Source: Candidatus Omnitrophota bacterium
Lineage (GTDB): Bacteria > Omnitrophota > Gorgyraeia > 2-02-FULL-51-18
Assembly (NCBI GenBank): GCA_945877765.1
Contig: CAMDWQ010000010.1
Span: 5,679-69,678, forward strand
Length of the DNA: 64,000 bases
Direction of reading: 5' to 3'
Made by a program: the position numbers and the translations under genes. The notes beneath the pieces were generated by a model that saw only the letters and a list, made by a program, of their open reading frames with translations, was not told the origin of the DNA and searched no databases. Positions within the stretch are counted from its first letter, which is position 1, and the number at the start of each line of letters is the position of its first letter. Below, piece after piece: positions 1 to 64,000 of the stretch.

Positions 1-247
1 GAACATCAAGGAAGCTACCGCAGACGCTTCGATCAAAAAGGGCGAAGTCATTAAGGGTGTTGTTGTTCGAACTAAAAATAAGATTCGCCGCAGCGACGGG
101 ACGTCGCTTCGCTTTGATTCAAACGCATTGGTAATTATCGATGCTCAAATGAATCCTCGTGGAACTCGTATTTTTGGACCTGTTCCCCGCGAACTTCGCG
201 ACAAAGGATTCATGAAAATTATTTCATTGGCACCGGAGGTTATTTAA
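1..247 (+). CDS. rplN: 50S ribosomal protein L14, 3' portion (gene starts upstream of window)
   Basis: Frame 2 reads ...[70 protein letters not shown] then TAA at 245-247. Sits in the conserved position before rplX. Confidence 0.9.
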
Positions 248-249
248 GC

Positions 250-567
250 ATGTCACTAGGAATTCGCAAGGGCGACAAAGTAAAGATCATAGCCGGCCGC
301 GACAAAGGAAAAACAGGGAAAGTGATTCATGTTTATCCTAAAAAAGGCAGGGCGTTGGTTGAAGGTATCAACATGGCAAAAAAACATGTACGGCGCAGTC
401 AGCAAAATCCGCAAGGCGGCGTGTTGAGCAAGGAAATCCCTATTCAATTATCTAACTTAAGTCTATTGGACTCTAGCACCAACAAAACAACCCGTATCCA
501 GACGCTCGTGGCCAAGGATGGATCCAAACAAAGAGTAGCGGCAAAAAGTAAGGCGGTATTCGCTTAA
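250..567 (+). CDS. rplX: 50S ribosomal protein L24 (KOW domain)
   Basis: 105 aa; GDKVKIIAGRDKGKTGKVI KOW motif; operon position. Confidence 0.95.
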   Translation: MSLGIRKGDKVKIIAGRDKGKTGKVIHVYPKKGRALVEGINMAKKHVRRSQQNPQGGVLSKEIPIQLSNLSLLDSSTNKTTRIQTLVAKDGSKQRVAAKSKAVFA

Positions 568-570
568 ACC

Positions 571-1167
571 ATGGAAAGAAAACTGACAACTCTTCAAAAA
601 ATGTACGAGAAGGAACTAGTTCCCCAGCTGGTTAAAAAATATGGGTATCAGAACGCGATGGAGGCTCCGCGCCTCAAAAAGATTGTTGTGAATATGGGTG
701 TGGGAAAAGGCGCCGAGGATATTAAAATTGTTGAACAGGCGCAGAATGAACTATCAAATATCACGGGTCAGCGCGCGGTGATTACTCGCGCCAAGAAAGC
801 AGTTTCGAATTTTAAAATTCGTGAAAAATCTCCCGTTGGCTGCCGCGTCACGCTCAGACGCCGCATGATGTATGAATTTTTGGAAAGATTGACTCGTGTC
901 GCACTTCCTCGTGTCCGTGATTTTCGCGGGTTGAATCCACGCGGCTTTGATGAAGCGGGAAACTTTACTTGCGGTATCCACGAGCAGAATATTTTTCCTG
1001 AAATTGAGAGCGATAAGGTCACACGTACTCAAGGAATGGACATTACCTTTGTGATTAACTCCAAGTCAAGAGAGGCCTCCTACGAACTCTTGGCTCTCTT
1101 GGGCGTGCCTTTTAGGCAGCGTGTAGAGAAACCAGTAACCCCTAAGCCTCAAGTAGTATCGGCTTAA
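571..1167 (+). CDS. rplE: 50S ribosomal protein L5
   Basis: 198 aa with conserved L5 sequence; operon order. Confidence 0.95.
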
Positions 1168-1180
1168 AGCAGGAACAATC

Positions 1181-1366
1181 ATGGCCAAACTTTCTTTAAT
1201 TATCAAGCAGCAAAGGGCCCCCAAATTTAAGACACAGGCTTATAATCGGTGCCAGCAGTGCGGTAAGACGAGGGGATATTATCGTAAGTTTAAATTATGC
1301 AGGATCTGTCTTCGCGAATTAGCCTCCAAGGGAGACATTCCGGGAATGGTTAAAGCGAGCTGGTAG
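1181..1366 (+). CDS. rpsN: 30S ribosomal protein S14, type Z (zinc-ribbon short form)
   Basis: 61 aa with a CxxC...CxxC zinc ribbon (CQQCGK...CRIC). Confidence 0.95.
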
Positions 1367-1429
1367 CAATAAAGAGAAAATATAAAAGATTAAAAATTAA
1401 AGATTAAAAAAGATAAAAGGGAAAAAAGT

Positions 1430-1828
1430 ATGTCGCTAAGTGATTCAATTGCAGATGGTTTGACGTGTATTCGAAACGCTAATCGCGTAAAAAAAGAGCG
1501 GGTAGACATCAAGGCCTCCAAAGCGCTTGTTGAGATCTTAAAAGTGATGCGCCAAGAGCGTTTCATCTATGATTATCGTTTGATTGACGATAAAAAACAG
1601 GGTATTTTACGTATTTATCTTCGCAAAGCCAGCGAGTCATTAAGAAAAATTAATAAGATAGTACGGGTTTCGCGCCCGGGCCTGCGTATTTATACGCAGA
1701 AAAGTGAAATACCAACCGTATTAAATGGTTTTGGAATTTGTATTCTGTCTACTCCCCAAGGCATTCTTTCTGGTGATGAGGCCCGAAAAAGAAATGTTGG
1801 CGGGGAAGTACTCGCAAAGGTCTGGTAG
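1430..1828 (+). CDS. rpsH: 30S ribosomal protein S8
   Basis: 132 aa; S8 signature; operon order. Confidence 0.95.
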   Translation: MSLSDSIADGLTCIRNANRVKKERVDIKASKALVEILKVMRQERFIYDYRLIDDKKQGILRIYLRKASESLRKINKIVRVSRPGLRIYTQKSEIPTVLNGFGICILSTPQGILSGDEARKRNVGGEVLAKVW

Positions 1829-1831
1829 ATT

Positions 1832-2371
1832 ATGTCAAGAGTCGGAAAAAAACCTATTGAGATACCAAAGGCAGTCAAGCTTTCTTTGGATCATGCAATG
1901 GTCAATGTGGAAGGCCCCAAGGGAAAACTTTCATTTCGTGTGAACTCACGAGTAAAAGCCTCTTCCAAAGAAGGCGTATTTACCGTACTTCCTTTTAGTG
2001 ACTCAAAAGTTGATCGTGCTCTTCAAGGGACTACACGTAGCTGTGTTTTTAATATGATTAAGGGTGTTACCGATGGATTTTCGAAAGAATTAACCATTGA
2101 GGGTGTCGGATTCAAAGCGGCAATTCAGGGCAAGTCTCTTAATTTGGCGCTTGGATTCACACACCCCGTTATATTTAACGTACCTGAAGGATTGACGGTT
2201 GAAACTCCAAAGCCCACAATTATTGTGGTCAAGGGTATTGATAAAGTGCTTGTCGGCCAATTCGCCGCCAAGATTCGTAAAGTATACGAAGCGGAACCTT
2301 ATAAGGGCAAAGGCGTACGCTATACAGGCGAAGTGGTTCGAAGAAAAGCCGGAAAGACGGTAACCAAATAA
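1832..2371 (+). CDS. rplF: 50S ribosomal protein L6
   Basis: 179 aa; operon order. Confidence 0.95.
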   Translation: MSRVGKKPIEIPKAVKLSLDHAMVNVEGPKGKLSFRVNSRVKASSKEGVFTVLPFSDSKVDRALQGTTRSCVFNMIKGVTDGFSKELTIEGVGFKAAIQGKSLNLALGFTHPVIFNVPEGLTVETPKPTIIVVKGIDKVLVGQFAAKIRKVYEAEPYKGKGVRYTGEVVRRKAGKTVTK

Positions 2372-2745
2372 TGAGACCAAAGATTAGAGAGAATTCGAGC
2401 CGTATCATTCGCCATTACCGTTTGCGTAAAAAAGTAGTGGGAACACCAGAACGACCAAGGCTTTGTCTATCACCAAGCATCAAGCATCTTGAAGCTCAAG
2501 TCATCAATGACTATGATCAAAAAACTTTGTTTGGAATTTCTACCAAATCGGAAGAATTTCAGAAAAAGTCAGGGATTAAATGCACGGGCAATGTGAAGGC
2601 AGCCGAAGCATTTGGAAAATATTTTGCCGAGCAAGCGAAAGCTAAGGGCATCTTGAAGGTAGCCCTAGATCGCTCGGGATTTTTGTACCATGGTCGCGTG
2701 AAGGCATTTGCCGAAGCGGCCCGGGCTCAAGGTCTTTCGTTTTAA
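2371..2745 (+). CDS. rplR: 50S ribosomal protein L18
   Basis: 124 aa; start overlaps the rplF stop; operon order. Confidence 0.9.
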
Positions 2746-2768
2746 CAAACAACCAAAAGGACTCTTTC

Positions 2769-3380
2769 GTGGATAAAAAAGATTTTAAACCTAAAGGCAT
2801 GGGAAAAGCACCAGCTAATTCCGATGTTATCAATACACCGTTAAATCAGGCAGCTGTTAGCGCCGTCGCGGCTGAGGTTGTTGAGACGGTAAAAAAGAAA
2901 GACCGACGCCCCCGTCGTAATAGCCAACAAGAAACTCAATCTGAGTTTATGGAAAAGGTTGTGGCTGTAAACCGAGTTGCCAAGGTAGTAAAAGGTGGAA
3001 AAAGATTTTCTTTCTCAGCTTTGGTAGTGATGGGCGACATGAAAGGACGCGTTGGTTTTGGACTGGGCAAAGCCAATGAAGTTCAGGATGCCATCCGAAA
3101 GGGAATTTTTCAGGCAAAAAAAAGTATGTTTAATGTCCGCATCAAGGGAACGACAATTCCTCATGAAGTCATGGGGCATTTCGGGGCGGCTAGAGTTTTA
3201 ATGAAGCCGGCGATGCCTGGAACTGGCGTTATTTCTGGGGGTGCTGTTCGCGCGGTGTGCGAATCCGCTGGGATTAAAGATATTTTAACGAAGTCACTCG
3301 GGTCCGATAATGCTCTCAATGTCGTGAGAGCCACGGCCGATGGTTTGATGCAGTTAATGGAGAGTACGACCAATGCTTGA
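2769..3380 (+). CDS. rpsE: 30S ribosomal protein S5, with a roughly 50-aa N-terminal extension
   Basis: 203 aa; core [25 protein letters not shown]...; the N-terminal Lys/Arg-rich extension is atypical. Confidence 0.9.
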
Positions 3381-3843
3381 TCAGCTAAAAAGACCCAAAG
3401 GGGCAAAAAAAAGACATAAAGTGGTGGGTCGCGGGCGCGGTTCAGGACATGGCAGAACCTCAGGACGCGGAAACAAAGGTCAAAACTCTCGTGCTTCAGG
3501 CGGAGTGCGTCCCGGATTCGAAGGTGGGCAGATGCCTCTTATACGTCGTATCCCCAAGCGCGGATTTACGTTTACGCCAAAAGCAAAATATGAAGTCGTT
3601 TCCTTGGAAAGTCTTTCAAAATTTAGTGCTGGTACTGAAATTACGCCCGAATTTTTGAAATCGGCTCGGTTGGTCAATCGCAAGGACCCCAAAGTTAAAA
3701 TTTTGGGAGACGGCATGCTCAAGCATGCATTGACGATTAAAGCGCACGCTTTTTCGAAATCCGCCCTTGAGAAAATTAAAAAATCCGGCGGCAAGGCCCA
3801 TATCATCGCAGCGGCCGGAAGTTCGGAACCCTCGGCGTCCTAA
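3373..3843 (+). CDS. rplO: 50S ribosomal protein L15
   Basis: 156 aa; Gly/Arg-rich N-terminus; overlaps rpsE by 8 nt, with no L30 gene between them. Confidence 0.9.
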
Positions 3844-5210
3844 TGCTCCAGGCATTTGTCGATTCGTTTAAAATTCCGGATTTAAAAAAGAAAATATTAA
3901 TTACATTTGGTATTTTTATTGTCTACCGCCTTGGCACATTTATTCCGACACCCGGGATTGATGGAGCGAAGCTGGCGATTTTCTTTGATAATTTAACCAG
4001 GACCCAGGGCAACAATTTGTTTGGGGTCATGAATTTATTTTCGGGCGGAGCGATTCACCGTTTGACGATTTTTGCATTAGGGATCATGCCTTATATTTCA
4101 AGCTCCATTATCATGCAGCTTTTGACAGTCGTGATTCCTGCTCTTGAAAAAACCGCCAAAGAAGGTGAGATGGGCCGCCGTAAAATTAATCAGTACACTC
4201 GTTACGGCACGATCATTCTTTCAATTATCCAGTCATTTTTTATCGCGTTATGGCTAGAAAATCCAGCGCGTTTTGGCGGCCTTGAGATCGTTCAGTTTCC
4301 TGGCTGGTCGTTTCGTCTGCTAACGGTATTAACGTTGACCACTGGTTCAGCATTTATTATGTGGCTGGGTGAGCAGATTCAGGAAAAGGGTATCGGCAAC
4401 GGGATGTCTCTTTTGATTACCGTGGGTATTTTGTCGAGGGTCCCAACGGCTGCTTTTCAGATGATTGAGCTGATGAAGCCGGGACATGCGGCTGCAAGCG
4501 GTGCGGGCCAGGTGGATGCGATTAAAATTATTTTTATGCTGGGTATTATGGTTGCCTCCATCATGGCGGTAGTGCTTTTGACTCAGGGCGAACGAAAGAT
4601 TCCCGTTCAATACGCCAAGCGCGTGGTGGGGCGTAAGGTGTTTGGTGGACAGTCCACTTTTATTCCTTTTAAGGTCAATAACGGTGGCGTCATGCCGATT
4701 ATTTTTGCGCAGTCTATTATTTTATTTCCAGCAACAATCGGTGTATTTGTGCCGAACCAATTTATTCAGCAGGCAGCATCAGCTCTTTCGCACGGGCATG
4801 TTGGGTACCAGTTATCCATCATGTTTTTGATTGTATTTTTTAGCTATTTCTATACGGCTATTGCCTTTAATCCAGTGGATGTGGCCGAGAATATGAAGAA
4901 ATACGGAGGCTTTATTCCTGGGGTGCGTCCGGGGACGCCAACAGTAGAATACTTTGACTACATCATTAATCGCATCACATTACCGGGCGGAATTTTTTTA
5001 GCAATCGTTGCAGTGACGCCTGATTTTCTAAGTTATGCTCTGCGTATTCCACCTCAAATTGCGGATTTCTTTGGCGGCACTGCGCTTCTGATTGTCGTGG
5101 GCGTCAGTCTTGATACGATTAAGCAAATTGAGTCGCAGCTCATTATGAGACACTATGAAGGATTTATGAAGCACGGCCGCATCAAAGGTAGACAGCGGGC
5201 GGCTTATTAA
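3843..5210 (+). CDS. secY: Preprotein translocase subunit SecY
   Basis: 455 aa polytopic membrane protein; conserved position after rplO. Confidence 0.95.
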   Translation: MLQAFVDSFKIPDLKKKILITFGIFIVYRLGTFIPTPGIDGAKLAIFFDNLTRTQGNNLFGVMNLFSGGAIHRLTIFALGIMPYISSSIIMQLLTVVIPALEKTAKEGEMGRRKINQYTRYGTIILSIIQSFFIALWLENPARFGGLEIVQFPGWSFRLLTVLTLTTGSAFIMWLGEQIQEKGIGNGMSLLITVGILSRVPTAAFQMIELMKPGHAAASGAGQVDAIKIIFMLGIMVASIMAVVLLTQGERKIPVQYAKRVVGRKVFGGQSTFIPFKVNNGGVMPIIFAQSIILFPATIGVFVPNQFIQQAASALSHGHVGYQLSIMFLIVFFSYFYTAIAFNPVDVAENMKKYGGFIPGVRPGTPTVEYFDYIINRITLPGGIFLAIVAVTPDFLSYALRIPPQIADFFGGTALLIVVGVSLDTIKQIESQLIMRHYEGFMKHGRIKGRQRAAY

Positions 5211-5228
5211 TAATTTAAGGAAGACTGT

Positions 5229-5909
5229 ATGAGGCTTGTTCTTCTAGGCCCTCCGGGCGCAGGCAAAGGAACGCAAGCGCAGGTTCTTTCTAAGGATTTA
5301 AATATTCCGCATATCTCAACGGGGGATATGCTCAGAGAAGCATTGCGAGCAGCTTCTCCTCTAGGGTTGAAGGCTAAAGGGTATATGGATCAGGGGGCTT
5401 TGGTACCCGATGACCTGGTGATTGAGCTTGTCAGGGAAAGGCTCTCGAAGCCGGACGCTGCTAAAGGATTTATTTTAGATGGTTTTCCGCGAACAGCAGA
5501 GCAGGGTGAGAGCCTCGGGAAAATGCTTGCAGGCTTAAGCATGCCTCTGGATGTCACGCTTTATTTTAAAACAAGCATGCTTGTCATTATTCGCCGCTTA
5601 GGTGGGCGTAGAATTTGCAGTAAGTGTGGTAAGACATACCACATGACCAATTTTCGACCGAAGGTTGATGGGGTTTGTGATGTTTGCCAGGGAAGCCTGA
5701 TGCAAAGACCCGATGACCGCGAAGAAGCGATTGAAAATCGCCTTGTAGTTTACGAGAAACAAACAGCACCGCTCATTGATTATTATAAAAAGAAAAATCT
5801 TCTTGAGGAGATTTCAGGCGACCTGGAAGTGGACGACCTGAACATCGCTCTAGAAATTATCTTTAAGAAAAGAAACCTTGTCGGGAATAGAATACAAAAC
5901 GCCGGCTGA
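5229..5909 (+). CDS. adk: Adenylate kinase (zinc-binding lid, CxxC...CxxC)
   Basis: GPPGAGKGTQA P-loop; lid CSKCGK...CDVCQ. Confidence 0.9.
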   Translation: MRLVLLGPPGAGKGTQAQVLSKDLNIPHISTGDMLREALRAASPLGLKAKGYMDQGALVPDDLVIELVRERLSKPDAAKGFILDGFPRTAEQGESLGKMLAGLSMPLDVTLYFKTSMLVIIRRLGGRRICSKCGKTYHMTNFRPKVDGVCDVCQGSLMQRPDDREEAIENRLVVYEKQTAPLIDYYKKKNLLEEISGDLEVDDLNIALEIIFKKRNLVGNRIQNAG

Positions 5910-6627
5910 GTTGTCCAAGATGCGTCAAGCAGGGCGCATTGTTTCTGAGCTATTAAAGCTCATGGAAAAAGAAGCCAAGCCTGGGGTAAAGACAATCACC
6001 TTGGACAAAATTGCGGAAGATTTTATCCGCTCTCAAGGCGCGCTGCCAGCGTTTAAGGGGTATTACGGCTTTCCGGCATCCATTTGCGCCTCAGTGAATG
6101 AAGAGGTTGTTCATGGAATACCGGGCCAAAAAATATTAAAAGATGGCGATGTCATTGGTATTGATGTCGGCGTTAAGCTTGATGGTTATTTTTCAGATGC
6201 AGCGCGAACATTTGGTATTGGAGTGGTGGATGCCGAAAGTCGCAAGCTCATGGAAGTAACACGAGCGGCTATGAATGAAGGAATAAGGCAAGCGGTGATT
6301 GGAAATCACGTATCTGATATTTCATGGGCCGTCCAGTCTTATGCCGAAAAAAATGGCCTCTCCGTGGTGCGTCAGTATGTAGGACACGGGATCGGCAGGA
6401 ATCTTCACGAAGATCCTCAGGTGCCCAATTTTGGAAAACCGCACCAGGGACCGAAACTCGTGGAGGGGATGGCGCTGGCGATTGAGCCGATGCTAAATTT
6501 GGGCACGGCTGATGTTGAAGTATTGAAGGATGGGTGGACGGTAGTCACCAAGGACGGCAAACGCTCAGGTCATTTTGAGCAAACAATTTTTGTAGGAAAG
6601 AATCAAGCCGAAGTAGTAACGGCATAA
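5878..6627 (+). CDS. map: Methionine aminopeptidase type I
   Basis: 249 aa; KTPAELSKMRQAG N-terminus and conserved metal-binding residues; overlaps the adk 3' end by 32 nt. Confidence 0.9.
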   Translation: MSGIEYKTPAELSKMRQAGRIVSELLKLMEKEAKPGVKTITLDKIAEDFIRSQGALPAFKGYYGFPASICASVNEEVVHGIPGQKILKDGDVIGIDVGVKLDGYFSDAARTFGIGVVDAESRKLMEVTRAAMNEGIRQAVIGNHVSDISWAVQSYAEKNGLSVVRQYVGHGIGRNLHEDPQVPNFGKPHQGPKLVEGMALAIEPMLNLGTADVEVLKDGWTVVTKDGKRSGHFEQTIFVGKNQAEVVTA

Positions 6628-6648
6628 CAGGTTTAGGGAGATTTAGGG

Positions 6649-6867
6649 ATGGCTAAAGAAGAAGCGATACAAGTCGAAGGAACCGTGAAGGAGTCGCTTC
6701 CCAATGCCATGTTTCGCGTAGAGCTTGAAAATCAACACTTGGTTTTAGCGCATGTGTCGGGTAAGATGCGTATGAATTTCATTCGTATACTTCCCGGGGA
6801 CAAGGTGATGTTGGAGTTATCACCGTATGATTTGACGCGCGGGCGTATTATTTACCGCGTGAAATGA
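6649..6867 (+). CDS. infA: Translation initiation factor IF-1
   Basis: 72 aa S1-like OB fold; [40 protein letters not shown]. Confidence 0.95.
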
Positions 6868-6877
6868 CAGCGTAGCT

Positions 6878-6942
6878 GTCATCCCCGAAGTGTTTGATCG
6901 GGGATCGTAATTAAGCTTGATTCCCGCTTTCGCGGGAATGAC
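6878..6942. repeat. REP family A doublet: GTCATCCCCGAagtgtttgaTCGGGGATC followed by the short variant GATTCCCGCtttcGCGGGAATGAC
   Basis: Two 8-bp-stem hairpins in the infA-rpmJ spacer. The same palindromic unit recurs at 7 other loci in the window. Confidence 0.8.
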
Positions 6943-6957
6943 ATTTGGAGAATCAAA

Positions 6958-7071
6958 ATGAAAGTAAGAGCGAGCGTTAAGAAAATTTGTGAACACTGCA
7001 AAATTGTGCGGCGCAAGAGGGTTGTGCGCGTGATTTGCTCTAATCCCAAACACAAACAAAGACAAGGATAA
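6958..7071 (+). CDS. rpmJ: 50S ribosomal protein L36
   Basis: [37 protein letters not shown]; under 60 aa, so missing from the ORF track. Confidence 0.9.
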
Positions 7072-7079
7072 TTACCGAT

Positions 7080-7496
7080 ATGCCGAGAATTGCCGGGGTC
7101 GATCTCCCAAAGGAAAAAAAGATTTATGTCTCTTTAAGTTATATTTACGGAATCGGCCGTCATAATTCGCTGGATATTTTAAAACAAGCGAGAATTAATC
7201 CGGATGTACGCGCTAAAAATCTTACCGATGAGGAAGCCTCCAGGATTGCAGCCATCATCCAAAAGGATTACAAAGTCGAAGGAAATTTGCGACGCGATTT
7301 AGCCTTGAATATCAAGCGTTTGATGGATATTCAATCCTATCGTGGAAGCCGTCACAAAAGAAGTCTACCCGTACGCGGTCAGAGAACACGTACGAATGCC
7401 AGAACGCGTAAGGGACCAAAGAAGACGATCGGCGCTCAGAGGAAAAAAGAAACGGCACCCGCCGCCAAACCCGCAGCTGCGTCGAAAGCTAAATAG
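7080..7496 (+). CDS. rpsM: 30S ribosomal protein S13
   Basis: 138 aa; [26 protein letters not shown]. Confidence 0.95.
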
Positions 7497-7511
7497 GAGG
7501 AAGTAAAGTAA

Positions 7512-7904
7512 GTGGCGAAAGCAAAAAAGTTTAAATCCAGAAAAAAAGTAGTAAGGAACGTCACTGAAGGTGTGGCTCACATCTTAGCAACGTTTAATAA
7601 TACACAGGTCACGATCACCGATCGTACAGGCAATGTGGTGTCTTGGGCAAGCTGTGGGTCATCGGGATTTTCAGGATCAAAGAAATCAACGCCCTTTGCG
7701 GCGCAGGTTGCTGCCGAACAGGCGGCTAAGAAATCTTTGGAGCATGGGATGAAAACCGTTGAAGTTTATGTCAAGGGTCCTGGCTCTGGAAGAGAATCTG
7801 CGATTCGCGCTTTGCAGGCCGCGGGTCTTTCAATTAGTTTGATTAAGGATGTGACGCCTATTCCGCACAACGGATGCCGTCCTCCCAAGAGAAGGAGAGT
7901 CTGA
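7512..7904 (+). CDS. rpsK: 30S ribosomal protein S11 (GTG start)
   Basis: 130 aa; AGGAGG ribosome-binding site 12 nt upstream. Confidence 0.93.
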
Positions 7905-7905
7905 T

Positions 7906-8529
7906 ATGGGCCGCTATACTGGTCCCGCGTGGCGTTTGAGCCGTCGGGAAAAAATAGATCTTTTCCCACGGAGCTCTTTGGGTTCCAAGTCGAAGTTTCA
8001 GGAGCGCAGCGATGTGCCCCCGGGCATGCATGGACTCAACCGGCAGAAGCTTTCCAACTATGGCTTGCAGCTGCGTGAGAAGCAAAAAGTAAAACGCATT
8101 TATGGTGTTTACGAAAAACAGTTTCGTAATTACTACGAGAAGGCAGCCAAATCTAAAGGCGTGACCGGTGTGACGCTTTTAGTGCTTTTGGAGCGTCGTC
8201 TGGACAATGTGATTTACCGTATGGGCATTGTCAATTCTCGCCGCCAATCTCGTCAGGCGGTAAGCCACGGTCATGTGCAGGTGAATGGCCGTAAAACGGA
8301 TGTGCCCTCTTTTCAAGTTGGCATCAATGATGTGATTACTATTCACACGGGCGACAAGATGAAGGAAACATTCAAAAAAGCTTTTGAGCAACACCGGGAT
8401 ACCGATGCTACTAATTGGCTGACAGTGGATATTGAAAATTTTAAGGCCACCGTCAAAAAGCTTCCCGAAAGAACCGATGTGCACATGCCAATTCAGGAAC
8501 AGCTAATCGTCGAACTTTATTCTAAATAA
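7906..8529 (+). CDS. rpsD: 30S ribosomal protein S4
   Basis: 207 aa with an S4 domain. Confidence 0.95.
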   Translation: MGRYTGPAWRLSRREKIDLFPRSSLGSKSKFQERSDVPPGMHGLNRQKLSNYGLQLREKQKVKRIYGVYEKQFRNYYEKAAKSKGVTGVTLLVLLERRLDNVIYRMGIVNSRRQSRQAVSHGHVQVNGRKTDVPSFQVGINDVITIHTGDKMKETFKKAFEQHRDTDATNWLTVDIENFKATVKKLPERTDVHMPIQEQLIVELYSK

Positions 8530-8604
8530 GAGCAAGGCGTCCGATACTGCGGCGGGACGAATGCGTCGCCGCGGAAATGAGCAATCTTTTAAAGGAGAAA
8601 TATC

Positions 8605-9609
8605 ATGGGGATAGCGTTAAGATCGTTTGAAATACCCAAAAAACTCGAATGCGATGAAGAATCGCTGACAAATTTTTACGGCAAGTTTTTGGCCGAACCG
8701 TTTGAACGGGGCTACGGAGTCACGATTGGAAATTCCTTGCGGCGTGTTTTGTTGTCATCGCTGGAAGGCTCTGCTGTCGTTACTATCAAAATCGAAGGCG
8801 TTTCGCACGAATTTGGAACGCTTCCTGGTGTGGTGGAGGATGTTACAGAGATCATTTTGAACATCAAGAATCTTGTGCTGCGCTCTCATACGCGCTCACC
8901 CAAGACTCTGCGTATCGAAGTGAACGAAAAAGGCGCTGTTACCGCCAAAGACATCATCACCGACGATACGATTGAGGTTGTAAACCCCGAACTTCATATT
9001 GCAACACTAACCAAGAACGTCCCTTTTCGCATGGAACTTGAAGTCCAGAAGGGCCGTGGTTATGTTCCTGCAGACCGCAATAAAAAAGAGGGTCAACCGA
9101 TCGGAGTCATCGCCATTGATTCGATATTTACTCCGGTAAAGCGCGTTAATTTCCATGTGGAAGATACGCGCGTTGGACAAATGACGGATTATGACAAATT
9201 GATCATGGAAGTCTGGACCAACGGAAGCATCAGCCCTAAAGATGCGATGCTTTTTGCCTCCAATATTTTCCAGAGACATTTGGATGTGTTTGTTAATTTC
9301 GGTAAGCTTCCGGAAGAAGAGACGGCAGCCGATATAACCGATGACAAAGAAAGAGATTTTTATAAGAGACTTGGGCAGCCTGTTTCAGAGCTCGAGCTGT
9401 CGGTGAGAAGCGCTAATTGTTTGCGCGAGGCCAACATTAAGACGATCGGGGATCTTGTATTCAAGAGCGAGATGGAAATGCTTAAATACCGGAATTTTGG
9501 CAAGAAATCTCTCACTGAAATTACCAATATCCTTAAAGAGATGGGTCTTGGATTTGGTGTAAGTTTGGACGCAGATAAGTTGAAGCAATACACCGGAGAG
9601 TCGCAATAA
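8605..9609 (+). CDS. rpoA: DNA-directed RNA polymerase subunit alpha
   Basis: 334 aa; N-terminal dimerisation domain plus C-terminal domain (ELELSVRSANCLREANIKTIGDL). Confidence 0.95.
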   Translation: MGIALRSFEIPKKLECDEESLTNFYGKFLAEPFERGYGVTIGNSLRRVLLSSLEGSAVVTIKIEGVSHEFGTLPGVVEDVTEIILNIKNLVLRSHTRSPKTLRIEVNEKGAVTAKDIITDDTIEVVNPELHIATLTKNVPFRMELEVQKGRGYVPADRNKKEGQPIGVIAIDSIFTPVKRVNFHVEDTRVGQMTDYDKLIMEVWTNGSISPKDAMLFASNIFQRHLDVFVNFGKLPEEETAADITDDKERDFYKRLGQPVSELELSVRSANCLREANIKTIGDLVFKSEMEMLKYRNFGKKSLTEITNILKEMGLGFGVSLDADKLKQYTGESQ

Positions 9610-10181
9610 TGAGACACAATCGCCGCAGCAAACGTTTCGGCCGCAGCTTGGCTGAGAGACGCGCGATGCTGGAGAACATGGTCACGAGTCTAATTTCCCA
9701 TCAGCAGATCACGACGACGCTGGCGAAGGCTAAGGAAGCGAAGCGCCTGGCAGACCGAGTGATTCACTTGGGAAAGACGGATTCGTTGGCTGCTCGCCGG
9801 CGTGTTTTTGCGTACCTTCAGGACCACACGCTAACGTCGAAAATTTTTACCGAAGTAGCGCCTCGTTTTAAGAGCCGTGAGGGAGGGTATACTCGAATTC
9901 TGCAACTTTCCCGCCGTAAAGGGGATGGGGCACAATTAGCTCTTTTGGAGCTCACGGAAAAAGAAATTAAAGTTAAGACCGTGGTGAAAAAGAAAAAGAA
10001 AGAGGATGTTTCTCAAGAGCATGACCATTCAAAACATGATCATGACCATGAACACGGTCACGACCATGAGGGGAAAGCGAAGGCGAAGCCTGACGCTGCC
10101 CCCACGAAGGGGAAAGGCTCTCAAAAGTCCGGCTTCTTAAAAAACATTGGTACGTTTTTTAGAAAGCAGGGAGGGAACTAA
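9609..10181 (+). CDS. rplQ: 50S ribosomal protein L17 with a roughly 60-aa His/Asp/Lys-rich C-terminal extension
   Basis: 190 aa against a typical length near 120; tail HDHSKHDHDHEHGHDHEGKAKAK. Confidence 0.9.
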   Translation: MRHNRRSKRFGRSLAERRAMLENMVTSLISHQQITTTLAKAKEAKRLADRVIHLGKTDSLAARRRVFAYLQDHTLTSKIFTEVAPRFKSREGGYTRILQLSRRKGDGAQLALLELTEKEIKVKTVVKKKKKEDVSQEHDHSKHDHDHEHGHDHEGKAKAKPDAAPTKGKGSQKSGFLKNIGTFFRKQGGN

Positions 10182-10202
10182 GAAACTATATCGTGTCATG
10201 TG

Positions 10203-10260
10203 TCATCCCCGAGATCTTTAATCGGGGATCAAGTATGATTCCCGCTTTTGCGGGAATGAC
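10203..10260. repeat. REP family A doublet (GTCATCCCCGAgatctttaaTCGGGGATCA plus TGATTCCCGCttttGCGGGAATGAC)
   Basis: Palindromic units immediately after the rplQ stop. Confidence 0.8.
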
Positions 10261-10268
10261 AATGGAAG

Positions 10269-10305
10269 AGAGCCTCTTTTGTTTAAGCGCAAAAGAGGCT
10301 TTTTT
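10269..10305 (+). terminator. Rho-independent terminator of the ribosomal/rpoA operon
   Basis: GAGCCTCTTTTG / CAAAAGAGGCT stem with loop tttaagcg, followed by TTTTTT. Confidence 0.65.
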
Positions 10306-10375
10306 GCTATAATATTTTCTGGTTTTTCGAGCCGGAGGCGGGTCCCTCTTTGGCGGATAATCACACAAATACCTT

Positions 10376-11575
10376 ATGAGTGTACCGATGAAAAACAATT
10401 TTAATTTTAAAATAGCCCAGCGCATGGCAAAAGTTTCTCCTTCGGCCACCCTTAAGTTAACCTCTAAGGCCAAGGAGATGAAGGCCAAAGGCTTGCCGGT
10501 GATCAGTTTTGGGGCGGGCGAGCCTGATTTTGACACCCCTGGAGCGGTAAAGGATGAAGCGGTTCGTTGTCTGAACGCCGGCTTCACCAAATACACGCCT
10601 ACTTCTGGAATTCCAGAGCTTCGATCAGCGGTGTGTGAGAAGTTTTCTGAAGATCAGGGTCTTCGCTATTCGCCTGAGAATATTGTGATCTCTTGTGGTG
10701 CCAAGCACTCTTTGTACAACCTCTTTCAGGTGCTGTGTGAGGCAGGGGATGAAGTATTAATCCCGGCGCCCTACTGGGTGAGTTATCCTGAGATGGTCTA
10801 TCTTGCCGGCGGAACGCCCGTGTTTATTCCCACCTTGCAAAGTGAAGGCTTTCGCCTGACCCCCGAGAGGCTGCGTCAAGCACTCACGCCCAAAAGCAAG
10901 ATTTTGATACTCAATAGCCCCTCCAATCCCACTGGCGGCATTATGGAAGAAAGCGATTTGCGGGCGATTGCGGAGATTGTCGTTGAAAAAAACCTCATTT
11001 GCATTAGCGATGAAATCTATGAATATTATCTCTATGACAATAAAAAGCACGTTTCCATCGCGTCATTTAACGAGGAAATTAAGAAGCGAACCTTTGTAGT
11101 GAATGGCACTTCAAAAAGCTATTCGATGACAGGCTTGCGTATCGGTTATTTGGCGGGTGATGCGGAGGTCGTCAAAAAAATTGGCATTTTACAGGATCAT
11201 TCAACGTCTAATCCCACTTCTATTAGCCAAAAAATGGCCGTGGCGGCGCTGAAACTGCCAAAAACCTACCGCGAAGAGGTGCGTCAAATATTTGAAAAAA
11301 GAAGCCGCTTGATGGTGGAGCTTATTTCTAAAGCCAAAGGGTTTAAACCGTTTGTGCCGCAGGGCGCGTTCTACGTGTTTTGTGATATTGAGAGCATCGG
11401 GCTTGGTTCGGAGGTATTGTGTGACCGTCTTTTGGAAGAGATTAACGTTGCTGTCATTCCGGGAAAAAGTTTTGGATCCGACAAGCATGTGCGTTTTAGT
11501 TTTGCCTCGAGCGAGAAAGATATTTTAGAGGGTATCGGACGGATCACGGATTGGACGAATAAAATAATTGGATAA
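10376..11575 (+). CDS. Class I/II (aspartate-type) PLP-dependent aminotransferase
   Basis: 399 aa; GEPDFDTP, the PLP-lysine region NGTSKSYSMTGLRIGY. Confidence 0.85.
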   Translation: MSVPMKNNFNFKIAQRMAKVSPSATLKLTSKAKEMKAKGLPVISFGAGEPDFDTPGAVKDEAVRCLNAGFTKYTPTSGIPELRSAVCEKFSEDQGLRYSPENIVISCGAKHSLYNLFQVLCEAGDEVLIPAPYWVSYPEMVYLAGGTPVFIPTLQSEGFRLTPERLRQALTPKSKILILNSPSNPTGGIMEESDLRAIAEIVVEKNLICISDEIYEYYLYDNKKHVSIASFNEEIKKRTFVVNGTSKSYSMTGLRIGYLAGDAEVVKKIGILQDHSTSNPTSISQKMAVAALKLPKTYREEVRQIFEKRSRLMVELISKAKGFKPFVPQGAFYVFCDIESIGLGSEVLCDRLLEEINVAVIPGKSFGSDKHVRFSFASSEKDILEGIGRITDWTNKIIG

Positions 11576-11620
11576 AAGATTAAAATAATAGATAAAAAAT
11601 AGAGAAGGGCAAGAAAAAAA

Positions 11621-12706
11621 ATGGCAAAAAAAATTACATTGATCCCCGGAGACGGAATTGGGCCTGAGGTATCTCTAGCCATGCAGCGCTGCGTGGATGC
11701 TACTGGCGTGGCGATTGAGTGGGAGATAGAGCATGCCGGAACGGATATCATGGAAAAGAAAGGCACACCGTTGCCTCAGGAAGTGCTCGATTCTGTGCGC
11801 AGGAATAAAGTGGCCATTAAAGGCCCTGTCACCACGCCCGTGGGATCTGGTTTTCGTTCTGTCAATGTAGCGCTTCGAAAAGAATTGGATCTTTACGCCT
11901 GTCTTCGTCCCTGCAAACTTTATCCCGGGGTCAAGAGCCGCTACGAAAACATTAATTTGTATATTGTCCGTGAAAATACAGAAGATCTTTATGCTGGGAT
12001 TGAATTTGAAGCTAAAAGCGCCGAATGTGAGCAGCTGATTGAAAAAATTAAACAGCTAAATCCAAAAGCAGCAATGCATCCCAACCCGGCGATTAGTATT
12101 AAGCCGATTTCTGAGTTTGGAACAAGGCGTATTGTTAAGGCAGCCTTTGAGACGGCCATTAAAAATAATCGGAAAAAAGTTACTGCGGTGCACAAAGCCA
12201 ATATCATGAAGTGTACTGACGGGCTTTTTCTGCGTGTTGCGCGCGAAGTGGCTAAGGAATATGAGGGGAAGATTCAATTTGAAGAGCGCATTGTCGATAA
12301 TATGTGCATGCAGTTGGTCCAATACCCCAACGATTATGATGTGTTGGTACTGCCCAATCTTTACGGGGATATTCTCTCGGATCTTTGTGCAGGGCTCATT
12401 GGCGGGTTGGGGATAGCGCCAGGCGCCAACATTGGGGATGGCATCGCGCTTTTTGAAGCGACACACGGCAGTGCTCCCAAGTACAAGGGGCTCAACAAAG
12501 CCAATCCTACCGCGATGATTCTTTCTAGCGTCTTGATGCTTGAGTATATCGGTGAAAACAAGGCGGCCGAGCGGCTTGAGGAGGCTGTCGCGTTGGTACT
12601 CAAAGAGGGTAAGTCCGTCACCTATGATTTGAAAAAAGACCGCAACGACCCTACGGCTGTGGGCACCAGCCAGTTTGCGGATGCCATCATCAAAGCTTTG
12701 AAATAA
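11621..12706 (+). CDS. Isocitrate/isopropylmalate dehydrogenase family enzyme (NAD-isocitrate-DH-like)
   Basis: 361 aa; GDGIGPEV, SVNVALRKELDLYACLRP, NLYGDILSDL. Confidence 0.8.
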   Translation: MAKKITLIPGDGIGPEVSLAMQRCVDATGVAIEWEIEHAGTDIMEKKGTPLPQEVLDSVRRNKVAIKGPVTTPVGSGFRSVNVALRKELDLYACLRPCKLYPGVKSRYENINLYIVRENTEDLYAGIEFEAKSAECEQLIEKIKQLNPKAAMHPNPAISIKPISEFGTRRIVKAAFETAIKNNRKKVTAVHKANIMKCTDGLFLRVAREVAKEYEGKIQFEERIVDNMCMQLVQYPNDYDVLVLPNLYGDILSDLCAGLIGGLGIAPGANIGDGIALFEATHGSAPKYKGLNKANPTAMILSSVLMLEYIGENKAAERLEEAVALVLKEGKSVTYDLKKDRNDPTAVGTSQFADAIIKALK

Positions 12707-12712
12707 ATCACC

Positions 12713-13657
12713 ATGTCTCGCCTTTTAGAGAAAATCGTTGCATCCGAGCGTCGTTTACCGGATTGGTTGAAACGCGACCTTTCTCCGGGGCTGGAAGCAC
12801 CTAAAACAGACGCTCTTTTAAAAGAGCTGGGGCTTCATACCATTTGCGAAAGCGGGCGATGCCCCAACCGTAATGAGTGCTATTCCCAGAAAACCGCTAC
12901 TTTCATGATCATGGGCGATACTTGCACGCGTACCTGCAAATTTTGCTCGGTGAGCATGGGGCGCCCTGAAGTGTTGGATAAGGATGAGCCGCGCCGTGTG
13001 GCAGAGGCGACAAGCCGCTTGGGTCTTAAGCACGTGGTCGTGACGTCGGTGAACCGTGATGATTTGGAAGATGAGGGTGCGGGTCATTTTGTGAATGTGA
13101 TTTCGGAGTTAAAAAAAATATCCCCTGAGCTCATCATTGAAATTTTAACCCCTGATTTTAAACGCACCCAGATGCTTGCCGTACGAAAAATCATGGAGGC
13201 GGGCCCCGATATTTTTAATCACAATGTGGAAACAGTGCCGCGGCTTTACCGGGGCGTGCGGCCGCAGGCGGTGTATGAAAAGTCGCTTCAGATTTTTCGT
13301 GAAATTCGTGCGGTGTCCTCAAAGGTGTTGACCAAGAGTGGGCTCATGCTGGGCCTGGGAGAAAAAAAAGAAGAAGTTTTAGCTGTTCTTGGGGATTTGC
13401 GCGCGCATGGATGCGACATGCTAACGCTGGGGCAGTATTTGCAGTCGAGCACCTTTGGTCTGCCAGTCGCGGAATACATCCATCCCGACACGTTTAAGAA
13501 TTATAAGCAAGAAGCGCTCAAAATAGGATTTACTTGGGTGGAGAGCGCGCCGTATGTACGAAGCTCTTTTCATGCCAAGGAGTCTTTCGAAGCCCTGTCT
13601 CGGTCCATATCCGCCAGAAAGAAGGCGGACTCGTCCATCGGCGAGCAGCAAAGCTAG
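12713..13657 (+). CDS. lipA: Lipoyl synthase
   Basis: Cys motifs CESGRCPNRNEC and the radical-SAM motif CTRTCKFC. Confidence 0.9.
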   Translation: MSRLLEKIVASERRLPDWLKRDLSPGLEAPKTDALLKELGLHTICESGRCPNRNECYSQKTATFMIMGDTCTRTCKFCSVSMGRPEVLDKDEPRRVAEATSRLGLKHVVVTSVNRDDLEDEGAGHFVNVISELKKISPELIIEILTPDFKRTQMLAVRKIMEAGPDIFNHNVETVPRLYRGVRPQAVYEKSLQIFREIRAVSSKVLTKSGLMLGLGEKKEEVLAVLGDLRAHGCDMLTLGQYLQSSTFGLPVAEYIHPDTFKNYKQEALKIGFTWVESAPYVRSSFHAKESFEALSRSISARKKADSSIGEQQS

Positions 13658-13663
13658 TTTTCG

Positions 13664-14344
13664 GTGAAGCCCCAAGACGTCTGCGTTATTATTCCCGGGT
13701 ACAACGAAGCTAAAAATATTCCTCGTGTCGTGACCGCCGTTAAAAATCTTGGCTTCCCCGTGCTTGTTGTGGACGATGGCTCCAAGGATGATATGGCCGC
13801 CCAAGCACGCCTGGCAGGGGCCCACGTTTTTTCCTATGCTCCCAACGAAGGAAAAGGGGCAGCGATACGCCGGGGGATTGAATGGTTTCTCAAAAAAACT
13901 TCCTACCAAGCCGTCGTTTTTATGGATTCCGATGGCCAACATGATGCGGCAGATTTACCAATTTTTCTAAAAGCGCTTGAAAATCCAGAAATTGATTTGG
14001 TGATTGGTAACCGGATGAATAATCCCAAAGGCATGCCTTTTGTTCGGCGCCATACCAATGTCATCATGTCCGCCCTAATTTCAGCCGCTGCGGGGCAGAA
14101 GGTGCCGGATACTCAGTGTGGTTACCGCGCCGCCAAACGTGAGGCGATCGGACGGCTTCAGCTTGAGAGCAGTCGTTTTGAAATTGAGTCAGAAATGATT
14201 CTTGAAGCGGCGCGCACGCATTCACGCATCTCATCAGTGCCCGTCCGTTCAGTCTACGAGGGCGGCACAAGTCACATCCATCCTTTGCGTGATACAGTAC
14301 GTTTTTTTAAATTTTTATTTAAATACCTTGCTTGCCGTAAATAA
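13664..14344 (+). CDS. Family 2 glycosyltransferase (polyprenyl-phosphate sugar transferase-like); GTG start
   Basis: VIIPGYNEAKNI...VVDDGSKDD; DxD region MDSDGQHD. Confidence 0.75.
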   Translation: MKPQDVCVIIPGYNEAKNIPRVVTAVKNLGFPVLVVDDGSKDDMAAQARLAGAHVFSYAPNEGKGAAIRRGIEWFLKKTSYQAVVFMDSDGQHDAADLPIFLKALENPEIDLVIGNRMNNPKGMPFVRRHTNVIMSALISAAAGQKVPDTQCGYRAAKREAIGRLQLESSRFEIESEMILEAARTHSRISSVPVRSVYEGGTSHIHPLRDTVRFFKFLFKYLACRK

Positions 14345-14379
14345 ATTTACTAGACTGATCTCGACAATTAAATAACAAA

Positions 14380-14520
14380 GATGACGGTGAGCCCCTAACC
14401 GGGCCTTAATAGGGAAGGCTGTGAAAATCAGCCGCGGTCCCGCCGCTGTAACCTCTATAGTTTTACTTTCGTTGAGAATGCCACTGTGAGAGTTTTCATG
14501 GGAAGGCCAAACGAAAGAAG
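14380..14520 (+). ncRNA. Cobalamin (AdoCbl) riboswitch
   Basis: AATAGGGAAGGCTGTGAAAATCAGCC...GGTCCCGCCGCTGTAACC plus a B12 box GAGAATGCCACTG...GGGAAGGCC, in the leader of a TonB-dependent receptor gene. Confidence 0.7.
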
Positions 14521-14582
14521 AGGGAGTCAGAAAACCTGCCATCATCTTTTCAAGATCAACCTTTCTTTACGAGGCATAAAGA

Positions 14583-16772
14583 ATGAAAAAATCCCTATTG
14601 GTTTCCTATTCCTGCACGTTCCTACTTCTTTTTTCTACTGCAAGCCAAGTATTGGCTGATGACCCAAAAAAAAGTAAACCAAATAACAATCAAACCCTAT
14701 TAACACTTCCTTTTGACGCCGCCGAGAAATTGATTGGGGCGACGTTTGATTTGGGAGGTATTTTTGTGGGAAGTAAGCGGTTGGCGAGTCCTTTTGGTGA
14801 GTTTGTATCGGACTCGGTGAGCTCCACGAGTGTGGTCACTCGAAAAGACATCGAGCGCTCCGGCTCAAGAAATGTTCCGGAGGCTTTGAACGAAATACCC
14901 GGAGTAGCTTTGACGGATTTGGTTGGTAACGGCGAAGAGCCGACGGTTGATTTTCGCGGCTTCAATGAGGGCGGGGATGTGGTCTATCTTTTAGAAGGCG
15001 TGCGCCTGAACGAACCCAAATCCAACAACATGAATTTCCCTCTCATTCCCACCAGCCTCATCGAGCGGATCGAAATTAGCCGCGGGAGTTCGTCGTTTCT
15101 TTATGGGGAGGGGGCCGTCGGCGGGACGGTGAATTTTGCGGGCCGGGCGCCTAAAAAAGACGGCTTTTTTGGCGAGGCCACAAGTCTTGTGGGAAGTTTC
15201 GGCCAGTGGGGTGAGAGTTTAGAAACAGGTTTTAGAAAAGAAAGCGTTTCTCTGTATCTAACCGGTGATGTTTATCACACGCGGGGTTTTCGTCAAAATA
15301 CCTCCGTCGAAAAAGAAAGTTTCTATACCAAAGGGTCGTGGGAAGTCTCCGAGAAAATCGGGCTGGGTCTTACGTATCTGCATGGCAGGGCTCATTTGGA
15401 CCGCTCGGGAAGCATCCGCGAGACGTATTTGCGGCTCTACGGCCCCGAAGCCACGGAGCGGCCGCGCAACTTTTCCGAACTTCAGTCGGACCTTGGCATT
15501 CTGGATTTCCGGCTGATGCCTCTAGAGGAAGTGGCGCTGACCGGGAATGTTTTTTTAAGAGACACAGCGGAGTTGTCGGTGGCCAATTTTGCCACTTTTG
15601 AAAGAGCTGACAATGAACTGGATCTGAATACGAGCAGTTGGGGCACTACTTTCCAGGCCGAGCATTCGAAGGAAATCCCCTGGAAATTAAAAGAGGATTT
15701 TCTTGTAGGGATGGATTATACCCATCACGATATTGATGAAGAAGATTTTAACCGCTCCAAATCGACTTTGCAGCGCCTGGCGCGCACGGTGGATTCGGAT
15801 TCAACGAAAGATGCTACGGGGATTTTTTCAAAGTTGGCCGTATCTTGGAATGAACGTGCGGGCGCTTATTACGGCGCACGGTACGACTGGATTGGGTTTC
15901 GAAATAACGATAGAATCAACCTTCAGAATAATGAACCTACCGATATTTCAAAACTAAGCCAGTCGGCCGGTGCTTCCTATCAGATTTTCGAGCCCTTGGC
16001 TGCTTCCGTCACGTACAGCCATTCGTTTAAAGCGCCAGCACTTAGCGATCTTTACGCGAATCCACTTTTTGGCGGAAATCCCGCTTTGAGGCCGGAGGAA
16101 TCTTCGGATTACGAAGCGGGACTCCGCTGGAAGCAGGGCGGAGTGATGCTTAAAAATACCTGGTTTTTAATCCGCCGGACCAATGAAATTGGTTTTGATC
16201 CAGGATTGACGGATGCCGAGCATCTTTTTGGCCGTAATAATAATTTTGGAAAGACCGAGCGTGTCGGTGTCGAGAATTTTGCGGAATGGAAACCCGTATC
16301 TTCTGCGAGGCTACGTATTTCTCATACGTACACGGAAGCGGTTTTTAAATCCAACCTAACCCCGGATCCATTTGCGACAGACCCTTTTGAAAACCAGATC
16401 AGCGGCGACCATATTCCGATGGTTCCGCGTAACCGTTTTACTGCGGATATCTGGGTAGAGCCAGTCAAAAATCTAGAATTGGATTTGGGCATGGTTTCCG
16501 TAGCCAAGCAGGTCTTGACGAACGATTTAAACAACGACCGCAACGGCCGCCGGCTCCCGGCGTATTTGGTTTTTAATTTTAGGACGTTTTATACATGTGG
16601 GCAATGGCGCTTTTCTTTTGAAGTCGATAATTTACTCGATGAGCGCTACGAGAGCGGCGGTAGTCTGGGGTTGGCGCCTTCTAGTTTTAATTCGGATCAC
16701 ACCGTAGAAGACAATTTTTTTGTGCCGGCGCCTGGGCGAAGCTATGCAGTGACGGTTAGCTATTCGTGGTAA
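14583..16772 (+). CDS. TonB-dependent outer-membrane receptor (BtuB-like, given the riboswitch)
   Basis: 729 aa; signal peptide, plug region and C-terminal aromatic residue (ends YSW). Confidence 0.85.
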   Translation: MKKSLLVSYSCTFLLLFSTASQVLADDPKKSKPNNNQTLLTLPFDAAEKLIGATFDLGGIFVGSKRLASPFGEFVSDSVSSTSVVTRKDIERSGSRNVPEALNEIPGVALTDLVGNGEEPTVDFRGFNEGGDVVYLLEGVRLNEPKSNNMNFPLIPTSLIERIEISRGSSSFLYGEGAVGGTVNFAGRAPKKDGFFGEATSLVGSFGQWGESLETGFRKESVSLYLTGDVYHTRGFRQNTSVEKESFYTKGSWEVSEKIGLGLTYLHGRAHLDRSGSIRETYLRLYGPEATERPRNFSELQSDLGILDFRLMPLEEVALTGNVFLRDTAELSVANFATFERADNELDLNTSSWGTTFQAEHSKEIPWKLKEDFLVGMDYTHHDIDEEDFNRSKSTLQRLARTVDSDSTKDATGIFSKLAVSWNERAGAYYGARYDWIGFRNNDRINLQNNEPTDISKLSQSAGASYQIFEPLAASVTYSHSFKAPALSDLYANPLFGGNPALRPEESSDYEAGLRWKQGGVMLKNTWFLIRRTNEIGFDPGLTDAEHLFGRNNNFGKTERVGVENFAEWKPVSSARLRISHTYTEAVFKSNLTPDPFATDPFENQISGDHIPMVPRNRFTADIWVEPVKNLELDLGMVSVAKQVLTNDLNNDRNGRRLPAYLVFNFRTFYTCGQWRFSFEVDNLLDERYESGGSLGLAPSSFNSDHTVEDNFFVPAPGRSYAVTVSYSW

Positions 16773-16792
16773 ACACAACCTTTTAAGAAATC

Positions 16793-16821
16793 TTGTAATA
16801 GGTGTATACACATAGTATACT
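16793..16821 (+). promoter_or_regulatory. Putative sigma70-type promoter (TTGTAA-17-TATACT) with a GTGTATACAC palindrome in the spacer, acting as a candidate toxin-antitoxin operator
   Basis: Hexamer spacing; perfect 10-bp palindrome; ribosome-binding site AAGGAGG at 16834, then ATG at 16846. Confidence 0.4.
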
Positions 16822-16845
16822 TACATCAGAACTAAGGAGGCAAAA

Positions 16846-17076
16846 ATGCCCAATATGACTTTAGCGATTCCGGCTGATTTAAAAGAAACGATGGACCATT
16901 TTAAGGAAATAAACTGGTCTGAGGTAGCCCGTCAGGCTATTCGTGAGAAGGCATTCTTACTGGAGAAGATGAATCATTTTTTCTCTAAAAGTAAACTTAC
17001 GGAAGCGGATATAGAAAAATACGGTCGCCAGATCAAAAAGAGCGTCTGGAAGAAACATAAAGCGGCAACTGCTTAA
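16846..17076 (+). CDS. Putative type II antitoxin (small alpha-helical, VapB-like by position)
   Basis: 76 aa; immediately upstream of, and 3 nt from, the PIN gene. Confidence 0.5.
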   Translation: MPNMTLAIPADLKETMDHFKEINWSEVARQAIREKAFLLEKMNHFFSKSKLTEADIEKYGRQIKKSVWKKHKAATA

Positions 17077-17079
17077 AAA

Positions 17080-17352
17080 TTGGAACTAGTCGTAGACGCT
17101 AATGTTCTTTTAGCCGCTCTCCTTAAAGGAGCGCTCACTCGAGAGCTACTTTTTGACAGCCGCTTTAAACTTTACGCTCCGGAACACTTAGTACTTGAAA
17201 TTCAACTTTTGCTTAAGCGCAATCTTTCAATTCAAAGAAGAACTGGATTGTCGGGAAAGGCATTGGAAGAAGTTTTCCATTTCTTGACCCAGAAAATAGA
17301 AATGCACCCGGAAAGCACCTACTCTTTGCATGTAGTGGCCACGTCTGTCTAG
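17080..17352 (+). CDS. PIN-domain protein (VapC-like), unusually short (90 aa); TTG start
   Basis: N-terminus ELVVDANVLLAAL is a typical PIN first strand and acidic residue; shorter than canonical PIN, so possibly truncated. Confidence 0.55.
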   Translation: MELVVDANVLLAALLKGALTRELLFDSRFKLYAPEHLVLEIQLLLKRNLSIQRRTGLSGKALEEVFHFLTQKIEMHPESTYSLHVVATSV

Positions 17353-17586
17353 ACCATTTTTAATACCAGATAATATTTGACAGGGCATAGTTTCATCGTA
17401 TATTCTCCCATTAGATTTGTTCCCCGTCTGACTTGCCCAAAAGGCCTCGGACGGGGTTATTTGTTTTAAGCGTACGGGGAGGGATCGTGCCAGACAGTGT
17501 AAAGAAGGTGTAGATTTTGTTGATGACCAAAATTTATTTTATGCTATCAGGGGAGTTTTTGGTCGAGGAGTTTATTGAATGGATTC

Positions 17587-17847
17587 TTAGAGATTTTTGT
17601 AGGAGTCTTTTCTGTTTTTTACTAAGTGGATATGAATTTGTTTATCTTTTGTGTTGGGAGAGTAGAGGATTCGGTAGTCTCCCTGTTGTAATCGGTAGAG
17701 ATTGTCTTTTCCGGATATTTTCTTGGTGCCGCTTGGAAATGGATTCTCAGAGAGGCCTTTGAAAACCTCTTTTATTTTTTTGACATCGTGGTCCGGGATC
17801 TTATCGAGCTCCTTGAAAATCTTTTTCTCATAAAAAATTTGGTACAT
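17587..17847 (-). CDS. RelE/ParE-family toxin
   Basis: 86 aa; NLYRLQQGDYRILY...IHLVKNRKDSY matches the RelE core. Confidence 0.8.
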   Translation of the reverse strand: MYQIFYEKKIFKELDKIPDHDVKKIKEVFKGLSENPFPSGTKKISGKDNLYRLQQGDYRILYSPNTKDKQIHIHLVKNRKDSYKNL

Positions 17848-18098
17848 TACCGAATGTTTCTTTTGGAGAGATATTGATCAAACTCCTTCTGAGAAACATA
17901 TTCAGCTGTTTTTAGACCAGCTTGAACCATGGAAATATCCTGGCTGTCTTGAGCGGTTTCCCGAAGCATTTCCTGGATGGCTTGGGTAATAAAATAGCCC
18001 ATTTTGATCCCATGATTTTTGCAGTATTCAGATAGTTTGTTTTTCAGGTCCATTGGAATCCTAGCAGATAAGAAAACTTGTTGGGCATGAACGGCCAT
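17847..18098 (-). CDS. Cognate antitoxin (RHH/DinJ-like) of the RelE gene
   Basis: 83 aa; overlaps the toxin start by 1 nt; a minus-strand promoter TTGACA-17-TATATT lies at 18158-18130. Confidence 0.55.
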   Translation of the reverse strand: MAVHAQQVFLSARIPMDLKNKLSEYCKNHGIKMGYFITQAIQEMLRETAQDSQDISMVQAGLKTAEYVSQKEFDQYLSKRNIR

Positions 18099-18197
18099 GG
18101 TGTCCCCCTTTGTTGTGTTATTATCTAAAAATATATCATTTTATCACGCATCTGTCAATAGAGTCAGGATGTTTTTTTTAGGGTATAATGTTCTCCT

Positions 18198-18866
18198 ATG
18201 AGGACTACAACCGCCGCCATTTTATTTTCTTTTTCAGCGCATGCTTTTTTGGGGTACTCCCTATTGCCGGGCATGCTGGGTGACTCCGCGCCGACTTCGG
18301 AGCCAATTCCCATTGCTCTTGTCCGCTATGAAAAGCCTCTTTCTGTTGAAAAGGTAGTTTCCGTTCCGGCTCTCCCGGTGAAGCAGACTCCGGTTGGCAA
18401 AAAGATCGAAGCGCGCCCAGAGCCTTCAAAAGTGATTGCTGCAAAATTGGCGGCATTGCCTGTACCAATTGCAGCTAAAAAGGAAACTTCCGCGTCGGGG
18501 GCAGCTCCATTGGCCGATCGGCCTAAGACGGCCATGGATTTTATGACGGACCCCCAGAAGGGAAAAGTTTTTTTTAGCTATTTTGGAAAGCTCAAGGAAA
18601 AGATACACCTCAACCTTCGCCGAAAATACCAGCAGGCTGATGATGCTCTGGGTGTCGTAACCATCCTTTTTGTATTAAATCCCGATGGTTCTTTGGTGAA
18701 AGCAAACGTGATTACAAAGGAGTCGGATGCCGCAGAACCTCTTCAGCGCATGGCTCTGGATTCGCTCAAGCGCTCCGCACCCTTTGGTGGTTTTCCCCGT
18801 GAGTTGGGAAATGTTCCCGTGGCCTTTAGTTTGAAAGTTTACTTTGATGAATTGAGGGAGGGATAG
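18198..18866 (+). CDS. tonB: Energy transducer TonB (C-terminal TonB domain)
   Basis: N-terminal transmembrane segment, Pro/Ala-rich spacer, C-terminal GVVTILFVLNPDGSLVKANVITKESDAAEPLQRMALDSLKRSAPF. Confidence 0.75.
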   Translation: MRTTTAAILFSFSAHAFLGYSLLPGMLGDSAPTSEPIPIALVRYEKPLSVEKVVSVPALPVKQTPVGKKIEARPEPSKVIAAKLAALPVPIAAKKETSASGAAPLADRPKTAMDFMTDPQKGKVFFSYFGKLKEKIHLNLRRKYQQADDALGVVTILFVLNPDGSLVKANVITKESDAAEPLQRMALDSLKRSAPFGGFPRELGNVPVAFSLKVYFDELREG

Positions 18867-18867
18867 A

Positions 18868-20778
18868 GTGGAGATAAAAAAGATGACATCCAAAATAGCA
18901 CCTGAAATTTTAAAGCAGAAGACCCCCTTCCTTTTATGGGTCCTTTTGGTGTTGGCGCTTGCTGTCAAGATTTTGTACTTAAAATCCAGCATGGGCGGGC
19001 CTTTTTATGATCCGCTTCTTTTGGATCCTAAATATTACCACCAGTGGGCTCTGCGTCTGGTTGGGGGTCAGTGGGATACCGGCGTGTTTTATGGCTTGCC
19101 TCTTTACCCTTATTTTCTAGCACTCTGCTACAAGGTTTCCGACAATTCCCTTTTATTTGTGAAGTCGTTTCAAATCGCCCTGGGGATGGGGACGCTATTT
19201 CTTATTTATAAAATTGGCTGTAAACTTCGGGATGTAAAAGTAGGGTTGTTGGCGGTTTTTTTTGCGGGGATTTACGGACCTCTATTTTTTAATGAGACGG
19301 TCTTGATTGCCGAGACGCTCAGTTTGCCGCTTTATGCCTTGTCATTTCTGTGTGTGTTGAGATTTATAGACGAGATCAATTTTAAAAATGCTATTTTTTT
19401 AGGCTTGGCCGCGGGTCTGGCGACTCTGACAAAGGCCGGTATCTTGCTTTTTATGACGCTCTTTTTTATATATTTATTTTTTTGTACATTGGGGAAAAAA
19501 GGCAAGCTATCGGCGGTGCTTGTTTGCCTTTTGTTTTATTTTGGAATATTGGCGCCGGTCACTATTCATAATTTTGTGCGGGGACAAGATCACGTTTTTC
19601 TTACTTCCCATGCCGGGTTTAATTTTTATATTGGTAATAACAGCCAATCTCAAGGCGTCTTTGTGGCCCCCGAAGGTACTGGATCCAATGTGGAGGCTCA
19701 AATTGCCGACTCGCGGCAAGTCGCTGAGGAGGAGATGGGCCGGCCGCTAAAACCATCGGAGATTTCTAATTTTTGGGCCCAGAAAGCATGGAGTTTTATT
19801 CGCGGAAACCCCAGGCAGTTTGCGGAGCTTTGCGGGAGAAAATTGGCGCTCTTTTTTGATAGTCGCGAGATTTCTGATGTGGATGATTATCAATTTGGAG
19901 CCAAGATTAATGAATTTCTTCAGATTCCCTGGATGAATTTTGCGGTGCTGGGGCCGCTGGTGTTCATGGGTTTTGTGTCGCTCATGCGCCAGCCGGGGTA
20001 TCGGGTGGTGACTTTTGCGTGGATAGGTACGTATTTGGTGGGACTGGTGAGTTTTTTTGTGACGGCACGTTATCGGCTACCACTTTTGCCTGTGTTTTTT
20101 CCTCTGGCGGCCATGGGGGTGTTGGATTTGTGGGAAAATTTAAAGAAATTTTCACTAATCAATAGCCTATTATTGCTGGCGGCGCTGGCAGGGGGCATTG
20201 TGGTTTCGAGGATGGAATTAGTCCATACCGATTGGTCCCGGAACTATATCAACGCTGGGGACGCGCTTTTGGAAAAAAGGGATACGCTGGCGGCCAAGGA
20301 TTTCTATAAGCAAGCTCTTGAAATTGACCCTTACTCGGGAAAGGCGAATCTGGCGATGGGTTTGGTGTTGACTCGGGAAGGCTCTTATGACGAAGCCAAG
20401 GATTACTATGTGCGAGCGATCGATATTGACCCCGAAAACTCCCAAGCTTTCAATAACCTGGGGCTTTGGTATGACCGCAAAGGCGAGGCGGATTCTGCCG
20501 AGAAATATTTTCTAAAGGCGATTGAGTTAAAGCCCAATTCTTCGCAGGCGCATAACAACCTAGGCATGGTTTACGGGAAACGCGGCGACAATGAGAAAGC
20601 GCTTAAAGAGTTTGAATTATCGCTGGCCCTCAACCCTAACAGCGCTCGAGCCAATACCAATTTGGGCTTGATTCTCCGGCGAGCGGGACAGACGGAGGAA
20701 GCCAGGCGGCTTTGGGAGAGGGCGCTAGAGATAGATCCTGAGTTTAATGAGGCCAAAAAGGCTTTAGAGCTTATTTAG
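18868..20778 (+). CDS. Polytopic membrane glycosyltransferase (GT39/ArnT/PMT_2-like) fused to C-terminal TPR repeats
   Basis: 636 aa; roughly 11 transmembrane segments; C-terminal NLGLWY..., NLGMVY..., NLGLIL... TPR units. Confidence 0.7.
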   Translation: MEIKKMTSKIAPEILKQKTPFLLWVLLVLALAVKILYLKSSMGGPFYDPLLLDPKYYHQWALRLVGGQWDTGVFYGLPLYPYFLALCYKVSDNSLLFVKSFQIALGMGTLFLIYKIGCKLRDVKVGLLAVFFAGIYGPLFFNETVLIAETLSLPLYALSFLCVLRFIDEINFKNAIFLGLAAGLATLTKAGILLFMTLFFIYLFFCTLGKKGKLSAVLVCLLFYFGILAPVTIHNFVRGQDHVFLTSHAGFNFYIGNNSQSQGVFVAPEGTGSNVEAQIADSRQVAEEEMGRPLKPSEISNFWAQKAWSFIRGNPRQFAELCGRKLALFFDSREISDVDDYQFGAKINEFLQIPWMNFAVLGPLVFMGFVSLMRQPGYRVVTFAWIGTYLVGLVSFFVTARYRLPLLPVFFPLAAMGVLDLWENLKKFSLINSLLLLAALAGGIVVSRMELVHTDWSRNYINAGDALLEKRDTLAAKDFYKQALEIDPYSGKANLAMGLVLTREGSYDEAKDYYVRAIDIDPENSQAFNNLGLWYDRKGEADSAEKYFLKAIELKPNSSQAHNNLGMVYGKRGDNEKALKEFELSLALNPNSARANTNLGLILRRAGQTEEARRLWERALEIDPEFNEAKKALELI

Positions 20779-20840
20779 AAGGGGGGTTGAAAATTAATTA
20801 GAATATGATAGAATATAAATGAAGCATAAGGAGGTCTCTC

Positions 20841-21083
20841 ATGTCGAAAGTGATTACGTTGAGGTTAAGTGATGAAGAGTATGGGCGCATTTCCGCGACA
20901 GCTCTTGTGGAGCATCGGCCTATTTCAAATTTTATAACCGCTGTTGTTTTAAGAAAAATAGACGACTCTTCCTATACGGATGCGATTGAAACGGCTCAAA
21001 TCCATTCGGATAAGAAATTGATGGCAAAGCTCAAAGCGGGGCATGCGGATGCGCGCCGCCTGAAAGGGAAGTTTGCAGGCTAA
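20841..21083 (+). CDS. Putative RHH/CopG-type antitoxin
   Basis: 80 aa; MSKVITLRLSDEEYGRI; overlaps the downstream RelE/ParE gene. Confidence 0.55.
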   Translation: MSKVITLRLSDEEYGRISATALVEHRPISNFITAVVLRKIDDSSYTDAIETAQIHSDKKLMAKLKAGHADARRLKGKFAG

Positions 21084-21354
21084 GTTTAGACTATTTGAGA
21101 CAGAGAGCTATCTTAAGGACTTAGAGAGCGATTTTGGCGGGAAGAGTTTTAAAATAAAATTAAAGCTTGCCGATGTTGTGTACTCTCAAATTCGTCAGAA
21201 TCCCTATTTTGGAAAAAATATCAAAAAGCTTCGAAACTATGAGCCCGAAACTTGGCGGTACCGTGTCGGTGATTTTAGGTTTTTTTATTCGATCGATGAT
21301 AGAGGCAAGACAATCTTAATGATTGCGGCTGACAACCGAGCGGACGCCTACTAG
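21073..21354 (+). CDS. RelE/ParE-family toxin
   Basis: 93 aa; WRYRVGDFRFFYSIDDRGKTILMIAADNRADAY. Confidence 0.75.
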   Translation: MQAKFRLFETESYLKDLESDFGGKSFKIKLKLADVVYSQIRQNPYFGKNIKKLRNYEPETWRYRVGDFRFFYSIDDRGKTILMIAADNRADAY

Positions 21355-21465
21355 CAATTTTATATGAGACGACCACATGATCGATGACCAGGTAGATTGG
21401 ACCCTTGAGTTCATTGATCAATCATTTCTTGCCAATCCAATCCTGGGTCATTAAAATGACCGAAT

Positions 21466-22815
21466 ATGAAATCCAAAGAATCCGAAACGCTTGAATTCAA
21501 AACCTCCACCTCTGAGCTCAAAGAAGCTGTTATTTCCATTTCCGCTATGCTCAACAAGCACGGTAAGGGCGAGCTCTACTTTGGAATCAAGGATGATGGC
21601 AGTGTTCTTGGGCAGATGATCGGCAGAAATACGATAAAAGATATCACCGAAGCCATTTCTGCGCACATCGAGCCCAAGATTTTTCCGCAGGTGAAAACAA
21701 AGAAAATCCAAGGCAAAGACTGCATCAAAGTCGAGTTTCATGGGAATCATCGGCCCTATTTTGCTTATGGCCGTGCTTACATGAGAGTCGGTGAATCGGA
21801 TAAGCAATTAAGCATCCAGGAGATGGAGGATCAGTTTGTCCGGAAAAATAAGATTTTTTGGGAGGAAGAAATCTCGAAAAAAAAGCTTTCAGACGTGAGT
21901 GTCAAAACCGTCAGAGAGTACATGCAAAAAGCCAATGCAGCCAAGCGTATTAATTTTAAGTATACCAATGTCAAAACAACGTTAAGTAAACTGGACCTTC
22001 TCAATCGAGGTCGCTTGACCCGTGCCGCCGAGATTCTGTTTTGCAATGAAAATTCGATGGAAGTCCAAGCCGCCGTTTTTGCCACGAACGATAAGATCAC
22101 CTTTATCGACATCCAGAAGTTTAGTGGAAATCTCTTCAGCCTGCGCACTCAATCGGAAGAATACATCAAGAAACATATCATGTGGCGTGCAGACATGAGC
22201 GAGAGCCGCCGCAAGGAAATCCCTGAAATCCCTGTCAGGGCATTTTCCGAAGCCATCGGGAATTCGCTTTGCCACAGGGATTATTCCAATCCTAAAGGTA
22301 ATGAGATTGCAATCTTTAAAGACAGAATTGAGATTTACAATCCAGGAAAGTTCCCTGAAGAAATTCACCTAGAAGATTTTTTTAAGGGCAAAGGACGCTC
22401 TATTCTACGCAATCCCCTGATTGCCGAAACCATGTACAAGTCCGAAGATATCGAAAAATGGGCAAGCGGGTTAAAACGAATTTACGATGAATGCCAAACC
22501 GCCGGGATACGAGTGGAGTTTGAATCAATCAGTACAGGATTTCTTCTGACTTTTCATCGGCCTAAGTGGGAACAGGGTGGCCAGAACAGGTTGGTAGAAG
22601 GGTTGGTAGATAGGTTGGTAGAAAAGTTGGCAGAAAACCAGAAGAAAATCATCAATCTGATAAAAAAGAATTCTTCTGTTTCCAAGAAAGAACTGTCGAA
22701 TAAAATTGGCATCAGCACCACCGCCATTGACAAAAATATCGATCAATTAAAGAAAAAAGGTTTACTCAGCCGGGTTGGCCCTGACAAAGGCGGTCATTGG
22801 GAGCTTTTGAAATGA
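21466..22815 (+). CDS. AlbA_2 / Schlafen-like divergent-AAA ATP-binding protein with a C-terminal winged-HTH (RecG-C-terminal-like putative regulator)
   Basis: 449 aa; N-terminal ETLEFKTS...ELYFGIKDDGSVLG; C-terminal triple repeat VEGLVDRLVEKL plus an HTH. Confidence 0.6.
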   Translation: MKSKESETLEFKTSTSELKEAVISISAMLNKHGKGELYFGIKDDGSVLGQMIGRNTIKDITEAISAHIEPKIFPQVKTKKIQGKDCIKVEFHGNHRPYFAYGRAYMRVGESDKQLSIQEMEDQFVRKNKIFWEEEISKKKLSDVSVKTVREYMQKANAAKRINFKYTNVKTTLSKLDLLNRGRLTRAAEILFCNENSMEVQAAVFATNDKITFIDIQKFSGNLFSLRTQSEEYIKKHIMWRADMSESRRKEIPEIPVRAFSEAIGNSLCHRDYSNPKGNEIAIFKDRIEIYNPGKFPEEIHLEDFFKGKGRSILRNPLIAETMYKSEDIEKWASGLKRIYDECQTAGIRVEFESISTGFLLTFHRPKWEQGGQNRLVEGLVDRLVEKLAENQKKIINLIKKNSSVSKKELSNKIGISTTAIDKNIDQLKKKGLLSRVGPDKGGHWELLK

Positions 22816-22896
22816 GGTACACTTTGGAAAGGGCCCTAGAGCTCATTTGACACCCGCCATGCCTGCGTCTATAATAAGAGGCTAAATTTTAAACAT

Positions 22897-22966
22897 GTCA
22901 TTCCCGAAAGTTTTGATCGGGAATCAAACCTAGACGTGATCCCCGATTAAGGATTTCGGGGACGAC
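22897..22966. repeat. REP family A doublet (forward ATTCCCGA variant plus reverse ATCCCCGA unit)
   Basis: GTCATTCCCGAaagttttgaTCGGGAATCA ... TGATCCCCGAttaaggattTCGGGGACGAC. Confidence 0.8.
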
Positions 22967-22987
22967 ACTATAAGGACATTTTTGTAA

Positions 22988-24067
<1,080 letters not shown>

Positions 24068-24068
24068 C

Positions 24069-25271
24069 TTGAAAAAAACCATTCGCGATTTTAATCTAAA
24101 GGGAAAACGTGTTCTTATCCGCGTGGATTTTAATGTCCCGCTGGACAAAGAACTGCGCATTACCGATGACAATCGAATTCAAGCCTCGCTTCCAACGATT
24201 CAGCATGCGCTGGAGCAGGGCGCGTATGTTATTTTGATGAGCCATTTGGGGCGCCCTGAAGGAAAGCAAGTTTCGTCGATGAGCCTGACTCCTGCGTCGA
24301 AAAGGCTATCGGAGTTGATTGGAAAAAATGTGATTCAATGCTCTGATTGCGTGGGTGCGCGCGTGAAGGAGGAGCTGAAGGTTTTGGACGCCGAGTCTCC
24401 TGTGGCGGTGCTTGAAAATCTACGCTTTTCTCCTCTGGAAGAAAAAAACGACGCTGAGTTTGCAAGGCAGTTGGCTGAAAACGGGGACATTTACATTAAT
24501 GACGCGTTTGGTTCAAGTCATCGCGCTCACGCCTCCATCGAAGCGATCACCAAATACCTTCCGTCTGGCGCTGGGTTTTTATTGAGCAAAGAAATCGAAT
24601 ATTTCGAAAAGGCTGTCTCTCATCCGGAACGTCCCTATATTACGATTCTCGGCGGTGCTAAAGTAACGGATAAAATCAAACTCATCTTGAGTCTCATGGA
24701 TCGAGCGGATACGATATTGATCGGTGGGGCTATGGCGTATACCTTTTACCGCGTCATGGGAATCAAAATTGGAAATTCGAAGTTTGAGGAAAAAGGTCTT
24801 CCGTTTGCTGAAGAAATTTTAAAAAAAGCCAAAATTAAAAATACGGACATCCAATTTCCTGTGGATCGCGTCATTTCTCAGGAGTTTAAGGAAAACGCGG
24901 TTTCAAGGATTGTCGAAGGTGATATTCCTGACGGCTGGATGGGAATGGATATTGGACCCAAAACCGTTGCTAAATATAAAGACACCCTTTCCAAAGCCAA
25001 GCTGATTGTCTGGAACGGCCCCATGGGTGTATTTGAGATGCGGCCTTTTGACAATGGGACTCGCGCGCTCATGGAGCATGTTGCCTCTTTGACGGGAAAA
25101 GTAACGACGATTATCGGCGGCGGCGACACAGCGGCGGCTGCAGCTCATTTCCATTTAGAAGACAAGATGTCGCATGTTTCGACCGGCGGCGGCGCCTCTT
25201 TGGAATACCTGGAAGGGACTCCTCTTCCTGGCGTTGTGGCCTTGGAAGATAAGGAAAAAGTTCATGCGTAA
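24069..25271 (+). CDS. pgk: Phosphoglycerate kinase (TTG start)
   Basis: 400 aa; RVDFNVPLD; C-terminal GGGDTAAA...STGGGASLE. Confidence 0.92.
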
Positions 25272-26034
25272 ACCGATTATTGCCGGTAACTGGAAATTAA
25301 ATAAGACAATCAATGAAGCGGCGCAATTGGTGACGCTTTTAAAGCGGCAAATCCCTGATACTCAGCACGTGGATGTGGTGATTTGTCCGGTGGTCACCGC
25401 CCTTGCGGCCGTGTCGGAAATTTTGATTGATTCGGATATTCAACTGGGTGCCCAGGATTTGTACTGGGAGGAGAAGGGGGCTTTTACCGGTCAGGTTTCC
25501 GGAAGTCTTCTAAAGGACGCGGGGGCCAAGTATGTCATCGTTGGCCACTCAGAAAGGCGTCAGTTTTTTAATGAAACTCATGAGACAGTAAATAAGAAGG
25601 CGAAGGCCGCGCTAAAGAATGGTTTGACGCCGATTGTATGTGTGGGCGAGATGCTGGCCGAAAGAGAAAGTCAGACGACGTTTCAAGTCATTGAGGCGCA
25701 ACTAAAAGGCGCTTTTGCAGGATTTTCAGCCGACGAGATGAGCCGGATTATTTTGGCGTACGAGCCGGTGTGGGCAATAGGGACGGGAAAAGTGGCAACG
25801 CCGGCCCAAGCCCAGGAAGTGCATTTATTTATTCGCAAAGAAATTTCAATACTATTTGGAGAAGAGGTCGCGCGCGGCATTCGTATTCAATACGGAGGCA
25901 GCGTGAAAGCGGACAATATTGCGGAGCTGATGAGGCAAGCGGATATTGATGGTGCGCTTGTCGGCGGCGCCAGTCTCGATGCCAATGGTTTTTCTGATAT
26001 CGTTAAAAACGCCCAAGTGGCGGCGTTAAAGTAA
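25264..26034 (+). CDS. tpiA: Triosephosphate isomerase (start revised to the ATG at 25264; the track ORF from 25174 overlaps pgk)
   Basis: [14 protein letters not shown]-terminus; IVGHSERR; AYEPVWAIGTG. Confidence 0.9.
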   Translation: MRKPIIAGNWKLNKTINEAAQLVTLLKRQIPDTQHVDVVICPVVTALAAVSEILIDSDIQLGAQDLYWEEKGAFTGQVSGSLLKDAGAKYVIVGHSERRQFFNETHETVNKKAKAALKNGLTPIVCVGEMLAERESQTTFQVIEAQLKGAFAGFSADEMSRIILAYEPVWAIGTGKVATPAQAQEVHLFIRKEISILFGEEVARGIRIQYGGSVKADNIAELMRQADIDGALVGGASLDANGFSDIVKNAQVAALK

Positions 26035-26045
26035 ATTGATGCAAC

Positions 26046-26115
26046 GTTATCCCCGAAATTTTTTATCGGGGATCATGCTTAGGTTTGATTCCCGATTAAA
26101 GCATTCGGGAATGAC
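26046..26115. repeat. REP family A doublet between tpiA and secG
   Basis: TTATCCCCGAaattttttaTCGGGGATCA ... TGATTCCCGAttaaagcatTCGGGAATGAC. Confidence 0.8.
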
Positions 26116-26153
26116 AGAGGAATGACAAAAGAATGACAATAGAGGAGTTTTAA

Positions 26154-26543
26154 ATGTATATTTTTCTGATGATTGTCCATGTGTTTGTGTGTTTTGTGCT
26201 TATCGCAGTCGTTTTGTTGCAGGCAGGACGCGGCGGCGGATTTTCCGAAATGATGGGCGGTGCTCAGCCGCAGAGTATTTTTGGAACGCAAACCAATATG
26301 TTTATGACGCGTGCCACTGAAGTGTGCGCGGTTCTTTTTATCGTGACGTCGCTTTCGCTTGGAATTTTGTCAACCCAACGTGGTAAATCGCTCATGGCAA
26401 AAGGAATGGACTTAGACATCCTAAAGAAAACAAGCGCTATAATGCCGGCCCAGATTCCCGCGGCACCTGTTGCGTCCGCTCCAGTTGCTGTGGCGGCGGT
26501 TGCGACCACTTCACCGGCAGCAGCGGATGCTCCTAAAAGCTAA
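26154..26543 (+). CDS. secG: Preprotein translocase subunit SecG
   Basis: 129 aa; two transmembrane segments with LLQAGRGGG; conserved gap-pgk-tpi-secG synteny; Ala/Pro-rich C-terminal tail. Confidence 0.8.
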   Translation: MYIFLMIVHVFVCFVLIAVVLLQAGRGGGFSEMMGGAQPQSIFGTQTNMFMTRATEVCAVLFIVTSLSLGILSTQRGKSLMAKGMDLDILKKTSAIMPAQIPAAPVASAPVAVAAVATTSPAAADAPKS

Positions 26544-28158
26544 AATTCGTCTGAAAAAAAATATTTTTGTATCCCCACCAACATTACTGGTGGGGATATT
26601 TTTTTTGACCGTCTCTCCCTGTCTGGCAGCCCCGGTGGAGGGGGACGCGTTTGTTACTTCTTCCATCAGCGAACCGTCAAACCTTATTCCTTTTTTGGCT
26701 TCCGACAGTGCCTCGCACGCGGTCACCGCGCTTATTTTTAATGGACTGGTCAAATACGATGAGAATTTAAAATTGATCGGAGACTTAGCCGAGCGGTGGG
26801 AAATCCAGGACGGCGGGCTGCGAATTCTATTTTATTTGCGTAAAAATGTGCGCTGGCAGGATGGTGAGCCGTTTACGGCTGAGGATGTGAAGTTTACTTA
26901 CCAGAAGCTGACAGATCCTGCCACACCAACTCCTTACGGCGGCGATTTTGAAAAAGTGAAGTCTTTGACGGTAGTAGACCCGTACACGATTGAAGTGATT
27001 TATAAAGAGACTTTTTCGCCGGGGCTTGCCAGCTGGTCGATGGGGATTGTGCCTAAGCATCTGTTGGAAAAAGAGAATCTACTCAAGACTGATTTTACAC
27101 GCCATCCGATAGGCACCGGACCTTATCGGTTAAAAAAATGGACAACGGGCCAGTCTTTGGAACTTTGGGCCAACGCCGATTATTTTGAGGGTAAACCGCC
27201 AATCAAACGCTATATCTATCGCATAATCCCTGATCAGACCACGAGCTTTTTGGAGCTGTCCGTGGGCAACATTGACATGGCGGCATTGACACCGCTTCAG
27301 CACCAAAAACAAACAGACACATTATTTTTCACAAAAAATTATCAGAAGTTTCGCTACCCTAGTTTTGGTTACTGTTACCTTGGCTATAATCTCAAACACC
27401 CATTTTTTTCTGATCAACGGGTGCGCAAGGCTCTGGGCTTAGCGGTCAATAAGAAGGAAATTATTGAAGCGTCCCTTTTGGGGCTTGGCAAAGTCTCGAC
27501 GGGTCCGTTTTTACCTGGGACTTGGGCATACAATCCCGATGTCCCTGAGGGCGTGTTTGATCCGGCGGCCGCGCGGACCCTCTTAAAAGAAGCGGGATTT
27601 ATCGCTGTCGGTCAGGACGGAATTCTTAGCCGAGACGGCAAAAAGTTTTCATTTACTGTTCTCACCAATCAAGGCAACGACCAGCGGAAAATGGCTTGCG
27701 AGATTATTCAAAAACGGCTCAGGGATGTGGGTGTCCAGATGGATATCAGGACCGTCGAGTGGGGGACTTTTTTAAAAGAGTTCATCGATAAGAGAAACTT
27801 TGATGCCGTGATGCTGGCGTGGCAGCTTTCGTATGACCCGGATATTTATGATATTTTTCATTCTTCCAAAACCAAACAGGGTGAGTTTAATTTTATCGGG
27901 TATAAAAACCAGGAAGTGGACGCGCTTCTGGATGAAGGCCGAAGGGAATTTGACGAAACGGTGCGCGCCAAGATTTATCATCGTATTCACCAAATCTTAA
28001 GTGATGACGAGCCTTATCTATTTCTTTATGTTCCTGAAGCGCTGCCTGTGGTGCACCGACGGTTTCAAGGGGTTCGGCAGGCGCCAAAAGGGGTTGGATT
28101 TAATTTCATTCATTGGTATGTGCCAAAGGATGAGCAAAAATATAAACTCAAAGCGTAA
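26527..28158 (+). CDS. ABC transporter substrate-binding protein, family 5 (OppA/DppA/NikA-like); start uncertain (track 26470; ATG 26527 preferred)
   Basis: About 543 aa; signal-peptide-like N-terminus; first gene of the permease-permease-ATPase-ATPase operon. Confidence 0.8.
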   Translation: MLLKAKIRLKKNIFVSPPTLLVGIFFLTVSPCLAAPVEGDAFVTSSISEPSNLIPFLASDSASHAVTALIFNGLVKYDENLKLIGDLAERWEIQDGGLRILFYLRKNVRWQDGEPFTAEDVKFTYQKLTDPATPTPYGGDFEKVKSLTVVDPYTIEVIYKETFSPGLASWSMGIVPKHLLEKENLLKTDFTRHPIGTGPYRLKKWTTGQSLELWANADYFEGKPPIKRYIYRIIPDQTTSFLELSVGNIDMAALTPLQHQKQTDTLFFTKNYQKFRYPSFGYCYLGYNLKHPFFSDQRVRKALGLAVNKKEIIEASLLGLGKVSTGPFLPGTWAYNPDVPEGVFDPAAARTLLKEAGFIAVGQDGILSRDGKKFSFTVLTNQGNDQRKMACEIIQKRLRDVGVQMDIRTVEWGTFLKEFIDKRNFDAVMLAWQLSYDPDIYDIFHSSKTKQGEFNFIGYKNQEVDALLDEGRREFDETVRAKIYHRIHQILSDDEPYLFLYVPEALPVVHRRFQGVRQAPKGVGFNFIHWYVPKDEQKYKLKA

Positions 28159-28300
28159 TTTCCTCCCCTTACGAAGGGGAGGTGCCGGAGGCGGAGGGGT
28201 TGTGGGGGTTTACGTATGCTGTTGACGTGTCAACCACCCCGTCGCCTTCGGCACCACCCCTCCTTCGAAAGGAGGGGAAAGAGTGCTCAATTTTCCCCTC
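28159..28300. repeat. Family B structured intergenic repeat, copy 1 (about 140 bp)
   Basis: About 92% identical to 35540-35700. Contains hairpins TCCCCTTACGAAGGGGAG and CCTCCTTCGAAAGGAGGG flanking a long imperfect stem GGTGCCGGAGGCGGAGGGGTTG...CAACCACCCCGTCGCCTTCGGCACC. Confidence 0.8.
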
Positions 28301-28313
28301 TATGGGATGAATA

Positions 28314-29294
28314 ATGACTAAATATTTTTTAAAAAAAACAGCAGGAACAGTACCACTTTTGATTGGGATCACCCTGATCACATTTTTGGTGATCCATCTG
28401 GCGCCGGGAAGCGCGGTGGATGCGAAGGCAAGTTTTAACCCGAAAATGACTGCTCAAGCCAAAGCCAAACTTGAAAGTCTTTATGGCCTTGACCGCCCGA
28501 TTCTTGTGCAATACGCCGACTGGATGGGGCGCTTGGTGCGGTGCGATTTTGGGACGTCATTTGTTGATGGGAAGCCCGTGACGGAGAAGATTTTACAAGC
28601 GGCTCCGGTCACGCTTGCGATTAACTTGGGTACCTTGCTGCTGATTCTTGTTCTTGGGATTCCGCTGGGCGTCTACGGCGCGGTTCGGGCGGGGACTCTT
28701 GGGGACAAGGTGCTAACGGTTGTCGTATTTGCTGGTTTTTCAGTGCCGACGTTTTGGCTGTCGTTGATTCTTATGTCCTTTTTTGGAGTGAGGCTTGGTT
28801 GGCTTCCAATTTCGGGGCTTCATTCGCTTTTTTATGACGAGATGGGGACGTGGCAGCAGTACTTGGATTTGGGGCGTCATTTGATCCTGCCTATTGGTGT
28901 AGCCGCTTTTACTTCTGTCGCGGGAATTTCGCGCTACGTGCGTAGCGGCATGATTCAGGTCCTAGAAAAGCCATATATCCGTACGGCGCGCGCGAAGGGG
29001 CTATCTCGAAATCGTGTGATTTATGGGCACGCCCTGCCCAATGTTTTTTTGCCGCTGATTACAATTTTAGGGCTTTCGATTCCGGGTCTTTTGGGGGGGA
29101 GCGTCATTTTTGAAACCATTTTTTCCGTGCCAGGAATGGGGCGTCTTTTTTTTGATTCTGTTTTTACGCGTGACTATCCGGTAATCATGGGGATTTTGAC
29201 TTTGGGCGCCTGCCTGACGCTTTTGGGAAATTTTCTGGCGGATATTGGCTATGCACTTGCGGACCCGCGGATCCGGGTGGGGGAGCATTCATGA
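28314..29294 (+). CDS. ABC transporter permease (OppB/DppB-like)
   Basis: 326 aa; 6 transmembrane segments; EAA-like region RTARAKGLS. Confidence 0.85.
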   Translation: MTKYFLKKTAGTVPLLIGITLITFLVIHLAPGSAVDAKASFNPKMTAQAKAKLESLYGLDRPILVQYADWMGRLVRCDFGTSFVDGKPVTEKILQAAPVTLAINLGTLLLILVLGIPLGVYGAVRAGTLGDKVLTVVVFAGFSVPTFWLSLILMSFFGVRLGWLPISGLHSLFYDEMGTWQQYLDLGRHLILPIGVAAFTSVAGISRYVRSGMIQVLEKPYIRTARAKGLSRNRVIYGHALPNVFLPLITILGLSIPGLLGGSVIFETIFSVPGMGRLFFDSVFTRDYPVIMGILTLGACLTLLGNFLADIGYALADPRIRVGEHS

Positions 29295-30076
29295 AGGCGG
29301 CGATTATTTGGTTGGGGGCGATTTTACTGGCGGCGGTGGCGGCGCCCTTTTTTTTAAGTAGCGCGTCGCAATCGATGAATCTTTTAAGCCCGCTAGAAGC
29401 CCCTTCATTGCATCACTGGATGGGGACGGATCCGCTCGGGCGCGATCTTTTTTTTAGAATTTTGTGCGGCGCTCAAGTTTCTGTCGGTGTCGGGTTTGCG
29501 GCGGTTTTAATTGCTACTGTCATGGGGATTTTGATCGGGACGGTGGCTGGTTATTTCGGCAGCTGGGTGGATCGGATTTTAATGTCATTGACGGATGCGA
29601 TGCTTTGCTTTCCTGTTTTTTTTCTGATTCTGGCGGTCATCGCAATTCTTGGGCCTGGAATGATTCCCATTGTGGTAATTATCGGCGCCACCGGATGGAT
29701 GGGCACGGCACGATTGATTCGGGCGGAGATTTTAACTTTAAAACACCGCGAATTTGTCCTGGCGGCGCGCGCCTTTGGTGCCTCTAACCGCTGGATTCTT
29801 ACCCGACACCTAATTCCTAACGCGCTGGGCCCGGTGATTGTTCATGCGATTCTTGGTGTTTCGGCAGCCATTCTAACGGAGACAGCTCTGAGTTTCCTGG
29901 GAATTGGCGTGCAGCCGCCAACGCCCAGCTGGGGAAATATTTTGATGGATGGCAAAGCGACTCTTGGCAGTGCGTGGTGGATGATGCTTTTTCCGGGGCT
30001 TGTGATTTTCTTAACCGTATTGTCGGTCAATGTGCTGGGTGAGAAAATTTCCCATCAAATGCGGGGGAGCCGGTAG
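29291..30076 (+). CDS. ABC transporter permease (OppC/DppC-like)
   Basis: 261 aa; overlaps the upstream gene by 4 nt. Confidence 0.85.
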   Translation: MKAAIIWLGAILLAAVAAPFFLSSASQSMNLLSPLEAPSLHHWMGTDPLGRDLFFRILCGAQVSVGVGFAAVLIATVMGILIGTVAGYFGSWVDRILMSLTDAMLCFPVFFLILAVIAILGPGMIPIVVIIGATGWMGTARLIRAEILTLKHREFVLAARAFGASNRWILTRHLIPNALGPVIVHAILGVSAAILTETALSFLGIGVQPPTPSWGNILMDGKATLGSAWWMMLFPGLVIFLTVLSVNVLGEKISHQMRGSR

Positions 30077-30975
30077 TGGAAGCAAAGCTGCCGATTCTTG
30101 AAGTTTTAAATTTAAGAGTTTCTTTTCAGGATCCCGTGAATCCTTCTCAAAAAATTGAAGCGGTCCGCGGTATCTCTTTTGAGGCGGCGGAGGGCTCTTT
30201 TACCGCCATCGTGGGAGAATCGGGGTCAGGGAAAAGTGTCACCAGTCTTGCTTTGACGCGTTTAACGCAAACAAAGGATGTGACCGGACAAGTTTTTTGG
30301 CGGGGGAGCCGCACCAAAAAGGATCTTTTGACTCTCAATGACAGTGAGCTTCTCGATGTTCGTGGAAAGGAAATCGCCTACGTATTTCAAGATCCCGCCT
30401 CATCTTTGAATCCTGTTTTGCGTGTGGGTCCTCAAATTGCTGAAGCCTATCGAGCCCATTTTGATGTCAGTCGTGACCATTCAAAAAATCGCGCACTGGA
30501 ATATCTGGAGGCTGTGCAGATGAAGGACGCTCTACGTGTCTATCAGAGCTATCCGCATGAGCTCTCCGGCGGTATGAGGCAGAGGGCGGCGATTGCCATG
30601 GCACTCATTGCCGAGCCGCGACTCTTGATTGCCGACGAGCCCACAACGGCTTTGGACGCCAACGTAGAAACAGAAATATTAAACCTTCTTTTGAAAATTA
30701 AGCGGGAAAGAAAACTAACCATTTTATTTATCACGCACAATATGGCTCACGCCTGTTCTTATTCGGATGTGATTTATGTGATGAATCAAGGAAAAATGAC
30801 TGAAAGACTCACGCCGAGTGCGGACGGTTTTCACCCGCGGACGGACTATGCCAAAAAACTATTTGCGGCGAGTTTTTGGAATGTGCCGCCAAAATCGATT
30901 CTTCCCTGTGTCAGTCCAAATGTCATTCCCGAAATCTTTAATCGGGAATCAAACCTTAAAACAAATCACCCATGA
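30076..30975 (+). CDS. ABC transporter ATP-binding protein (OppD/DppD-like); GTG start
   Basis: Walker A GESGSGKS, signature LSGGMRQR, Walker B LLIADEPT; C-terminus runs into a REP unit. Confidence 0.85.
   Translation: MEAKLPILEVLNLRVSFQDPVNPSQKIEAVRGISFEAAEGSFTAIVGESGSGKSVTSLALTRLTQTKDVTGQVFWRGSRTKKDLLTLNDSELLDVRGKEIAYVFQDPASSLNPVLRVGPQIAEAYRAHFDVSRDHSKNRALEYLEAVQMKDALRVYQSYPHELSGGMRQRAAIAMALIAEPRLLIADEPTTALDANVETEILNLLLKIKRERKLTILFITHNMAHACSYSDVIYVMNQGKMTERLTPSADGFHPRTDYAKKLFAASFWNVPPKSILPCVSPNVIPEIFNRESNLKTNHP
30922..30951. repeat. REP family A single unit (consensus form GTCATTCCCGAaatctttaaTCGGGAATCA)
   Basis: Lies inside the last codons of the ATPase gene. Confidence 0.75.
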
Positions 30976-31266
30976 GAACTAAAAGTTATTACGTGTATAT
31001 CATGGCAAGCGAATCTATGACATTGTACATAGGGGTGACATCCGATCTAATTAAGCGTATGCATGAACATAGTAATGGGTTGGTGCAAGGTTTCACAAAG
31101 AAGCATGAGGTAAAGAAGCTTTTATATTATGAAATATTTTAAGATCCTAGAAGTGCGATCCTAAGAGAAAAAAAGCTTAAGAGATGGAATAGGGGTTGGA
31201 AGTTGAGCCTTATTCAGAAAATAAATCCAATGATGAAAGATTTATATGAAGAAGCTATGGTTTGAT
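30972..31266 (+). pseudogene. Small GIY-YIG nuclease (COG2827-like) interrupted by an in-frame TAA at 31140-31142
   Basis: MRTKSYYVYIMASESMTLYIGVTSDLIKRMHEHSNGLVQGFTKKHEVKKLLYYEIF*DPRSAILREKKLKRWNRGWKLSLIQKINPMMKDLYEEAMV; both halves match the GIY-YIG family in one frame. Confidence 0.7.
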
Positions 31267-31426
31267 CCCCGATTAAAGATTTCGGGGATGACGGGGTGAA
31301 GGGTTCGGGGATGACACATTTAGAGTTTCGGGGATGACATCTTACTCCAACGTCATTCCCGAATGTACTTATCGGGAATCAAGCTTACGCAGCGTATGAT
31401 CCCCGATTAAAAATTTCGGGGATGAC
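31263..31426. repeat. REP family A cluster (3 full units plus 2 half-sites)
   Basis: Full units at 31263-31292, 31352-31381 and 31397-31426; TCGGGGATGAC half-sites at 31303-31316 and 31326-31340. Confidence 0.8.
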
Positions 31427-31437
31427 ATGTTGTTGTT

Positions 31438-32151
31438 TTGGGGATGATGGGGGTGTTTGTGTTACTTGAAGTCAAAAATTTAGCTAAGAGTTTTAAAAAA
31501 GGCGGCGTCAAAGCGCTTGAAGAGGCGTCGTTTTCTTTGGTTTCTGGCCGGACTCTGGGGATTATTGGTGCATCCGGGTCAGGAAAATCCACACTTTTAA
31601 AAATTATATTAAGGCTTGTGCCTGCCGACAGCGGCGAAATTTATTTTGAAGAAAAAAGAATTGATAACTTAAGCGAGAAAAAATTGAGAGATTTTCGCAA
31701 AAAAACGCAGATTATATTCCAAGATCCGTATCTATCGCTGGACCCGCGGATGAAAGTGGCTCAGCTTTTAAGAGAGCCTTTTATGATTTCTGGCGAGGAC
31801 AAAAAAACGCAGAGTGTGGATGAGAAAATTAGGGCGCTCTTGGATGCGGTGGGTTTGGCGGAGCGTTTTTTGGCCCGCTTTCCTCATGAATTGTCGGGGG
31901 GTGAATGCCAGAGGGTTGCCATCGCGCGGTCGATTAGTTTGGGGCCGAGGCTACTGCTTTGCGATGAGGCTGTTTCTTCACTGGATGCCGTGACAAAAAT
32001 TCAAATCTTAAATCTGCTTTTGACGCTGCAAAAGGAGCGTGCAATCAGCCTGCTGTTCGTCTCCCACGACGAGCGGGCGGTGCGCCATATGAGCGATGAA
32101 GTGCGGGTGATGAAGGATGGGATTCTTTCTTCGGCGATTTCCTTGAATTAG
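31438..32151 (+). CDS. ABC transporter ATP-binding protein (OppF/DppF-like); the true start is probably the GTG/ATG a few codons downstream
   Basis: Walker A GASGSGKST, signature LSGGECQR, Walker B LLLCDEA. Confidence 0.85.
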   Translation: MGMMGVFVLLEVKNLAKSFKKGGVKALEEASFSLVSGRTLGIIGASGSGKSTLLKIILRLVPADSGEIYFEEKRIDNLSEKKLRDFRKKTQIIFQDPYLSLDPRMKVAQLLREPFMISGEDKKTQSVDEKIRALLDAVGLAERFLARFPHELSGGECQRVAIARSISLGPRLLLCDEAVSSLDAVTKIQILNLLLTLQKERAISLLFVSHDERAVRHMSDEVRVMKDGILSSAISLN

Positions 32152-32218
32152 ACCTTCATCGGGATTATAATGACGAGACTTGTAAGTTTTCTAACCCATT
32201 TTCGGATAAATACTTAAG

Positions 32219-33448
32219 ATGAAAAAACTACTGACGTTTGTCATGGCTGGCGGCAAGGGAGAGCGGCTGTCTCCATTGACCAAAGACCGTGCAAAGCCTG
32301 CGGTGCCGTTTGGCGGCATTTACCGCATCATTGATTTTACCCTTTCCAATTGCATTAATTCTGGACTACGCCGTATTCATATTTTGGTGCAGTACAAATC
32401 CATGTCCCTTTCGCGGCATATTCGTATGGGATGGAATATTTTAAATGCGGAGGTCGGTGAGTATATCGATGTCGTGCCAGCCCAGCAAAGAGTTGATGAG
32501 CATTGGTATCAGGGGACAGCGGATGCGATCTATCAAAATCTTTATTCCATTGATATTGAAAATCCCGATCAGGTTTTAATTCTGGCCGGAGACCACGTGT
32601 ATAAAATGAATTATCAACCGATGATCGATCTTCACCGCGCGTCGAAAGCGGATCTTACGATCGGTGTGGTCCCCATGCCGATTGAAGAGGCGCCGCATGT
32701 GGGCGTGATAGAGACGGACGCGGCGGGCGTCGTGATTGGCTTTGAGGAAAAACCCAAGCAACCCAAGACGATTCCGGGGGATGCGGCGAATGTGTACGGC
32801 TCGATGGGCATTTATATTTTTGACCGCAAAGCGCTCGAGGAAGAATTGACCGAGGATGCCAAAAAAGACACGGCTCACGACTTTGGAAAAAATGTGATTC
32901 CTCAGATGATTCAAAAAGGCCAGCGCAAAATCATGTCTTACAATTTTGTAGATCCCAACACCAAAGAAGCTTTGTATTGGCGTGACGTCGGAAGCTTGGA
33001 TGCTTATTACGAGGCCAGCATTGATTTAGTCAACGTGATGCCGCAGTTTAATCTTTACGACCGTGATTGGCCGATTCGCACTCACCAACTACAGTATCCG
33101 CCCGCTAAATTTGTGTTTAATAATCAGCTCACCGGCGGCCGTCGCGGCGAGGCGCTGGACTCCATGGTGGCTGATGGATGCATTATCTCGGGTGGCTCGG
33201 TGCGCCGCTGTATTTTGTCTCCCAATGTTCGGGTGAACAGCTATGCCGAGGTGGAAAATTCGCTTCTTCTGGAAAGTGTGGAAGTGGGCCGTTACGTCAA
33301 AATTAAAAATGCGATTATCGACAAGCATGTCAAGCTCATGCCTGGTGCCACGGTAGGACATGATTTGGAATTGGATAAAAAACGTTTCACCGTGACGCCC
33401 AAAGGCATCGTGGTGGTTGAGAAGGGTGCGGTGGTAGAGGCGGTATGA
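32219..33448 (+). CDS. glgC: Glucose-1-phosphate adenylyltransferase
   Basis: 409 aa; [14 protein letters not shown]...RIIDF N-terminus; left-handed beta-helix C-terminus. Confidence 0.85.
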
Positions 33449-34236
33449 GCTCCCAGGATATTTTAAAAATAGGCTCTTATTCGCTCAAGTCCCGCTTGAT
33501 TGTCGGCACTGGCAAATATCCCACGTTCCAGATCATGGAAAAGGCGTTGGAGATATCCGGCGCCGAGATGGTGACGGTAGCGGTGCGCCGCGTGAACCTC
33601 GACAGGTCCAAAGAATCTTTGCTTGATTTTGTAGACCCCAAAAAGTATATTCTTCTTCCCAATACCGCGGGCTGCTATACCGCGGAAGAGGCGGTTCGCG
33701 TGGCTCGGTTGGGGCGGGCGGCAGGGCTTTCTAACCTCGTGAAGTTGGAGGTTATCGGCGATGAGGTAACGCTCATGCCGGATGTGTTGGGCCTCCTGGA
33801 AGCGACCAAAATTTTGGTCAAGGAAGGTTTTGTAGTGATGCCTTACACCACAGATGACCCCATCATGGCCAAGCGGCTTGAGGATGCCGGCGCCGCGTGT
33901 GTGATGCCTCTGGCGGCTCCTATTGGATCGGGGCAGGGCATTCAGAATTTATTGAATTTACAACTTTTGATCGAAAAAGTAAAAATTTCGGTGATTGTGG
34001 ATGCCGGCGTGGGGACGGCTTCTGACGCGGCGATCGCCATGGAATTGGGAGCGGATGGTGTCTTGATGAATACGGCCATCGCTGGTGCTAAAGATCCGGT
34101 GAAAATGGCCGAAGCGATGAAATTGGCGGTACACGCGGGGCGCTTGGCGTTTGAAGCGGGGCGCATTGAAAAAAAGATGCATGCCAACGCGTCGAGTCCG
34201 GCGGCGGACAAGGCGACGGCTCACGCGATTGAATAA
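33445..34236 (+). CDS. thiG: Thiazole synthase
   Basis: 263 aa; LIVGTGKY...VTVAVRR and conserved Lys region; overlaps the glgC stop. Confidence 0.85.
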
Positions 34237-34272
34237 TTTTATTAGTTGAACAGTGACACCTTGGGACAGGAT

Positions 34273-34385
34273 GTCATCCCCGAGATCATTAGTCGGGGAT
34301 CAAACCTGGGCATGATCCCCGATAAGAGATTTCGGGGATGACACTGTGTGATGTTTGATTCCCGATAAATACTTTCGGGAATGAC
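34273..34385. repeat. REP family A cluster (3 units)
   Basis: Units at 34273-34302 (forward), 34313-34342 (reverse) and 34356-34385 (reverse, ATTCCCGA variant). Confidence 0.8.
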
Positions 34386-34422
34386 GTTGGGATGAAAATA
34401 CGGACAGGAGAAGAAAGTAAAA

Positions 34423-35505
34423 ATGAAAAAAATGAATAAATCTAGAAATTATAAAATTGCGGTCATTGGCGGCGATGGCACCGGCCCTGAGGTTGTGCGC
34501 GAGGCCCTCAAGGTGCTTGCCGCGTCTTCTAAAAAAAATGGCTACAAGCTGGACCTAACTCCTTTTGATTTCGGCGGTGAGAGATTTTTAAAAACAGGCA
34601 AAGTTTTGTCCGACAAGGAAATGGCGGGACTTAAAAAATTTGACGCGATTCTTTTGGGGGCTGTGGGACACCCGGATGTGAAGCCGGGAATTCTTGAGAA
34701 AGGTCTTTTGCTAAAAGCGCGTTTTGGGCTTGAGCAGTACATCAATCTTCGCCCGGTGAAACTGTATCCCGGTGTTTGGACACCTCTTAAGGATAAAGGT
34801 CCTCAGGATATTGATTTTGTCGTTGTCCGTGAAAATAACGAAGGCTTATATGTTGGTGAAGGCAGTTTTAAAAATAAAGGCAAAAAAAATGAAGTCGCAA
34901 CCCAGATTTCGCGCAACACGCGTAAAGGGGTCGAGCGCTGTATCCGTTATGCTTTTGAGTTGACCCGCAAGCGTAACAAGAGAAAAAAGCTTACGCTTTG
35001 CGGTAAGACCAATGTCTTAACCTACGCGATGGATCTGTGGTGGAGAGTGTTTCAGGAAGTGGCCAAGGAATACCCCGACGTGACGGCGGACTACGCGCAT
35101 GTCGACGCTACTTGTATGTGGATGGTGAAAAACCCAGAGTGGTTTGACGTCATTGTGACCGACAATATGTTTGGCGATATCATCACGGATCTTGGCGCTA
35201 TGATTCAGGGAGGCATGGGAATCGCGGCGGGAGGCAATATCAATCCGGAGGGCGTGTCGATGTTTGAACCGATCGGCGGCTCGGCTCCCAAATATACAGG
35301 CAAAAACGTAATCAATCCGTTGGCTGCTATTTGCGCGGGCGGGATGATGATGGACAGTCTCGGCGAAACCAAAGCGGCTGAAGAAATTGAAAAAGCGGTG
35401 ATGAGTGTGACGCAGAATAAACTTAAGTCTTTGGCTGCGGGGAAGATGGGATATAGCACCACTCAGGTGGGTGATTTGGTTGTAAAAACACTTTCCTCCC
35501 TGTAA
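34423..35505 (+). CDS. Isocitrate/isopropylmalate dehydrogenase family enzyme (tartrate/3-isopropylmalate-DH-like paralogue)
   Basis: 360 aa; [35 protein letters not shown]. Confidence 0.75.
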
Positions 35506-35539
35506 TAAGGGGAAGTGTCGGGGGAGAAAGAGAACACAA

Positions 35540-35700
35540 TTTCCTCCCCTTACGAAGGGGAGGTGCCGCAGGCGGAGGGGTTGTAGGGGTTTACGCATGC
35601 TGTTTAATGTGTCAACCACCCCGTCGCCTTCGGCACCACCCCTCCTTCGAAAGGAGGGGAAAGGGCACTTGATTTTCTCCTCTTTTCAAAGGGAGGGGAA
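35540..35700. repeat. Family B structured intergenic repeat, copy 2
   Basis: Near-identical to 28159-28300; the track ORF 35597.. starts inside it, which is spurious. Confidence 0.8.
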
Positions 35701-35725
35701 AATAACTTTAAAATTTAGGATAATT

Positions 35726-36739
35726 ATGAAGAAAAAATCAGCTTACAACGTTGCCATTATGGGCGCCACGGGCGCTGTTGGCGAAGAAATGCTCAAAATT
35801 CTTGAGGAAAGAAAATTTCCAGTTGCCGAGCTAAGGCTTTTGGCGTCGGCGCGGTCGGTAGGGAGAAAATATTCTTTCAAGGGAAAAACCTACACCGTTG
35901 CGGAGCTAAAAGAAGATTCCTTTGATGGCATCGACATCGTACTTGCCAGCGCGGGCGGCTCTATTTCCAAAAAATTTGCACCCTTTGCAGTCAAGGCGGG
36001 GGCGGTGGTGATTGATAATACCAGCGCTTTTCGCATGGATGCCAAGGTGCCCCTGGTCATCCCGGAAATCAATCCCCAGGACATTCAGAAACACCAAGGG
36101 ATTATCGCCAATCCCAATTGTTCGACCATCATTATGCTGGTGCCGGTATTTGCCATTCACCGCAAAAACCGTGTTAAAAAGGCGATTATTTCGACCTATC
36201 AGGCTGCCTCTGGTGCCGGGGCTAAAGCGATGAAGGAGCTTGAAAACCAGGCGCGGGATATTTTGGGGGGAAAGCCAGCCAAGAAAGAGATATTCCCTCA
36301 CCAGATTGCATTCAACCTTTTTTCTCATAATAGCTCCGTCCAAGCCAGCGGCTATAATGAAGAGGAAGTGAAGATGACTAAAGAGACTCACAAAATTCTT
36401 CACGATGACAAAATCAAAGTGACTGCCACTTGCGTGCGTGTGCCGGTGTACCGTGCTCATTCCGAGTCGATCTATTTGGAGCTTACGCGTAAACCCGATG
36501 TGTCAGATATTCGTAAGATCATTAGCCGGTCGGCGGGCTTGAAGCTTGTGGATGACCGTCAGAATAATTATTTTCCCATGCCTATCGAAGCTTCCGGCAA
36601 GGATGATGTGCTGGTGGGTCGTCTTCGCACCGACGCTTCAGACCCTCACGGTTTGTGGCTTTTTGTGGCTGGGGACCAGATCCGCAAAGGGGCGGCTCTT
36701 AACGCGGTGCAGATCGCTGAGATTCTTTGCCAGAAATAA
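35726..36739 (+). CDS. asd: Aspartate-semialdehyde dehydrogenase (start revised to ATG 35726)
   Basis: MKKKSAYNVAIMGATGAVG Rossmann N-terminus; active-site Cys in IANPNCSTI. Confidence 0.88.
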   Translation: MKKKSAYNVAIMGATGAVGEEMLKILEERKFPVAELRLLASARSVGRKYSFKGKTYTVAELKEDSFDGIDIVLASAGGSISKKFAPFAVKAGAVVIDNTSAFRMDAKVPLVIPEINPQDIQKHQGIIANPNCSTIIMLVPVFAIHRKNRVKKAIISTYQAASGAGAKAMKELENQARDILGGKPAKKEIFPHQIAFNLFSHNSSVQASGYNEEEVKMTKETHKILHDDKIKVTATCVRVPVYRAHSESIYLELTRKPDVSDIRKIISRSAGLKLVDDRQNNYFPMPIEASGKDDVLVGRLRTDASDPHGLWLFVAGDQIRKGAALNAVQIAEILCQK

Positions 36740-37479
36740 AAAGTCCTCGCACCATCAAGCTTGTGCTGGGTTTTGACGGCACACGTTACGAAGGCTGGCA
36801 GAGCCAGAAAAATAACCGCACGATTCAAGAGCTTTTTGAAAAATGTCTCTGCAAAATTCTCTCTGAAAAAGTCGTTGTCTTTGGCAGCTCCCGCACCGAC
36901 AGCGGCGTCCACGCCAAGGGGTTTGTCGCTCATTTCCAGACACGCCACTTGCTTACCGATGCTAAAATTAAAGACGCGCTGAATCATTATTTGCCGGCGG
37001 ATGTGGTTGTGTTTAGCGCCAAGACAGTGCGGCCCAATTTCCATGCGCGATATAGCGCCAAATCCAAGATTTACCAATATGACATTTACAATAGCCCCAC
37101 AAGACCCCTTTTTGAGGCGCCCTTTGTGCTTTGGTACGCGGGTCCCCTTCGAATAGATCCCATAAAAAATGCGGCTAAGTTTTTTTTAGGCCAGCATGAT
37201 TTTTTATCGTTCAAGGATAGCGGGGATGACAAAAAAAATACCGTCCGCACGATCAAAAAAATTTCAGTGCAAAAAAAAGGCTGCCTTATTCGTATTCTTA
37301 TTGAGGGGGATGGTTTTTTGACGCATATGGTCCGTATTATTGCCGGGACCTTGATGGAGGTGGGTAAAGGCAGAATCGAGGCCGATAGTATTTCGGCAAT
37401 TATTCTTTCCAAGAAACGTGCGCGCGCAGGCGCTACGGCCAAAGCACAAGGCTTAACCTTGCTTAAGGTTCGCTATTGA
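36727..37479 (+). CDS. truA: tRNA pseudouridine(38-40) synthase
   Basis: 250 aa; GFDGTRYEGWQSQ, catalytic Asp in SSRTDSGVHA. Confidence 0.85.
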   Translation: MPEIKSPRTIKLVLGFDGTRYEGWQSQKNNRTIQELFEKCLCKILSEKVVVFGSSRTDSGVHAKGFVAHFQTRHLLTDAKIKDALNHYLPADVVVFSAKTVRPNFHARYSAKSKIYQYDIYNSPTRPLFEAPFVLWYAGPLRIDPIKNAAKFFLGQHDFLSFKDSGDDKKNTVRTIKKISVQKKGCLIRILIEGDGFLTHMVRIIAGTLMEVGKGRIEADSISAIILSKKRARAGATAKAQGLTLLKVRY

Positions 37480-37486
37480 GCTGATT

Positions 37487-37771
37487 TTATGAAGTTGCTC
37501 TTTTTTCCCATTCTAGGGGGGAGAAGGCACGAATCGTGATGCCGTGGATGCTGGAATTTTTGCCTATGGCGAGCGCTTCATAGATGGCGGCGTGTCTCTG
37601 AAGTAGTGATTTTCCTTCGAATCCCGCCGAAACAATCACCAAGTCCAACAGCATTTCCTTTTCTTTCATTGTCTCTGGATGACCGACGTGTGTGTGACTT
37701 TTATCCGTTAACTCCATTAGAAGGGGGGAGAAGTGACTTTCTAGCGTTGAGCGTATCTTTTCGAGGACCAT
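37487..37771 (-). CDS. BolA-family protein
   Basis: 94 aa; LDLVIVSAGFEGKSLLQRHAAIYEAL...IHGITIRAFSPLEW. Confidence 0.75.
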   Translation of the reverse strand: MVLEKIRSTLESHFSPLLMELTDKSHTHVGHPETMKEKEMLLDLVIVSAGFEGKSLLQRHAAIYEALAIGKNSSIHGITIRAFSPLEWEKRATS

Positions 37772-37861
37772 AGCATCATTGTACTACACGATTGACAGCG
37801 CACCGCTTTTGGGGGGTATAATAAAACTCTGGCGTTAGGGCGGTCAAAAAATGGAGGCTCC

Positions 37862-38647
37862 ATGAAAAAAACCTTACTTCGATTGATCGGCATCTTTTTT
37901 TTGGCCGCGGTGCTTCTGGTGGTGGGCAAGGACATGATTGCCAAGTCTGTCATTGCAAATATTTTTCAGAAGACGACAGGCTTGAGGCTGGGTATCGGCA
38001 ATTTTCACTCGAGTCTTCTTAAGTCGGTGATCAGCGTTAATGATTTGAATCTTTATAATCCAGCTGCCTATTCCGAAAAAGTGATGTTCTCTATTCCTGA
38101 GGCGCGGGTAGGTTTTGACCTCGGCTCTATTTTGACAGGCAAGCCACATCTAAAGGAAATCTACGTCCATTTGGCTGAGCTTAAGATTGAGCGCAATAAA
38201 GCAGGCAAGCTTAATCTTTCGGAGCTAAAGCCTCCCGGTGGTAAAAAGAAAGCGCCGAGAGCGGGAAGCACCGCCACAGTCAGTGTTGACGTAATGAGGC
38301 TACGCGTCGATAAGGTGATTTATAAAGATTTCTCGCGGGCGACTCCGTCGGTTCAGGAGTTTGCTCTCAATATCGACGAAACTTATCGTGATGTCAAAGA
38401 TGTCAAGGCGCTGGTTCCCATCATCATCGGCAGCGCGCTAAAAAGTAGTGCACTGCGCTCTCTAATCAATTTTAATGTGAGCGATCTTCTGTATAATTTT
38501 GAAGCTGGCGGTATTAACATCCGTGATTTGGGCCTTGATCAACTCTCCAATATTTTTAACTCCGGCGTTGGCCAGACGGCTCAGAGTGTCTTGGGTAGTA
38601 TTTCGGGTCAGTTAGACTCGTTGTTTGACTCTTCCCAAAAAAAATAA
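37862..38647 (+). CDS. Hypothetical membrane-anchored protein (N-terminal transmembrane segment; weakly AsmA-N-terminal-like)
   Basis: 261 aa; N-terminal hydrophobic anchor; no confident family assignment. Confidence 0.45.
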   Translation: MKKTLLRLIGIFFLAAVLLVVGKDMIAKSVIANIFQKTTGLRLGIGNFHSSLLKSVISVNDLNLYNPAAYSEKVMFSIPEARVGFDLGSILTGKPHLKEIYVHLAELKIERNKAGKLNLSELKPPGGKKKAPRAGSTATVSVDVMRLRVDKVIYKDFSRATPSVQEFALNIDETYRDVKDVKALVPIIIGSALKSSALRSLINFNVSDLLYNFEAGGINIRDLGLDQLSNIFNSGVGQTAQSVLGSISGQLDSLFDSSQKK

Positions 38648-38673
38648 ACCCCCGAGCCCCACATCACGCCAAT

Positions 38674-38743
38674 GTCATCCCCGAAATTATTTATCGGGGA
38701 TCATACCTTAGTTTGATTCCCGACTAGAGATTTCGGGAATGAC
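38674..38743. repeat. REP family A doublet upstream of the giant gene
   Basis: GTCATCCCCGAaattatttaTCGGGGATCA ... TGATTCCCGActagagattTCGGGAATGAC. Confidence 0.8.
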
Positions 38744-38855
38744 ACTGTGTGATGACATTGTGGGATGCGGGGTTAATCAAATTTAATCCATAACTAACGG
38801 TTCTTAAGCATTTTATATCCCACGTCATTTTATTTGATATTTAATCAAAAAAACA

Positions 38856-38884
38856 TTGACATTAAATTAATCGTGGTGTAATTT
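38856..38884 (+). promoter_or_regulatory. Putative promoter of the giant gene (TTGACA-N17-TAATTT, or TGTAAT) in an AT-rich leader
   Basis: Consensus -35 hexamer; weak -10; ribosome-binding site AAGGAG at 38951, ATG at 38962. Confidence 0.3.
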
Positions 38885-38961
38885 TAAAACCATGACAGAG
38901 GGAGCCGTTGATGGGGAGGGGTTGAGAATGATTTGTCAGAAAAGCTCTTAAAGGAGAATGA

Positions 38962-41900
38962 ATGCGCCGCTCGCCTTATTTAAAAATTATTTCGTTAGCT
39001 CTGATCATTAGCTTTTCCTTCTCCAACCTCCTCTATGCCGCCGACCCACGGGATCTCTTAAACGCCGCCAAAGCAGGCTTTGCCCTAGAAGACCAACGGC
39101 GTACCGGCGGGGAAGCGCCCCTAAATAATCAATCGCAAGGCTATGCCCAAGGATTGGTTGATCAGAAAAACAACCTAGCAGACCTAGAGCAATTAAACTT
39201 TTCTTTAACGACACAAAACGGAGATATTCTTAAGTATGCAGGCGATAAGCTAGCCCAGATCCAGCGGCCCGATGGAACGATTCTTCAAAATATTGTTTTA
39301 GCCGCGGACGGCAAAATCCAGAATGCGGATTTAAAACTCTTTGACGGTTCGATTCAGGTTTTTCAAAATGGCCAAGTCATAGGCTATGAGACTCCCGATG
39401 GAACCCAAGTCTTTTATGCCAACAGCCAGATACAAAAAACCATTTCTAAGAGTGGTGTTGAAACCCTCTACGCCTACACCAAAGACGCCAATGGGAAGGT
39501 CCTTGAGACTATCCTTGAGAACTCTCAAGCTAAAACCATCTATGATGCCCAAGGCAAATTAAAGGAAGTGTATCAGAAAGGACTATCTCAGCGGATGGTC
39601 TATCAGGCAGGAATTCTTCAAAGCATCACTCTGCAAGATGGCTCTCAAGCCCTTTTCCAAGCACAGACCATCAATAGCCAAGTCAAAGTTACGTTTAAGT
39701 CATATGTGGATGCGAATGGCAACACGTATGTGAATGATATGCAGTATCTTCTGAAAGATGGCTCTTCGCTAAAAAATATTATCTGGGGTAGTGATGGAAA
39801 AGTGGTTAATGCCTTACTCGAAAGCATCGACGGCAGCACCTACACTTTTACTAACAAGGTAATTACCGCCATTAGGCTTCCCAGCAATTGGGTACTCTCT
39901 TCCATCACCTGGGATACTCAAGACAAATTAAAAGACGGGATTCTTACGGATTTGGCTAATAACCAGTGGACCTATCAAGCGGGGGCACTGGTATCAATCA
40001 AGCTTCTGGACGGATCTATTCTATCGAGCATCACCTGGGATGCCCAAAATAAGATCAAAACTGCTAATTTAATAGACGCGCAAAAAAAGGAATACACTTT
40101 TGCCAATAATCAGCTCTCACAGCCTCTCAATGCGATCGCCTTTCAGCTTGATACCCAATACGGCCTTGTTGCCGGCAATAGCACCTACCAGTTCAACTGG
40201 GCGGGCAAGAATGAAAAATGGTTTAAGGCCAACAATAATACTTGGTATTTTATTCTCCCTGATGGCAAGGTGTATCTTTGGAATTCCGTTGCGGGTAAGA
40301 ACCTCACCACCTCCACGCTTGTAGTGACGCTAAACAGCAGTTATTGGGAAGATCCGGCATTTCTCTGTGATGCCTCCGATAGGGCAATAGTTCTCCAGCT
40401 TGATACTCAATATAGCCTTGTTCCCGGAAGCAGCACCTACCAATTCAACTGGGCCGGTCAGAATGAAAAGTGGTTTAAGGCCAACAACAATACCTGGTAC
40501 TATATTCTTCCCACAGGTCAATTGTATCTTTGGGATGCCAAGGGTGGTAAGAATCTCACCACCTCGACACTGGCAGCCACCCTCAACAGCCATTTTTGGG
40601 AAGACCCCACAAAGGTCCATCTTGCTTTTGAGAGAGCTGCTCTAGAAAGCACCGCGCTAAATCTAGATCGCCAGTACGCTCTTATTCCCAGTAGTAGTAA
40701 TTATTTCTTAAATTGGGCCGGTCAACAGGAAAAATGGTTTAAGAGTAGTAGCGGTACTGCCCAGTATTTTATACTCTCCGACGGAAGCTTGTATCTATGG
40801 AATCAACCCGCCGGAAAAAACCTCGCTACCTCCACAAAGCTTGCCACCCTCAGCGCTGATTACTGGGCAAATCCGACACTTCTTTGCCGCGCCTATGACC
40901 GCACAGTCGCAGTAGTCGTCACAAGCGCCTACACCGCAAAGATTATAGGTATCACCAAACCGCAAATTTCCGTGTCCAAAAGAACGCTCAGCGCGTCGAA
41001 ATTAAACATCGCTACTCTGAGCGCCGCTTTTTCGTTTAATTCAATTTTGTATAACACGGATGGAAGTTTTGCTCAGATCCTAGAAAAGGACAACACGACG
41101 CTTAATTTCAAAAATAATCTTTTGGTGGATGCCAAAGACGCGCAGGGAAAAATCATCCATTTTGATTTCACGGAGAGTGCTTTTGGAAATCTTTTAGGTT
41201 CAAGCCTCACGCAGAGCGGCGCGACATCCACCTATGATGAACAGGGAAATCTTTCCTCGGTAAAAGTGGGTGATACGACGATTCATTACAGCGCGGAAAA
41301 TAAAATCGAGTCCGTTGAGAAGGCGGACGGGACACGAGTGGAGAATATTATTTTTGATGCGCAAGGGAATATTCATGATGCCAAGATGACCGCGCCCGAT
41401 GGGACTCAGAGGACCTATCAGGCCAAAAAAATGATTCGTGAAAAAAAAGCTGATGGCACGGAGACTGATTTTGTGGACGGCAAGCCTTCGGTGACGCGGA
41501 TGGCGGACGGGCGGGTGTATGTCTATTCGCCGGCGGCTATTATCGGGAACTCTGCCGCTTTTAGGAGTATTTTGACGCAGTACGTCTCTGACGATGGAAG
41601 CGCTGTCTATGTCAATGACGGCATTCCCTTTAAAATCCAGACTAAGTCGGGCATGGTGTTGACAAATCTTGTGTTCGCGCTAGACGGTACTCTGACGGAT
41701 GCGATCGGATCTTTTACTGGGCCCGATGAAAATCAGATGACTTTAACCTATCAAGGTAAGGAAGTCAGGCAAATCATTTCCGCTGACGGCTCACGTCTAT
41801 TTTATGAAAATAATCGGCTTAAAAGCATGACCAAGCCCAATGGCGAGCAGATTATCTACGAATACACCCTCGATGGTGATGGGGAGATCTTGAAGATTAT

Positions 41901-44900
41901 TCTTAAAGACGCCTCTGGTACGCGGATTTATAATCCTGCTTTTGGAAAATCGTCCGAGCTTGTGGATGATGATTTGGTGAATCAGGACGGGGGAGAAGTC
42001 GATTTGGGACGCGCACTTCCTGCGATGGACCTATTGAGTTATTTCAAGGCGATCGAAAATACGACTACCCATTTGCCGGAAAGTCATGTGGGTATCAATG
42101 ACCCGCTGACTATTTCTTATACCTACGATGTGGCGCTGTATCTTTTGGCGGGAGCGTCTAGTGGCGGAGCTATTTTAGATTACATTATCAGTAACCCGGA
42201 AAAAATGATTAATACGACGTACGTCCCATCTGGCGGCATGTATAGCGATCTATCGACGTTGGGCGGTCAGGCGGGATTTGATCGAAACAGTGTGGTGGCG
42301 GGACCCAACGCGTGGATTGGTTTGGCTGCCTTGAAGCAATATCAAAAAACACAGGACGTAAAATATCTCAATTTTGCCAAAGCCCGAGCGGCCTTCATCA
42401 AGACGCTCTCGGATCCGTCAGGCGGTATCGTCATGGGGCCTGCAGGTCAATGGGGGATTCCCCCCTTCTCAGATCTTAAGTCCACGGAAAATAATCTATC
42501 CGCCCTCTATTTATACCAAGCGCTCTATACAGCGACCAATGACGCGCAATATCTTGCCGCGGCGGATAGTCTCTGGGCCTACGTAAAGACTCTTTATGAC
42601 CCGACCTTACACGCTTTTAGCCGCGGGGAACACAAGGGCGGCGGGGAGTGGCTTAAAGACAGTGCCAATGTTTTTGCCACGGACGTTTTGGCGTGGATGC
42701 CGTTTGAGCGCGTGGTGAATGATTCATTTTTTGGAGCGGATGTATTAGCCCGGCTAAAAGAAGTCGAGAATATGATTCGTGCCGCGGAGAAATACACGGG
42801 TCTTTTTACTCCGGTCGGTGATATTCAGGGTTTTAGTTATTCACCTGAGAGTAAAGATCGCAGTGTGATTTCCATTGAGTGGTCTGCTCAGATGGCCAAT
42901 CTTTATCTAAAAATTGCCCGCAGTTATAAGCAACTAGGAAATGACGTCAAATACCGTTTTTATGGATCTCGCTATCAAAAGTTGACCGCCTCGCTTGAGA
43001 CATTCGTCAAGACAGATGCTTCGGGTGTGAGTAGGGCTCCTTATGCTGTGTATCAAAATGGAAAAGGCGCTTACGGCGAGTTTACAGGGCATGGTTGGGC
43101 AACCCCTTCTCCCAAAAATCAAAATGGGGATGTTTTTAGCATGGCGAGTATCTATTATCAATTTTCACGTCAAAAAACAGATCCCTTGACCCTCGCCAAT
43201 GGATCCATCCTCTCGGCTAATTACATCAGCCAGGCCGATATTGATAAATATTCGGGCACGAGTTTACGCGATCAAAAATATTTTGACGCCGTGACCTCGC
43301 TTGAGCGCTATGAAAATGAAAAGTTTACGGCGGTATATTCCAAGGGCACTCTACGGAGTATCCAATATGAGAATATTTTGATCAACAATCCTGTGATTGA
43401 TGCCCGTGGATTTTTGGTGTCGGCAGAAATTCACACCCCTGATGGCCAGGTGTACACACTCAAAGATAGAAAATTGGCAACCCTCCTAAGGGCTAATGGG
43501 ACGCTTTTGGGTTATGAAGGAGACCTTATCGTGGATGTAACAGCGCCCAATGGAAAAAAAGTCCATTACACGTACACCAAAAATGCCCAAGGGTATGTGA
43601 CCGGCATCGCTGTGGAATACAACACCGGAAATGGGTGGATCGGTAAACCGATAGCGGAGTACTTATTTGATCCTGCCAACACCGAAGAAAAACCGATTCA
43701 TCAAACGAATTATCACTTGGCCGGTGATGACTACCGACAAGGTTCTGTTGGATCCTCAACAATTGGTAGCGGAGAATCGGAGTGGTTTGGTTCGGCGCAG
43801 GGACTGGACCCATTAGATCCCGAGGCCCGTCTTGTTTTTGATTCCAGCACGCTGGAGGGGACCGGTGACAGGAATTTTATAGATATTCAAGCGTATCGCT
43901 ACGATCTTGAATGGCCGGACAATATGCTTTCCGTCCAAAATGACAGTTTTGTATTTTTGAGAGCAAAAGAAACAAATTCTTCTACCGATGTTCATTTATC
44001 TCCCTATTGGATGACCGCGTCAGGATTATTGCTTTGGGTGCCGCTTCAAAATGGGTTTGATATCCCTCTCACTGATCAATATCAAAATCATCTGATTTCA
44101 ATCCAACCGGATGCGCTGGTTGTGGGTAGAAAAACATTTAACCTCCGCCTGGTTTTCGCGACGCCCATGCCCGCAGCCGCCCCATGGAAAATTTCTATCG
44201 CGGAGATGGATTATTTTCAATTAAAGCACATTGAGCCCGAGGATTACTTGCAGTACTTAAATCTTTCCCAAGAGCAGATGCTGGACGTTTCTAGGAAACC
44301 TTTAAAAAATGACGCCATGGATCTCCTTGAAGGGTCTCAGATCGTATCCAATTTTAATCATCAAAAGGAAGCCGAAAAGTTTTTGATCGCCATGGATCTT
44401 GACGCCAACTACAACTATTTATCCGGGACACGTGTGGATAAAAGTGTGGAGCGATATGCGGGCGGTAAGGTGGCAAGCCTGCTCAAGAATGGCTCTGAAG
44501 AGACCTACGAGTACGATGTCAACGGGCAGATCCAAAAAGTCATCAATAAAGACGCCGCGACTCAAGCGGTAAAGACAGTCACGTATTATCAATACGGACG
44601 CATCCGGCGGGTCGAGGACGCATCTGCGAAAGCGCTTTATACCTACAGCTACCAGACGGATTCTGCCAACAATGAAATTACACTCGTCAAAGATGAGGCA
44701 ACGGGGGAGCTAAAGCATTATCAAGGTAGTCGGCTCACGCAGATGGACAATGCCGACGGCACGCGAACGCTTTATTTTTATGAAAATACGGATGAGAGGA
44801 TTTCTCGCTCGCAGATCATGAGCGGTCAGAGTATCCTTGCAAAGTTTTCCTATTCCTATGAGGGCGCCAACACGCTTGTTACTGACGCTGATGGCGCCAC

Positions 44901-47900
44901 GAAAGTCTATGACGCCAACAACCTGCTTCTATCGATCATCACTCAAGGAGGTTTGGAATACCGGTTTAATCATTTAAAAGATGAGGCGGGCAATGCCGTG
45001 GAGGAGCAATTTTTGTATTCGGCCAAAACTGAGGATGGAATGACGCTCTTTTATAAAAATGACACCGTGGACAAAATTCAGCTAAAAGACGGGACCGTGA
45101 TTAATGTTTCCGAGGCGGATCAGGATTTGTATCAAAAAGTACTGATTAAGCAAGGCCTCGTGGACCAGGTGATTCATAAGACCGGGGAGCTTGCCGTTTA
45201 TATCCGTAATAATCGCGGGGATTTGAAAGAAGTCCGTGTCAGTAAAGCTGGGCAGGAGTACCGCTACACGCCCGATGGCCGTCTCGTAAGCCGCACAGAT
45301 GTTGGCGGCGTCACTTATCATTATGGATATATTTTGGATGGGGCTGGAAATATATCCAAGACGCGCGTGGTAAAGCGTACGGCAAAATTAATTGGGGGCG
45401 ATCTGCCAACAGTGGATCCGAATACCGGTGATTTTCTGAGACTGAGTGTTTTGTCTGCCGGGATTGTGGATGGGTGGAACGCAGGTCTATTTGCCAATGA
45501 CGAAGGTGTGGGGCATTTTGATACCAATTTCTGGCGGAATTCGTCGGATCAATGGACAGGCCGTGGGTATGACGTCGCCGTTGTCGATGCCAAAGGCAAA
45601 CTTATTAAGTCCGATCTTTTCGATATCTGGCAGCTTGGGGGCTCAGAAGCCGACCGGATGGCACAGTTTATTGAGCAAGTCCCTGTGGGAAATTATGTCC
45701 TCATGGCGGTCGGTGATGAAGGCGCTCTCAACATGACCGAGCGCGCTTACAAAGCCCTTGAGTCGCTGGGAAGCGCTCAGATACGAAATCTAAAGTTCAG
45801 GGGATCGTGGGGTCTTATTGGTAGAAAAGGTGCCGCTATTGGCACAGCCATCGAAGGTCTCCGAGATAGCCAAAAAGGCTACGTCTCTTTGCAAAATTAT
45901 GATACCGAGTATAGCTATTTTGATAAAAAGGGTGTTCCGATACCCTACGACCAATTCACCGCCGTTATTTCTCAAAATTGGAACAGTAGCTACCAGAGTT
46001 ATGTGGGGGATGCGGGGGAAATTCTTAAGACATCGGTCTATAGTGATGAATATGCTATCGCCTATCACAAAAATTATAATGAGCTCTATCCTGACTCCGG
46101 TTTTATTCAACTTTGGAATGACCGTTACCTTAATCAATTTACAGTCAATGAGTATGCCCAGGGAATCATAGATAAGGTTTCAACTACGGCTACCGCCAAA
46201 TATGTCTATTACGATAGCCGCTACCCGTTTAATTATGTCCACCCGCTTTTTGCAGTCGCTCTAAAAAATATTCTGGCGGCCAATGGCTTTCGGGTGATTG
46301 ATGCCAACCAGCTTGCGGAAGTCATGAAATTAGAAGGTTCTCACGCGGTGATTGTCTCGGCGCACGATGTGATGCCGGATACCATCTATGACCCCAATTC
46401 TATTTTTTCTATTTCTTATCGAAAGCTTTCGCGTACTTTTATGGAGAATGGCGGCACGCTCGTGTGGATGGGGGATCTGCCTTTTTATTACACGGGACAC
46501 GCGGACGGCAGTAAGACCATTGTCGGTGAGATCGGAGCGAAGACAGTTTTGGGGGTGATGCCTCTGGCGCGCGGCCTTCGTGCTCCGGTGAGTAGGACCT
46601 ATGTGCAAACTTTTGATGAATGGACGTTTATTAGCGGATGGATTCACGGAAATGGCGCGACGATTCAAAACGGGACTCTCCGACTGACTTCCCAATTGCC
46701 ATCAATAGTAGGCTCGGCAAGCGACCAAAACTTCAAGCCATCAACCGGGCTTTTGCGGTATACGGTTGATTTTAAAAATAATACGCTCAACTCAGGCTTT
46801 GAAACTTATCTAGAATTTCAAAATTTTACCCCTTATCAGACTCTGGGGATTCGCCAGGAAAACGGTGTGTTTAAATTTATAGGAAAGACTCCAGTGACCG
46901 GCGGATCGTCAGTGATTACCAATTTGGGCCAAGCTGCTTATGTTGCCGGCGTGGAATACACAGTGATTTTTGAAACCGAAAACAATGTCCTTAAAGTATT
47001 TTTATATCAAAAAAATCAGCCACAGCCCGAGGTGCCTACATTTTCAATCGCTAATGTGGACCCAAGCGTTGGGGCGAGTATTGGATTTAATATTCAGCAG
47101 GGTGAGGCGTTGGTCACAAGTCTTAAAAGAGATGAGAGGGAATACGAGATTATTTCTACGCAAGCGCCAAGCATTACTCCCGATTTTAGTTTGAAGGGCG
47201 GCGAGGCGGCGTTGGATACCTCCTTGCTTTATTTCGATACCAATGTCAATTTCCGGACGGTGCGTTGGGACAAGATTCAGGAATCGATTGGCTATTCGCT
47301 TGATAGCGATACGGCCGTGGTGTCCGATTACGATAAAAATGGTGATCTTATTTCCATTGCCAAGGCGGATCGCACGGTGACCACGTATGAAAACCAAAAA
47401 GTGCAGTTGGTGACGGACATCAACGGGTATGTTCTTGTGGAGTACGCTTACGATGCACAGGGTGCTTTGACTTCCATTACCAATGTCGGCCAAAGAAGAG
47501 AGCTCGCCGATCACATTGAGGACGCCAAAGACCGGGCCAATTTTGAGAAGCTATTTCTTTTTGAAGATGTTGCCATTGAGCATAATCTTACCGCTGGAGA
47601 GCCCATTGCTAAAAGTGCTCGCATCAGGTCGTTGGCGCACAGCGCCAATGTTCTCGACGGCGGACCTGAACCAGGAAGGTCATCGATGGGCATTGTTGCC
47701 GATGAGCTCATCAGTGAGCACGCAGAAAAATATCGCCAAGAGAATCCAAAGACGCTCGAGGGGGAAGTAGGAACAGACCCTTTCTGGATACAGGTTGCCG
47801 ATGGGTACTTGGCATACTCCAGCGCGAGACTGGAAGCGCTAAAAGTTTTACGTAGTACTCAAGATATCAAAGCCAAGAGCAGGGACGCCAAGAAAGAAAA

Positions 47901-50900
47901 GTCCAAGGCTCTTGACCGGGTGCGGGACATTATCCGAGATATCGACAACAGGGAAAATGAATATCACCAGACGGTGCTTCAAGCGATTTTCAATTTCAGC
48001 GCCGCTGTGCTCCAGCAGAAAAAAAATGAAATTGAGGCCGATTATCAAAAGGCATTTGATGCGCTCGCAGTGCAGACGAGCAATTTTGAAAAAGAAATCC
48101 AGAAAGAAGAGTCCAAGCCCGTCATCTCCGATTATTACCGCTCTATCTTAGGTCGCGATGCCACCAGCGCTGAGATTGAATCCTATTATCCGCAAATTGC
48201 ACAAAATGGAAAAATCAACGCCGCGGCTTTGGGCGTCAACTTGCGAAATTCAGCTGAGTTTATCCAAAGAACCAGTCGCGTTGGTAAGATTCGCGGGGAT
48301 GTCGAAGCGGCGCTGGATGAATATGTTTCTGCAGACACAGGCAAAAAAGCTACCCTTCTTGCCTCGCTAGGTCTTACTCCCTCCGAAGTCGTTAACCTCT
48401 CCGCGCAAGACATTCAAAAAATAAAAGATTACCTTCGTTCTCAAGCCCTGCATTTTGGCGAATCCGCTATCGAATCTTTGATGGCGCTGATCAAGTCCAG
48501 GGGGATTTCTCCCAACCGCGACGAATTGGCCGCCAAGCTCATTCTCATTGATATCTTCGCGGGCATCATTCACCCCTATTTGAAAGAAGGGGAGGAAATG
48601 CTCCTGTCGGCTTATTCGCTTCAGAAAGTCGCCGCTTTTTACGGGGTGGAAGCACAGACACTAAATCTTACCTATGAAGACATGCTCGCCATTTTTTCTG
48701 CAGGAACATCCTCTGCACGAGCGATTTTACACACAGAAGGTATTCATTATTCGGTGCTTACCGCGATCACCGCTGACCAAGTGACTATCCTTGAATACAA
48801 CGGTGATTCCCGCACCATGTCCAAGGCCGATTTTCTAAAATCGTGGAAGGGGGTAGCCCTTGTTGAAAAATCTACCGCCGCCCCCGTTCTCACCGGCCCC
48901 CAGAAATCAGCCACCGCACGTGTATTAAATTCAGATGAAGCCCGACAGATCAAGGGTGGATTCTTTATGTTTATCCCTTTTATCTTCACGATGCTTGCGC
49001 ATATAGCCGCGACCATCGGCGCCATCATTGCTAGCATCGGTACGATTATTGCCCAGATTGGCATCATGGTCGGCCAGATCCTACAGGGTTTGGGCGGCCT
49101 TCTATACCAGTTCGCCCAAGGCGTCGGCGCCGTTGTCAAAGGTCTCTGGACCGGCATCAAATTTGTCGGCATGAAAATTTTCACAGGCTTCGCCAAATTT
49201 TTCGGCCCGACCCTCGCCAAAGCCGCCGCCGGTGAGGCACTAAAGGTTACTGTTGGCCAGACCATTCTCAACAATGTCATCCGAATGGGTGTTAGCTACG
49301 TCGTCTCCAAAGGCCTCGACGCGCTGGGCGTGGACCCTATTGTCACGAGCATCATCTCAACGTTTGTGACAGGCGGGATGCACGGAGGATTTACCTCGCA
49401 AGGCTTCAATTTCGGCTTCAGCCTAGCCGACGGCCTCAAAGCAGGTCTCCAGTTAGGCGCCAAAACATTCCTCCAAGCCGCCGGGCTTGACCCCCAGCTT
49501 TCGGGAATCTTATCGATGACGACAGGCCCCTTGGTGAATGGGGTGTGGACGGGGAATGTGGGGGGAGAGTTATTTAAGATTGCGCCGGAGCTTACAACCA
49601 GCTTAGCTCAATACGGGATAGACAAACTCGGAAAATCGCTGGGGTTGGATCCGAGGCTGACAGGATTGATTTCAGCGCCAATCTCATTGGCGATAGGGAA
49701 AAATTTCCAGACTGGGAATATCTTCGGCCAAGATGTCATTAAGGCCGTCCAAGATGGCATTTTCCGAGGAGCTATCGCGTACGGCGTCGACTTTGCCGCC
49801 AATAGAATTACCGACAACAAGCTTCTTCAAGCCTTAAGCTCACGGCTTATCTCTGGAGCCATTGAAGGAACATTCCTTCAAAAAGATCTCTTTGCGGGAG
49901 TCGTTGGCGCCCTAAAGCAATCCGTTGTCGGCATTTTTGGAGCTAACCAAAGCGATGTTCTCGGCAATATTGTAAACTTCTCAACATTGGTGGCACAAAA
50001 TGGTTTTAAGAACGCCGCAGAGCTCTATTTGACCAATATCTTCAACAAACAGAGTATTGAAGCCATCTATCGCTTGGGCGGTATCGCAAGCGCTCTAGCG
50101 TCTCCTAAAACTCAAGTCACTCTCCCCGACGGAAGAGTTGCCTATCAGACAGTCACCTCCTCGGGAGAAGCGATAATCTTTGACGCCATGAACAACCTGC
50201 TCGGCTTTCAGAGAAACGGTCTTTATCAGATAGGAGGGTTTGGTATCACCAGCGCCGGATCCTTTGGGCTTATCAGTGGAAAATCTTTTGGAATGATCGC
50301 CGGCGGCTCATCATTTGAAGCCTCCATCCAAAATGGAAAAGTGACACAAATCACAACCTACACCGACCAAGTCCGCCTGGATATAGATTTGGGTGAAGGA
50401 ACGGATGGCATTCGTTTTGATTCCGACGGAAACCTGACCGATGGAAGGATGACGTTGGATGAGAGGATAGATTTTACGGTAGTCAATGGCACTGTTTACG
50501 GGATTGAGCTAGATAAAGAAAATCCAAATACAACCTCCGTTAACGATGCGTATGCGTTTGCTGAGCGTATTATTAGTGCTGTGCTGGATGGCTCGGGGAG
50601 TTCGAGTTCTGGGTCTAGCGTGATTGACCAATTGCAAAAAGAGCTCATCACTTACTATCTATTTGGTAATGGATTTGAGAATGAAAGAAGGAAAGAAGAT
50701 ACCCTTGATCCGCTTTTGAAGTTTTATACAGATAATCTGGAATTCGATGATCCTAAAGTGATTACTGAGGGTCAAAAAATTGTGGTGGATCTCTATGAAT
50801 TTACCAAAGTCGCCGGAAACGGTTTGGATTGGCTAGGGGATTTCAATCCCGTATTTTTAGTTTTGTTGTTAGGCGTGTTAGGCCTGACCTACGTCGCCGC

Positions 50901-51681
50901 CGATAGAATCATCCAAAAGGTGATCAACAACGAATCTCTGGATTCATCCGCCTCGGACGGAGAAAAATCTTTTTATCAAAAAGTACAAGATTACCTAAGA
51001 AAATTTAGCGAACAGACAGGTCTTGGCAATAATCTCGTACTTGAAACCATCAGACAAATGGAAGCATTGCAAGCCAAAAAAGGAAAGCTAAAAGATGCTA
51101 TCGCATTCGTTCACTCAGGGGCCACAGCCCCCGTTTTAAGTGCCATCGAGCAAATGCAATATGATGTAGAAACAGTGCTTATCTATGAAGGGCCCCACCC
51201 AAACTACACCGCACAATTTACAAATCCAAGCTTAAAGCGTATTATTCATGTCATGGGGTCGAGCCACGGCCTATTAGACAGCTCGCTCGAGGGAGACGCG
51301 CCTGTGCCGTTTTTGGGATGGGCAAACTTTAAAAACCCAGCCAACGTTGATTTTAAAAACATCAATATTGAAATTGAGGGTGCCTGGCACAGCGATTATG
51401 CCTATAACGCAGAGGAATGGGATAAAAAAATCGCTGCTGTTACAGGAAGCACCCCAACCGCGGTTGAGGCTGATCGAAATCGCATCAGAGCACTAAAGGA
51501 AAGAAATAGAAAAGTGAATTTATTCATGAGGGATTTGTATCAGGCGGCCTACAAAGATCAGACAAATCAAGGGCTCTTGGACGATTTTTTTGAAGATCTA
51601 AAAACAAAAGGCGCAGCCAATCTAGAGAGTGGCATCTGGAAAATTGATCCCACAAAATTAAGAGATGTGACCCCCCAATGA
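38962..51681 (+). CDS. Giant secreted multidomain protein (4239 aa) with YD/RHS-type repeats, a triplicated 83-aa module, a FAM3/ILEI-like domain, a DUF4214-like motif, an inactive C39-like peptidase fold, a Gly/Ala-rich hydrophobic region and a C-terminal GxSxG domain
   Basis: Uninterrupted ORF with ribosome-binding site and signal peptide MRRSPYLKIISLALIISFSFSNLLYAADP; many Y.YD..G repeats; the domain evidence is given in the findings. Confidence 0.85.
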   Translation: MRRSPYLKIISLALIISFSFSNLLYAADPRDLLNAAKAGFALEDQRRTGGEAPLNNQSQGYAQGLVDQKNNLADLEQLNFSLTTQNGDILKYAGDKLAQIQRPDGTILQNIVLAADGKIQNADLKLFDGSIQVFQNGQVIGYETPDGTQVFYANSQIQKTISKSGVETLYAYTKDANGKVLETILENSQAKTIYDAQGKLKEVYQKGLSQRMVYQAGILQSITLQDGSQALFQAQTINSQVKVTFKSYVDANGNTYVNDMQYLLKDGSSLKNIIWGSDGKVVNALLESIDGSTYTFTNKVITAIRLPSNWVLSSITWDTQDKLKDGILTDLANNQWTYQAGALVSIKLLDGSILSSITWDAQNKIKTANLIDAQKKEYTFANNQLSQPLNAIAFQLDTQYGLVAGNSTYQFNWAGKNEKWFKANNNTWYFILPDGKVYLWNSVAGKNLTTSTLVVTLNSSYWEDPAFLCDASDRAIVLQLDTQYSLVPGSSTYQFNWAGQNEKWFKANNNTWYYILPTGQLYLWDAKGGKNLTTSTLAATLNSHFWEDPTKVHLAFERAALESTALNLDRQYALIPSSSNYFLNWAGQQEKWFKSSSGTAQYFILSDGSLYLWNQPAGKNLATSTKLATLSADYWANPTLLCRAYDRTVAVVVTSAYTAKIIGITKPQISVSKRTLSASKLNIATLSAAFSFNSILYNTDGSFAQILEKDNTTLNFKNNLLVDAKDAQGKIIHFDFTESAFGNLLGSSLTQSGATSTYDEQGNLSSVKVGDTTIHYSAENKIESVEKADGTRVENIIFDAQGNIHDAKMTAPDGTQRTYQAKKMIREKKADGTETDFVDGKPSVTRMADGRVYVYSPAAIIGNSAAFRSILTQYVSDDGSAVYVNDGIPFKIQTKSGMVLTNLVFALDGTLTDAIGSFTGPDENQMTLTYQGKEVRQIISADGSRLFYENNRLKSMTKPNGEQIIYEYTLDGDGEILKIILKDASGTRIYNPAFGKSSELVDDDLVNQDGGEVDLGRALPAMDLLSYFKAIENTTTHLPESHVGINDPLTISYTYDVALYLLAGASSGGAILDYIISNPEKMINTTYVPSGGMYSDLSTLGGQAGFDRNSVVAGPNAWIGLAALKQYQKTQDVKYLNFAKARAAFIKTLSDPSGGIVMGPAGQWGIPPFSDLKSTENNLSALYLYQALYTATNDAQYLAAADSLWAYVKTLYDPTLHAFSRGEHKGGGEWLKDSANVFATDVLAWMPFERVVNDSFFGADVLARLKEVENMIRAAEKYTGLFTPVGDIQGFSYSPESKDRSVISIEWSAQMANLYLKIARSYKQLGNDVKYRFYGSRYQKLTASLETFVKTDASGVSRAPYAVYQNGKGAYGEFTGHGWATPSPKNQNGDVFSMASIYYQFSRQKTDPLTLANGSILSANYISQADIDKYSGTSLRDQKYFDAVTSLERYENEKFTAVYSKGTLRSIQYENILINNPVIDARGFLVSAEIHTPDGQVYTLKDRKLATLLRANGTLLGYEGDLIVDVTAPNGKKVHYTYTKNAQGYVTGIAVEYNTGNGWIGKPIAEYLFDPANTEEKPIHQTNYHLAGDDYRQGSVGSSTIGSGESEWFGSAQGLDPLDPEARLVFDSSTLEGTGDRNFIDIQAYRYDLEWPDNMLSVQNDSFVFLRAKETNSSTDVHLSPYWMTASGLLLWVPLQNGFDIPLTDQYQNHLISIQPDALVVGRKTFNLRLVFATPMPAAAPWKISIAEMDYFQLKHIEPEDYLQYLNLSQEQMLDVSRKPLKNDAMDLLEGSQIVSNFNHQKEAEKFLIAMDLDANYNYLSGTRVDKSVERYAGGKVASLLKNGSEETYEYDVNGQIQKVINKDAATQAVKTVTYYQYGRIRRVEDASAKALYTYSYQTDSANNEITLVKDEATGELKHYQGSRLTQMDNADGTRTLYFYENTDERISRSQIMSGQSILAKFSYSYEGANTLVTDADGATKVYDANNLLLSIITQGGLEYRFNHLKDEAGNAVEEQFLYSAKTEDGMTLFYKNDTVDKIQLKDGTVINVSEADQDLYQKVLIKQGLVDQVIHKTGELAVYIRNNRGDLKEVRVSKAGQEYRYTPDGRLVSRTDVGGVTYHYGYILDGAGNISKTRVVKRTAKLIGGDLPTVDPNTGDFLRLSVLSAGIVDGWNAGLFANDEGVGHFDTNFWRNSSDQWTGRGYDVAVVDAKGKLIKSDLFDIWQLGGSEADRMAQFIEQVPVGNYVLMAVGDEGALNMTERAYKALESLGSAQIRNLKFRGSWGLIGRKGAAIGTAIEGLRDSQKGYVSLQNYDTEYSYFDKKGVPIPYDQFTAVISQNWNSSYQSYVGDAGEILKTSVYSDEYAIAYHKNYNELYPDSGFIQLWNDRYLNQFTVNEYAQGIIDKVSTTATAKYVYYDSRYPFNYVHPLFAVALKNILAANGFRVIDANQLAEVMKLEGSHAVIVSAHDVMPDTIYDPNSIFSISYRKLSRTFMENGGTLVWMGDLPFYYTGHADGSKTIVGEIGAKTVLGVMPLARGLRAPVSRTYVQTFDEWTFISGWIHGNGATIQNGTLRLTSQLPSIVGSASDQNFKPSTGLLRYTVDFKNNTLNSGFETYLEFQNFTPYQTLGIRQENGVFKFIGKTPVTGGSSVITNLGQAAYVAGVEYTVIFETENNVLKVFLYQKNQPQPEVPTFSIANVDPSVGASIGFNIQQGEALVTSLKRDEREYEIISTQAPSITPDFSLKGGEAALDTSLLYFDTNVNFRTVRWDKIQESIGYSLDSDTAVVSDYDKNGDLISIAKADRTVTTYENQKVQLVTDINGYVLVEYAYDAQGALTSITNVGQRRELADHIEDAKDRANFEKLFLFEDVAIEHNLTAGEPIAKSARIRSLAHSANVLDGGPEPGRSSMGIVADELISEHAEKYRQENPKTLEGEVGTDPFWIQVADGYLAYSSARLEALKVLRSTQDIKAKSRDAKKEKSKALDRVRDIIRDIDNRENEYHQTVLQAIFNFSAAVLQQKKNEIEADYQKAFDALAVQTSNFEKEIQKEESKPVISDYYRSILGRDATSAEIESYYPQIAQNGKINAAALGVNLRNSAEFIQRTSRVGKIRGDVEAALDEYVSADTGKKATLLASLGLTPSEVVNLSAQDIQKIKDYLRSQALHFGESAIESLMALIKSRGISPNRDELAAKLILIDIFAGIIHPYLKEGEEMLLSAYSLQKVAAFYGVEAQTLNLTYEDMLAIFSAGTSSARAILHTEGIHYSVLTAITADQVTILEYNGDSRTMSKADFLKSWKGVALVEKSTAAPVLTGPQKSATARVLNSDEARQIKGGFFMFIPFIFTMLAHIAATIGAIIASIGTIIAQIGIMVGQILQGLGGLLYQFAQGVGAVVKGLWTGIKFVGMKIFTGFAKFFGPTLAKAAAGEALKVTVGQTILNNVIRMGVSYVVSKGLDALGVDPIVTSIISTFVTGGMHGGFTSQGFNFGFSLADGLKAGLQLGAKTFLQAAGLDPQLSGILSMTTGPLVNGVWTGNVGGELFKIAPELTTSLAQYGIDKLGKSLGLDPRLTGLISAPISLAIGKNFQTGNIFGQDVIKAVQDGIFRGAIAYGVDFAANRITDNKLLQALSSRLISGAIEGTFLQKDLFAGVVGALKQSVVGIFGANQSDVLGNIVNFSTLVAQNGFKNAAELYLTNIFNKQSIEAIYRLGGIASALASPKTQVTLPDGRVAYQTVTSSGEAIIFDAMNNLLGFQRNGLYQIGGFGITSAGSFGLISGKSFGMIAGGSSFEASIQNGKVTQITTYTDQVRLDIDLGEGTDGIRFDSDGNLTDGRMTLDERIDFTVVNGTVYGIELDKENPNTTSVNDAYAFAERIISAVLDGSGSSSSGSSVIDQLQKELITYYLFGNGFENERRKEDTLDPLLKFYTDNLEFDDPKVITEGQKIVVDLYEFTKVAGNGLDWLGDFNPVFLVLLLGVLGLTYVAADRIIQKVINNESLDSSASDGEKSFYQKVQDYLRKFSEQTGLGNNLVLETIRQMEALQAKKGKLKDAIAFVHSGATAPVLSAIEQMQYDVETVLIYEGPHPNYTAQFTNPSLKRIIHVMGSSHGLLDSSLEGDAPVPFLGWANFKNPANVDFKNINIEIEGAWHSDYAYNAEEWDKKIAAVTGSTPTAVEADRNRIRALKERNRKVNLFMRDLYQAAYKDQTNQGLLDDFFEDLKTKGAANLESGIWKIDPTKLRDVTPQ

Positions 51682-52175
51682 AAAATAAAGCTATTTTAAT
51701 ACTCGCAGGATCGCTACTCACTCTAATTTTGCTATTTATTTATTTTACAAACTCAAGAGCGACATATTCCAAGATAGCTGTTCGCTCAATCGATGAAAAT
51801 AAAATTTACGTTGGCGATGAAAAGCCAGGACTAGAATCAGCATCGGATGAGGCTAGTAGCTTTGCTAAGACTGTAGAGGGGCTTAACGAAGGTTGGGATA
51901 ATATTGGAACAGGAGAATCTTATTATAGAGCAGGGCAATATGAGGAGGCTGTAAAAGCTTATAAAAAAGCATACGATGTCGATCCTGGAAACAGGACTCT
52001 CTCAGGCAACAAATTGATCAACGTTTACGAAAAGCTCTCCCGATACGACGAAGCCATCGCCCTAGTAGATGAAATCTTAAAAACCCAACCACTTGTTGAA
52101 TATGGCATAGCGAAGTTCACCGCCATCCGCACTCGCCTCCTCGCCGCCAAAGTCCAATCTGCCAAAGCTGAATGA
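51678..52175 (+). CDS. Small membrane-anchored TPR-like protein, translationally coupled to the giant gene
   Basis: 165 aa; ATGA stop/start overlap; N-terminal transmembrane segment; helical repeats YYRAGQYEEAVKAYKKAYDVDP. Confidence 0.6.
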   Translation: MKNKAILILAGSLLTLILLFIYFTNSRATYSKIAVRSIDENKIYVGDEKPGLESASDEASSFAKTVEGLNEGWDNIGTGESYYRAGQYEEAVKAYKKAYDVDPGNRTLSGNKLINVYEKLSRYDEAIALVDEILKTQPLVEYGIAKFTAIRTRLLAAKVQSAKAE

Positions 52176-52355
52176 ATGAGTGGCAACGGATCCGCAAATC
52201 CATGCAAAATGTGAGATGATCCCCTCTAACTCGTGTTGCTGATTTTATTAAGACCTAAATAAATCGATTAATTTTTTATAAATGGTTAATCAGATAAAAA
52301 TTGGATACAATCTATATCAAGCGAATCAGTTTTTTAAAAAAATGAGGACATAGCA

Positions 52356-54437
52356 TTGACTGAAGAAATAGTTCCCATCGTATCACCCTCCGAAAGAAAA
52401 ACCCGCGCCACTAGTTACGAGTTGTCAATTAAGACTTTCTTAGAGGATCTCCAATTTAAAGATGTGGATGGGGCAAGAGATTCATTTTTAATAGGCGAAA
52501 ATCAGGTTGATGTTTGCGGAGGTCATGAGGATACACTCCTGATCATAGAATGCACGATGAAGCAAGCATTGGGGAAAAAATTGCTAATTGCCAAGATTGC
52601 GGAGTTAAGAGGAAAAAGGGATGTATTCCAAAAAGGCTTTAGAAAAAGCGAGAAGTATGGGCATTACAAAAATTTTAAATATATTCTTTCGGTGCGTAAT
52701 ATTCCGGTGCGTCGAGAAGATATTGATTATGCGAACAAAGACGAATGCAGAATTTATATATGGGATGATAACTGTATTGATTATTACAAGGATCTATATT
52801 CCAAAATCGGCGAATATGCCAAGTATGAACTTTTGGGTGAAATAGGGATTAGGCCGGCAAGTGGAAACACTGTTAGTATCCCAGCGGCTTGCACAAATAT
52901 TGCTGGATCTGATGTCTATTTATTTTTTGCAGACCCACGAACGTTACTCGAAGTTTCATGTGTCGCAAGACGTGAAAAGGGGCAAGAACGATACTATCAA
53001 AGGATCATAAACAAAAAAAAGCTTAAACAAATTGCTTCATATGTTGAGACTGGGAATATCTTACCCAATAACATCATAATAGGCATTAGTGAGCAATCCC
53101 GAAAATATTTAAAATTTACACCATGGCAAACCAAGCTTGATTACAAGCAACAATTATTGCAGTATGGTGTTAAATATGGAATTTTAGAATTTCCGAAAGA
53201 TTATCGTAGTTGCTGGATAATAGATGGACAGCATCGTCTCTACTCTTTTATAAACACAAAAAAACCTATTTATTTGCCTGTTGTTGCTTTTCATGATCTT
53301 AGCATGGAGAGACAATGCAAATTATTTTTAGACATCAATAAAAACCAGAAGCCTGTTCCTCCAGATTTAGTTTGGGATCTTAACGGTGACATGATTCCTT
53401 CCGAACCTGACGGCATTATTTCAAGCGTTGTCAAAAGTCTTAACGAAATGGAGCCGTTAGCTAGAAGAATCCACATTCCATCAAAGGGAATGCAAACATC
53501 TCACGGCTATTTAAAAATGTCGGGAATTTGTTTGAGTTTAAAAAGAACAAAATTAGGGACCCATGTTACGTATAGCAAGACTGAAAATCCATTTTGGAAT
53601 AAAAACCCCGATGAGACGGTTCGCCAACTCTCCAAAGCACTTTCAATATACTTTATTGTCATAAAAGATATTCTCAGAAAGGATTGGGAAAGGGGGGATA
53701 AGGGCTTGGCTCTTTCTAACGGGTCCAACTCGATATTAATTAGAATTTTTGAGAGAATTGTTTCCAACTGTGTGCTTAAAAAGAACGCTGTCAAAGCATC
53801 GGATTATGAAAAATATTTAAAGCCTCTTGGTAAATATTTAAACGAAAAAACGGATGAAGATTATAAAAAGATTCGTTTGATGGCCTCCAGCGAGGGCGGA
53901 AAAGATAACCTTTTGAGGGATTTTGTTTTATACATTCGAAAAGAAACAAATGACTGGCAATTTGGTGGAAATATAGATGCATCGGGATCCTCTGAAATAA
54001 AGTCTCTTGAAAAAAGATTTAAGGATTTGTTTGAATTAAAATTTAAAGAAGATAGGGCAGAGGATGTTCTTTCAAAGGATCTTTATGGCAAGGCATCAAA
54101 ATATCTTTCAACGCACGGCCTATCAAAACGTGATATTTATCGACAATTAACTTTTGGTGAGTGTGTTCGTGTTTTAAGGGAGAAAAAGGACATATTTTAT
54201 CCTAGTTTTGTTGGGTCTAATTGTGAATTTCATGCCGAAATTGATTTTGAGTCAGCATTAGGGCATATCACTAGGCACAGGAACAGCCAACTTTCACACG
54301 ATATTGGTGCGGCTGCTCGGGATACGGACGATCCGTTATTTAAAATTTACATTGATAAAATAAATAAATGTATAAATGGTATTTTGGGGGAAAGCGAAAA
54401 CGATGAGGAGGCAGAGGACGATAGTGATGAATTATAA
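52356..54437 (+). CDS. DGQHR-domain protein (DndB-like / ParB-nuclease superfamily) with an extra N-terminal nuclease-like region and long C-terminal region; TTG start
   Basis: Literal motif CWIIDGQHRLYSF at nt 53212-53250; ribosome-binding site GAGGA 6 nt upstream; acidic C-terminal tail. Confidence 0.7.
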   Translation: MTEEIVPIVSPSERKTRATSYELSIKTFLEDLQFKDVDGARDSFLIGENQVDVCGGHEDTLLIIECTMKQALGKKLLIAKIAELRGKRDVFQKGFRKSEKYGHYKNFKYILSVRNIPVRREDIDYANKDECRIYIWDDNCIDYYKDLYSKIGEYAKYELLGEIGIRPASGNTVSIPAACTNIAGSDVYLFFADPRTLLEVSCVARREKGQERYYQRIINKKKLKQIASYVETGNILPNNIIIGISEQSRKYLKFTPWQTKLDYKQQLLQYGVKYGILEFPKDYRSCWIIDGQHRLYSFINTKKPIYLPVVAFHDLSMERQCKLFLDINKNQKPVPPDLVWDLNGDMIPSEPDGIISSVVKSLNEMEPLARRIHIPSKGMQTSHGYLKMSGICLSLKRTKLGTHVTYSKTENPFWNKNPDETVRQLSKALSIYFIVIKDILRKDWERGDKGLALSNGSNSILIRIFERIVSNCVLKKNAVKASDYEKYLKPLGKYLNEKTDEDYKKIRLMASSEGGKDNLLRDFVLYIRKETNDWQFGGNIDASGSSEIKSLEKRFKDLFELKFKEDRAEDVLSKDLYGKASKYLSTHGLSKRDIYRQLTFGECVRVLREKKDIFYPSFVGSNCEFHAEIDFESALGHITRHRNSQLSHDIGAAARDTDDPLFKIYIDKINKCINGILGESENDEEAEDDSDEL

Positions 54438-54453
54438 AAGCTGAGAAGAATTT

Positions 54454-55221
54454 TTGCGCTTAAATTTTGATGTATCGGTTGTCAGGGGTTTGAGAAGCGC
54501 CTCCCAAAGAGCGCGAGTTTTAACTGAGGACTGGGTTGATAAGCAAGTTTATTGCCCTAATTGCGGGCTTGTCGATATAGATAAATATCCAAATAATAAT
54601 CCCGCCGCCGATTTTCACTGCTCGAATTGCCATGAAGACTATGAGCTCAAAAGCAAAAACTCTAAAATTGGCACAAGAGTCGTCGACGGAGCCTACAAGA
54701 CATTGATTCAGAAGTTGCGGGGCAGTACCAATCCCAATCTATTTTTGTTAAATTACGATCCGCGAAGTCTTGAAGTTCAAAATTTTTTTGTGATTCCAAA
54801 GCACTTTTTTATTCCTGAAATTATTGAAAAGAGGAAACCGCTTGTACTCACCGCTCGCCGTGCCGGGTGGGTTGGTTGTAACATTCTTCTGCATGGCATC
54901 CCGCAAACGGGGAAAATTTATTTTGTAAAAAATCGTATTGTTGAGTCGAAATCAAAGGTACTTTCCTGTTGGAAAAAAACACTTTTTTTGAGAGAAGAAA
55001 AAGAGCTTGTCGCCAAAGGCTGGCTTTTGGATGTGATGCGCTGTGTCGAGCAGCTTAGCCAAAGTTTTTCACTTGATGAAGTTTATTCTTTCGCGGGAGA
55101 GCTCGGGATCAAACACCCTGGGAATCGACACATCAAGGATAAAATCCGTCAACAGTTGCAGGTTCTGCGTGAGAGAGGCTACCTCGAGTTTATCGGGCGA
55201 GGCCGTTACCGGCGCCCTTGA
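54454..55221 (+). CDS. DpnI-family methyl-directed (Gm6ATC) type IIM restriction endonuclease
   Basis: 255 aa; strong similarity as recalled to S. pneumoniae DpnI (QRARVLTEDWV..YCPNCG...ADFHCSNCHEDYELKSK...ARRAGWVGCNI...HIKDKIRQQLQVLRE...GRGRYR). Confidence 0.7.
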   Translation: MRLNFDVSVVRGLRSASQRARVLTEDWVDKQVYCPNCGLVDIDKYPNNNPAADFHCSNCHEDYELKSKNSKIGTRVVDGAYKTLIQKLRGSTNPNLFLLNYDPRSLEVQNFFVIPKHFFIPEIIEKRKPLVLTARRAGWVGCNILLHGIPQTGKIYFVKNRIVESKSKVLSCWKKTLFLREEKELVAKGWLLDVMRCVEQLSQSFSLDEVYSFAGELGIKHPGNRHIKDKIRQQLQVLRERGYLEFIGRGRYRRP

Positions 55222-55440
55222 TCACTTGACTTGACACTTTTCCTTGATTGATCAATGATCGGATCATGCGAGTCCAAGAGTCTATAAACTTTAAAAAAAA
55301 TCTTGTTAGATTGCTAGATTATGTTTGGCGTGACGAATCCAAGCATTACCAAGAAAATCGAAAGCGTGACCATATATTTCTAACGATAAGAAGCTTGGCT
55401 CGTGAGGTAGGGTATGCCAAAAAGTGCAAGGGGTGAAAGC

Positions 55441-55701
55441 ATGACGAGGTCTTTTATTTTTATCACCGAAGAAGGGTTTACCTATCAACCCAAGTCAGTT
55501 TCACAGATGCCAGATGTTGATAATTTTCAAGTTCTTGGGTTTTCTCAGGGCCAGACAGAGGGAAAAGCGTTCAAGAATTTTTTATGTGAGAATGAATGGC
55601 TTGGTATAATGACATTTAGAAAAGTGAGCTGTTACGAATTAAAAGATAGGACCTGCAAAGAATTTTTAATTCCTAATTCTAGGGTCAAAAAATCCCCGTA
55701 G
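55441..55701 (+). CDS. Hypothetical small protein (86 aa from ATG 55441)
   Basis: ORF only; its C-terminus runs into a 65-bp repeat; no recognisable family. Confidence 0.3.
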   Translation: MTRSFIFITEEGFTYQPKSVSQMPDVDNFQVLGFSQGQTEGKAFKNFLCENEWLGIMTFRKVSCYELKDRTCKEFLIPNSRVKKSP

Positions 55702-55750
55702 AAAGAAACTTGATTATTTTTAGCCCAATTTAGCGATACCCACCGAGCTT
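55686..55750 (+). repeat. 65-bp direct repeat, copy 1 (GTCAAAAAATCCCCGTAGAAAGAAACTTGATTATTTTTAGCCCAATTTAGCGATACCC)
   Basis: About 93% identical to 58703-58768 in the same orientation. Confidence 0.75.
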
Positions 55751-55885
55751 CGACTAGCCACTTTCATAATCTTTAAATATTCCTCGTAAGAACTTAAATA
55801 TTTTTAAGAAGTGCTATTGACAGCTTGCATGCACTATGCCAGACTTCCCGCAGATTGAAAAACAAGAGCTAAAATCGAGGGGGGT

Positions 55886-56131
55886 TTGAATATGAAGGTA
55901 TTGGTGCTGGATGAGAAGAAGAACCATAGTTATTTTCTGACCTTCCCGAAAGAGATGAGTCAAAAGAATATTAAAGACATGCTAGAGGTCGACGATCACC
56001 GGTTAGCAACCTTTCTTCTCGCGAGGAAAGCCACTGGAAAAATTACTGTCCCTCCAAAAGCTCGAAAGAAAGCAAAGCTTGTGGCTAACTTTACCCTTGC
56101 CCAAGGTTATCGAATCGAACGGTTGGCTTAA
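55886..56131 (+). CDS. Hypothetical protein
   Basis: 81 aa ORF with a G-rich ribosome-binding site; no family recognised. Confidence 0.4.
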   Translation: MNMKVLVLDEKKNHSYFLTFPKEMSQKNIKDMLEVDDHRLATFLLARKATGKITVPPKARKKAKLVANFTLAQGYRIERLA

Positions 56132-56257
56132 ATGAGATCCGGTAATAATTCCTTGCCAGTGTTCTTTTAAATTCTTAAAATATCCCTTGGAATAAAAGAA
56201 TGCCCTGTTTTTTAAACAAGTGACTAAAACTTCTTGATGAATAATGATGGAGCTGCT

Positions 56258-56419
56258 AATGATTGACCTGCAGAGTCTTGTTGAAGCTATCAAAAAATTA
56301 AATGAAAATGAACAATACAGCCAGGGAGTCATCATCAAGCTCAATAAGAAAACTGCCTCCATCAAGCTTTCCGATGGACATGTCTGGAACGTATCTCCCG
56401 GGTTGTTAGAAAAAGCGTG
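56258..56419 (+). CDS. Hypothetical small protein (53 aa), stop overlapping the next gene's start (GTGA)
   Basis: MIDLQSLVEAIKKLNENEQYSQGVIIKLNKKTASIKLSDGHVWNVSPGLLEKA; its coupling to the next gene suggests a real gene. Confidence 0.35.
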
Positions 56420-57916
56420 ACCCCTCTTATCAGTCAACTGGATCGTTGTTTTAACTGCGGGGCTCGTCCGCGCAACATTTGCCCGGCAATGGACAAGGGG
56501 ATTTGCCCGTCTTGCTGCGGGTCTATGCGGGGATCTTCGATTGCCTGTGCCTCCGGCTGCGCTTATTTTCCATTTGCAGTGCCCGGATATGATCTGTGGC
56601 TTAAGACAGACAGCGCGCTTGCTCGAAAGATGCTTTCACGCATTAAAGAATGTTTTGGACAAAATCATTTTGAGAATTGGATGCATCGTATGTCTTTTGA
56701 AGACGATTCACTAGAGCATATGATGCAGACCGCGGCTGCCTCCGCGGCCTATAACATTCTTTTTATTGAACGATCTGCCAAAGGACTTAGCCCTGCCCGC
56801 GAATGGAAGGAAGAAGGCTGGCCTGGGCTGTCCAATGACGAGCGCCAGATGATGGAGTTCCGTCTGAGCTCCCGCGCCACAGTCATCGAGGTCCAAAGAG
56901 TCCTCGATCACCAGGCGATGGAATGCGTGGACGTACTCGATCCCGAAAGAGGAAGCTTTATTGTGCTGGATCGTAGCACGGCCTCTCAAGTAGTCAGATA
57001 CACCCGACTTTTGGCGTGGCTGACCCACTATCGCTATTTTAGCCGTATTGAAAACAACGGCGTTGAGATCATGGACAATATTTTTGACGATTTTTTAATG
57101 GAAACAAAAAAGCGATTGATGAAAGAAACGGTAAAAAGTCCCACCATAACCCAAAAGGAATGTCTCTCCCAAAACTTTGGTTTTTTCTGCGGCCTAGCCC
57201 AAAAGATGGCCAAAAAACGCAGTCTTATGATGTTAAGAAAAATGGATCTCTATGATTGCAAGGCCGTCTACCGGCTTTTAGTTCCCACGGAGGAGATCCT
57301 ACGGGTTTTGGAAAAAGAACCTGACTTTAAGAAAGAAAACGGACCGTCTTTTGACCAAAAACCAATTCCGGGGGCGCAATATTATTCCTGGCTACGTCGA
57401 GGCCGGTCCAAGGCTATTGAAAAAAAGATGAACAGCGCTTTTCATTCTGATGACGAACCATTTGGGGTGGGCATCCTGGGGTTCGTTGTCCTTTGTCCCG
57501 ACCGCATGATTATTGGGTCGTTTTCGAAGCTGAAATATAGATTCGCTAAAAAGATAGCCAAACAATATTTCAAAGGCATGATTTTATTGCAAGGAGAAAA
57601 AATCGTGGATTTGGCCAAGCAGATGGCTGAAAAAAAAGAGCCATTGGAGGCTGAGCACCAGGACAGGAAGCAATTGGAGAGTATGCTTGCCAGCCAATCT
57701 TATGAGCGAACCTATAAAAAATTTCCTGATGAGCCGATCCCCATGCTTGGCGGAAAAACGCCACGTGAGGCATCCCGTGATCCCCTCATGCATGCCAGTC
57801 TCGTCGAGCTTATGAAAATCCACATCAAAGGCATCGACAAGCAAAAAAAGGAAAAAGGGGTTGAGTTTAGTCTCAATGCGCTACTGGATGAATTAAATCT
57901 TCCCGAGCTTAAGTGA
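56417..57916 (+). CDS. Cys-rich (zinc-ribbon) protein with a C-terminal DUF2384-like (Xre/MbcA/ParS antitoxin-type) domain
   Basis: N-terminus CFNCG...CPSCCG...CASGC; C-terminus PIPMLGGKTPREASRDPLMHASLVELMKIHIKG. Confidence 0.45.
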   Translation: MTPLISQLDRCFNCGARPRNICPAMDKGICPSCCGSMRGSSIACASGCAYFPFAVPGYDLWLKTDSALARKMLSRIKECFGQNHFENWMHRMSFEDDSLEHMMQTAAASAAYNILFIERSAKGLSPAREWKEEGWPGLSNDERQMMEFRLSSRATVIEVQRVLDHQAMECVDVLDPERGSFIVLDRSTASQVVRYTRLLAWLTHYRYFSRIENNGVEIMDNIFDDFLMETKKRLMKETVKSPTITQKECLSQNFGFFCGLAQKMAKKRSLMMLRKMDLYDCKAVYRLLVPTEEILRVLEKEPDFKKENGPSFDQKPIPGAQYYSWLRRGRSKAIEKKMNSAFHSDDEPFGVGILGFVVLCPDRMIIGSFSKLKYRFAKKIAKQYFKGMILLQGEKIVDLAKQMAEKKEPLEAEHQDRKQLESMLASQSYERTYKKFPDEPIPMLGGKTPREASRDPLMHASLVELMKIHIKGIDKQKKEKGVEFSLNALLDELNLPELK

Positions 57917-58008
57917 TGGACAGAATTCAGAAGAATCCAGTAATGAGAGAAAACCTTGAATTCTGGCTCCCGACATGGTATTCTTACCAGTAAGAACTGG
58001 AGGATTCC

Positions 58009-58275
58009 ATGGAACATCTTGAAATTACAATGCTCTCATCCAAAGGTCAGATAGTGTTGCCCCAGACGATTCGGCTCAAGCTTCATCTGACCCAAGGTGA
58101 GAAGTTTATCGTTCTGGGTGAGAAAGACACCGTTATCCTAAAAAAGATCGAGCGCCCCGCTCTTGAAAGAGCCAAGAAATTGGTTAAAGAATCAAGGGCC
58201 TGGGCCAAGAAGGCGGGACTCACCCTGTCTGATGTCAGCGATGCTATCCGTAAGGTAAGAGCTGAATCAAAGTGA
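58009..58275 (+). CDS. AbrB/MazE/SpoVT-type antitoxin
   Basis: 88 aa; SSKGQIVLPQTIR swapped-hairpin motif; overlaps the PIN gene. Confidence 0.7.
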   Translation: MEHLEITMLSSKGQIVLPQTIRLKLHLTQGEKFIVLGEKDTVILKKIERPALERAKKLVKESRAWAKKAGLTLSDVSDAIRKVRAESK

Positions 58276-58676
58276 GGGTCGTTTTAGACACCAACGTCCT
58301 TATCTCGGGAATCTATTTTGGTGGAATTCCAGGCCGCATTGTTGATGCCTGGCTTGACGCCAAATTTACCGCGTGCATAACGCCGGACATCTATGACGAG
58401 TATCTTAAAGTCATTGATAGATTCAACAAAAAAGGCGCGAGTCCGATCATTGAACGTGATTGGCCAACCCTTCTTCCGGAGATATGTTATATGATCTCCG
58501 ACCAAAAATTAGCCCATCCTATCTCACGGGATACCAGTGATGATAAATTCATCGCCTGCGCCATGGGCGCAAAAGCTGGCCACCTTGTCACCGGCGACTT
58601 GGATTTAAAAACAATCCCCCCGCAGCCAGGCTTTAAGATCGTCTCCGTGGAAGAGTTTTGGAATATTTTAAAGTAG
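58272..58676 (+). CDS. PIN-domain toxin (VapC-like)
   Basis: 134 aa; MRVVLDTNVLIS...; acidic residues at the conserved positions. Confidence 0.75.
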   Translation: MRVVLDTNVLISGIYFGGIPGRIVDAWLDAKFTACITPDIYDEYLKVIDRFNKKGASPIIERDWPTLLPEICYMISDQKLAHPISRDTSDDKFIACAMGAKAGHLVTGDLDLKTIPPQPGFKIVSVEEFWNILK

Positions 58677-58702
58677 CCGACCACAAATTATTATTCTCGG
58701 TC

Positions 58703-58768
58703 TTAACGGCGTCAAAAAATCCTCGTAGACAGAAATCTGATTATTTTTAGCCCAATTTAGCGATACCC
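58703..58768 (+). repeat. 65-bp direct repeat, copy 2
   Basis: Matches 55686-55750; followed directly by the transposase remnant. Confidence 0.75.
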
Positions 58769-58774
58769 GCTTAG

Positions 58775-58900
58775 GAGTCTGGAGTCTGGGGACACGTACC
58801 TAATTCACCCTAACTTACTTTGGTTTTGGCCCAGGTTTGATTTTCCTCAATAAACTCGTCAGAGTCCAGAGGTCCGACTGACCAGGTATTGTTGTAGTGC
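58775..58900 (-). mobile_element. Decayed remnant of a second REP-associated tyrosine transposase (RAYT) element (left inverted repeat plus the 3' end of the transposase gene, with an internal deletion)
   Basis: GAGTCTGGGGACACGTACCTAATTCACCCTAACTTACTTTGGTTTTGGCCCAGGTTT...CTCAATAAACTCGTCAGAG matches 60140-60260. Confidence 0.7.
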
Positions 58901-58955
58901 TTGACATAGTATCTGCTGTAATGTATGCATAAAGAAGCCACTTATAGGAGACGCC

Positions 58956-59183
58956 ATGCTACATCTAAATATCACATTCCCTGAGGATTTGAAAGAGGCT
59001 TTGGATCAAGAGGTTAAGCGGGAGCATACTCAGCGTAGTACGCTAATCCAAAAAGCGGTCTGGGTCTACCTGGAAACAAAAAAGCAAAAAGACCTCAGAT
59101 CTAATCAAGTCCTCAAAAGTAAAATGCCATCAAGTCCGCTCTGTAGACAAGCAGAGGCTTTGAAGTTGCATTTGGGGTTTTAG
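58956..59183 (+). CDS. Putative RHH/CopG-family DNA-binding protein (orphan antitoxin-like)
   Basis: 75 aa; LKEALDQEVKREHTQRSTLIQKAVWVYLE. Confidence 0.45.
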   Translation: MLHLNITFPEDLKEALDQEVKREHTQRSTLIQKAVWVYLETKKQKDLRSNQVLKSKMPSSPLCRQAEALKLHLGF

Positions 59184-59244
59184 AAAATTTGAAAGCTTGG
59201 TGTGTCGCCTCGTCGCTGTGTGGTGATCGAGGATTCGATAGGAG

Positions 59245-60108
59245 GTGCTGATGGATATACTAAAAGGGATGATTATGGATATGCAGAAGTTTTACGATAT
59301 GGCAATTCTTTATTCTGTGAAGTACGGTTTGCAGGCGATCGTTGCGCTGATCATCCTTTTTATTGGATGGAAGTTGGCGGCCTGGGTTTCACGGCTCAGC
59401 TACGAAGCGCTTCAAAAAAAGCATCTGGACATCACGCTTAGTCATTTCATTGCGGGTATCGTGAAAATGGTCGTCATGGCCTTCGCGGTGCTCATGGCGC
59501 TGGATAAACTGGGCATCACGATCAATCCGCTTATCGCGACGATCAGTGCCGCGGTATTTGGCGCGAGCTTTGCCATTCAAGCCCCGCTATCGAATTATGC
59601 AGCCGGGTTATCGATCATCCTCACGAGGCCCTTCGTCGTCGGCAATACGATCACCGTCAAGAGCTACAGCGGTGTCGTGGAAGAAGTAAAACTCCCGTGC
59701 ACGGTTCTTCTTAACGGCGACGGCGAGCGCATCACGATCCCCAATAAGGATATTGTTGGCGAGGTCATCACTAATTCGTTCCTCAATCACGCGGCGGATA
59801 CGGTGATCGGGATCAGCTATTCGGACGACCCGGAAAAGGCGATCGCTGTGATTTTGGAGGCACTCAAAAAAATCCCCGCCGTATCGCAAGAGCTGGGACC
59901 GTTTGTGGGTGTTCAGTCGTTTGGCGAGTCTTCCATCAACATCAGTGCTCGTTATTGGGTGCCGACCACACAAGCGCGTTTGGCACAGCATGATGTTAAT
60001 CTTGCCATCTATAAGGCAATTCAAGCGGCGCGTATCACCATTCCGTTTCCGCGCAGGGATTTGCATGTGTTTCCCGCAGATAAGGCCTCGCTCTTGACCG
60101 GAAAATAA
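59245..60108 (+). CDS. Small-conductance mechanosensitive channel (MscS family)
   Basis: 287 aa; 3 transmembrane segments, then a conserved beta domain. Confidence 0.75.
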   Translation: MLMDILKGMIMDMQKFYDMAILYSVKYGLQAIVALIILFIGWKLAAWVSRLSYEALQKKHLDITLSHFIAGIVKMVVMAFAVLMALDKLGITINPLIATISAAVFGASFAIQAPLSNYAAGLSIILTRPFVVGNTITVKSYSGVVEEVKLPCTVLLNGDGERITIPNKDIVGEVITNSFLNHAADTVIGISYSDDPEKAIAVILEALKKIPAVSQELGPFVGVQSFGESSINISARYWVPTTQARLAQHDVNLAIYKAIQAARITIPFPRRDLHVFPADKASLLTGK

Positions 60109-60142
60109 GGAAGAATTGTCACACTCCGATAGTGCCCGAGTC

Positions 60143-60938
60143 TGGGGACACGTACCTAATTCACCCTAACTTACTTTGGTTTTGGCCCAGGTTTAATTTT
60201 TCTAAGCATTCTTCCAGTTTTATCTTCCAGCATCTCAATAAACTCGTCAGAGCCCAGAGGTTTGCCGCTGGAGAGATGCCCCTGGATTAGGTTTATTTCT
60301 TTGTTGCTTGCCGAGGCTAGGTAATCTGACCAATCTTGGATTTCTTCGGTAAGAAAAAAGTCACTAAGCAGTTCATCTTTAAGCTTTAGGACTCTTGTTC
60401 TGGCGCTAGACCAGGGGTAATCTTGAGCCTTGATTACGATAGCTGCTTTGACAGGGTTTGTCTCAACATAGCGAACCGCAGCATAAAGATGCTGTTGATC
60501 TAGAACATAGCTTAAGAATCGTCCCTGCCACAAATACCCACGCCATCTCTCCCGAAAATTAATCATTCGTGTATATCGTCTATGGGTTTGACCGAAAGCT
60601 GATCGGAGCGACTCTTCTTTCTTGGGAACGGCTACAAAATGGACGTGATTATCCATAAGGCAGTAGGACCAGATAACAACTCCAAAGCGTTCACATTGGG
60701 CTTTTAAGATCTCCAGGTAAGCTTTTTTATCGCTGTCAGCAAAGAAGACCCGTTGTCTTCGATTCCCGCGCTGGATGATGTGATGCGGTAGTCCCGGAAC
60801 TATGAGTCGTGCGATTCTAGGCATGTAAGTGTCCCTCCACCATACAGGACGACACAGAACCTCACTTTCGTCATAAATAAATCGGAAATTTTAGAACTAC
60901 TTACAACAAGTAACGTGGCGGTGTGGGAATTAGGTACG
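60143..60938 (-). mobile_element. RAYT / IS200-like HUH element, bounded by 22-bp inverted repeats TCTGGGGACACGTACCTAATTC
   Basis: Left inverted repeat at 60143-60164, right inverted repeat (reverse complement) at 60917-60938; CAGATGC repeats follow at 60939-60960. Confidence 0.75.
60171..60824 (-). CDS. REP-associated tyrosine transposase (Y1 HUH, COG1943/IS200-like)
   Basis: 217 aa; HUH motif LMDNHVHFV; catalytic Tyr region RYVETNPVKA; C-terminal WQGRF...DYPWSS. Confidence 0.8.
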   Translation of the reverse strand: MPRIARLIVPGLPHHIIQRGNRRQRVFFADSDKKAYLEILKAQCERFGVVIWSYCLMDNHVHFVAVPKKEESLRSAFGQTHRRYTRMINFRERWRGYLWQGRFLSYVLDQQHLYAAVRYVETNPVKAAIVIKAQDYPWSSARTRVLKLKDELLSDFFLTEEIQDWSDYLASASNKEINLIQGHLSSGKPLGSDEFIEMLEDKTGRMLRKIKPGPKPK

Positions 60939-61150
60939 TGTCCCCAGATGCGTGCAGATGCCCAGATGCGAAAAAGAAAAGGGCTCAAGCGACCCCTTTG
61001 TTGTTTGTTGGATTATAGGTATATACCCATAGAGCATTGAATTTTTTAGCGCTTAAAAAGTTCAACTCGCCCGTTAATCGAAAAAAAATCTAAATAAAGT
61101 TTTGACGAAAAGCAGGCCCTCTGTCGTCAAGTAAGTAAGGGGAGGGTATC

Positions 61151-61354
61151 ATGCAAATAAAAATAATCTTACGAGGTTTGAAATTTGTGGAGGCTTGCCA
61201 CGCGGCGCAGGCTTCGTATGAGGAATGGATCCAATGTTTCAGCGAGCCCGAGCTGAATCAATATTTTAGCCAGTTAGCCGCTATCCGGCAGGGCTTGGTC
61301 GAATTAGCCTCCAATGCCGCAGAAATTGTTGATCGATCTGAAATAGATGACTAG
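61151..61354 (+). CDS. Hypothetical small protein
   Basis: 67 aa ORF with ribosome-binding site GGGGAGGG; no family recognised. Confidence 0.3.
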   Translation: MQIKIILRGLKFVEACHAAQASYEEWIQCFSEPELNQYFSQLAAIRQGLVELASNAAEIVDRSEIDD

Positions 61355-61404
61355 GAGGCTAATAAAATATAAATTGTATATACAAATATATTGACATATA
61401 ATAC

Positions 61405-61662
61405 ATGAAAACCGTGCGTTGGCATTTTCTTAAGAATGAAAGGCTTAAAAAACTTAGGGGCGTGGGCTTCGAAGATATTCTTGGCTGGAATCATATTCAG
61501 ACGCTTCAACACCCCCTTAAATCCTATGAACAAATAATGTTGTATGAGCGGAATGGGCGCATTTGGGCAGTGCCCATCGTAGAAACGGAACGGGAGATTG
61601 TCCTAAAAACATTATATCCGAGTCGAAAGTTTACTAAAATGTACAAACAGGGGCGGTTGTGA
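61405..61662 (+). CDS. BrnT-like (DUF497) toxin
   Basis: 85 aa; VRWHFLKNERLKKLRGVGFEDI ... YPSRKFTKMY. Confidence 0.55.
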   Translation: MKTVRWHFLKNERLKKLRGVGFEDILGWNHIQTLQHPLKSYEQIMLYERNGRIWAVPIVETEREIVLKTLYPSRKFTKMYKQGRL

Positions 61663-61904
61663 GACGAATTAAATTATCAAAATATGAAAAATGGATTGAG
61701 GGGCATGCGGATGAGTATGTGCCTGTATCCAAAGAAGATCACCAGAGTATCGCGGATATCATTAAATCTTATCGAAAGAATGCTGTTCTTAATATCCGAG
61801 TTAACAGCACGGATCTTCAATGTCTCAAAGATAAAGCTAAAAAACTGGGAGTTAAATACCAGACATTTATTTCCCAGATTCTTCACCAGGTGGCTCAGAG
61901 CTAG
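61659..61904 (+). CDS. BrnA-like antitoxin
   Basis: 81 aa; NIRVNSTDLQCLKDKAKKLGVKYQTFISQILHQ; overlaps the toxin stop. Confidence 0.55.
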   Translation: MRRIKLSKYEKWIEGHADEYVPVSKEDHQSIADIIKSYRKNAVLNIRVNSTDLQCLKDKAKKLGVKYQTFISQILHQVAQS

Positions 61905-61956
61905 TTTGCGCAGGGTTGCCGCGCAAACTAGCCGTCAAGCGTTGCTTCGTTTCCCT

Positions 61957-62214
61957 CTATCCAGGTGAGCGTCTTGGGTCTTCCAGCAACCTCTGGACTT
62001 CCGAGGTGGTGGCTCCGAACTCCTTGGCGACGGCGATGATGTCGCTGCAGACTTCGTAACGTTCCTGACGCAGGGCGTCTTTGAGATAGAGGAGAGCGGT
62101 CAGCTTCACCGGGTGCTTTAAGCCCCCGACTCGCGCGCTCCCCGTATAAGGGATGGTTTTAATCATTTTATTTCTCCTTGTTGTGAATGTTCCGAAAACA
62201 AAAACCCCCGCCAC
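61957..62214 (-). CDS. Hypothetical protein
   Basis: 85 aa ORF (probably shorter, starting at MIKTIPY); no family recognised. Confidence 0.3.
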   Translation of the reverse strand: MAGVFVFGTFTTRRNKMIKTIPYTGSARVGGLKHPVKLTALLYLKDALRQERYEVCSDIIAVAKEFGATTSEVQRLLEDPRRSPG

Positions 62215-62245
62215 CTTTATCAGGTAGCGGGGGTTTTGGAACCTT
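62198..62245. terminator. Bidirectional rho-independent terminator
   Basis: CCCCCGCCACC / GGTAGCGGGGG stem flanked by poly-A on one side and poly-T on the other. Confidence 0.5.
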
Positions 62246-62487
62246 CGTTGTTTAGTGCTTGTTAGCTAGCTAAACCTTCCTTCACCCCGCCACCCGAGAC
62301 TTGCTTCGCCATAAGACGATAGCAATGGCAAAAAGACGCTGCCATAACCGGCCATACGGCGGTCGTAGCACGCTTCGCGGATAGAACGTTGTGAATTCGG
62401 TTTGAGACTAACATAGTATTGAGTATAATCATTTTTTGGCTGTTTTCAATGGTTTTTTTGAAATATTTTAGGAGGGTTGCTAACTCT

Positions 62488-62925
62488 TTGAAACGTATTA
62501 CGTTAGCTCTGTTAACTGGATTGCTTGTGGTCTCTATTTCCTTTGGGCTTTTAAAGCAAGTCAAAAAAAACTTTGATTGGTACCACCCATCCGCTCATCA
62601 AGAGCCAGGATCGGATCTAGTTTTGTGGCGAGATCGGATTCTGGGATTAATGAGTCCGGCGTATCGAACAAAGCCCATGCTGTATGTCCGAGAGCCTCGC
62701 TTGCCAGAATCCGACATTATTGCCGGGGAAGCTGGCTATATCGCCCAATATGCGCTGGCACCAATTTTAATCTTCAGGGGAAATGGTCAGCCCGGCCCCT
62801 ACGTATTTTTAGATTTTTTATCCAATGAAGAAGCCCAGGTATACGCTAAGGGTCAGAATTTGAGAATATTAGAAAAGGAAGCGGGTAGGGCCTTGGCGGT
62901 TCGGGAAGGGGAGTTTAGAGCATGA
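62488..62925 (+). CDS. Hypothetical membrane-anchored protein (TTG start after AGGAGG)
   Basis: N-terminal transmembrane segment LALLTGLLVVSISFGLL; stop overlaps the next start (ATGA). Confidence 0.4.
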   Translation: MKRITLALLTGLLVVSISFGLLKQVKKNFDWYHPSAHQEPGSDLVLWRDRILGLMSPAYRTKPMLYVREPRLPESDIIAGEAGYIAQYALAPILIFRGNGQPGPYVFLDFLSNEEAQVYAKGQNLRILEKEAGRALAVREGEFRA

Positions 62926-64000
62926 TGATTGAGATTTTTTTAATCTACGGACTTCTCCTATTGTGCGGATGGTTGGTTTGGCCGGGCAGCCAGTCAGAAG
63001 ATTGGAAGCTTTTACGCGTTTGCGCGGCGCCGCTTTTTGGATTTGGGCTCGCGGCGGCTATTTTATTTTTTAATCTCCTTATTTCGGGGTCTATTTTTTT
63101 GATGGCAGATCTATTGGTACTGATCTTTTTTTCAGTTGGTATATTTTTTAAAAATAAAAAAGCGCCAGTCTTTCCAATTTTTACTAAGAATGGATTTGGT
63201 TTTATGGACTGGTTTGTTTTGATGCTCTCAATTGTTTTATTTACTACCTGCTTTTTGAAATCTCCTTATGGAAATGGACTTGATGTCTGGGCGATATGGA
63301 AGCTTAAAGCCCGCTTTATTTATAGTGGATCCTGGCAGAGCCTATTCGACCCCAATGTGGATTTTTCGCACAACGCTTATCCTGTTTTGTATCCGCTTCT
63401 GCTTTGTTGGGGATGGATAGCCTCTGGCGGGGAGAGTATCGCCGCATCATTTTTAATCCTAGCGATCATCAATGTTGTTACGGCGGTTCTTTTGATCGCC
63501 GCTTCCAAAAAAATGGGTATCAAGCACTCATGGATCCCGGCTCTTTTTCTAGTTTCAGCGCCCGCGTGGACAGGTATCTCTTCGTCGCAGTATGCGGATG
63601 CGATTGTTGCCTGTTACACGCTTGGCGGAGTGGTTTATATGTATTTTGCTGTCAAAGAAGGGGAGGGTAGGGCTGCGTTTGTTTCCGGGCTGATGTTTGG
63701 TATAGGCACATTGGTAAAGAGTGAGGGGCAGATGATCATTTTCGCTGCGGCGATGGCTCTTTTGGCCGTCTTGTGCGTTGAACGTGACAAGCGGAGCGCC
63801 ATGAGGCTTTTTATTTCATTTCTTGCAGGAGCTTCTATTTTTTTGGTGGTGACACTGATCTTTAGGTTGAGATCGGGGGCAGCGGATGAGATGGTTTCCT
63901 GGGGTCATTTTACCGACCTTTGGATTCGGCCAGACAAATGGGAGAGATTGGGCGTAGTCGCGCACGCCTATTGGAGGGAAATTTTTGAGGAGAATAACTG
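62922..64000 (+). CDS. Polytopic integral membrane protein, 5' partial (continues beyond the window; absent from the ORF track)
   Basis: 359 codons with no stop; at least 8 hydrophobic helices. Confidence 0.55.
   Translation, partial: MMIEIFLIYGLLLLCGWLVWPGSQSEDWKLLRVCAAPLFGFGLAAAILFFNLLISGSIFLMADLLVLIFFSVGIFFKNKKAPVFPIFTKNGFGFMDWFVLMLSIVLFTTCFLKSPYGNGLDVWAIWKLKARFIYSGSWQSLFDPNVDFSHNAYPVLYPLLLCWGWIASGGESIAASFLILAIINVVTAVLLIAASKKMGIKHSWIPALFLVSAPAWTGISSSQYADAIVACYTLGGVVYMYFAVKEGEGRAAFVSGLMFGIGTLVKSEGQMIIFAAAMALLAVLCVERDKRSAMRLFISFLAGASIFLVVTLIFRLRSGAADEMVSWGHFTDLWIRPDKWERLGVVAHAYWREIFEENN

Follow-up and report, generated by a model that had tools for sequence, protein, structure and literature searches.

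A FAM3/ILEI-like GG domain with a predicted sugar-contact triad inside a giant YD-repeat protein of an Omnitrophota bacterium

Guo et al. in 2011 reportedly named the GG domain for two well-conserved glycines. FAM3 proteins, which carry it, are secreted, free and small, consist of a single domain and have conserved disulfides. The stem of POMGnT1 is a GG-type lectin domain (PDB 5ggf/5ggj) within a eukaryotic Golgi type-II membrane enzyme, where it feeds a GT13 catalytic domain. Three residues of this stem, R129, D179 and R207, make direct contacts to beta-linked GlcNAc (PMC9802357; residue roles are also given in PMC9437275), and FAM3C and FAM3A bind GlcNAc resins and other sugars in vitro (PMC9802357). 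GG domains also occur in CEMIP/HYBID and TMEM2 (PDB 8c6i), large extracellular proteins acting on polysaccharide. HYBID and mouse TMEM2 no longer depolymerise hyaluronan when their GG domain is mutated, and Arg and Asp residues within it are required (PMC10276149). Long, fibre-like adhesion devices of phages contain the same fold: it is present in the T4 gp35 kneecap and in CBM_1 of a streptococcal phage Tal protein. CBM_1 lies in the tail extension, retains the Arg and Asp, and is read as a carbohydrate-binding module (PMC9437275). In Omnitrophota, an ILEI domain has already been remarked in the ‘Dockerin-type’ class of giant proteins (West-Roberts et al. 2023 preprint, bioRxiv 10.1101/2023.11.21.568195), and large proteins of this phylum with lectin-type domains have been proposed to act as adhesins or to degrade polysaccharide on prey surfaces (PMC10066038; bioRxiv 10.1101/2023.11.21.568195).

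The DNA analysed here, termed the window, is a 64,000-nt stretch of an Omnitrophota assembly (contig CAMDWQ010000010.1). It contains a chromosomal ORF of 4239 aa at 38962..51681, whose ATG is preceded at 7 nt by the ribosome-binding site AAAGGAG; this ORF and all features mapped below are on the plus strand. A sequence-only reading of the window had proposed a FAM3/ILEI-like (GG-type) domain embedded in this giant protein at 45560-45835, and the proposal held. The Pfam profile ILEI (PF15711) matched aa 2201-2291 (45562..45834) over its full length (positions 1-90 of 90), scoring 84.3 bits against a gathering cutoff of 27 (E 8.4e-24). The interval proposed earlier fits this envelope almost exactly, although its first base is out of frame. 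The peptide quoted in support (YDVAVVDAKGK...GLIGRKG) was found exactly, as the 88 residues 2203-2290 (nt 45568-45831), and all six of the motif elements named with it were located, as FDIW, FIE, VLMAVGDEGA, LGS, FRGSW and GRKG.

Independent searches agreed. Against PDB sequences, phmmer gave FAM3B at 2e-14, FAM3C at 6e-13, FAM3A at 6e-11, POMGnT1 at 1e-8 and TMEM2 at 1e-6, and a profile built from seven homologous segments reached 7e-22 for FAM3B and 2e-20 for POMGnT1. An AF2 model of aa 2158-2315 was of high confidence (pLDDT 93.3, pTM 0.90). Its top 21 Foldseek matches in the PDB were all FAM3A/B/C, the POMGnT1 stem or TMEM2, at E 1e-10 to 1e-6 and TM 0.62-0.78; the next match was at E 0.6, so that these crystal structures were the only significant ones. 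Model and matches together show the FAM3/POMGnT1-stem fold, a beta-beta-alpha layered globule of ~150-170 residues. Chance resemblance or a low-complexity artefact is thus ruled out, its probability being negligible given E values of 1e-24 to 1e-14 in independent sequence searches, a high-confidence fold match and a clean gap to unrelated matches.

The interval first proposed covers the core of a single, complete GG domain of the ILEI/PANDER, FAM3-like type. An HMM built from 390 GG instances, the AF2 model and Foldseek place the complete domain at aa ~2150-2321 (45409..45924). At ~165 aa it is roughly twice the 88 residues flagged, which are only its C-terminal core; this length follows from the predicted fold and from tandem copies in other proteins, which have a period of ~155-160 residues. 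The only invariant columns in a diverse alignment of 52 sequences were two glycines, Gly2202 (in GRG) and Gly2270 (in LGS), and these positions were conserved in 240 and 243, respectively, of 243 GG instances. Directly before the GRG arginine is a Trp/Asn-rich insertion, HFDTNFWRNSSDQW, at aa 2185-2198 (45514..45555). An alignment of giant-protein and C25-peptidase-type GG domains (below) shows it in most of the former but in none of the latter, and model confidence was lower there (block mean pLDDT 68).

The best sequence and structure matches were to FAM3B/PANDER, FAM3C/ILEI and FAM3A (PDB 2yop, 5lc2/5lc3, 7ecq; E to 2e-14, TM 0.73-0.77), with which the domain has in common the motifs FD.W, FIE, VLMA..D.GA, LGS, FR..W and G.KG. 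By contrast with those proteins, it is internal to a 4239-aa chain and has no Cys anywhere in aa 2150-2321. Membership in the FAM3/ILEI group is therefore right at the level of the GG (ILEI/PANDER) domain family, but not for the FAM3 cytokine family in the narrow sense. That vertebrate FAM3B and FAM3C are the best PDB sequence matches could be taken to mean that the domain mimics a FAM3 cytokine, acquired from a eukaryotic host and serving to manipulate its signalling. We regard this as very improbable. A mimic would sit oddly in mid-protein, Cys-free and with no sign of a release site, and the closest relatives of the domain are hundreds of environmental bacterial proteins rather than animal ones. 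Moreover, Omnitrophota are known from groundwater- and sediment-type metagenomes, and their presumed associates are other microbes (PMC10066038).

The POMGnT1 stem has this fold too (Foldseek TM 0.72-0.78, E 6e-9 to 1e-6), and BLASTP with the stem sequence, verified identical to PDB 5ggj, gave 34% identity over 95 residues with all three GlcNAc-contacting residues conserved. Equivalents of Arg129, Asp179 and Arg207 are Arg2201 in the GRG motif (45562..45564), Asp2252 in GDEG (45715..45717) and Arg2280 in FRGSW (45799..45801). This Arg-Asp-Arg triad was invariant across an alignment of giant-protein and C25-type GG domains. More broadly it was complete in 171 of 243 GG instances, ∼30% lacking the full set, and its conservation might instead be structural. 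In both proteins the GG domain is one accessory module of a larger multidomain chain. They differ in partners, which here are YD repeats, an alpha/beta region and a concanavalin-A-like fold, and in the extra Trp-rich loop of 14 residues before the GRG arginine; sugar binding by the giant-protein domain is a prediction. The earlier remark that bacterial occurrences have unknown function was correct only in part, since among eukaryotes the POMGnT1 stem, FAM3C and FAM3A are established carbohydrate binders (PMC9802357).

Two regions follow the GG domain. The first is a conserved linker and alpha/beta region of ~215 residues, aa 2321-2535 (45925..46566), recognized by collinearity, by many invariant polar residues in the homologue alignment and by alternating strands and helices in the model. 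In BLASTP alignments, all of the collinear giant homologues had it after their GG domain. We could assign it to no family: there was no Pfam match in any of the seven homologues and no PDB profile match, and the top Foldseek matches of a multi-domain model were all taken by the GG and concanavalin-A-like domains. The second region, aa ~2539-2729 (46576..47148), was modelled as a concanavalin-A-like lectin/glucanase jelly-roll, with local AF2 pLDDT mostly 69-89. Its Foldseek matches were legume lectins, GH16 beta-glucanases, ERGIC-53 and a phage CBM, at E ~1e-8 to 1e-7. The multi-domain model that spans these regions was of low overall confidence (pLDDT 69, pTM 0.42).

Together, the triad alignment and the downstream concanavalin-A-like fold lead us to read the GG domain as, most likely, a lectin-like glycan-binding module. 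The best overall explanation, which we hold to be probable, is that it is the sugar-binding module of an exported YD-repeat surface protein and part of a glycan-recognition head for cell contact. The GG domain would hold a sugar of a cell-surface polysaccharide in a pocket like that of the POMGnT1 stem, lined by R2201, D2252 and R2280. With the jelly-roll ~220 residues downstream it would form the recognition head on a long surface protein. Such a head might serve in attachment to another cell's envelope, or possibly in processing of that envelope.

Tal CBM_1 would be the closest functional analogy. Matches in BFVD show the fold in many phage tail-fibre and receptor-binding proteins, at only 9–21% identity to the giant-protein domain; the phage GG/POMGnT1-stem-like modules are components of trimeric tails, unlike the giant protein. 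These same matches include many gp35 hinge connectors, and they raise a different possibility, that the GG domain has no ligand of its own and serves between YD-repeat segments as a stiff spacer or a joint between protein parts, much as the T4 gp35 ‘kneecap’ joins the halves of the long tail fibre. A T4 preprint gives the ILEI/PANDER-like gp35 domain just such a structural place, as hinge rather than receptor binder, with a separate CBM-like domain doing the binding, and the domain studied here does lie directly between YD-repeat stretches and the conserved downstream region. Yet a pure spacer would have no need of the complete POMGnT1-type triad, which is retained and invariant across the giant family. 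The adjoining concanavalin-A-like fold also points to glycan recognition, and tandem arrays of five to six GG domains found elsewhere look like multivalent binders. On balance we consider a connector role unlikely.

We then consider the neighbouring regions as potential enzymes. [quoted passage not shown] One candidate is aa 2321-2535, since the same conserved ~215-residue region, with its many invariant polar residues, always follows the GG domain in the giant family. The other is a tentative GH76-like signal upstream, in a helical region (aa ~1020-1400). There, Pfam Glyco_hydro_76 matched aa ~1116-1212 (42307..42597) at E 4e-4, with 20.4 bits falling below the cutoff of 25.9, and PDB GH76 structures (alpha-1,6-mannanases) matched at E ~0.04; we take this similarity as a hint at most. 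An enzymatic neighbour is also seen in other bacteria, where GG domains lie on either side of C25 peptidase domains. Against an enzyme accessory role, neither Pfam, PDB sequence profile nor Foldseek gave a catalytic family for the adjacent region, and the GH76 signal is sub-threshold. We think this role improbable as the main explanation; it would still require sugar binding, and so would refine the sugar-binding reading rather than contradict it. CEMIP/HYBID and TMEM2, matched here as the same domain family (phmmer E 1e-6, Foldseek E 9e-7), are alike in placing the GG domain within a large protein. They differ in combining it with G8 and PbH1 beta-helix repeats, neither of which was detected by Pfam in the giant protein.

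The sequence-only reading had also called bacterial occurrences uncommon, which was partly right. An exhaustive representative search with the domain matched 1127 clusters at 50% identity, and species-representative bacterial genomes held 137 confirmed GG copies in about ten phylum-level groups. The latter count came from one 10-residue pattern, derived from a 12-sequence alignment, and is therefore a lower bound. Recurrent bacterial hosts, also seen among the clusters, are gingipain-like C25 peptidases and tandem-GG proteins, with arrays of five to six GG domains. These are the closest relatives outside the giants (38–44% identity, triad identical), both kinds being secreted, multidomain and encoded by uncultured bacteria of the FCB group. 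Their architecture differs: in the C25 type, Propeptide_C25, GG, Peptidase_C25, CARDB, GG and a T9SS-type C-terminal domain follow one another, and the GG domains are without the Trp-rich insertion. We found in the literature no binding experiment on any bacterial GG domain. GG domains in bacteria are a minority feature but not exotic; the domain family is already known in bacteria, phages and animals, and the giant-protein copy is a solid, fairly ordinary addition.

The rest of the giant protein was mapped around this domain. Aa 1-27 (38962..39042) are a probable Sec signal peptide, MRRSPYLKIISLALIISFSFSNLLYA followed by ADP, judged from a hydrophobic segment at aa 6-27 and from the sequence itself. 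Kyte-Doolittle windows above 1.6 marked probable membrane-spanning segments at aa 3330-3374 (one or more; 48949..49083) and aa 3955-3984 (50824..50913). Export and topology of the protein are accordingly predictions from hydrophobicity alone. Pfam matches comprised ILEI, several RHS_repeat and Peptidase_C39; RHS_repeat (PF05593, E 1.5e-18) matched several parts of the protein, and TIGR01643 (YD_repeat_2x) matched as well. We considered a classical Rhs/YD-repeat polymorphic toxin, in which the Rhs core ends in a PxxxxDPxGL cleavage motif and a C-terminal toxin domain comes next, and rejected it: the YD/RHS repeats are present, but a sequence scan found no DPxG[LIVM] cleavage motif anywhere in the 4239 aa, and the C-terminus is hydrophobic and Gly-rich with membrane segments. 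Peptidase_C39 matched aa 3215-3304 (48604..48873) at E 5.9e-8, over profile positions 45-130 of 133. Active members of that family have a catalytic Cys in the N-terminal part of the domain, but the whole giant protein has just two Cys residues, at aa 469 and 642, both outside it. An active C39 cysteine peptidase of the bacteriocin-processing kind is thus rejected; with a partial profile match and no Cys in the region, we term this domain C39-like. No Rfam match was found within or near the giant gene.

Named SecY relatives, at 72-82% identity, place the host in Omnitrophota: all are labelled Candidatus Omnitrophica/Omnitrophota except one, labelled Candidatus Eisenbacteria. With its homologues, the giant protein makes up a collinear family of 2.8–5.6-kaa YD-repeat proteins, predicted to be C-terminally membrane-anchored. 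Pfam detected the ILEI/GG domain in all seven collinear giant homologues, and the ~215 residues after it were likewise conserved in seven of seven, forming a conserved cassette. Genes downstream of the giant gene were not conserved between homologous loci: a TPR gene is found here, a HEAT-like one at locus L002 and another, unannotated ORF, of 359 aa, at L003. Omnitrophota giant proteins described previously (West-Roberts et al. 2023; Seymour et al. 2023) are similar in phylum, very large size, membrane segments, and C39-like and lectin-type modules. However, our 12.7-kb ORF is below the >20 kb threshold for ‘giant’ of Seymour et al. (PMC10066038). It also differs from the ‘Dockerin-type’ giants (West-Roberts et al. 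2023), which have dockerins and exceed 10 kaa: at 4239 aa, it had no Pfam match to a dockerin even at E up to 1, nor to a SecA-like domain. Compared to these described giants, it falls in its own collinear family.

By itself, this is routine domain annotation, obtainable from a Pfam scan. It does give a concrete, testable handle on one large, mostly unannotated Omnitrophota surface protein: the domain is small, its fold is predicted with confidence, and three of its residues are predicted to contact sugar. The finding also strengthens the case that the FAM3/ILEI fold, best known from human cytokine-like proteins and dystroglycanopathy genes, serves bacteria and phages as a general lectin module in adhesion devices. 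More speculatively, and in our estimation a long shot, the GG domain, the alpha/beta region and, in some members, the concanavalin-A-like domain may constitute an undescribed head for glycan recognition or processing, one that defines a distinct family of YD-repeat proteins, 3–5.6 kaa long and embedded in the membrane by their C-terminal part, in Omnitrophota and related PVC bacteria. The family-specific Trp-rich loop would then tune the head to the envelope polysaccharide of prey or host, making it a contact organ for the proposed epibiotic or predatory lifestyle. A corollary of this speculation would be that the FAM3/POMGnT1 fold was first used in such bacterial surface lectins and not in animal cytokines. 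Members of the uncultured phylum Omnitrophota are suspected to live on other microbes; should the domain bind a defined glycan, its ligand would be a clue to the envelope of the partner or prey.

Both sequence profile and predicted fold place an ILEI-type (GG) domain in the 4239-aa giant protein. The peptide singled out by the sequence-only reading occurs verbatim at residues 2203–2290 (nt 45568–45831). The span assigned to it, nt 45560–45835, is out of frame from its first base, yet coincides with the Pfam ILEI envelope found by scanning the whole giant protein (residues 2201–2291, nt 45562–45834, + strand). The match to PF15711 scored 84.3 bits against a gathering score of 27 (E = 8.4e-24), covering profile positions 1–90 of 90. 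A phmmer search of all PDB sequences with a 160-residue stretch returned FAM3B (E = 2e-14), FAM3C (6e-13), FAM3A (6e-11), the POMGnT1 stem domain (1e-8) and TMEM2 (1e-6), and beyond these no match better than E = 0.75; with a profile from seven homologous segments, E values improved to 7e-22 (FAM3B) and 2e-20 (POMGnT1). An AlphaFold2 model of residues 2158–2315, from a 12-sequence alignment, had mean pLDDT 93.3 and pTM 0.90. Its 21 significant Foldseek PDB matches (E 1e-10 to 1e-6, TM 0.62–0.78) were all to FAM3B, FAM3C, FAM3A, the POMGnT1 stem or TMEM2, and the 22nd match fell to E = 0.6. The proposal of a FAM3/ILEI-like domain embedded in the giant protein was thus right, in profile score as in fold.

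The complete domain is about twice the length originally flagged. Head-to-tail GG arrays in other proteins have a period of ~155–160 residues, and the model also requires the N-terminal strands (LRLSVLSAG...), so we place the full domain at residues ~2150–2321 (nt 45409–45924, +). The giant protein has only one copy, and this is no FAM3 cytokine in the strict sense.

Bacterial occurrences had been called uncommon. Searched exhaustively against 1.84 billion cluster representatives, the GG domain matched 1127 clusters at E ≤ 1e-3 and 286 at E ≤ 1e-10. Recurrent among the best 150 of the 1127 were gingipain-like C25 peptidases of ~1900 aa, which carry a pair of GG domains, CARDB and a T9SS-type C-terminus, and proteins with five to six tandem GG domains; one of these 150 combined six GG domains with an acyltransferase. 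A single 10-residue pattern, scanned across 185,579 species-representative genomes, yielded 137 confirmed copies, a lower bound, in records labelled Omnitrophota, "Planctomycetia", Cytophagia/Bacteroidota, Ignavibacteriota, Calditrichota, KSB1, Zhuqueibacterota, Nitrospirales, Acidobacteriota and "Deferribacteres". Of the genome matches, the best, at 71% identity, was a fragment from Candidatus Omnitrophica CG07_land_8_20_14_0_80_50_8 (locus L001). From these counts the bacterial domain is indeed a minority feature and nearly restricted to uncultured lineages, yet it is not exotic.

The search of cluster representatives recovered the giant protein along with several collinear relatives, P0026 (5610 aa), P0033 (4587), P0070 (3669), P0045 (3347; GenBank MBN2453704.1, Candidatus Omnitrophica), P0095, P0092, P0131 and P0012. 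Each has its GG domain at the equivalent position, with the same region of ~215 residues after it. Most giant relatives share a Trp/Asn-rich insertion just ahead of the GRG arginine, which the GG domains of C25-peptidase type lack. At locus L010 (4580–16170), from a MAG with the label "uncultured Planctomycetia", the homologue bearing the GG domain consists of two adjacent long ORFs of 2295 and 1513 aa, possibly a giant gene that was split or frameshifted.

The giant protein is encoded by a single very long ORF, 38962..51681 (+); AAAGGAG, 7 nt upstream of its ATG, makes a good ribosome-binding site. It opens with a signal-peptide-like segment, judged by sequence and hydrophobicity, and Pfam and further profile scans found several blocks of RHS/YD repeats. 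Residues 385–660 (nt 40114–40941) hold three tandem Trp-rich repeats of ~90 residues (LDTQY...NWAG.NEKWFK...WY.ILP.G.LYLW...), with only weak matches to choline-binding or cell-wall-binding repeats (E 0.001–0.03). Residues 3215–3304 (nt 48604–48873, +) match the C-terminal two thirds of the Peptidase_C39 profile, in a C-terminal block alignable across the collinear homologues. This C39-like domain immediately precedes hydrophobic, probably membrane-spanning segments at residues 3330–3374 and 3955–3984. Between them lies a hydrophobic, Gly-rich region of ~580 residues (3375–3950, nt 49084–50811; 13.5% Gly) in which GLDP/GVDP motifs recur; Pfam gave no match to it, and it is kept in P0070 and P0045. 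The entire protein has no Rhs DPxGL motif and just two cysteines (residues 469 and 642), neither within the C39-like domain, so it is not a Rhs toxin of the canonical kind, nor is its C39-like domain an active protease.

The surrounding chromosome is ordinary, with SecY, RpoA, GAPDH, PGK, ThiG, LeuB, Asd and TruA in the window; named relatives of SecY, at 72–82% identity, are almost all "Candidatus Omnitrophica/Omnitrophota". Directly 5′ of the giant gene, a 261-aa ORF (37862–38647) matches only the N-terminal part of DUF748/AsmA models and could encode an AsmA-like envelope protein that is short or truncated. The giant stop codon overlaps (ATGA) the start of a gene for a 165-aa TPR protein with an N-terminal hydrophobic segment (51678–52175), which suggests translational coupling; the gene downstream of the homologous giant genes differs at loci L002 and L003. 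Just 3′ of the giant gene, a DndB-like (DNA-sulfur-modification-associated) gene and, after it, a gene for a DpnI-type (methyl-directed) restriction enzyme (52356–55221) may form a small defence island. Elsewhere, a cobalamin riboswitch (RF00174, 14368–14557, +, 105.9 bits) directly precedes a TonB-dependent receptor gene (14583–16772, +), a classic btuB-type arrangement. A 636-aa protein (18868–20778) joins a PMT_2 (dolichyl-phosphate-mannose-protein mannosyltransferase-like) membrane domain to a long TPR array, and one gene amid housekeeping genes (21466–22815) combines Schlafen AlbA_2, HATPase_c_4 and wHTH domains.

The POMGnT1 stem binds beta-linked GlcNAc directly through Arg129, Asp179 and Arg207, and binding to sugar resins is known for FAM3C and FAM3A as well (PMC9802357, PMC9437275). 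BLASTP of the stem (sequence identical to PDB 5ggj) against the giant protein aligned these residues with Arg2201, Asp2252 and Arg2280. The triad is invariant in an alignment of giant-type and C25-type GG domains and complete in 171 of 243 GG instances. It could be structural in part. We think it unlikely that the domain is purely a structural connector like that of T4 gp35. In phage adhesion devices the GG-type fold serves as a CBM (PMC9437275), and HYBID and mouse TMEM2 need Arg and Asp residues of their GG domains to depolymerise hyaluronan (PMC10276149). A model of residues 2140–2740 (601 residues; modest overall confidence, pLDDT 69, pTM 0.42) orders the GG domain, an alpha/beta region and a beta-sandwich. 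The sandwich, at local pLDDT mostly 69–89, matched legume lectins, GH16 beta-glucanases, ERGIC-53 and a phage CBM in Foldseek (E ~1e-8 to 1e-7), and is predicted to have a concanavalin-A-like lectin/glucanase fold. The alpha/beta region had no Pfam match in seven homologues and no PDB profile match; the helical region upstream of the GG domain showed only sub-threshold similarity to GH76.

Taken with triad conservation, the ConA-like neighbor, the phage CBMs and the HYBID/TMEM2 requirement point to a lectin-like module with which a long surface protein would bind glycans; this is the best reading, and probably the correct one. Sugar binding, ligand, topology and cell–cell role are all things we infer for this domain. 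That it positions substrate for an adjacent enzyme, which would refine rather than contradict the lectin-like reading, seems less likely still than the connector. It is also doubtful that the GG and alpha/beta regions, with or without the ConA-like domain, form a distinct recognition head for prey or host glycans in a conserved giant-protein family.

A lectin-like module agrees with published proposals that large Omnitrophota proteins serve in attachment to other cells or in attacking the polysaccharides on their surface (bioRxiv 10.1101/2023.11.21.568195; PMC10066038). The ILEI domain has been noted before in giant Omnitrophota proteins (bioRxiv 10.1101/2023.11.21.568195). The domain described here thus adds to a known family, in large Omnitrophota surface proteins, a setting where that family has already been seen.

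What the first reader, a model, noticed from the sequence alone, without database searches (positions are those of the whole stretch)
48124..48870. DUF4214-like motif followed by a C39-peptidase-like fold that lacks the catalytic cysteine
ISDYYRSILGRDATSAEIESYYPQIAQNGKINAAALGVNLRNSAEFIQ fits the DUF4214 signature (Y..lLgR....G...W...l..G.....l...f..S.EF). The region 48440-48870 matches the C39 bacteriocin-processing peptidase topology (ESLMALIKSRGIS...ARAILHTEGIHYSVLTAI.ADQVTILEYNGDSRTMSKADFLKSWKGVALV). The nucleophile position is E/S rather than C (GESAIESL against QSECGLA), as in the inactive C39-like domains of RTX exporters. It may be a degenerate releasing peptidase or a substrate-binding module.
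Basis: partly seen in the sequence, partly recalled or inferred. Interest (0 to 1): 0.55.

Follow-up and report, generated by a model that had tools for sequence, protein, structure and literature searches.

The report
Serine-type C39 self-cleavage module
Inside a 4239-residue secreted protein of an uncultured Omnitrophota bacterium sits a conserved C39-type peptidase domain with serine in place of the catalytic cysteine, followed 30 residues later by its own "double-glycine" cutting site just before a membrane anchor, so it most likely cuts the giant protein free rather than being a dead domain.

Summary
The region 48124-48870 lies in one 4239-aa ORF (38962-51681). Peptidase_C39 (PF03412) scores 33-39 bits against a cut-off of 22. 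An AlphaFold model (pLDDT 93) matches the ComA, PCAT1 and LahT peptidase domains at TM 0.63-0.69. DUF4214 stays below threshold (12.7-14.5 bits against 23.2), although its YRxILGRDPxxxE motif is nearly invariant in relatives.

The reading "inactive, like HlyB CLDs" is not supported. In 160 related domain copies from Omnitrophota giant proteins, the nucleophile column is Ser in 137, Cys in 16 and V/I/G in 7.
- Every Ser or Cys copy aligned through the His column keeps the catalytic His, and nearly all keep the Asp/Glu.
- All seven V/I/G copies have lost the His.
- Both serine codon families occur, and a Cys variant exists in the same subtype.

About 30 residues downstream is a cis copy of the double-glycine leader consensus: L(-12)-S/T-x-x-E(-8)-x-x-x-I(-4)-R/K-G(-2, 154/154)-A/S/G(-1). 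It occurs once per protein, immediately before a hydrophobic anchor. AlphaFold models it confidently as a helix plus an extended tail, as in the LahT-leader complex.

Best reading (about 0.55): a self-processing, serine-nucleophile C39 variant that cuts after G3333 and frees the exported passenger. This is a new variant of a known kind, and cleavage is untested.

The parts
38962..51681 (+). Giant ORF, 4239 aa. It carries the module and is the protein proposed to be cut.
   Evidence: ORF list. Pfam finds ILEI at aa 2201-2291, RHS/YD repeats, and Peptidase_C39 at aa 3215-3304. The exact protein is in NCBI/ENA collections on a 70.6-kb contig. Relatives come from Candidatus Omnitrophota MAGs.
38962..39042 (+). 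N-terminal signal-peptide-like segment, MRRSPYLKIISLALIISFSFSNLLYA|ADP.
   Evidence: Hydrophobic segment at aa 6-28. 56 of 105 full-length relatives have the same kind of N-terminus, with a conserved ...YAAD/WAGD end. Export of the passenger is inferred from this.
48079..48441 (+). All-helical domain, aa 3040-3160, carrying the DUF4214-like motif YYRSILGRDATSAE...L..L..SAEF (nt 48133-48261).
   Evidence: AF2 helices 2-24, 30-34, 37-43, 48-56, 59-84, 87-96 and 109-121, with pLDDT above 90. G3064, R3065 and E3071 are invariant. PF13946 scores only 12.7-14.5 bits against 23.2. There is a weak match to phycobilisome-linker domains, E 0.011.
48442..48873 (+). C39-type peptidase fold, aa 3161-3304: three helices, a six-stranded sheet and two small helices.
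   Evidence: PF03412 above its cut-off. Foldseek TM 0.63-0.69 to ComA, LahT and PCAT1 peptidase domains. hhalign 93%. The order of secondary-structure elements matches the ComA description in PMC8277102.
48463..48465 (+). S3168 (codon TCC), at the position of the catalytic Cys (ComA C17), within the motif H3164-F-G-E-S-A-I.
   Evidence: Column counts are S137, C16, V5, I1, G1. The residue is the first of helix 128-139 in the model. The register places A3169 on ComA G18. The codon is TCN in the window and 15 loci but AGC in L007. A Cys variant, HFGECAI, occurs in P0116.
48745..48747 (+). H3262, at the position of the catalytic His (ComA H96, PCAT1 H99).
   Evidence: 76/76 in full-module relatives and 155/162 over all copies. 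It aligns to the His in PCAT1 and ComA. It is lost only in copies that also lost the nucleophile.
48793..48795 (+). E3278, at the position of the catalytic Asp (ComA D112, PCAT1 D115).
   Evidence: The column holds D in 85 and E in 73 of 161 copies. It aligns to D115 and D112.
48874..48924 (+). Variable linker, aa 3305-3321, between the peptidase fold and the leader-like motif.
   Evidence: Gappy, length-variable columns. The lowest pLDDT block of the model, about 70, is at residues 271-280.
48925..48960 (+). Cis double-glycine-leader-like motif LNSDEARQIKGG, aa 3322-3333. The predicted scissile bond is G3333|F3334, between nt 48960 and 48961.
   Evidence: Column counts: -12 L/I/M in 150/154; -11 S/T/D/N; -8 E in 74 and Q in 36; -4 I/V/L in 145/154; -3 R/K in 140/154; -2 G in 154/154; -1 A98, S45, T9, G2. 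The strict regex hits once in 88 of 150 proteins, never twice, and 0 times in shuffles. AF2 gives a helix at 285-290 (pLDDT about 95) and an extended or bridged 292-293. This matches the LahT-leader geometry, where -4 to -11 are helical and -1 to -3 are linear (PMC6363468).
48961..49116 (+). Hydrophobic segment of about 50 residues starting at P1' (FFMFIPFIFTMLAHIAATIGAIIASIG...). Presumed membrane anchor.
   Evidence: Kyte-Doolittle segments at aa 3330-3375. The family consensus after the G-[ASG] is F-[FWL]-x-[FL]-[LI].
48961..50361 (+). Conserved Gly-rich helical region followed by a beta-rich end, aa 3334-3800. It always accompanies the module.
   Evidence: Homologous in about 95 of 149 relatives. 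The module ends a median of 870 aa before the C-terminus. The AF2 model is poor, pLDDT 52.8, so the fold is unknown.
50824..50916 (+). Second hydrophobic segment, aa 3955-3985, before a C-terminal domain of about 250 aa (50917-51678) with no family match.
   Evidence: Hydropathy. No Pfam or NCBIfam hit. Conserved in only about 20 relatives.
51678..52175 (+). Translationally coupled 165-aa TM + TPR protein. Its start overlaps the giant ORF's stop.
   Evidence: ORF list. TPR hits. The same-strand small ORF, which overlaps the giant gene's end in 9 of the 10 loci examined, follows the giant gene in related loci and is TPR in L004 and L010.

Best explanation
The region is the core of a conserved processing module of Omnitrophota giant surface proteins. 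The module runs: a helical DUF4214-like domain, then a C39-fold peptidase whose nucleophile is serine (S3168, with H3262 and E3278), then a short linker, then a built-in double-glycine-type leader (L3322...E3326...I3330-K-G3332-G3333), then a hydrophobic membrane segment.

Proposed mechanism:
1. The N-terminal signal peptide sends the 3300-residue passenger across the cytoplasmic membrane. The hydrophobic segment at 3334-3385 stops transfer.
2. The leader-like helix docks in the peptidase's hydrophobic groove and places G3332-G3333 in the active site.
3. The domain cuts its own chain after G3333, in a single turnover, in cis or between neighbouring copies.
4. This separates the passenger, which still carries the peptidase, from the membrane-embedded C-terminal part of about 900 aa.
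5. Serine rather than cysteine fits an extracytoplasmic, strongly Cys-depleted protein.

Shown: the fold, the residue identities and their conservation and co-variation, the motif and its uniqueness, and the family architecture.

Inferred: export topology, docking, catalytic competence of Ser, the cleavage itself, and its consequence.
For: Fold and family: PF03412 scores 33-39 bits against a cut-off of 22. 24 of 25 relatives hit it. The family profile hits PCAT1 at E 3.7e-8. hhalign to ComA gives 93%. The AF2 model has pLDDT 93.2, with Foldseek TM 0.63-0.69 over about 140 columns to active C39 domains.

Triad: S3168, H3262 and E3278 map onto ComA C17, H96 and D112.

Conservation: Ser in 137, Cys in 16 and V/I/G in 7 of 160 copies; His in 155 of 162; Asp or Glu in 158 of 161.

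Internal control:
- All 126 Ser copies that align through the His column keep the His, and 124 of them keep the acid.
- All 16 Cys copies keep the His.
- None of the 7 V/I/G copies keeps it.
- Ser copies carry a second invariant His at -4 (136 of 137), against 1 of 16 Cys copies.

Nucleophile interchange: the Ser codon is TCC in the window and AGC in L007, and Cys (HFGECAI) occurs in the same subtype.

Substrate in cis:
- The motif matches the published leader rule of GG/GA/GS with L-12, E-8, a hydrophobic -7 and a hydrophobic -4 (PMC6363468; PMC1538908).
- G(-2) is invariant in 154 of 154.
- The motif occurs once per protein in 88 of 150 proteins, never twice, and 0 times in shuffles.
- The modelled secondary structure of the motif mirrors the LahT-leader complex.

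Location: signal-peptide-like N-terminus. Cys content is 0.047% against 0.95% in the neighbouring genes.

Precedent: the C39 domain of StbD-CT auto-processes in cis after a Gly-Gly in its own linker. Its structure, 8ssk, was Foldseek rank 3.
Against: - No experiment or proteomic evidence for cleavage exists.
- To my knowledge (not tested here), Cys-to-Ser substitutions in papain-fold and C39 peptidases are generally strongly impaired, and no characterised clan-CA peptidase uses Ser.
- Atomic coordinates of the model could not be inspected. Ser-His-Glu geometry and the distance from G3333 to S3168 are therefore inferred from secondary structure, pLDDT and alignments only.
- The DSSP 'E' states at 282 and 292-293 could pair with each other rather than with the domain.
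- Position -7 is mostly Ala or Thr rather than Leu, and the oxyanion Gln is not conserved (Q or R at 3161).
- HMMER does not align the N-terminal third of the domain to PF03412.
- Single-sequence similarity of the nucleophile helix to ComA is weak.
- Membrane topology is not established.
Confidence: 0.55

Rival explanations
1. Non-catalytic C39-like domain. The fold is kept as a binding module that clamps the cis leader-like helix, or a partner protein, as a tether, chaperone or folding lock without cutting it. This is comparable in spirit to the HlyB CLD, and it is the first reader's reading.
For: No Cys anywhere in the domain. To my knowledge, Cys-to-Ser mutants of C39 and papain-fold enzymes are usually inactive. 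The oxyanion Gln is not conserved. CLDs show that the fold can persist as a binding module (PMC8277102). A conserved docked helix is equally expected for a pure binding function.
Against: CLDs carry assorted residues (Y, L, N) at the Cys position, and their substrates lack GG motifs. Here only Ser or Cys occurs in intact copies. His and the acid are retained in effectively all of them. The family's own degenerate copies lose the nucleophile and the His together. G(-2) invariance with a small -1 residue is the signature of a scissile site rather than of a helix-binding site. The domain is not fused to an ABC transporter.
Confidence: 0.2
2. Active peptidase that works in trans on other substrates, such as other giant proteins, prey surface proteins or secreted GG-leader peptides. 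The cis motif would act as an autoinhibitory pseudo-substrate or pro-segment, not as the physiological release site.
For: The conserved triad. In relatives, degenerate copies that have their own GG-like motifs sit next to Cys-type copies, which implies trans cleavage there. StbD-CT cleaves both itself and foreign GG sites. West-Roberts et al. also allow 'other protein substrates'.
Against: The strict motif occurs exactly once per protein and always directly after the domain. No GG-leader peptide genes or PCAT transporter lie near the gene. Trans activity and self-release are not mutually exclusive, so this is partly an extension rather than a rival.
Confidence: 0.15
3. The conserved ...[RK]-G-[ASG]|F-F-hydrophobic junction is cut by a different enzyme, such as a prepilin-type or signal peptidase, or is not cut at all. 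On this view the C39-like domain is unrelated to the junction.
For: A basic residue, then Gly, then Phe and a hydrophobic helix is superficially reminiscent of type IV prepilin junctions (my knowledge). Omnitrophota giant genes are often near type II secretion or pilus genes.
Against: Prepilin sites are G|F-T-L-I-E with Glu at +5 (my knowledge), whereas here an extra small residue follows the Gly and no Glu is conserved. The conserved L-12, E-8 and I-4 periodicity is the C39 leader rule. The motif always travels with the C39-like domain.
Confidence: 0.05
4. Tox-PL-C39: the domain is the toxin head of an RHS-type polymorphic toxin.
For: RHS/YD repeats lie upstream. Tox-PL-C39 domains exist in polymorphic toxins (PMC3482391). 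The CdiA-like toxin structure 8ssk appears among the Foldseek hits.
Against: The domain is not C-terminal and is followed by a conserved stretch of about 900 aa. It is conserved rather than polymorphic across more than 100 representatives. No immunity-like gene is conserved downstream.
Confidence: 0.03

Closest known systems
Peptidase family C39 (PF03412): bacteriocin-processing PEP domains of PCAT/AMS ABC transporters (ComA, PCAT1, LahT)
   Same: Same fold: three N-terminal helices, a six-stranded sheet and two small helices (Foldseek TM 0.63-0.69). The profile hit is above the cut-off. His and the acidic residue are at the same positions. The substrate rule is the same, a leader helix with L-12, E-8 and I/V-4 ending in G-G/A/S.
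   Different: The nucleophile is Ser, not Cys. The acid is Glu or Asp. There is an extra invariant His at -4 and a conserved 13-residue insertion (D3197...G3201...S3216). The domain is not fused to an ABC transporter. The substrate is encoded in cis, C-terminal to the domain. The location is probably extracytoplasmic instead of cytoplasmic. A DUF4214-like helical domain precedes it.
StbD-CT C39 peptidase toxin of Citrobacter rodentium (PDB 8ssk; bioRxiv 10.64898/2026.05.07.723447)
   Same: A C39 domain inside a very large exported protein that cuts its own chain in cis after a Gly-Gly, releasing the domain from a tether. It was recovered by Foldseek.
   Different: StbD uses Cys183 and is redox-gated. 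Its GG site lies upstream of the peptidase in a linker. It is a C-terminal polymorphic toxin with an immunity protein and foreign targets (GyrB, ParE). The window's domain is internal, uses Ser, has the site downstream with a full leader consensus, and is followed by a membrane anchor.
C39-like domains (CLD) of RTX type I secretion ABC transporters (HlyB and others)
   Same: A C39 fold without the catalytic Cys. The His is retained.
   Different: CLDs have Tyr, Leu or Asn at the Cys position. They sit on ABC transporters and bind uncleaved substrates that lack GG motifs. Here Ser is invariant and alternates only with Cys, a GG-type site is present in cis, and no transporter is attached.
C39 domains already noted on Omnitrophota giant proteins (West-Roberts et al. 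2023, bioRxiv 10.1101/2023.11.21.568195; 2026 preprint 10.64898/2026.06.07.730766)
   Same: Same phylum and same Pfam call. Both propose that the domains cut the giant proteins. The window protein also carries an ILEI domain, which that paper lists for its Dockerin-type giants.
   Different: [quoted passage not shown] The window protein is a smaller relative of 4.2 kaa, with no SecA-like domain detected.
DUF4214 (PF13946) and phycobilisome-linker-like helical domains
   Same: The motif Y-R-x-[IL]-L-G-R-[DE]-P...E...W...L...L..S.E in a small helical bundle. There are weak matches to PF13946 and to ApcE linker domains (E 0.011).
   Different: The window sequence is below Pfam's cut-off, and 23 of 25 relatives do not reach E<=0.01. 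Function is unknown in both cases.

Membership tests
Peptidase C39 (PF03412, MEROPS clan CA) | Profile match above the curated gathering score | tested here: met
   33.1-39.3 bits against 22. 24 of 25 relatives hit it. Only profile positions 45-130 align.
Peptidase C39 (PF03412, MEROPS clan CA) | Papain-like C39 fold with the nucleophile at the start of helix 1 and His/Asp on adjacent strands | tested here: met
   AF2 pLDDT 93.2. Foldseek TM 0.63-0.69 to 5xe8, 6mpz and 7n87 over about 140 columns. The order of secondary-structure elements matches the ComA description.
Peptidase C39 (PF03412, MEROPS clan CA) | Catalytic cysteine | tested here: not met
   S3168 occupies the position. There is no Cys in the domain. 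In the family the column is Ser in 137, Cys in 16 and other residues in 7.
Peptidase C39 (PF03412, MEROPS clan CA) | Catalytic His and Asp | tested here: met
   H3262 aligns to PCAT1 H99 and ComA H96. E3278 aligns to D115 and D112. The acid is Glu here, and Asp in 85 or Glu in 73 across the family.
Peptidase C39 (PF03412, MEROPS clan CA) | Cleaves after a double-glycine-type leader (GG/GA/GS with L-12, E-8, hydrophobic -7 and -4) | tested here: inconclusive
   A matching motif is present in cis and conserved. Cleavage itself cannot be tested with these tools.
Peptidase C39 (PF03412, MEROPS clan CA) | N-terminal fusion to an ABC transporter (typical, not universal) | tested here: not met
   The domain lies at aa 3161-3304 of a 4239-aa protein. 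No ABC_tran or ABC membrane domain was found in it.
C39-like domain (CLD) of RTX exporters | Nucleophile replaced by a non-catalytic residue, variable between members (Y, L, N) | tested here: not met
   Ser is conserved in 137 of 160 copies and alternates with Cys. CLD residues are taken from PMC8277102.
C39-like domain (CLD) of RTX exporters | Part of an HlyB-type ABC transporter, binding an uncleaved substrate that lacks a GG motif | tested here: not met
   No transporter domains. A GG-type motif is encoded in cis.
DUF4214 (PF13946) | Profile match above the curated gathering score | tested here: not met
   12.7-14.5 bits against 23.2. 2 of 25 relatives reach E<=0.01, with a best value of 8e-5.
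Tox-PL-C39 polymorphic toxin head | C-terminal, variable toxin domain followed by an immunity gene | tested here: not met
   The domain is internal, followed by about 900 conserved residues. Downstream ORFs are TPR proteins or unannotated.
Omnitrophota giant-protein C39 architecture group (West-Roberts 2023; 2026 preprint) | A PF03412 domain on a very long Omnitrophota protein with a membrane anchor | tested here: met
   Relatives are in Candidatus Omnitrophota MAGs. Typical lengths are 2000-7000 aa. Hydrophobic segments are present. The organism of the window itself is inferred from relatives and from synteny with L003, not from a direct hit.

The most novel reading that the evidence does not exclude
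A papain-fold (clan CA, C39-type) peptidase lineage has switched its nucleophile from Cys to Ser and remains catalytically active. It gained a Ser-specific auxiliary His (the HFGxSA motif) and works outside the cytoplasm as a single-turnover self-releasing protease, using a double-glycine leader encoded in its own chain. That would define the first concrete cleavage point of Omnitrophota giant proteins. It would also be a natural example of Cys-to-Ser nucleophile exchange in this fold, with living Cys intermediates and both serine codon families present.
Probability: 0.4. Interest if true: 0.78.

Novelty: new variant of a known kind. Interest (0 to 1): 0.62.

Why it matters
Omnitrophota giant proteins are thought to mediate attachment to and attack on prey cells. 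Whether and where they are cut is an open question. The main paper on them states that missing cleavage points blocked the analysis.

This module gives a specific, testable scissile bond, after the invariant G-[A/S/G] and before the membrane anchor. It also gives specific catalytic residues to mutate.

For enzymology, a conserved Ser-His-Glu/Asp set in a C39 fold would be a rare natural case of nucleophile exchange in clan CA. It has internal controls in the same family: Cys copies that keep the His and dead copies that lose it.

For annotation, these proteins are currently named after unrelated N-terminal domains or left as 'hypothetical'. The word-indexed homology search misses them entirely.

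Tried and rejected
1. Word-indexed homolog searches with the region and with the family profile found essentially nothing. Only the exhaustive phmmer search revealed the family.
2. phmmer of the single domain against PDB sequences found nothing. The profile search did.
3. The genome-contig scan with the 1200-aa C-terminal part found no relative. The 25-sequence alignment was too diverse to seed a scan. A 6-sequence alignment worked.
4. AF2 of the downstream Gly-rich region (aa 3334-3800) gave pLDDT 52.8. I did not fold-search it, because matches would be meaningless, so its fold and topology remain unknown.
5. An ungapped BLOSUM scan of the nucleophile helix against ComA was not decisive. The register rests on hhalign plus the order of secondary-structure elements.
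6. A global MAFFT alignment of the C-terminal 900 aa timed out, and the fast version was too gappy to use. I used phmmer coverage instead.
7. PADLOC gave only a chance-level hit. NCBIfam added nothing for the module.
8. I considered and rejected a prepilin-type junction, a Tox-PL-C39 toxin head and a CLD-type dead domain. See the rival explanations.
9. I looked for a PCAT transporter, GG-leader peptide genes or a secretion system next to the gene. There are none. The neighbours are housekeeping genes, an oligopeptide-type ABC importer and a DndB-like/DpnI pair.
10. Model coordinates are not exposed by the tools, so no inter-residue distances could be measured.
Full report
**1. What is at the coordinates**

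It is aa 3055-3303 of a single 4239-aa ORF, 38962-51681 on the + strand.

The ORF starts with a signal-peptide-like segment (MRRSPYLKIISLALIISFSFSNLLYA|ADP). It has further hydrophobic segments at aa 3330-3375 and 3955-3985, and only two cysteines in total, C469 and C642.

Pfam on the whole protein finds the following:
- an ILEI domain at aa 2201-2291;
- RHS/YD repeats;
- Peptidase_C39 at aa 3215-3304 (33.1 bits, cut-off 22);
- DUF4214 below threshold (12.7 bits against 23.2).

On sub-fragments C39 reaches 37-39 bits and DUF4214 reaches 14.5 bits. NCBIfam and PADLOC add nothing relevant.

The neighbours are housekeeping genes: GAPDH, PGK, TPI, an oligopeptide-type ABC importer, GlgC-like, ThiG, IMDH-like, Asd and TruA. 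There is also an AsmA/DUF748-like gene just upstream, a translationally coupled TM+TPR gene downstream, and a low-GC DndB-like/DpnI pair. No PCAT transporter, leader-peptide gene or secretion system sits next to the gene.

**2. The family**

Word-indexed searches found nothing. The exhaustive phmmer search found 279 representatives, 81 of them at E<=1e-30. Nearly all are proteins of 2000-7000 aa.

In most of them the module ends 770-930 aa before the C-terminus, whatever the length of the N-terminal part. The roughly 470 residues after the module are homologous in about 95 of 149 relatives. The last 250 residues are homologous in only about 20.

A genome scan seeded with the motif [SP][RQ][SA]LHFG[QE]SA returned 16 loci. 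Nine are titled Candidatus Omnitrophota or Omnitrophica; the other seven are labelled 'uncultured Planctomycetia' (four) or 'uncultured bacterium' (three). L003 shares the Asd-TruA-giant gene order with the window.

Database names for members are 'LamG-like jellyroll fold domain-containing protein [Candidatus Omnitrophota bacterium]' or 'hypothetical protein'. The window's own organism was not hit directly, so its assignment to Omnitrophota is an inference from relatives and synteny.

**3. Fold**

An AF2 model of aa 3040-3336, built with a 25-sequence alignment, is confident: pLDDT 93.2, pTM 0.91.

Residues 1-121 of the model are an all-helical domain that carries the DUF4214-like motif. Residues 128-263 contain three helices, then strand, helix, four strands, helix, strand. 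This is the element order described for ComA PEP, with three N-terminal helices on a six-stranded sheet plus two small helices (PMC8277102).

Foldseek against the PDB puts ComA PEP (5xe8, TM 0.69), PCAT1 PEP (7n87, 0.63) and LahT150 (6mpz, 0.67) on top, over about 140 columns, which is the entire C39 domain. A family profile hits PCAT1 by sequence at E 3.7e-8. hhalign of the family against two ComA sequences gives 93% probability. I verified those ComA sequences against PDB entries 8hf7 and 3k8u.

**4. The catalytic positions**

The profile and HH alignments put H3262 on PCAT1 H99 and ComA H96, and E3278 on D115 and D112. The helix register puts A3169 on ComA G18, hence S3168 on C17. S3168 is the first residue of helix 1 in the model.

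Counts across 160 aligned domain copies from the 150 retrievable representatives:

| Position | Residues |
|---|---|
| Nucleophile column | Ser 137, Cys 16, Val 5, Ile 1, Gly 1 |
| His column | His 155 of 162 |
| Acid column | Asp 85, Glu 73 of 161 |

The family supplies its own control:
- All 126 Ser copies that align through the His column have the His, and 124 of them have the acid.
- All 16 Cys copies have the His.
- All 7 copies with V/I/G at the nucleophile position have lost the His (D, L, N or M instead).

Ser copies almost always carry a further His four residues upstream, giving the motif HFGxSA[FIY], in 136 of 137. Only 1 of 16 Cys copies has it, and that copy is P0116, HFGECAI, a Cys variant of the window's own subtype.

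The Ser codon is TCN in the window (TCC, 48463-48465) and in 15 loci. It is AGC in L007, the closest subtype. Moving between those codon families needs two substitutions, and Cys (TGC) is one possible intermediate. Taken together this is the pattern expected of a used nucleophile, not of a decayed site.

In the RTX-exporter CLDs the position holds Tyr, Leu or Asn, and the substrates have no GG motif and are not cut (PMC8277102).

**5. A substrate in cis**

Thirty residues after the fold ends, the family has a second conserved block. Numbering from the last small residue as -1:

| Position | Residues |
|---|---|
| -12 | L/I/M in 150 of 154 |
| -11 | S/T/D/N |
| -8 | E 74, Q 36 |
| -7 | A/T/L |
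| -4 | I/V/L in 145 of 154 |
| -3 | R/K in 140 of 154 |
| -2 | Gly in 154 of 154 |
| -1 | A 98, S 45, T 9, G 2 |

Phe-Phe/Trp and a hydrophobic segment of about 50 residues follow. In the window the block reads L3322-N-S-D-E-A-R-Q-I-K-G-G3333 | FFMFIPFIF...

This is the double-glycine leader rule: LSxxELxxIxGG (PMC1538908), with leaders ending GG, GA or GS and L-12, E-8 and L-7 as recognition residues (PMC6363468).

A strict regular expression for the motif hits exactly once in 88 of 150 family proteins, never twice, and not at all in shuffled sequences. In the window protein it is the only hit.

In the LahT150-leader crystal structure, residues -1 to -3 are extended and -4 to -11 form a two-turn helix lying in a hydrophobic groove. 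In the AF2 model, residues -10 to -5 are a helix in a block with pLDDT about 95. Residues -3 and -2 are in an extended or bridged state, after a lower-confidence linker with pLDDT about 70.

I could not inspect coordinates, so docking is an inference.

Related N-terminal-type giant proteins have tandem pairs, a dead copy followed by a Cys copy, and each copy is followed by its own GG-like motif. 'C39 fold plus downstream GG site' is therefore a recurring unit in these proteins.

**6. Mechanism proposed**

- The passenger of about 3300 aa is exported through its signal peptide.
- The hydrophobic segment after the GG site holds the chain in the membrane.
- The leader-like helix docks on the peptidase.
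- S3168, H3262 and E3278 cut after G3333.
- The passenger, with the peptidase at its new C-terminus, is freed from the C-terminal membrane part of about 900 aa.

The giant protein is about 20-fold depleted in Cys relative to its neighbours: 0.047% against 0.95%, with a family median of 0.18%. This fits an extracytoplasmic protein and offers a rationale for Ser.

There is a direct precedent for cis auto-processing by a C39 domain after a Gly-Gly. StbD-CT of Citrobacter rodentium does this, and its structure, 8ssk, came up in the fold search.

The fold, the residues, their conservation and co-variation, and the motif are shown. Export, docking, catalytic competence of Ser, and cleavage are inferred. 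I put this reading at about 0.55.

**7. Rivals**

- A non-catalytic clamp of the CLD type, about 0.2. The main support is the general rule, from my knowledge, that Cys-to-Ser variants of papain-fold enzymes are poor catalysts. The main evidence against is the coupled loss of nucleophile and His in truly dead copies, together with the invariant small residues at -2 and -1.
- A trans-acting peptidase whose cis motif is a pro-segment or pseudo-substrate, about 0.15. This is partly compatible with the main model.
- Cleavage by another enzyme, such as a prepilin-type peptidase, about 0.05. The junction lacks the G|FTLIE pattern, and the upstream periodicity is that of C39 leaders.
- A Tox-PL-C39 toxin head, about 0.03. 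The domain is internal, conserved and lacks an immunity partner.

**8. The DUF4214-like part**

The motif YYRxILGRD[PA]xxxE...W...L...L..S.E is real and nearly invariant and sits in a confident helical bundle.

The window sequence and 23 of 25 relatives do not reach PF13946 significance. The family profile only grazes phycobilisome-linker domains, at E 0.011.

It is best called DUF4214-like. Its role is unknown. It always precedes the peptidase fold in the C-terminal-type module.

**9. Comparison with the literature and novelty**

C39 domains on Omnitrophota giant proteins were reported before. They were proposed to cut the proteins or to act like the HlyB CLD (West-Roberts et al. 2023). A 2026 preprint lists a PF03412 architecture cluster.

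The 2023 paper gives no cleavage point and contains none of the words cysteine, nucleophile, catalytic or double-glycine. It says the lack of cleavage points blocked part of the analysis.

New here:
- the Ser-for-Cys state and its co-varying His;
- the internal dead-copy control;
- the cis leader motif with an invariant Gly, which predicts the scissile bond;
- the fixed tripartite module placed about 870 aa from the C-terminus.

I rate this a new variant of a known kind, with interest 0.62.

**10. Limits**

- There are no experimental data.
- No model coordinates were available.
- The topology and the fold of the downstream 900 aa are unknown.
- Only 150 of the 279 representatives could be analysed.
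- The alignment columns come from HMM-guided alignments of sequences about 30-40% identical to the window sequence.

Noticed in passing
window 40144-40604 (protein aa ~390-650): A 252-nt (84-aa) tandem repeat, 1.8 copies at 80% identity, with a third, more divergent copy visible in the protein (QLDTQY..NWAG.NEKWFKANNNTWY..LP.G..YLW...). The only two cysteines of the 4239-aa protein (C469, C642) lie in these repeats.
   Followed up: partly
window 38962-51681 versus the other ORFs: The giant ORF is about 20-fold depleted in cysteine: 0.047% against 0.95% in 35 other window ORFs. The family median is 0.18%.
   Followed up: partly
window 51678-52175; L003:13555-14352, L004:12929-13420, L010:13971-14708, L013:11303-11785, L017:13199-13684 and others: The giant gene's stop overlaps the start of a small same-strand ORF (ATGA in the window). 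That ORF is a TM+TPR protein here and in L004 and L010, and has no Pfam match in several other loci. It may be a conserved coupled partner.
   Followed up: partly
window 52356-55221: A DndB-like protein (PF14072, 693 aa) followed by a DpnI-type methyl-dependent restriction enzyme (PF06044 + PF17726), in a low-GC patch (0.38-0.40 against about 0.47). This looks like an acquired defence islet right after the giant gene.
   Followed up: no
window 21466-22815: A protein with Schlafen/AlbA_2, HATPase_c_4 and winged-HTH domains, set among glycolysis genes.
   Followed up: no
P0011 aa 123-628, P0090 142-696, P0113 24-487, P0129 206-752, P0131 123-610, P0072 126-617, P0132 128-614: Other Omnitrophota giant proteins carry an N-terminal tandem pair. 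The first copy is a degenerate C39-like domain with the nucleophile changed to V/I/G and the His lost. The second is a Cys-type copy with the motif xxNCA. The dead copies each carry their own GG-like motif (for example ...TKKNTKGT|FFAKL); most Cys copies also have one (...LQTLRGA|F), though none aligned in P0132.
   Followed up: partly
window 48451-48453 (H3164) and 48550-48609 (D3197...G3201...S3216): Ser-type copies have an extra invariant His at -4 (HFGxSA). A 13-residue insertion, relative to ComA, between helices 2 and 3 has near-invariant D, G and S. The roles are unknown; they may be adaptations to the Ser nucleophile or to the oxyanion hole.
   Followed up: partly
window 49330-49740 (aa ~3457-3592): The downstream Gly-rich region contains three copies of a short motif: ALGVDPIVTSIIS, AAGLDPQLSGILS and SLGLDPRLTGLIS. 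The region is conserved in about 95 relatives, but AF2 could not model it (pLDDT 52.8).
   Followed up: partly
window 25174-26034 versus 24069-25271: The listed triosephosphate isomerase ORF starts about 100 nt inside the phosphoglycerate kinase ORF. The TIM domain begins only at residue 34, so the true start is probably further downstream.
   Followed up: no
N-termini of P0001, P0004, P0007, P0010, P0003, P0014: Family proteins share not only a signal-peptide-like start but also a conserved stretch right after it (...YAADVRQMLLDAK... or ...WALDPRQKLLDDA...). Both ends of these otherwise variable giants are therefore conserved.
   Followed up: no

Follow-up and report, generated by a model that had tools for sequence, protein, structure and literature searches.

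A giant Omnitrophota protein with a divergent hydrolase-like C-terminal domain and a co-occurring TPR partner: a candidate polymorphic effector-immunity pair

Results

Organisation of the locus

The window analysed here, a stretch of 64,000 nucleotides from a Candidatus Omnitrophota bacterium (contig CAMDWQ010000010.1), contains a giant gene which overlaps the start of a small downstream gene (Table 1). From its N-terminus the giant protein is composed of a signal-peptide-like segment (read by eye as MRRSPYLKIISLALIISFSFSNLLYA/AD), YD/RHS-type repeats, ILEI, a C39-like domain, a hydrophobic and Gly-rich region, a beta-rich domain and a C-terminal tip, with Pfam matches to RHS_repeat (E=1.5e-18), ILEI (E=8e-24) and Peptidase_C39 (E=6e-8). 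Its closest homologues come from Omnitrophica/Omnitrophota records. The neighbouring genes in the window are housekeeping and defence genes; no T5SS/TpsB, T6SS (VgrG/PAAR), T7SS or T1SS delivery genes were found among the window's ORFs, no orphan cassette lies inside the window, and neither the VENN nor the PxxxxDPxGL demarcation motif was found in the giant protein.

The pre-tip module is common to all relatives irrespective of their tip. Its HMM matched 14 metagenome loci (E=1e-47 to 1e-128), and its AlphaFold model is of low confidence (pLDDT 48). Homology among relatives stops at about residue 3852, and the module which follows is the part swapped for unrelated domains in other family members.

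Table 1. Features of the giant gene and its downstream partner (nucleotide positions refer to the window)
Feature	Residues (aa)	Nucleotides	Strand	Remarks and basis
Giant gene	4,239 aa	38962..51681	+	One ORF; ORF list and translation
Pre-tip module		48439..50517	+	BLAST along the protein, hydropathy, C39 alignment
C39-like domain	3160-3310			Without catalytic Cys; C39 alignment
Conserved hydrophobic block, ~55 aa	3327-3382			Hydropathy
Gly-rich helical region	3383-3716
Beta-rich domain	3717-3852
Variable C-terminal module	3853-4239	50518..51678	+	Short helix, Ser/Gly linker, hydrolase tip; junction alignment
Tip domain proper	3895-4239	50644..51678	+	Divergent alpha/beta-hydrolase core (predicted) and C-terminal extension
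G3902-N3903-G3904, candidate oxyanion-hole turn	3902-3904	50665..50673	+	After first core strand
Helical insertion, possible lid	3950-4040	50809..51081	+	Between core strands 2 and 3; model helices 62-152
TM-helix-like hydrophobic stretch	3961-3979	50842..50898		Inside helical insertion
V-H-S-G-A, conserved nucleophile elbow	4050-4054	51109..51123	+	Conservation and model
Ser4052, predicted catalytic serine	4052	51115..51117	+	51/51 homologues
GSSHG	4099-4103	51256..51270	+	Neither conserved nor elbow
Asp4112 (in E-G-D), predicted catalytic acid	4112	51295..51297	+	Loop after core strand 5
His4143 (in G-A-W-H-S-D), predicted catalytic histidine	4143	51388..51390	+	After last core strand
C-terminal extension of tip	4150-4228			Helical, with hairpin
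Partner gene	165 aa	51678..52175	+	Translation, Pfam TPR families
ATGA overlap		51678..51681	+	Partner start codon and giant gene TGA stop
Partner N-terminal membrane anchor	5-23	51690..51746	+
Partner variable linker	~45 aa			Between anchor and TPR domain
Partner TPR domain	~72-140	51891..52097	+	Followed by C-terminal helix

Fold of the tip domain

The sequence of the tip matched nothing in Pfam or the PDB, and the search against esterase, lipase and Tle profiles suggested in the first-pass annotation, with DUF2235 and DUF676 included, likewise gave no sequence-level match. The AlphaFold2 model (pLDDT 85.7, pTM 0.87) has six strands, and the top 50 Foldseek matches in the PDB are without exception alpha/beta-hydrolases, though weak ones (TM at most 0.45); they include PETases/cutinases, APT1, the B. 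subtilis lipase and carboxylesterases, the best being PETase 8ytu (E=2.3e-3). Taken together with an invariant Ser and His and an Asp in canonical order, the model and its structural matches indicate that the tip is a divergent alpha/beta-hydrolase, and the hydrolase fold earlier proposed for it was thereby borne out. We regard the last ~390 residues of this surface protein as a previously uncatalogued esterase/lipase-like enzyme domain, which sits at the extreme C-terminus in all of 88 representative homologues.

The helical insertion is missing from distant homologues, and close ones do not conserve its hydrophobic stretch either, so that residues 3961-3979 were rejected as a conserved membrane span. 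Among tip-bearing relatives the tip varies no more than the remainder of the C-terminal 1,150-1,450 residues, and the strain comparison, confined to near-identical strains, gave 99.9-100% identity across tip and partner.

A conserved predicted triad distinct from the GSSHG motif

Conservation was counted on an alignment of 51 homologous tips. Ser4052 and Gly4053 are kept in all 51, with His or Tyr at position 4051, and the resulting elbow consensus is [VAS]-[HY]-S-G-x, not G-x-S-x-G; in the model, Ser4052 sits at the turn where strand E158-163 enters helix 164-177. His4143, which follows strand E244-250 of the model, is also present in 51/51, and the adjoining Asp4145 in 49/51. In hhalign alignments, neither of them significant, His4143 is in register with a His of the lipase-like tip of locus L030 and with His156 of B. 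subtilis LipA. The probable catalytic acid is Asp4112, invariant in 7 close homologues: 27 of the 51 tips have an Asp in the same column and 18 an equivalent G-x-x-D just after the strand, 45 in total. Ser4052, Asp4112 and His4143 form the predicted triad. By analogy with the general alpha/beta-hydrolase layout, the turn G3902-N3903-G3904 may contribute the oxyanion hole; it comes after strand E11-14 of the model, with G3904 in 50/51 homologues and N3903 in 43/51.

The peptides singled out in the first-pass annotation do lie in the tip where it had placed them, GSSHG included, but the reading of GSSHG as a nucleophile elbow has to be rejected. Its central Ser4101 occurs in 1/51 tips, that of the window protein only, any GxSxG in this loop in 2/51, and most homologues lack the loop or have a different one. 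It is a long loop after a strand, modelled at pLDDT 67-68, and not a strand-helix elbow; in the whole giant protein G-x-S-x-G occurs 5 times against 2.2 expected from composition.

The partner gene and its association with the tip

The description of the small gene held up well: it does start inside the stop of the giant gene, and its product combines a hydrophobic N-terminal segment (by eye, 19 residues after MKNK) with TPR-like helices matching Pfam TPR_2 (E=9e-11) and TPR_1 (E=2e-10) over residues 73-138, above gathering scores. The positive-inside rule predicts that the TPR domain faces the periplasm. A membrane-anchored helical partner encoded downstream is an arrangement which also fits a steric foldase.

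Wherever the sequence of a related locus extends beyond the tip, the very next gene encodes an anchored TPR homologue, usually with the same stop/start overlap. The ATGA overlap, or one of 1-11 nt, is a recurrent feature of the related loci, also where tip and partner are of other kinds. The partner family was found behind the tip in about 20 independent loci (among them L001, L002, L004, L005, L006, L007, L010, L011, L012, L014, L015, L016, L020, L025, L027, L031, L033 and L035) and, in the tip-selected loci, is kept even in distant branches at 20-25% tip identity. An unbiased scan, seeded with the pre-tip module and not with the tip, recovered it in 5/5 tip-bearing loci and in 0/7 loci with other C-termini; it is absent too from P0102/L023. 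Gene neighbourhoods thus link the TPR protein specifically to this tip. The original proposal of an effector with a cognate accessory or immunity protein survives in its strict pairing and fails in the GSSHG evidence on which it drew.

Alternative C-termini and displaced cassettes

Eight relatives carry other C-terminal domains, seven from the scan (L024, L026, L028, L030, L032, L034, L037) in addition to P0102. These domains, 320-750 aa long and mutually unrelated by BLAST, begin right after the beta-rich domain. That of L030 scores on Pfam Tle3 (E=6e-6, 26.3 bits against a cut-off of 27) and, above the Pfam cut-offs, on Abhydrolase_8 and DUF676. Behind each alternative tip lies a distinct gene of its own, which often starts in an ATGA overlap as well. 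Its product has HEAT repeats in L026 and L037 and a PD40 beta-propeller in L032 and, weakly, in L023; it is a longer TPR protein in L034 and of unknown type in L024, L028 and L030. The signal sequences of the partners vary with the type of tip: those of L030, L032, L034 and L037, whose tips carry a hydrolase-like or Cys motif (Pfam support for L030 only, the others by eye), have signal or anchor sequences, and those of L024, L026 and L028 have none. Such variation fits immunity proteins, which are expected to follow the target compartment of the toxin. Swapping was seen between distant relatives (scaffold identity 26-45%), not between strains.

Displaced copies were found in several related loci. 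L005 holds a 5'-truncated second tip with a second partner, which share ~35% identity with the main pair; in L011 a piece of the pre-tip module is accompanied by a complete second tip from a distant clade and a second, lipoprotein-like TPR partner; L014 has an extra partner by itself, flanked by two Y1 transposase genes; and in L001 and L004 truncated tip-plus-partner units adjoin transposase genes.

Discussion

A probable polymorphic effector-immunity system

The family of the giant protein, which seems to be one of Omnitrophota, has the architecture of a polymorphic toxin. A conserved scaffold (signal peptide, YD-type repeats, Cys-less C39-like domain, hydrophobic/Gly-rich region and beta-rich domain) would carry an interchangeable C-terminal effector domain, and the immediately downstream, usually overlapping gene would encode an effector-specific partner. 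The effector of the window (residues ~3853-4239) would most likely be an esterase or (phospho)lipase acting on a cell envelope, and we infer that it would reach a target cell and be toxic to it. The 165-aa partner, fixed in the inner membrane by its N-terminal segment, would extend its TPR domain into the periplasm and there bind the tip one-to-one and block it, so protecting the producer and its kin. We consider it probable, with moderate confidence, that tip and partner form a polymorphic effector-immunity system, because the C-termini are interchangeable, the type and predicted localisation of the partner change with the tip, and orphan cassettes and neighbouring transposases accompany the family, all of them hallmarks of such systems. 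A precedent is offered by the Tle/Tli pair of Enterobacter cloacae, in which a lipase effector of the alpha/beta-hydrolase type goes with an immunity protein made of helical repeats and located in the periplasm; lipase domains of a similar kind are found on CdiA C-termini (bioRxiv 10.1101/2023.03.28.534661).

Several observations count against an effector-immunity system, namely the weak structural matches, the lack of a sequence profile linking the tip to a lipase family, of a demarcation motif, of delivery genes and of an orphan cassette in the window, the swapping seen between distant relatives and not between strains, and a tip no more variable than the neighbouring C-terminal regions.

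The partner might instead be a steric chaperone specific to the tip, a foldase or holdase which captures it as it leaves the Sec translocon and folds it or holds it inactive until deployment, much as LipH acts on the lipase LipA. We judge this unlikely, although the partner resembles known foldases in layout: steric foldases share one operon with their lipase and have a primary topology of TM helix, variable unstructured linker (30-55 residues) and helical periplasmic domain (PMC13381987), an order matched here by anchor, linker and TPR domain, with an overlap which suggests equimolar synthesis and a strict co-occurrence with the tip. Since Tli of E. cloacae both neutralises and activates its lipase (bioRxiv 10.1101/2023.03.28.534661), immunity and chaperone roles need not be exclusive. 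However, a periplasmic foldase that serves a Sec-exported protein would hardly be expected to be devoid of signal or anchor, as the partners in L024, L026 and L028 are, and the truncated cassettes and lone partner by transposases (L005, L011, L014, L001, L004) are hard to explain. Moreover, the partner matches TPR families only and no Pfam lipase chaperone, and its helical domain of ~95 aa is far below the size of Lif, which has ~340 aa in total.

Those same orphan cassettes, with divergent tip and partner alleles and recurring transposases, would be unexpected if the tip were the producer's own envelope enzyme (e.g. an esterase or acyl-transferase) and the TPR protein its adaptor or regulator, which we hold to be quite improbable. 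Such an enzyme, tethered to the inner membrane through the hydrophobic block, would remodel the producer's envelope, or process or attach the giant protein. The differing C-termini of relatives would then mean that surface enzymes have diversified in function, and not that a toxin is polymorphic. In favour of this reading, the tip lies ~520 residues past the hydrophobic block, a possible membrane hairpin which would place it and the TPR domain on one side of the inner membrane of the producer. The locus is on the chromosome, surrounded by housekeeping genes, and no delivery system was found close by; swapping is confined to deep divergence; and published work on Omnitrophota giant proteins tends towards roles in adhesion to prey and the degradation of cell walls (bioRxiv 10.1101/2023.11.21.568195, 10.64898/2026.06.07.730766). 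The cytoplasmic-type partners of some tips do not fit, however, and the L030 tip resembles the T6SS phospholipase effector Tle3. That nothing specific is present, only a chance GxSxG in a repeat-protein tail beside an unrelated overlapping TPR gene, is highly improbable: GSSHG is indeed unconserved and at chance level, and bacteria commonly have TPR proteins as well as 4-nt overlaps, but this view is already contradicted by the conservation data, namely a well-folded tip with catalytic-type residues invariant across 51 homologues and a partner family never seen behind other tips.

Comparison with known systems

The giant protein resembles the Omnitrophota 'Peptidase C39' giant proteins (Nielsen & Lui 2026; West-Roberts et al. 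2023), which are very long, with a signal peptide, hydrophobic segments and a Peptidase_C39 match. The PF03412 group is there the largest architecture cluster of long Omnitrophota proteins, and adhesion, cell-wall degradation and possible C39 self-cleavage are discussed, whereas the C39-like domain of the window lacks the catalytic Cys; term searches of these two papers found no mention of a C-terminal hydrolase tip, of C-termini that can be exchanged, of a cognate partner gene downstream or of orphan cassettes (bioRxiv 10.1101/2023.11.21.568195, 10.64898/2026.06.07.730766).

LipA with LipH/Lif of Pseudomonas and Burkholderia likewise joins a lipase-type alpha/beta-hydrolase to a downstream gene of the same operon, whose product has a TM helix, a variable unstructured linker and a client-specific all-helical periplasmic domain similar to our partner (PMC13381987). 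The partner differs in having no Lif sequence match and a much smaller helical domain, its client forms the last part of a 4,239-aa protein instead of being a free secreted lipase, and the orphan cassettes and cytoplasmic partners of sister tips misfit a foldase. The T6SS pairs Tle1-4/Tli share with the window an alpha/beta-hydrolase with a predicted Ser-Asp-His triad and, as in the ankyrin-repeat Tli of E. cloacae, a predicted periplasmic helical-repeat partner encoded just downstream, and a sister tip (L030) scores on the Tle3 model. In contrast, no Tle, DUF2235, DUF676 or other lipase profile recognises the tip of the window; it has the elbow [VAS]-[HY]-S-G-x instead of G-x-S-x-G, and it is fused to a Sec-type giant protein with no T6SS delivery; its partner is a TM-anchored TPR protein rather than an ankyrin-repeat lipoprotein.

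Unlike Rhs/CdiA polymorphic toxins, the window protein has neither VENN nor PxxxxDPxGL, and its YD repeats lie ~1,000 residues from the tip, beside which no shell is recognisable, with Cys-less C39-like, hydrophobic/Gly-rich and beta-rich parts in between; no TpsB/CdiB, VgrG/PAAR or other delivery genes lie in the window, the tips of the family are large (320-750 aa), and polymorphism is seen between distant relatives only. What the two have in common are the YD/RHS-type repeats of the scaffold, a conserved body with unrelated interchangeable C-termini, an immediately downstream cognate gene which changes with the tip, and displaced 5'-truncated cassettes by transposases, one of them keeping upstream homology, which match the description of cdi and rhs loci as bearing orphan toxin/immunity arrays with transposases and retained upstream homology (PMC4927057).

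Gene context of the giant protein

The giant gene and its partner share an ATGA tetranucleotide, in which the ATG of the partner overlaps the TGA stop of the giant gene. The partner opens with MKNK followed by 19 hydrophobic residues, and its residues 73-138 score above the Pfam gathering score for several TPR models, among them TPR_2 (41.4 bits, cut-off 27), TPR_1 (40.6, cut-off 27.8) and TPR_19 (36.2, cut-off 25). The ORFs, the sequence and the Pfam matches thus confirm the two genes, the 4-nt overlap and the small TPR membrane protein reported in the first-pass annotation.

In the giant protein, Pfam recognised RHS/YD repeats (E=1.5e-18), the ILEI family and part of Peptidase_C39, and left the last ~900 residues without a match. 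The ILEI ('interleukin-like EMT inducer') model was matched over its full length, which is unexpected within a bacterial giant protein; the family has mainly been described from the FAM3 proteins of animals and from glycosyltransferase stem regions. Nearer the N-terminus, a unit of ~90 aa (…LDTQY.LV.G.STYQFNWAG.NEKWFKANNNTWY.ILP.G.LYLW…) was seen by eye three times in tandem, with no covering Pfam match. The N-terminus, which carries a twin-arginine-like motif, was treated by eye only as a putative Sec-type signal peptide.

Otherwise the window carries chromosomal housekeeping genes, with a ribosomal-protein/secY/rpoA cluster, an oligopeptide ABC transporter and biosynthetic genes. Pfam scans of the giant protein and of 37 other window ORFs revealed no recognisable secretion or delivery system and no VgrG, PAAR or Hcp domain. 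Downstream of the partner lie a DGQHR/DndB-like gene and a DpnI-like restriction endonuclease gene, which, judging from their sequences, look like a small DNA-modification-dependent defence pair; the same DGQHR gene also follows the partner in copies of the strain from other samples. A gene for a Schlafen AlbA_2 protein seems to represent a further gene set of defence or regulation type within the housekeeping genes. The ORF that immediately precedes the giant gene has no conserved counterpart 5' of the related giant genes examined.

Coordinates of the features discussed (window positions unless a related locus, L, is named; residues are those of the giant protein)
Feature	Position (nt)	Strand	Residues	Remark
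Schlafen AlbA_2 gene	21466..22815			449 aa; AlbA_2, HATPase_c_4 and winged-helix domains
ORF directly 5' of giant gene	37862..38647			261 aa; weak sub-threshold DUF748/AsmA and Leptospira-type GspN matches
Giant gene	38962..51681	+		4,239-aa ORF
Giant N-terminus	38962..39042			M-R-R-S-P-Y-L-K…LYA/AD; twin-arginine-like motif with one extra residue
Tandem units	~40130..40910		~390-650	~90-aa unit, three copies
ILEI match	45562..45834		2201-2291	E=8e-24
C39-like domain	48439..48891		~3160-3310	partial Peptidase_C39 match, aa 3215-3304
End of homology to proteins with other ends	~50517		about 3852	after the beta-rich domain
First-strand glycine			Gly3904	F-G-N-G after first strand; 50/51 homologues
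Elbow			Ser4052-Gly4053	V-H-S-G-A; 51/51 homologues
GSSHG	51256..51270	+	4099-4103	only GxSxG in the tip
Predicted acid			Asp4112	loop after fifth strand; Asp in 45/51 homologues
Predicted histidine			His4143	G-A-x-H-x-D, after strand 6; 51/51 homologues
Partner gene	51678..52175	+		165-aa ORF
DGQHR/DndB-like gene	52356..54437			693 aa; directly 3' of partner; TIGR03187 E=2.5e-36
DpnI-like gene	54454..55221			255 aa; Pfam DpnI E=8e-74
Repeated gene series	L001 ~466-5039, ~9102-13675			GCA_021733565.1 contig, 14,725 nt
Frameshift in tip	L003 ~3300..3410			+1
Y1-type transposase gene	L004 1..159			
Partner of orphan tip	L011 9432..9863			lipoprotein-like N-terminus (…LLLVVSSC…)
Y1-type transposase genes	L014 979..1881, 2487..3383			by eye
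Y1-type transposase gene	L030 9579..10301			Pfam Y1_Tnp

A divergent alpha/beta-hydrolase at the C-terminus

A search with the last 351 residues of the giant protein retrieved 6 relatives in 90% clusters, and a profile search of 1.84 billion representatives yielded 88 homologues of the C-terminal domain (the tip, aa 3895-4239); wherever the homologue is a long protein (2,000-4,500 aa), the tip forms the extreme C-terminus. The closest homologues are records named Omnitrophica or Omnitrophota. AlphaFold2, supplied with a 35-sequence alignment, modelled the tip with pLDDT 85.7, pTM 0.87 and six core strands; the model further contains a large insertion made of helices (tip residues 62-152) and, C-terminally, a helical extension. 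The top 50 Foldseek matches in the PDB are all alpha/beta-hydrolases, including PETases/cutinases, acyl-protein thioesterase 1, B. subtilis lipase and carboxylesterases, at a weak level of similarity (best E=2.3e-3, TM <=0.45). In the model, strand 158-163 leads into helix 164-177, and Ser4052 (tip residue 164) marks the turn. With Asp4112 and His4143 this Ser gives a predicted triad placed after strands 3, 5 and 6, in the canonical order nucleophile - acid - histidine. The elbow conserved across the homologues is x-[HY]-S-G-x, with Val, Ala or Ser at the first 'small' position, and not the textbook G-x-S-x-G.

The hydrolase fold proposed in the first-pass annotation is therefore borne out by the AlphaFold2 model, the Foldseek matches and the conserved Ser, Asp and His, but the motif on which it had been proposed, GSSHG, is not the nucleophile elbow. 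The central Ser of GSSHG is present in the window protein only (1/51 aligned tips), any GxSxG in that loop in 2/51, and the loop is missing from many homologues; in the model it falls in a long low-confidence loop after a strand and not at a strand-helix turn. The giant protein as a whole has five G-x-S-x-G occurrences, with 2.2 expected.

The proposed search against esterase, lipase and Tle-family profiles gave no sequence-level match. None of the curated profiles (Pfam Abhydrolase_x, Lipase_x, DUF676, PGAP1, Cutinase, Tle) was significant, the window tip gave no Pfam match even with E relaxed to 10, the 35 homologues had no Pfam family in common at E up to 1, and no match was found in NCBIfam or among PDB chains with the single sequence, nor among PDB chains with the 35-sequence profile. 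In hhalign, the tip profile aligned in catalytic register, at non-significant values, with B. subtilis LipA (E=0.17) and with the lipase-like tip of the related locus L030 (E=0.11); the comparison with the alternative tip of L034 was also non-significant, with E within 0.11-0.17. As no sequence method ties the tip to a catalogued family, we call it a divergent alpha/beta-hydrolase with a predicted Ser-Asp-His triad, and we infer esterase or lipase chemistry.

Two further features of the tip family were considered and rejected. A candidate transmembrane helix (aa 3961-3979) lies in the unconserved helical insertion, which distant homologues do not have; the segment is missing or non-hydrophobic in homologues, hence there is no conserved membrane span. 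Moreover, the ~200-aa 'stand-alone tips' are not a natural split of the enzyme, as P0004 (L004) and P0006 (L005) are 5'-truncated cassettes and P0003 (L003) results from a frameshift. The latter, located within the variable helical insertion, divides the tip into two ORFs and reflects a pseudogene or an error in sequencing.

A partner protein that follows the tip

In every related locus having downstream DNA, a homologous small protein is encoded directly 3' of the tip, mostly with a stop/start overlap of 1-11 nt. The pairing spans close relatives (L006, L020) as well as branches whose tips are 20-25% identical (L015, L016). The family is built of an anchor or signal sequence, a variable linker, two TPR units and a C-terminal helix. 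The N-terminal transmembrane helix, the variable linker and the helical domain, predicted on the periplasmic side, are common to partners from 14 loci. The partner of an orphan tip at L011 has a lipoprotein-like N-terminus in place of the membrane anchor, so the family reaches the periplasm by more than one way.

Interchangeable ends on a conserved scaffold

Searches seeded with the tip cannot reveal alternatives to it, and the conserved region upstream was therefore used as the query. This overturned the notion of the tip as a constant, non-polymorphic domain defining the family, which was an artefact of tip-seeded searching. In P0102, a homologous protein encoded at L023, the hydrophobic/Gly-rich and beta-rich regions are 38% identical to those of the giant protein and the C-terminal 345 aa are unrelated; the locus has no TPR partner, and a 323-aa gene overlapping the P0102 stop gave a faint Tricorn-type beta-propeller signal that a separate Pfam scan did not confirm. 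A metagenome scan with the same region produced 14 loci, which were classified with HMMs. Five (L025, L027, L031, L033, L035) have the window-type tip followed by the anchored TPR partner, seven (L024, L026, L028, L030, L032, L034, L037) are complete ORFs with a different C-terminal domain of 320-750 aa and without the partner family, and two (L029, L036) are cut by contig ends.

The alternative ends are mutually unrelated by BLAST, and homology to the window protein stops at a common point, which shows no short conserved motif. One end, that of L030, contains G-H-S-A-G and matches Abhydrolase_8 and DUF676 above their cut-offs and Tle3 just below (E=6e-6); for the others, Pfam, NCBIfam and the PDB yielded no identification. 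Every alternative end is paired with a gene of its own on the 3' side, and the ATGA overlap often recurs. The products contain HEAT repeats at L026 and L037, a PD40 beta-propeller at L032 and a longer TPR protein at L034, and are of unknown type at L024, L028 and L030 (196 aa). A signal or anchor is predicted at L030, L032, L034 and L037 and is lacking at L024, L026 and L028; the former four are the partners of tips with a hydrolase-like or Cys motif, which is Pfam-supported at L030 and was read by eye at the other three. Immunity proteins of polymorphic toxin systems track the compartment where the toxin acts, and by analogy the signal sequences of the partners may vary with tip type for the same reason. 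The near-identical copies from other samples, which are the sole strain-level comparison set, are 99.9-100% identical; swapping is seen between distant relatives only.

The scaffold immediately before the junction comprises the C39-like domain followed by the hydrophobic/Gly-rich and beta-rich regions. The Peptidase_C39 match spans profile positions 45-130 only. What we take to be the catalytic-Cys position, placed by eye against the C39 consensus, reads H-F-G-[QEHRD]-S-A-F, without Cys, in 25 homologues, and the His (N-G-N-H-Y-V) is kept. The domain thus looks degenerate and not like an active protease, a condition shared with the likewise degenerate C39-like domain that binds substrate in HlyB, and the missing cysteine makes self-cleavage doubtful. 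The low-confidence AlphaFold2 model of aa 3310-3900 (pLDDT 48, pTM 0.29) suggests a secondary structure that is first all-helical and then beta-rich.

Displaced cassettes and transposases

The window itself holds no orphan cassette. At L005, the main pair is followed by a second, 5'-truncated tip with all three catalytic residues and by a second partner, both sharing only about 35% identity with their counterparts in the first pair. L011 has, after its main pair, a pre-tip fragment 32% identical to the main gene and an in-frame stop, and further on a complete distant-clade tip (A-Y-S-G-G elbow) with a lipoprotein-like TPR gene. At L014, a second partner gene (50% identical) stands alone between two Y1 (IS200-like) transposase genes, and at L001 and L004, truncated tip-plus-partner units adjoin transposase genes. 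This arrangement matches the orphan toxin/immunity modules found 3' of cdi and rhs loci, with retained upstream homology and intervening transposases (PMC4927057).

L001 is a ~8.6-kb direct repeat with three transposase copies (Pfam Y1_Tnp matches). Both halves carry the same series of an IS200-type Y1 transposase, a truncated tip, a TPR partner, a 210-aa gene and a 605-aa TPR/PDZ gene; the repeat could represent a composite transposon that carries the cassette, or a circular element whose assembly ran past one full turn. Y1-type transposase genes adjoin tip-partner cassettes and one alternative-tip locus, which suggests that IS200/Y1 elements mobilise or disrupt the giant genes at their 3' ends.

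Interpretation of the tip and partner pair

The best-supported reading is that the tip and the partner family constitute a polymorphic effector system. A conserved scaffold would carry a swappable C-terminal enzyme, here an esterase/lipase-like alpha/beta-hydrolase, and the overlapping downstream gene would supply a cognate protein binding and neutralising the tip in the periplasm; we infer the 'immunity' label for the partner. The main rival is that the partner is a steric chaperone specific to the tip. The LipH lipase foldase has a 'primary topology' of transmembrane helix, variable linker and helical periplasmic domain, encoded in the lipase operon (PMC13381987), and the partner, with its transmembrane helix, ~45-residue variable linker, helical domain and shared operon, has this layout; a match to the Lif profile is nevertheless absent from it, as Pfam at E up to 0.01 returned TPR/PPR-type families only. 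Furthermore, in E. cloacae a single protein, Tli, both activates and neutralises its lipase (bioRxiv 10.1101/2023.03.28.534661), a precedent for a chaperone that is also an inhibitor. A pure foldase is harder to reconcile with the orphan cassettes and with the partners of cytoplasmic type that accompany some sister tips.

A third and less likely explanation casts the tip as an envelope enzyme resident in the producer, with the TPR protein as its adaptor; in its favour, swapping occurs between distant relatives only, near-identical strains do not vary, the junction has no motif and the window has no delivery machinery. Going beyond the polymorphic effector reading, Omnitrophota 'C39-cluster' giant proteins could be a self-contained, previously unrecognised contact-dependent delivery system with matching immunity genes, a proposal we consider less likely than not. 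The Sec-exported scaffold would bind a prey or rival cell, and the pre-tip module (Cys-less C39-like, hydrophobic/Gly-rich and beta-rich) would insert into the target envelope and translocate whichever C-terminal effector is present, lipase-like hydrolases or other domains. The matching immunity proteins would be the products of the overlapping genes 3' of the effectors (TPR, HEAT, beta-propeller and others). If true, a phylum with giant proteins of no assigned biochemical role would possess a new class of polymorphic toxin machinery.

A recent preprint describes the biochemistry of Omnitrophota giant proteins as 'not fully resolved' and the Peptidase_C39 group as the largest architecture cluster (10.64898/2026.06.07.730766). 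C39 domains are noted in both this and an earlier preprint (bioRxiv 10.1101/2023.11.21.568195); in term searches of the two, hydrolase tips at the C-terminus, exchangeable ends, cognate partners and orphan cassettes did not come up. In our view, the present case combines the logic of polymorphic toxins with an unfamiliar scaffold and adds two uncatalogued families, one of hydrolase tips with an x-[HY]-S-G elbow (88 representative clusters) and one of small anchored TPR partners. The C39 group thereby gains a testable anatomy of fixed scaffold, junction, interchangeable enzymatic ends and cognate partners. If the pair is effector and immunity protein, ultra-small bacteria would use swappable toxins in contact-dependent antagonism or predation, and a two-gene assay (tip with and without partner) would probe such antagonism.

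Comparison with known systems

Polymorphic toxins of the Rhs and CdiA type join unrelated C-termini to a conserved scaffold at one junction, have a downstream gene that co-varies with the tip, and leave orphan cassettes with transposases. The giant-protein family has the same features: the exchange of ends, in distant relatives only; the TPR-partner family, with the window-type tip only; and the cassettes, at L005, L011, L014, L001 and L004. The demarcation motif that precedes the toxin (PxxxxDPxGL in Rhs, VENN in CdiA) is absent from the giant protein. Lipase domains similar to Tle are also found on CdiA C-termini (bioRxiv 10.1101/2023.03.28.534661). The nearest mechanistic precedents are T6SS lipase effectors and their periplasmic helical-repeat immunity proteins. 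Tle1-4 use a G-x-S-x-G catalytic motif where the window tip has x-[HY]-S-G-x, and are linked or fused to VgrG, PAAR or Hcp, a linkage that the giant protein lacks among the scanned ORFs. For their adjacent periplasmic immunity protein, the candidate counterpart here is an adjacent, strictly co-occurring anchored protein, whose TPR domain is predicted to be periplasmic.
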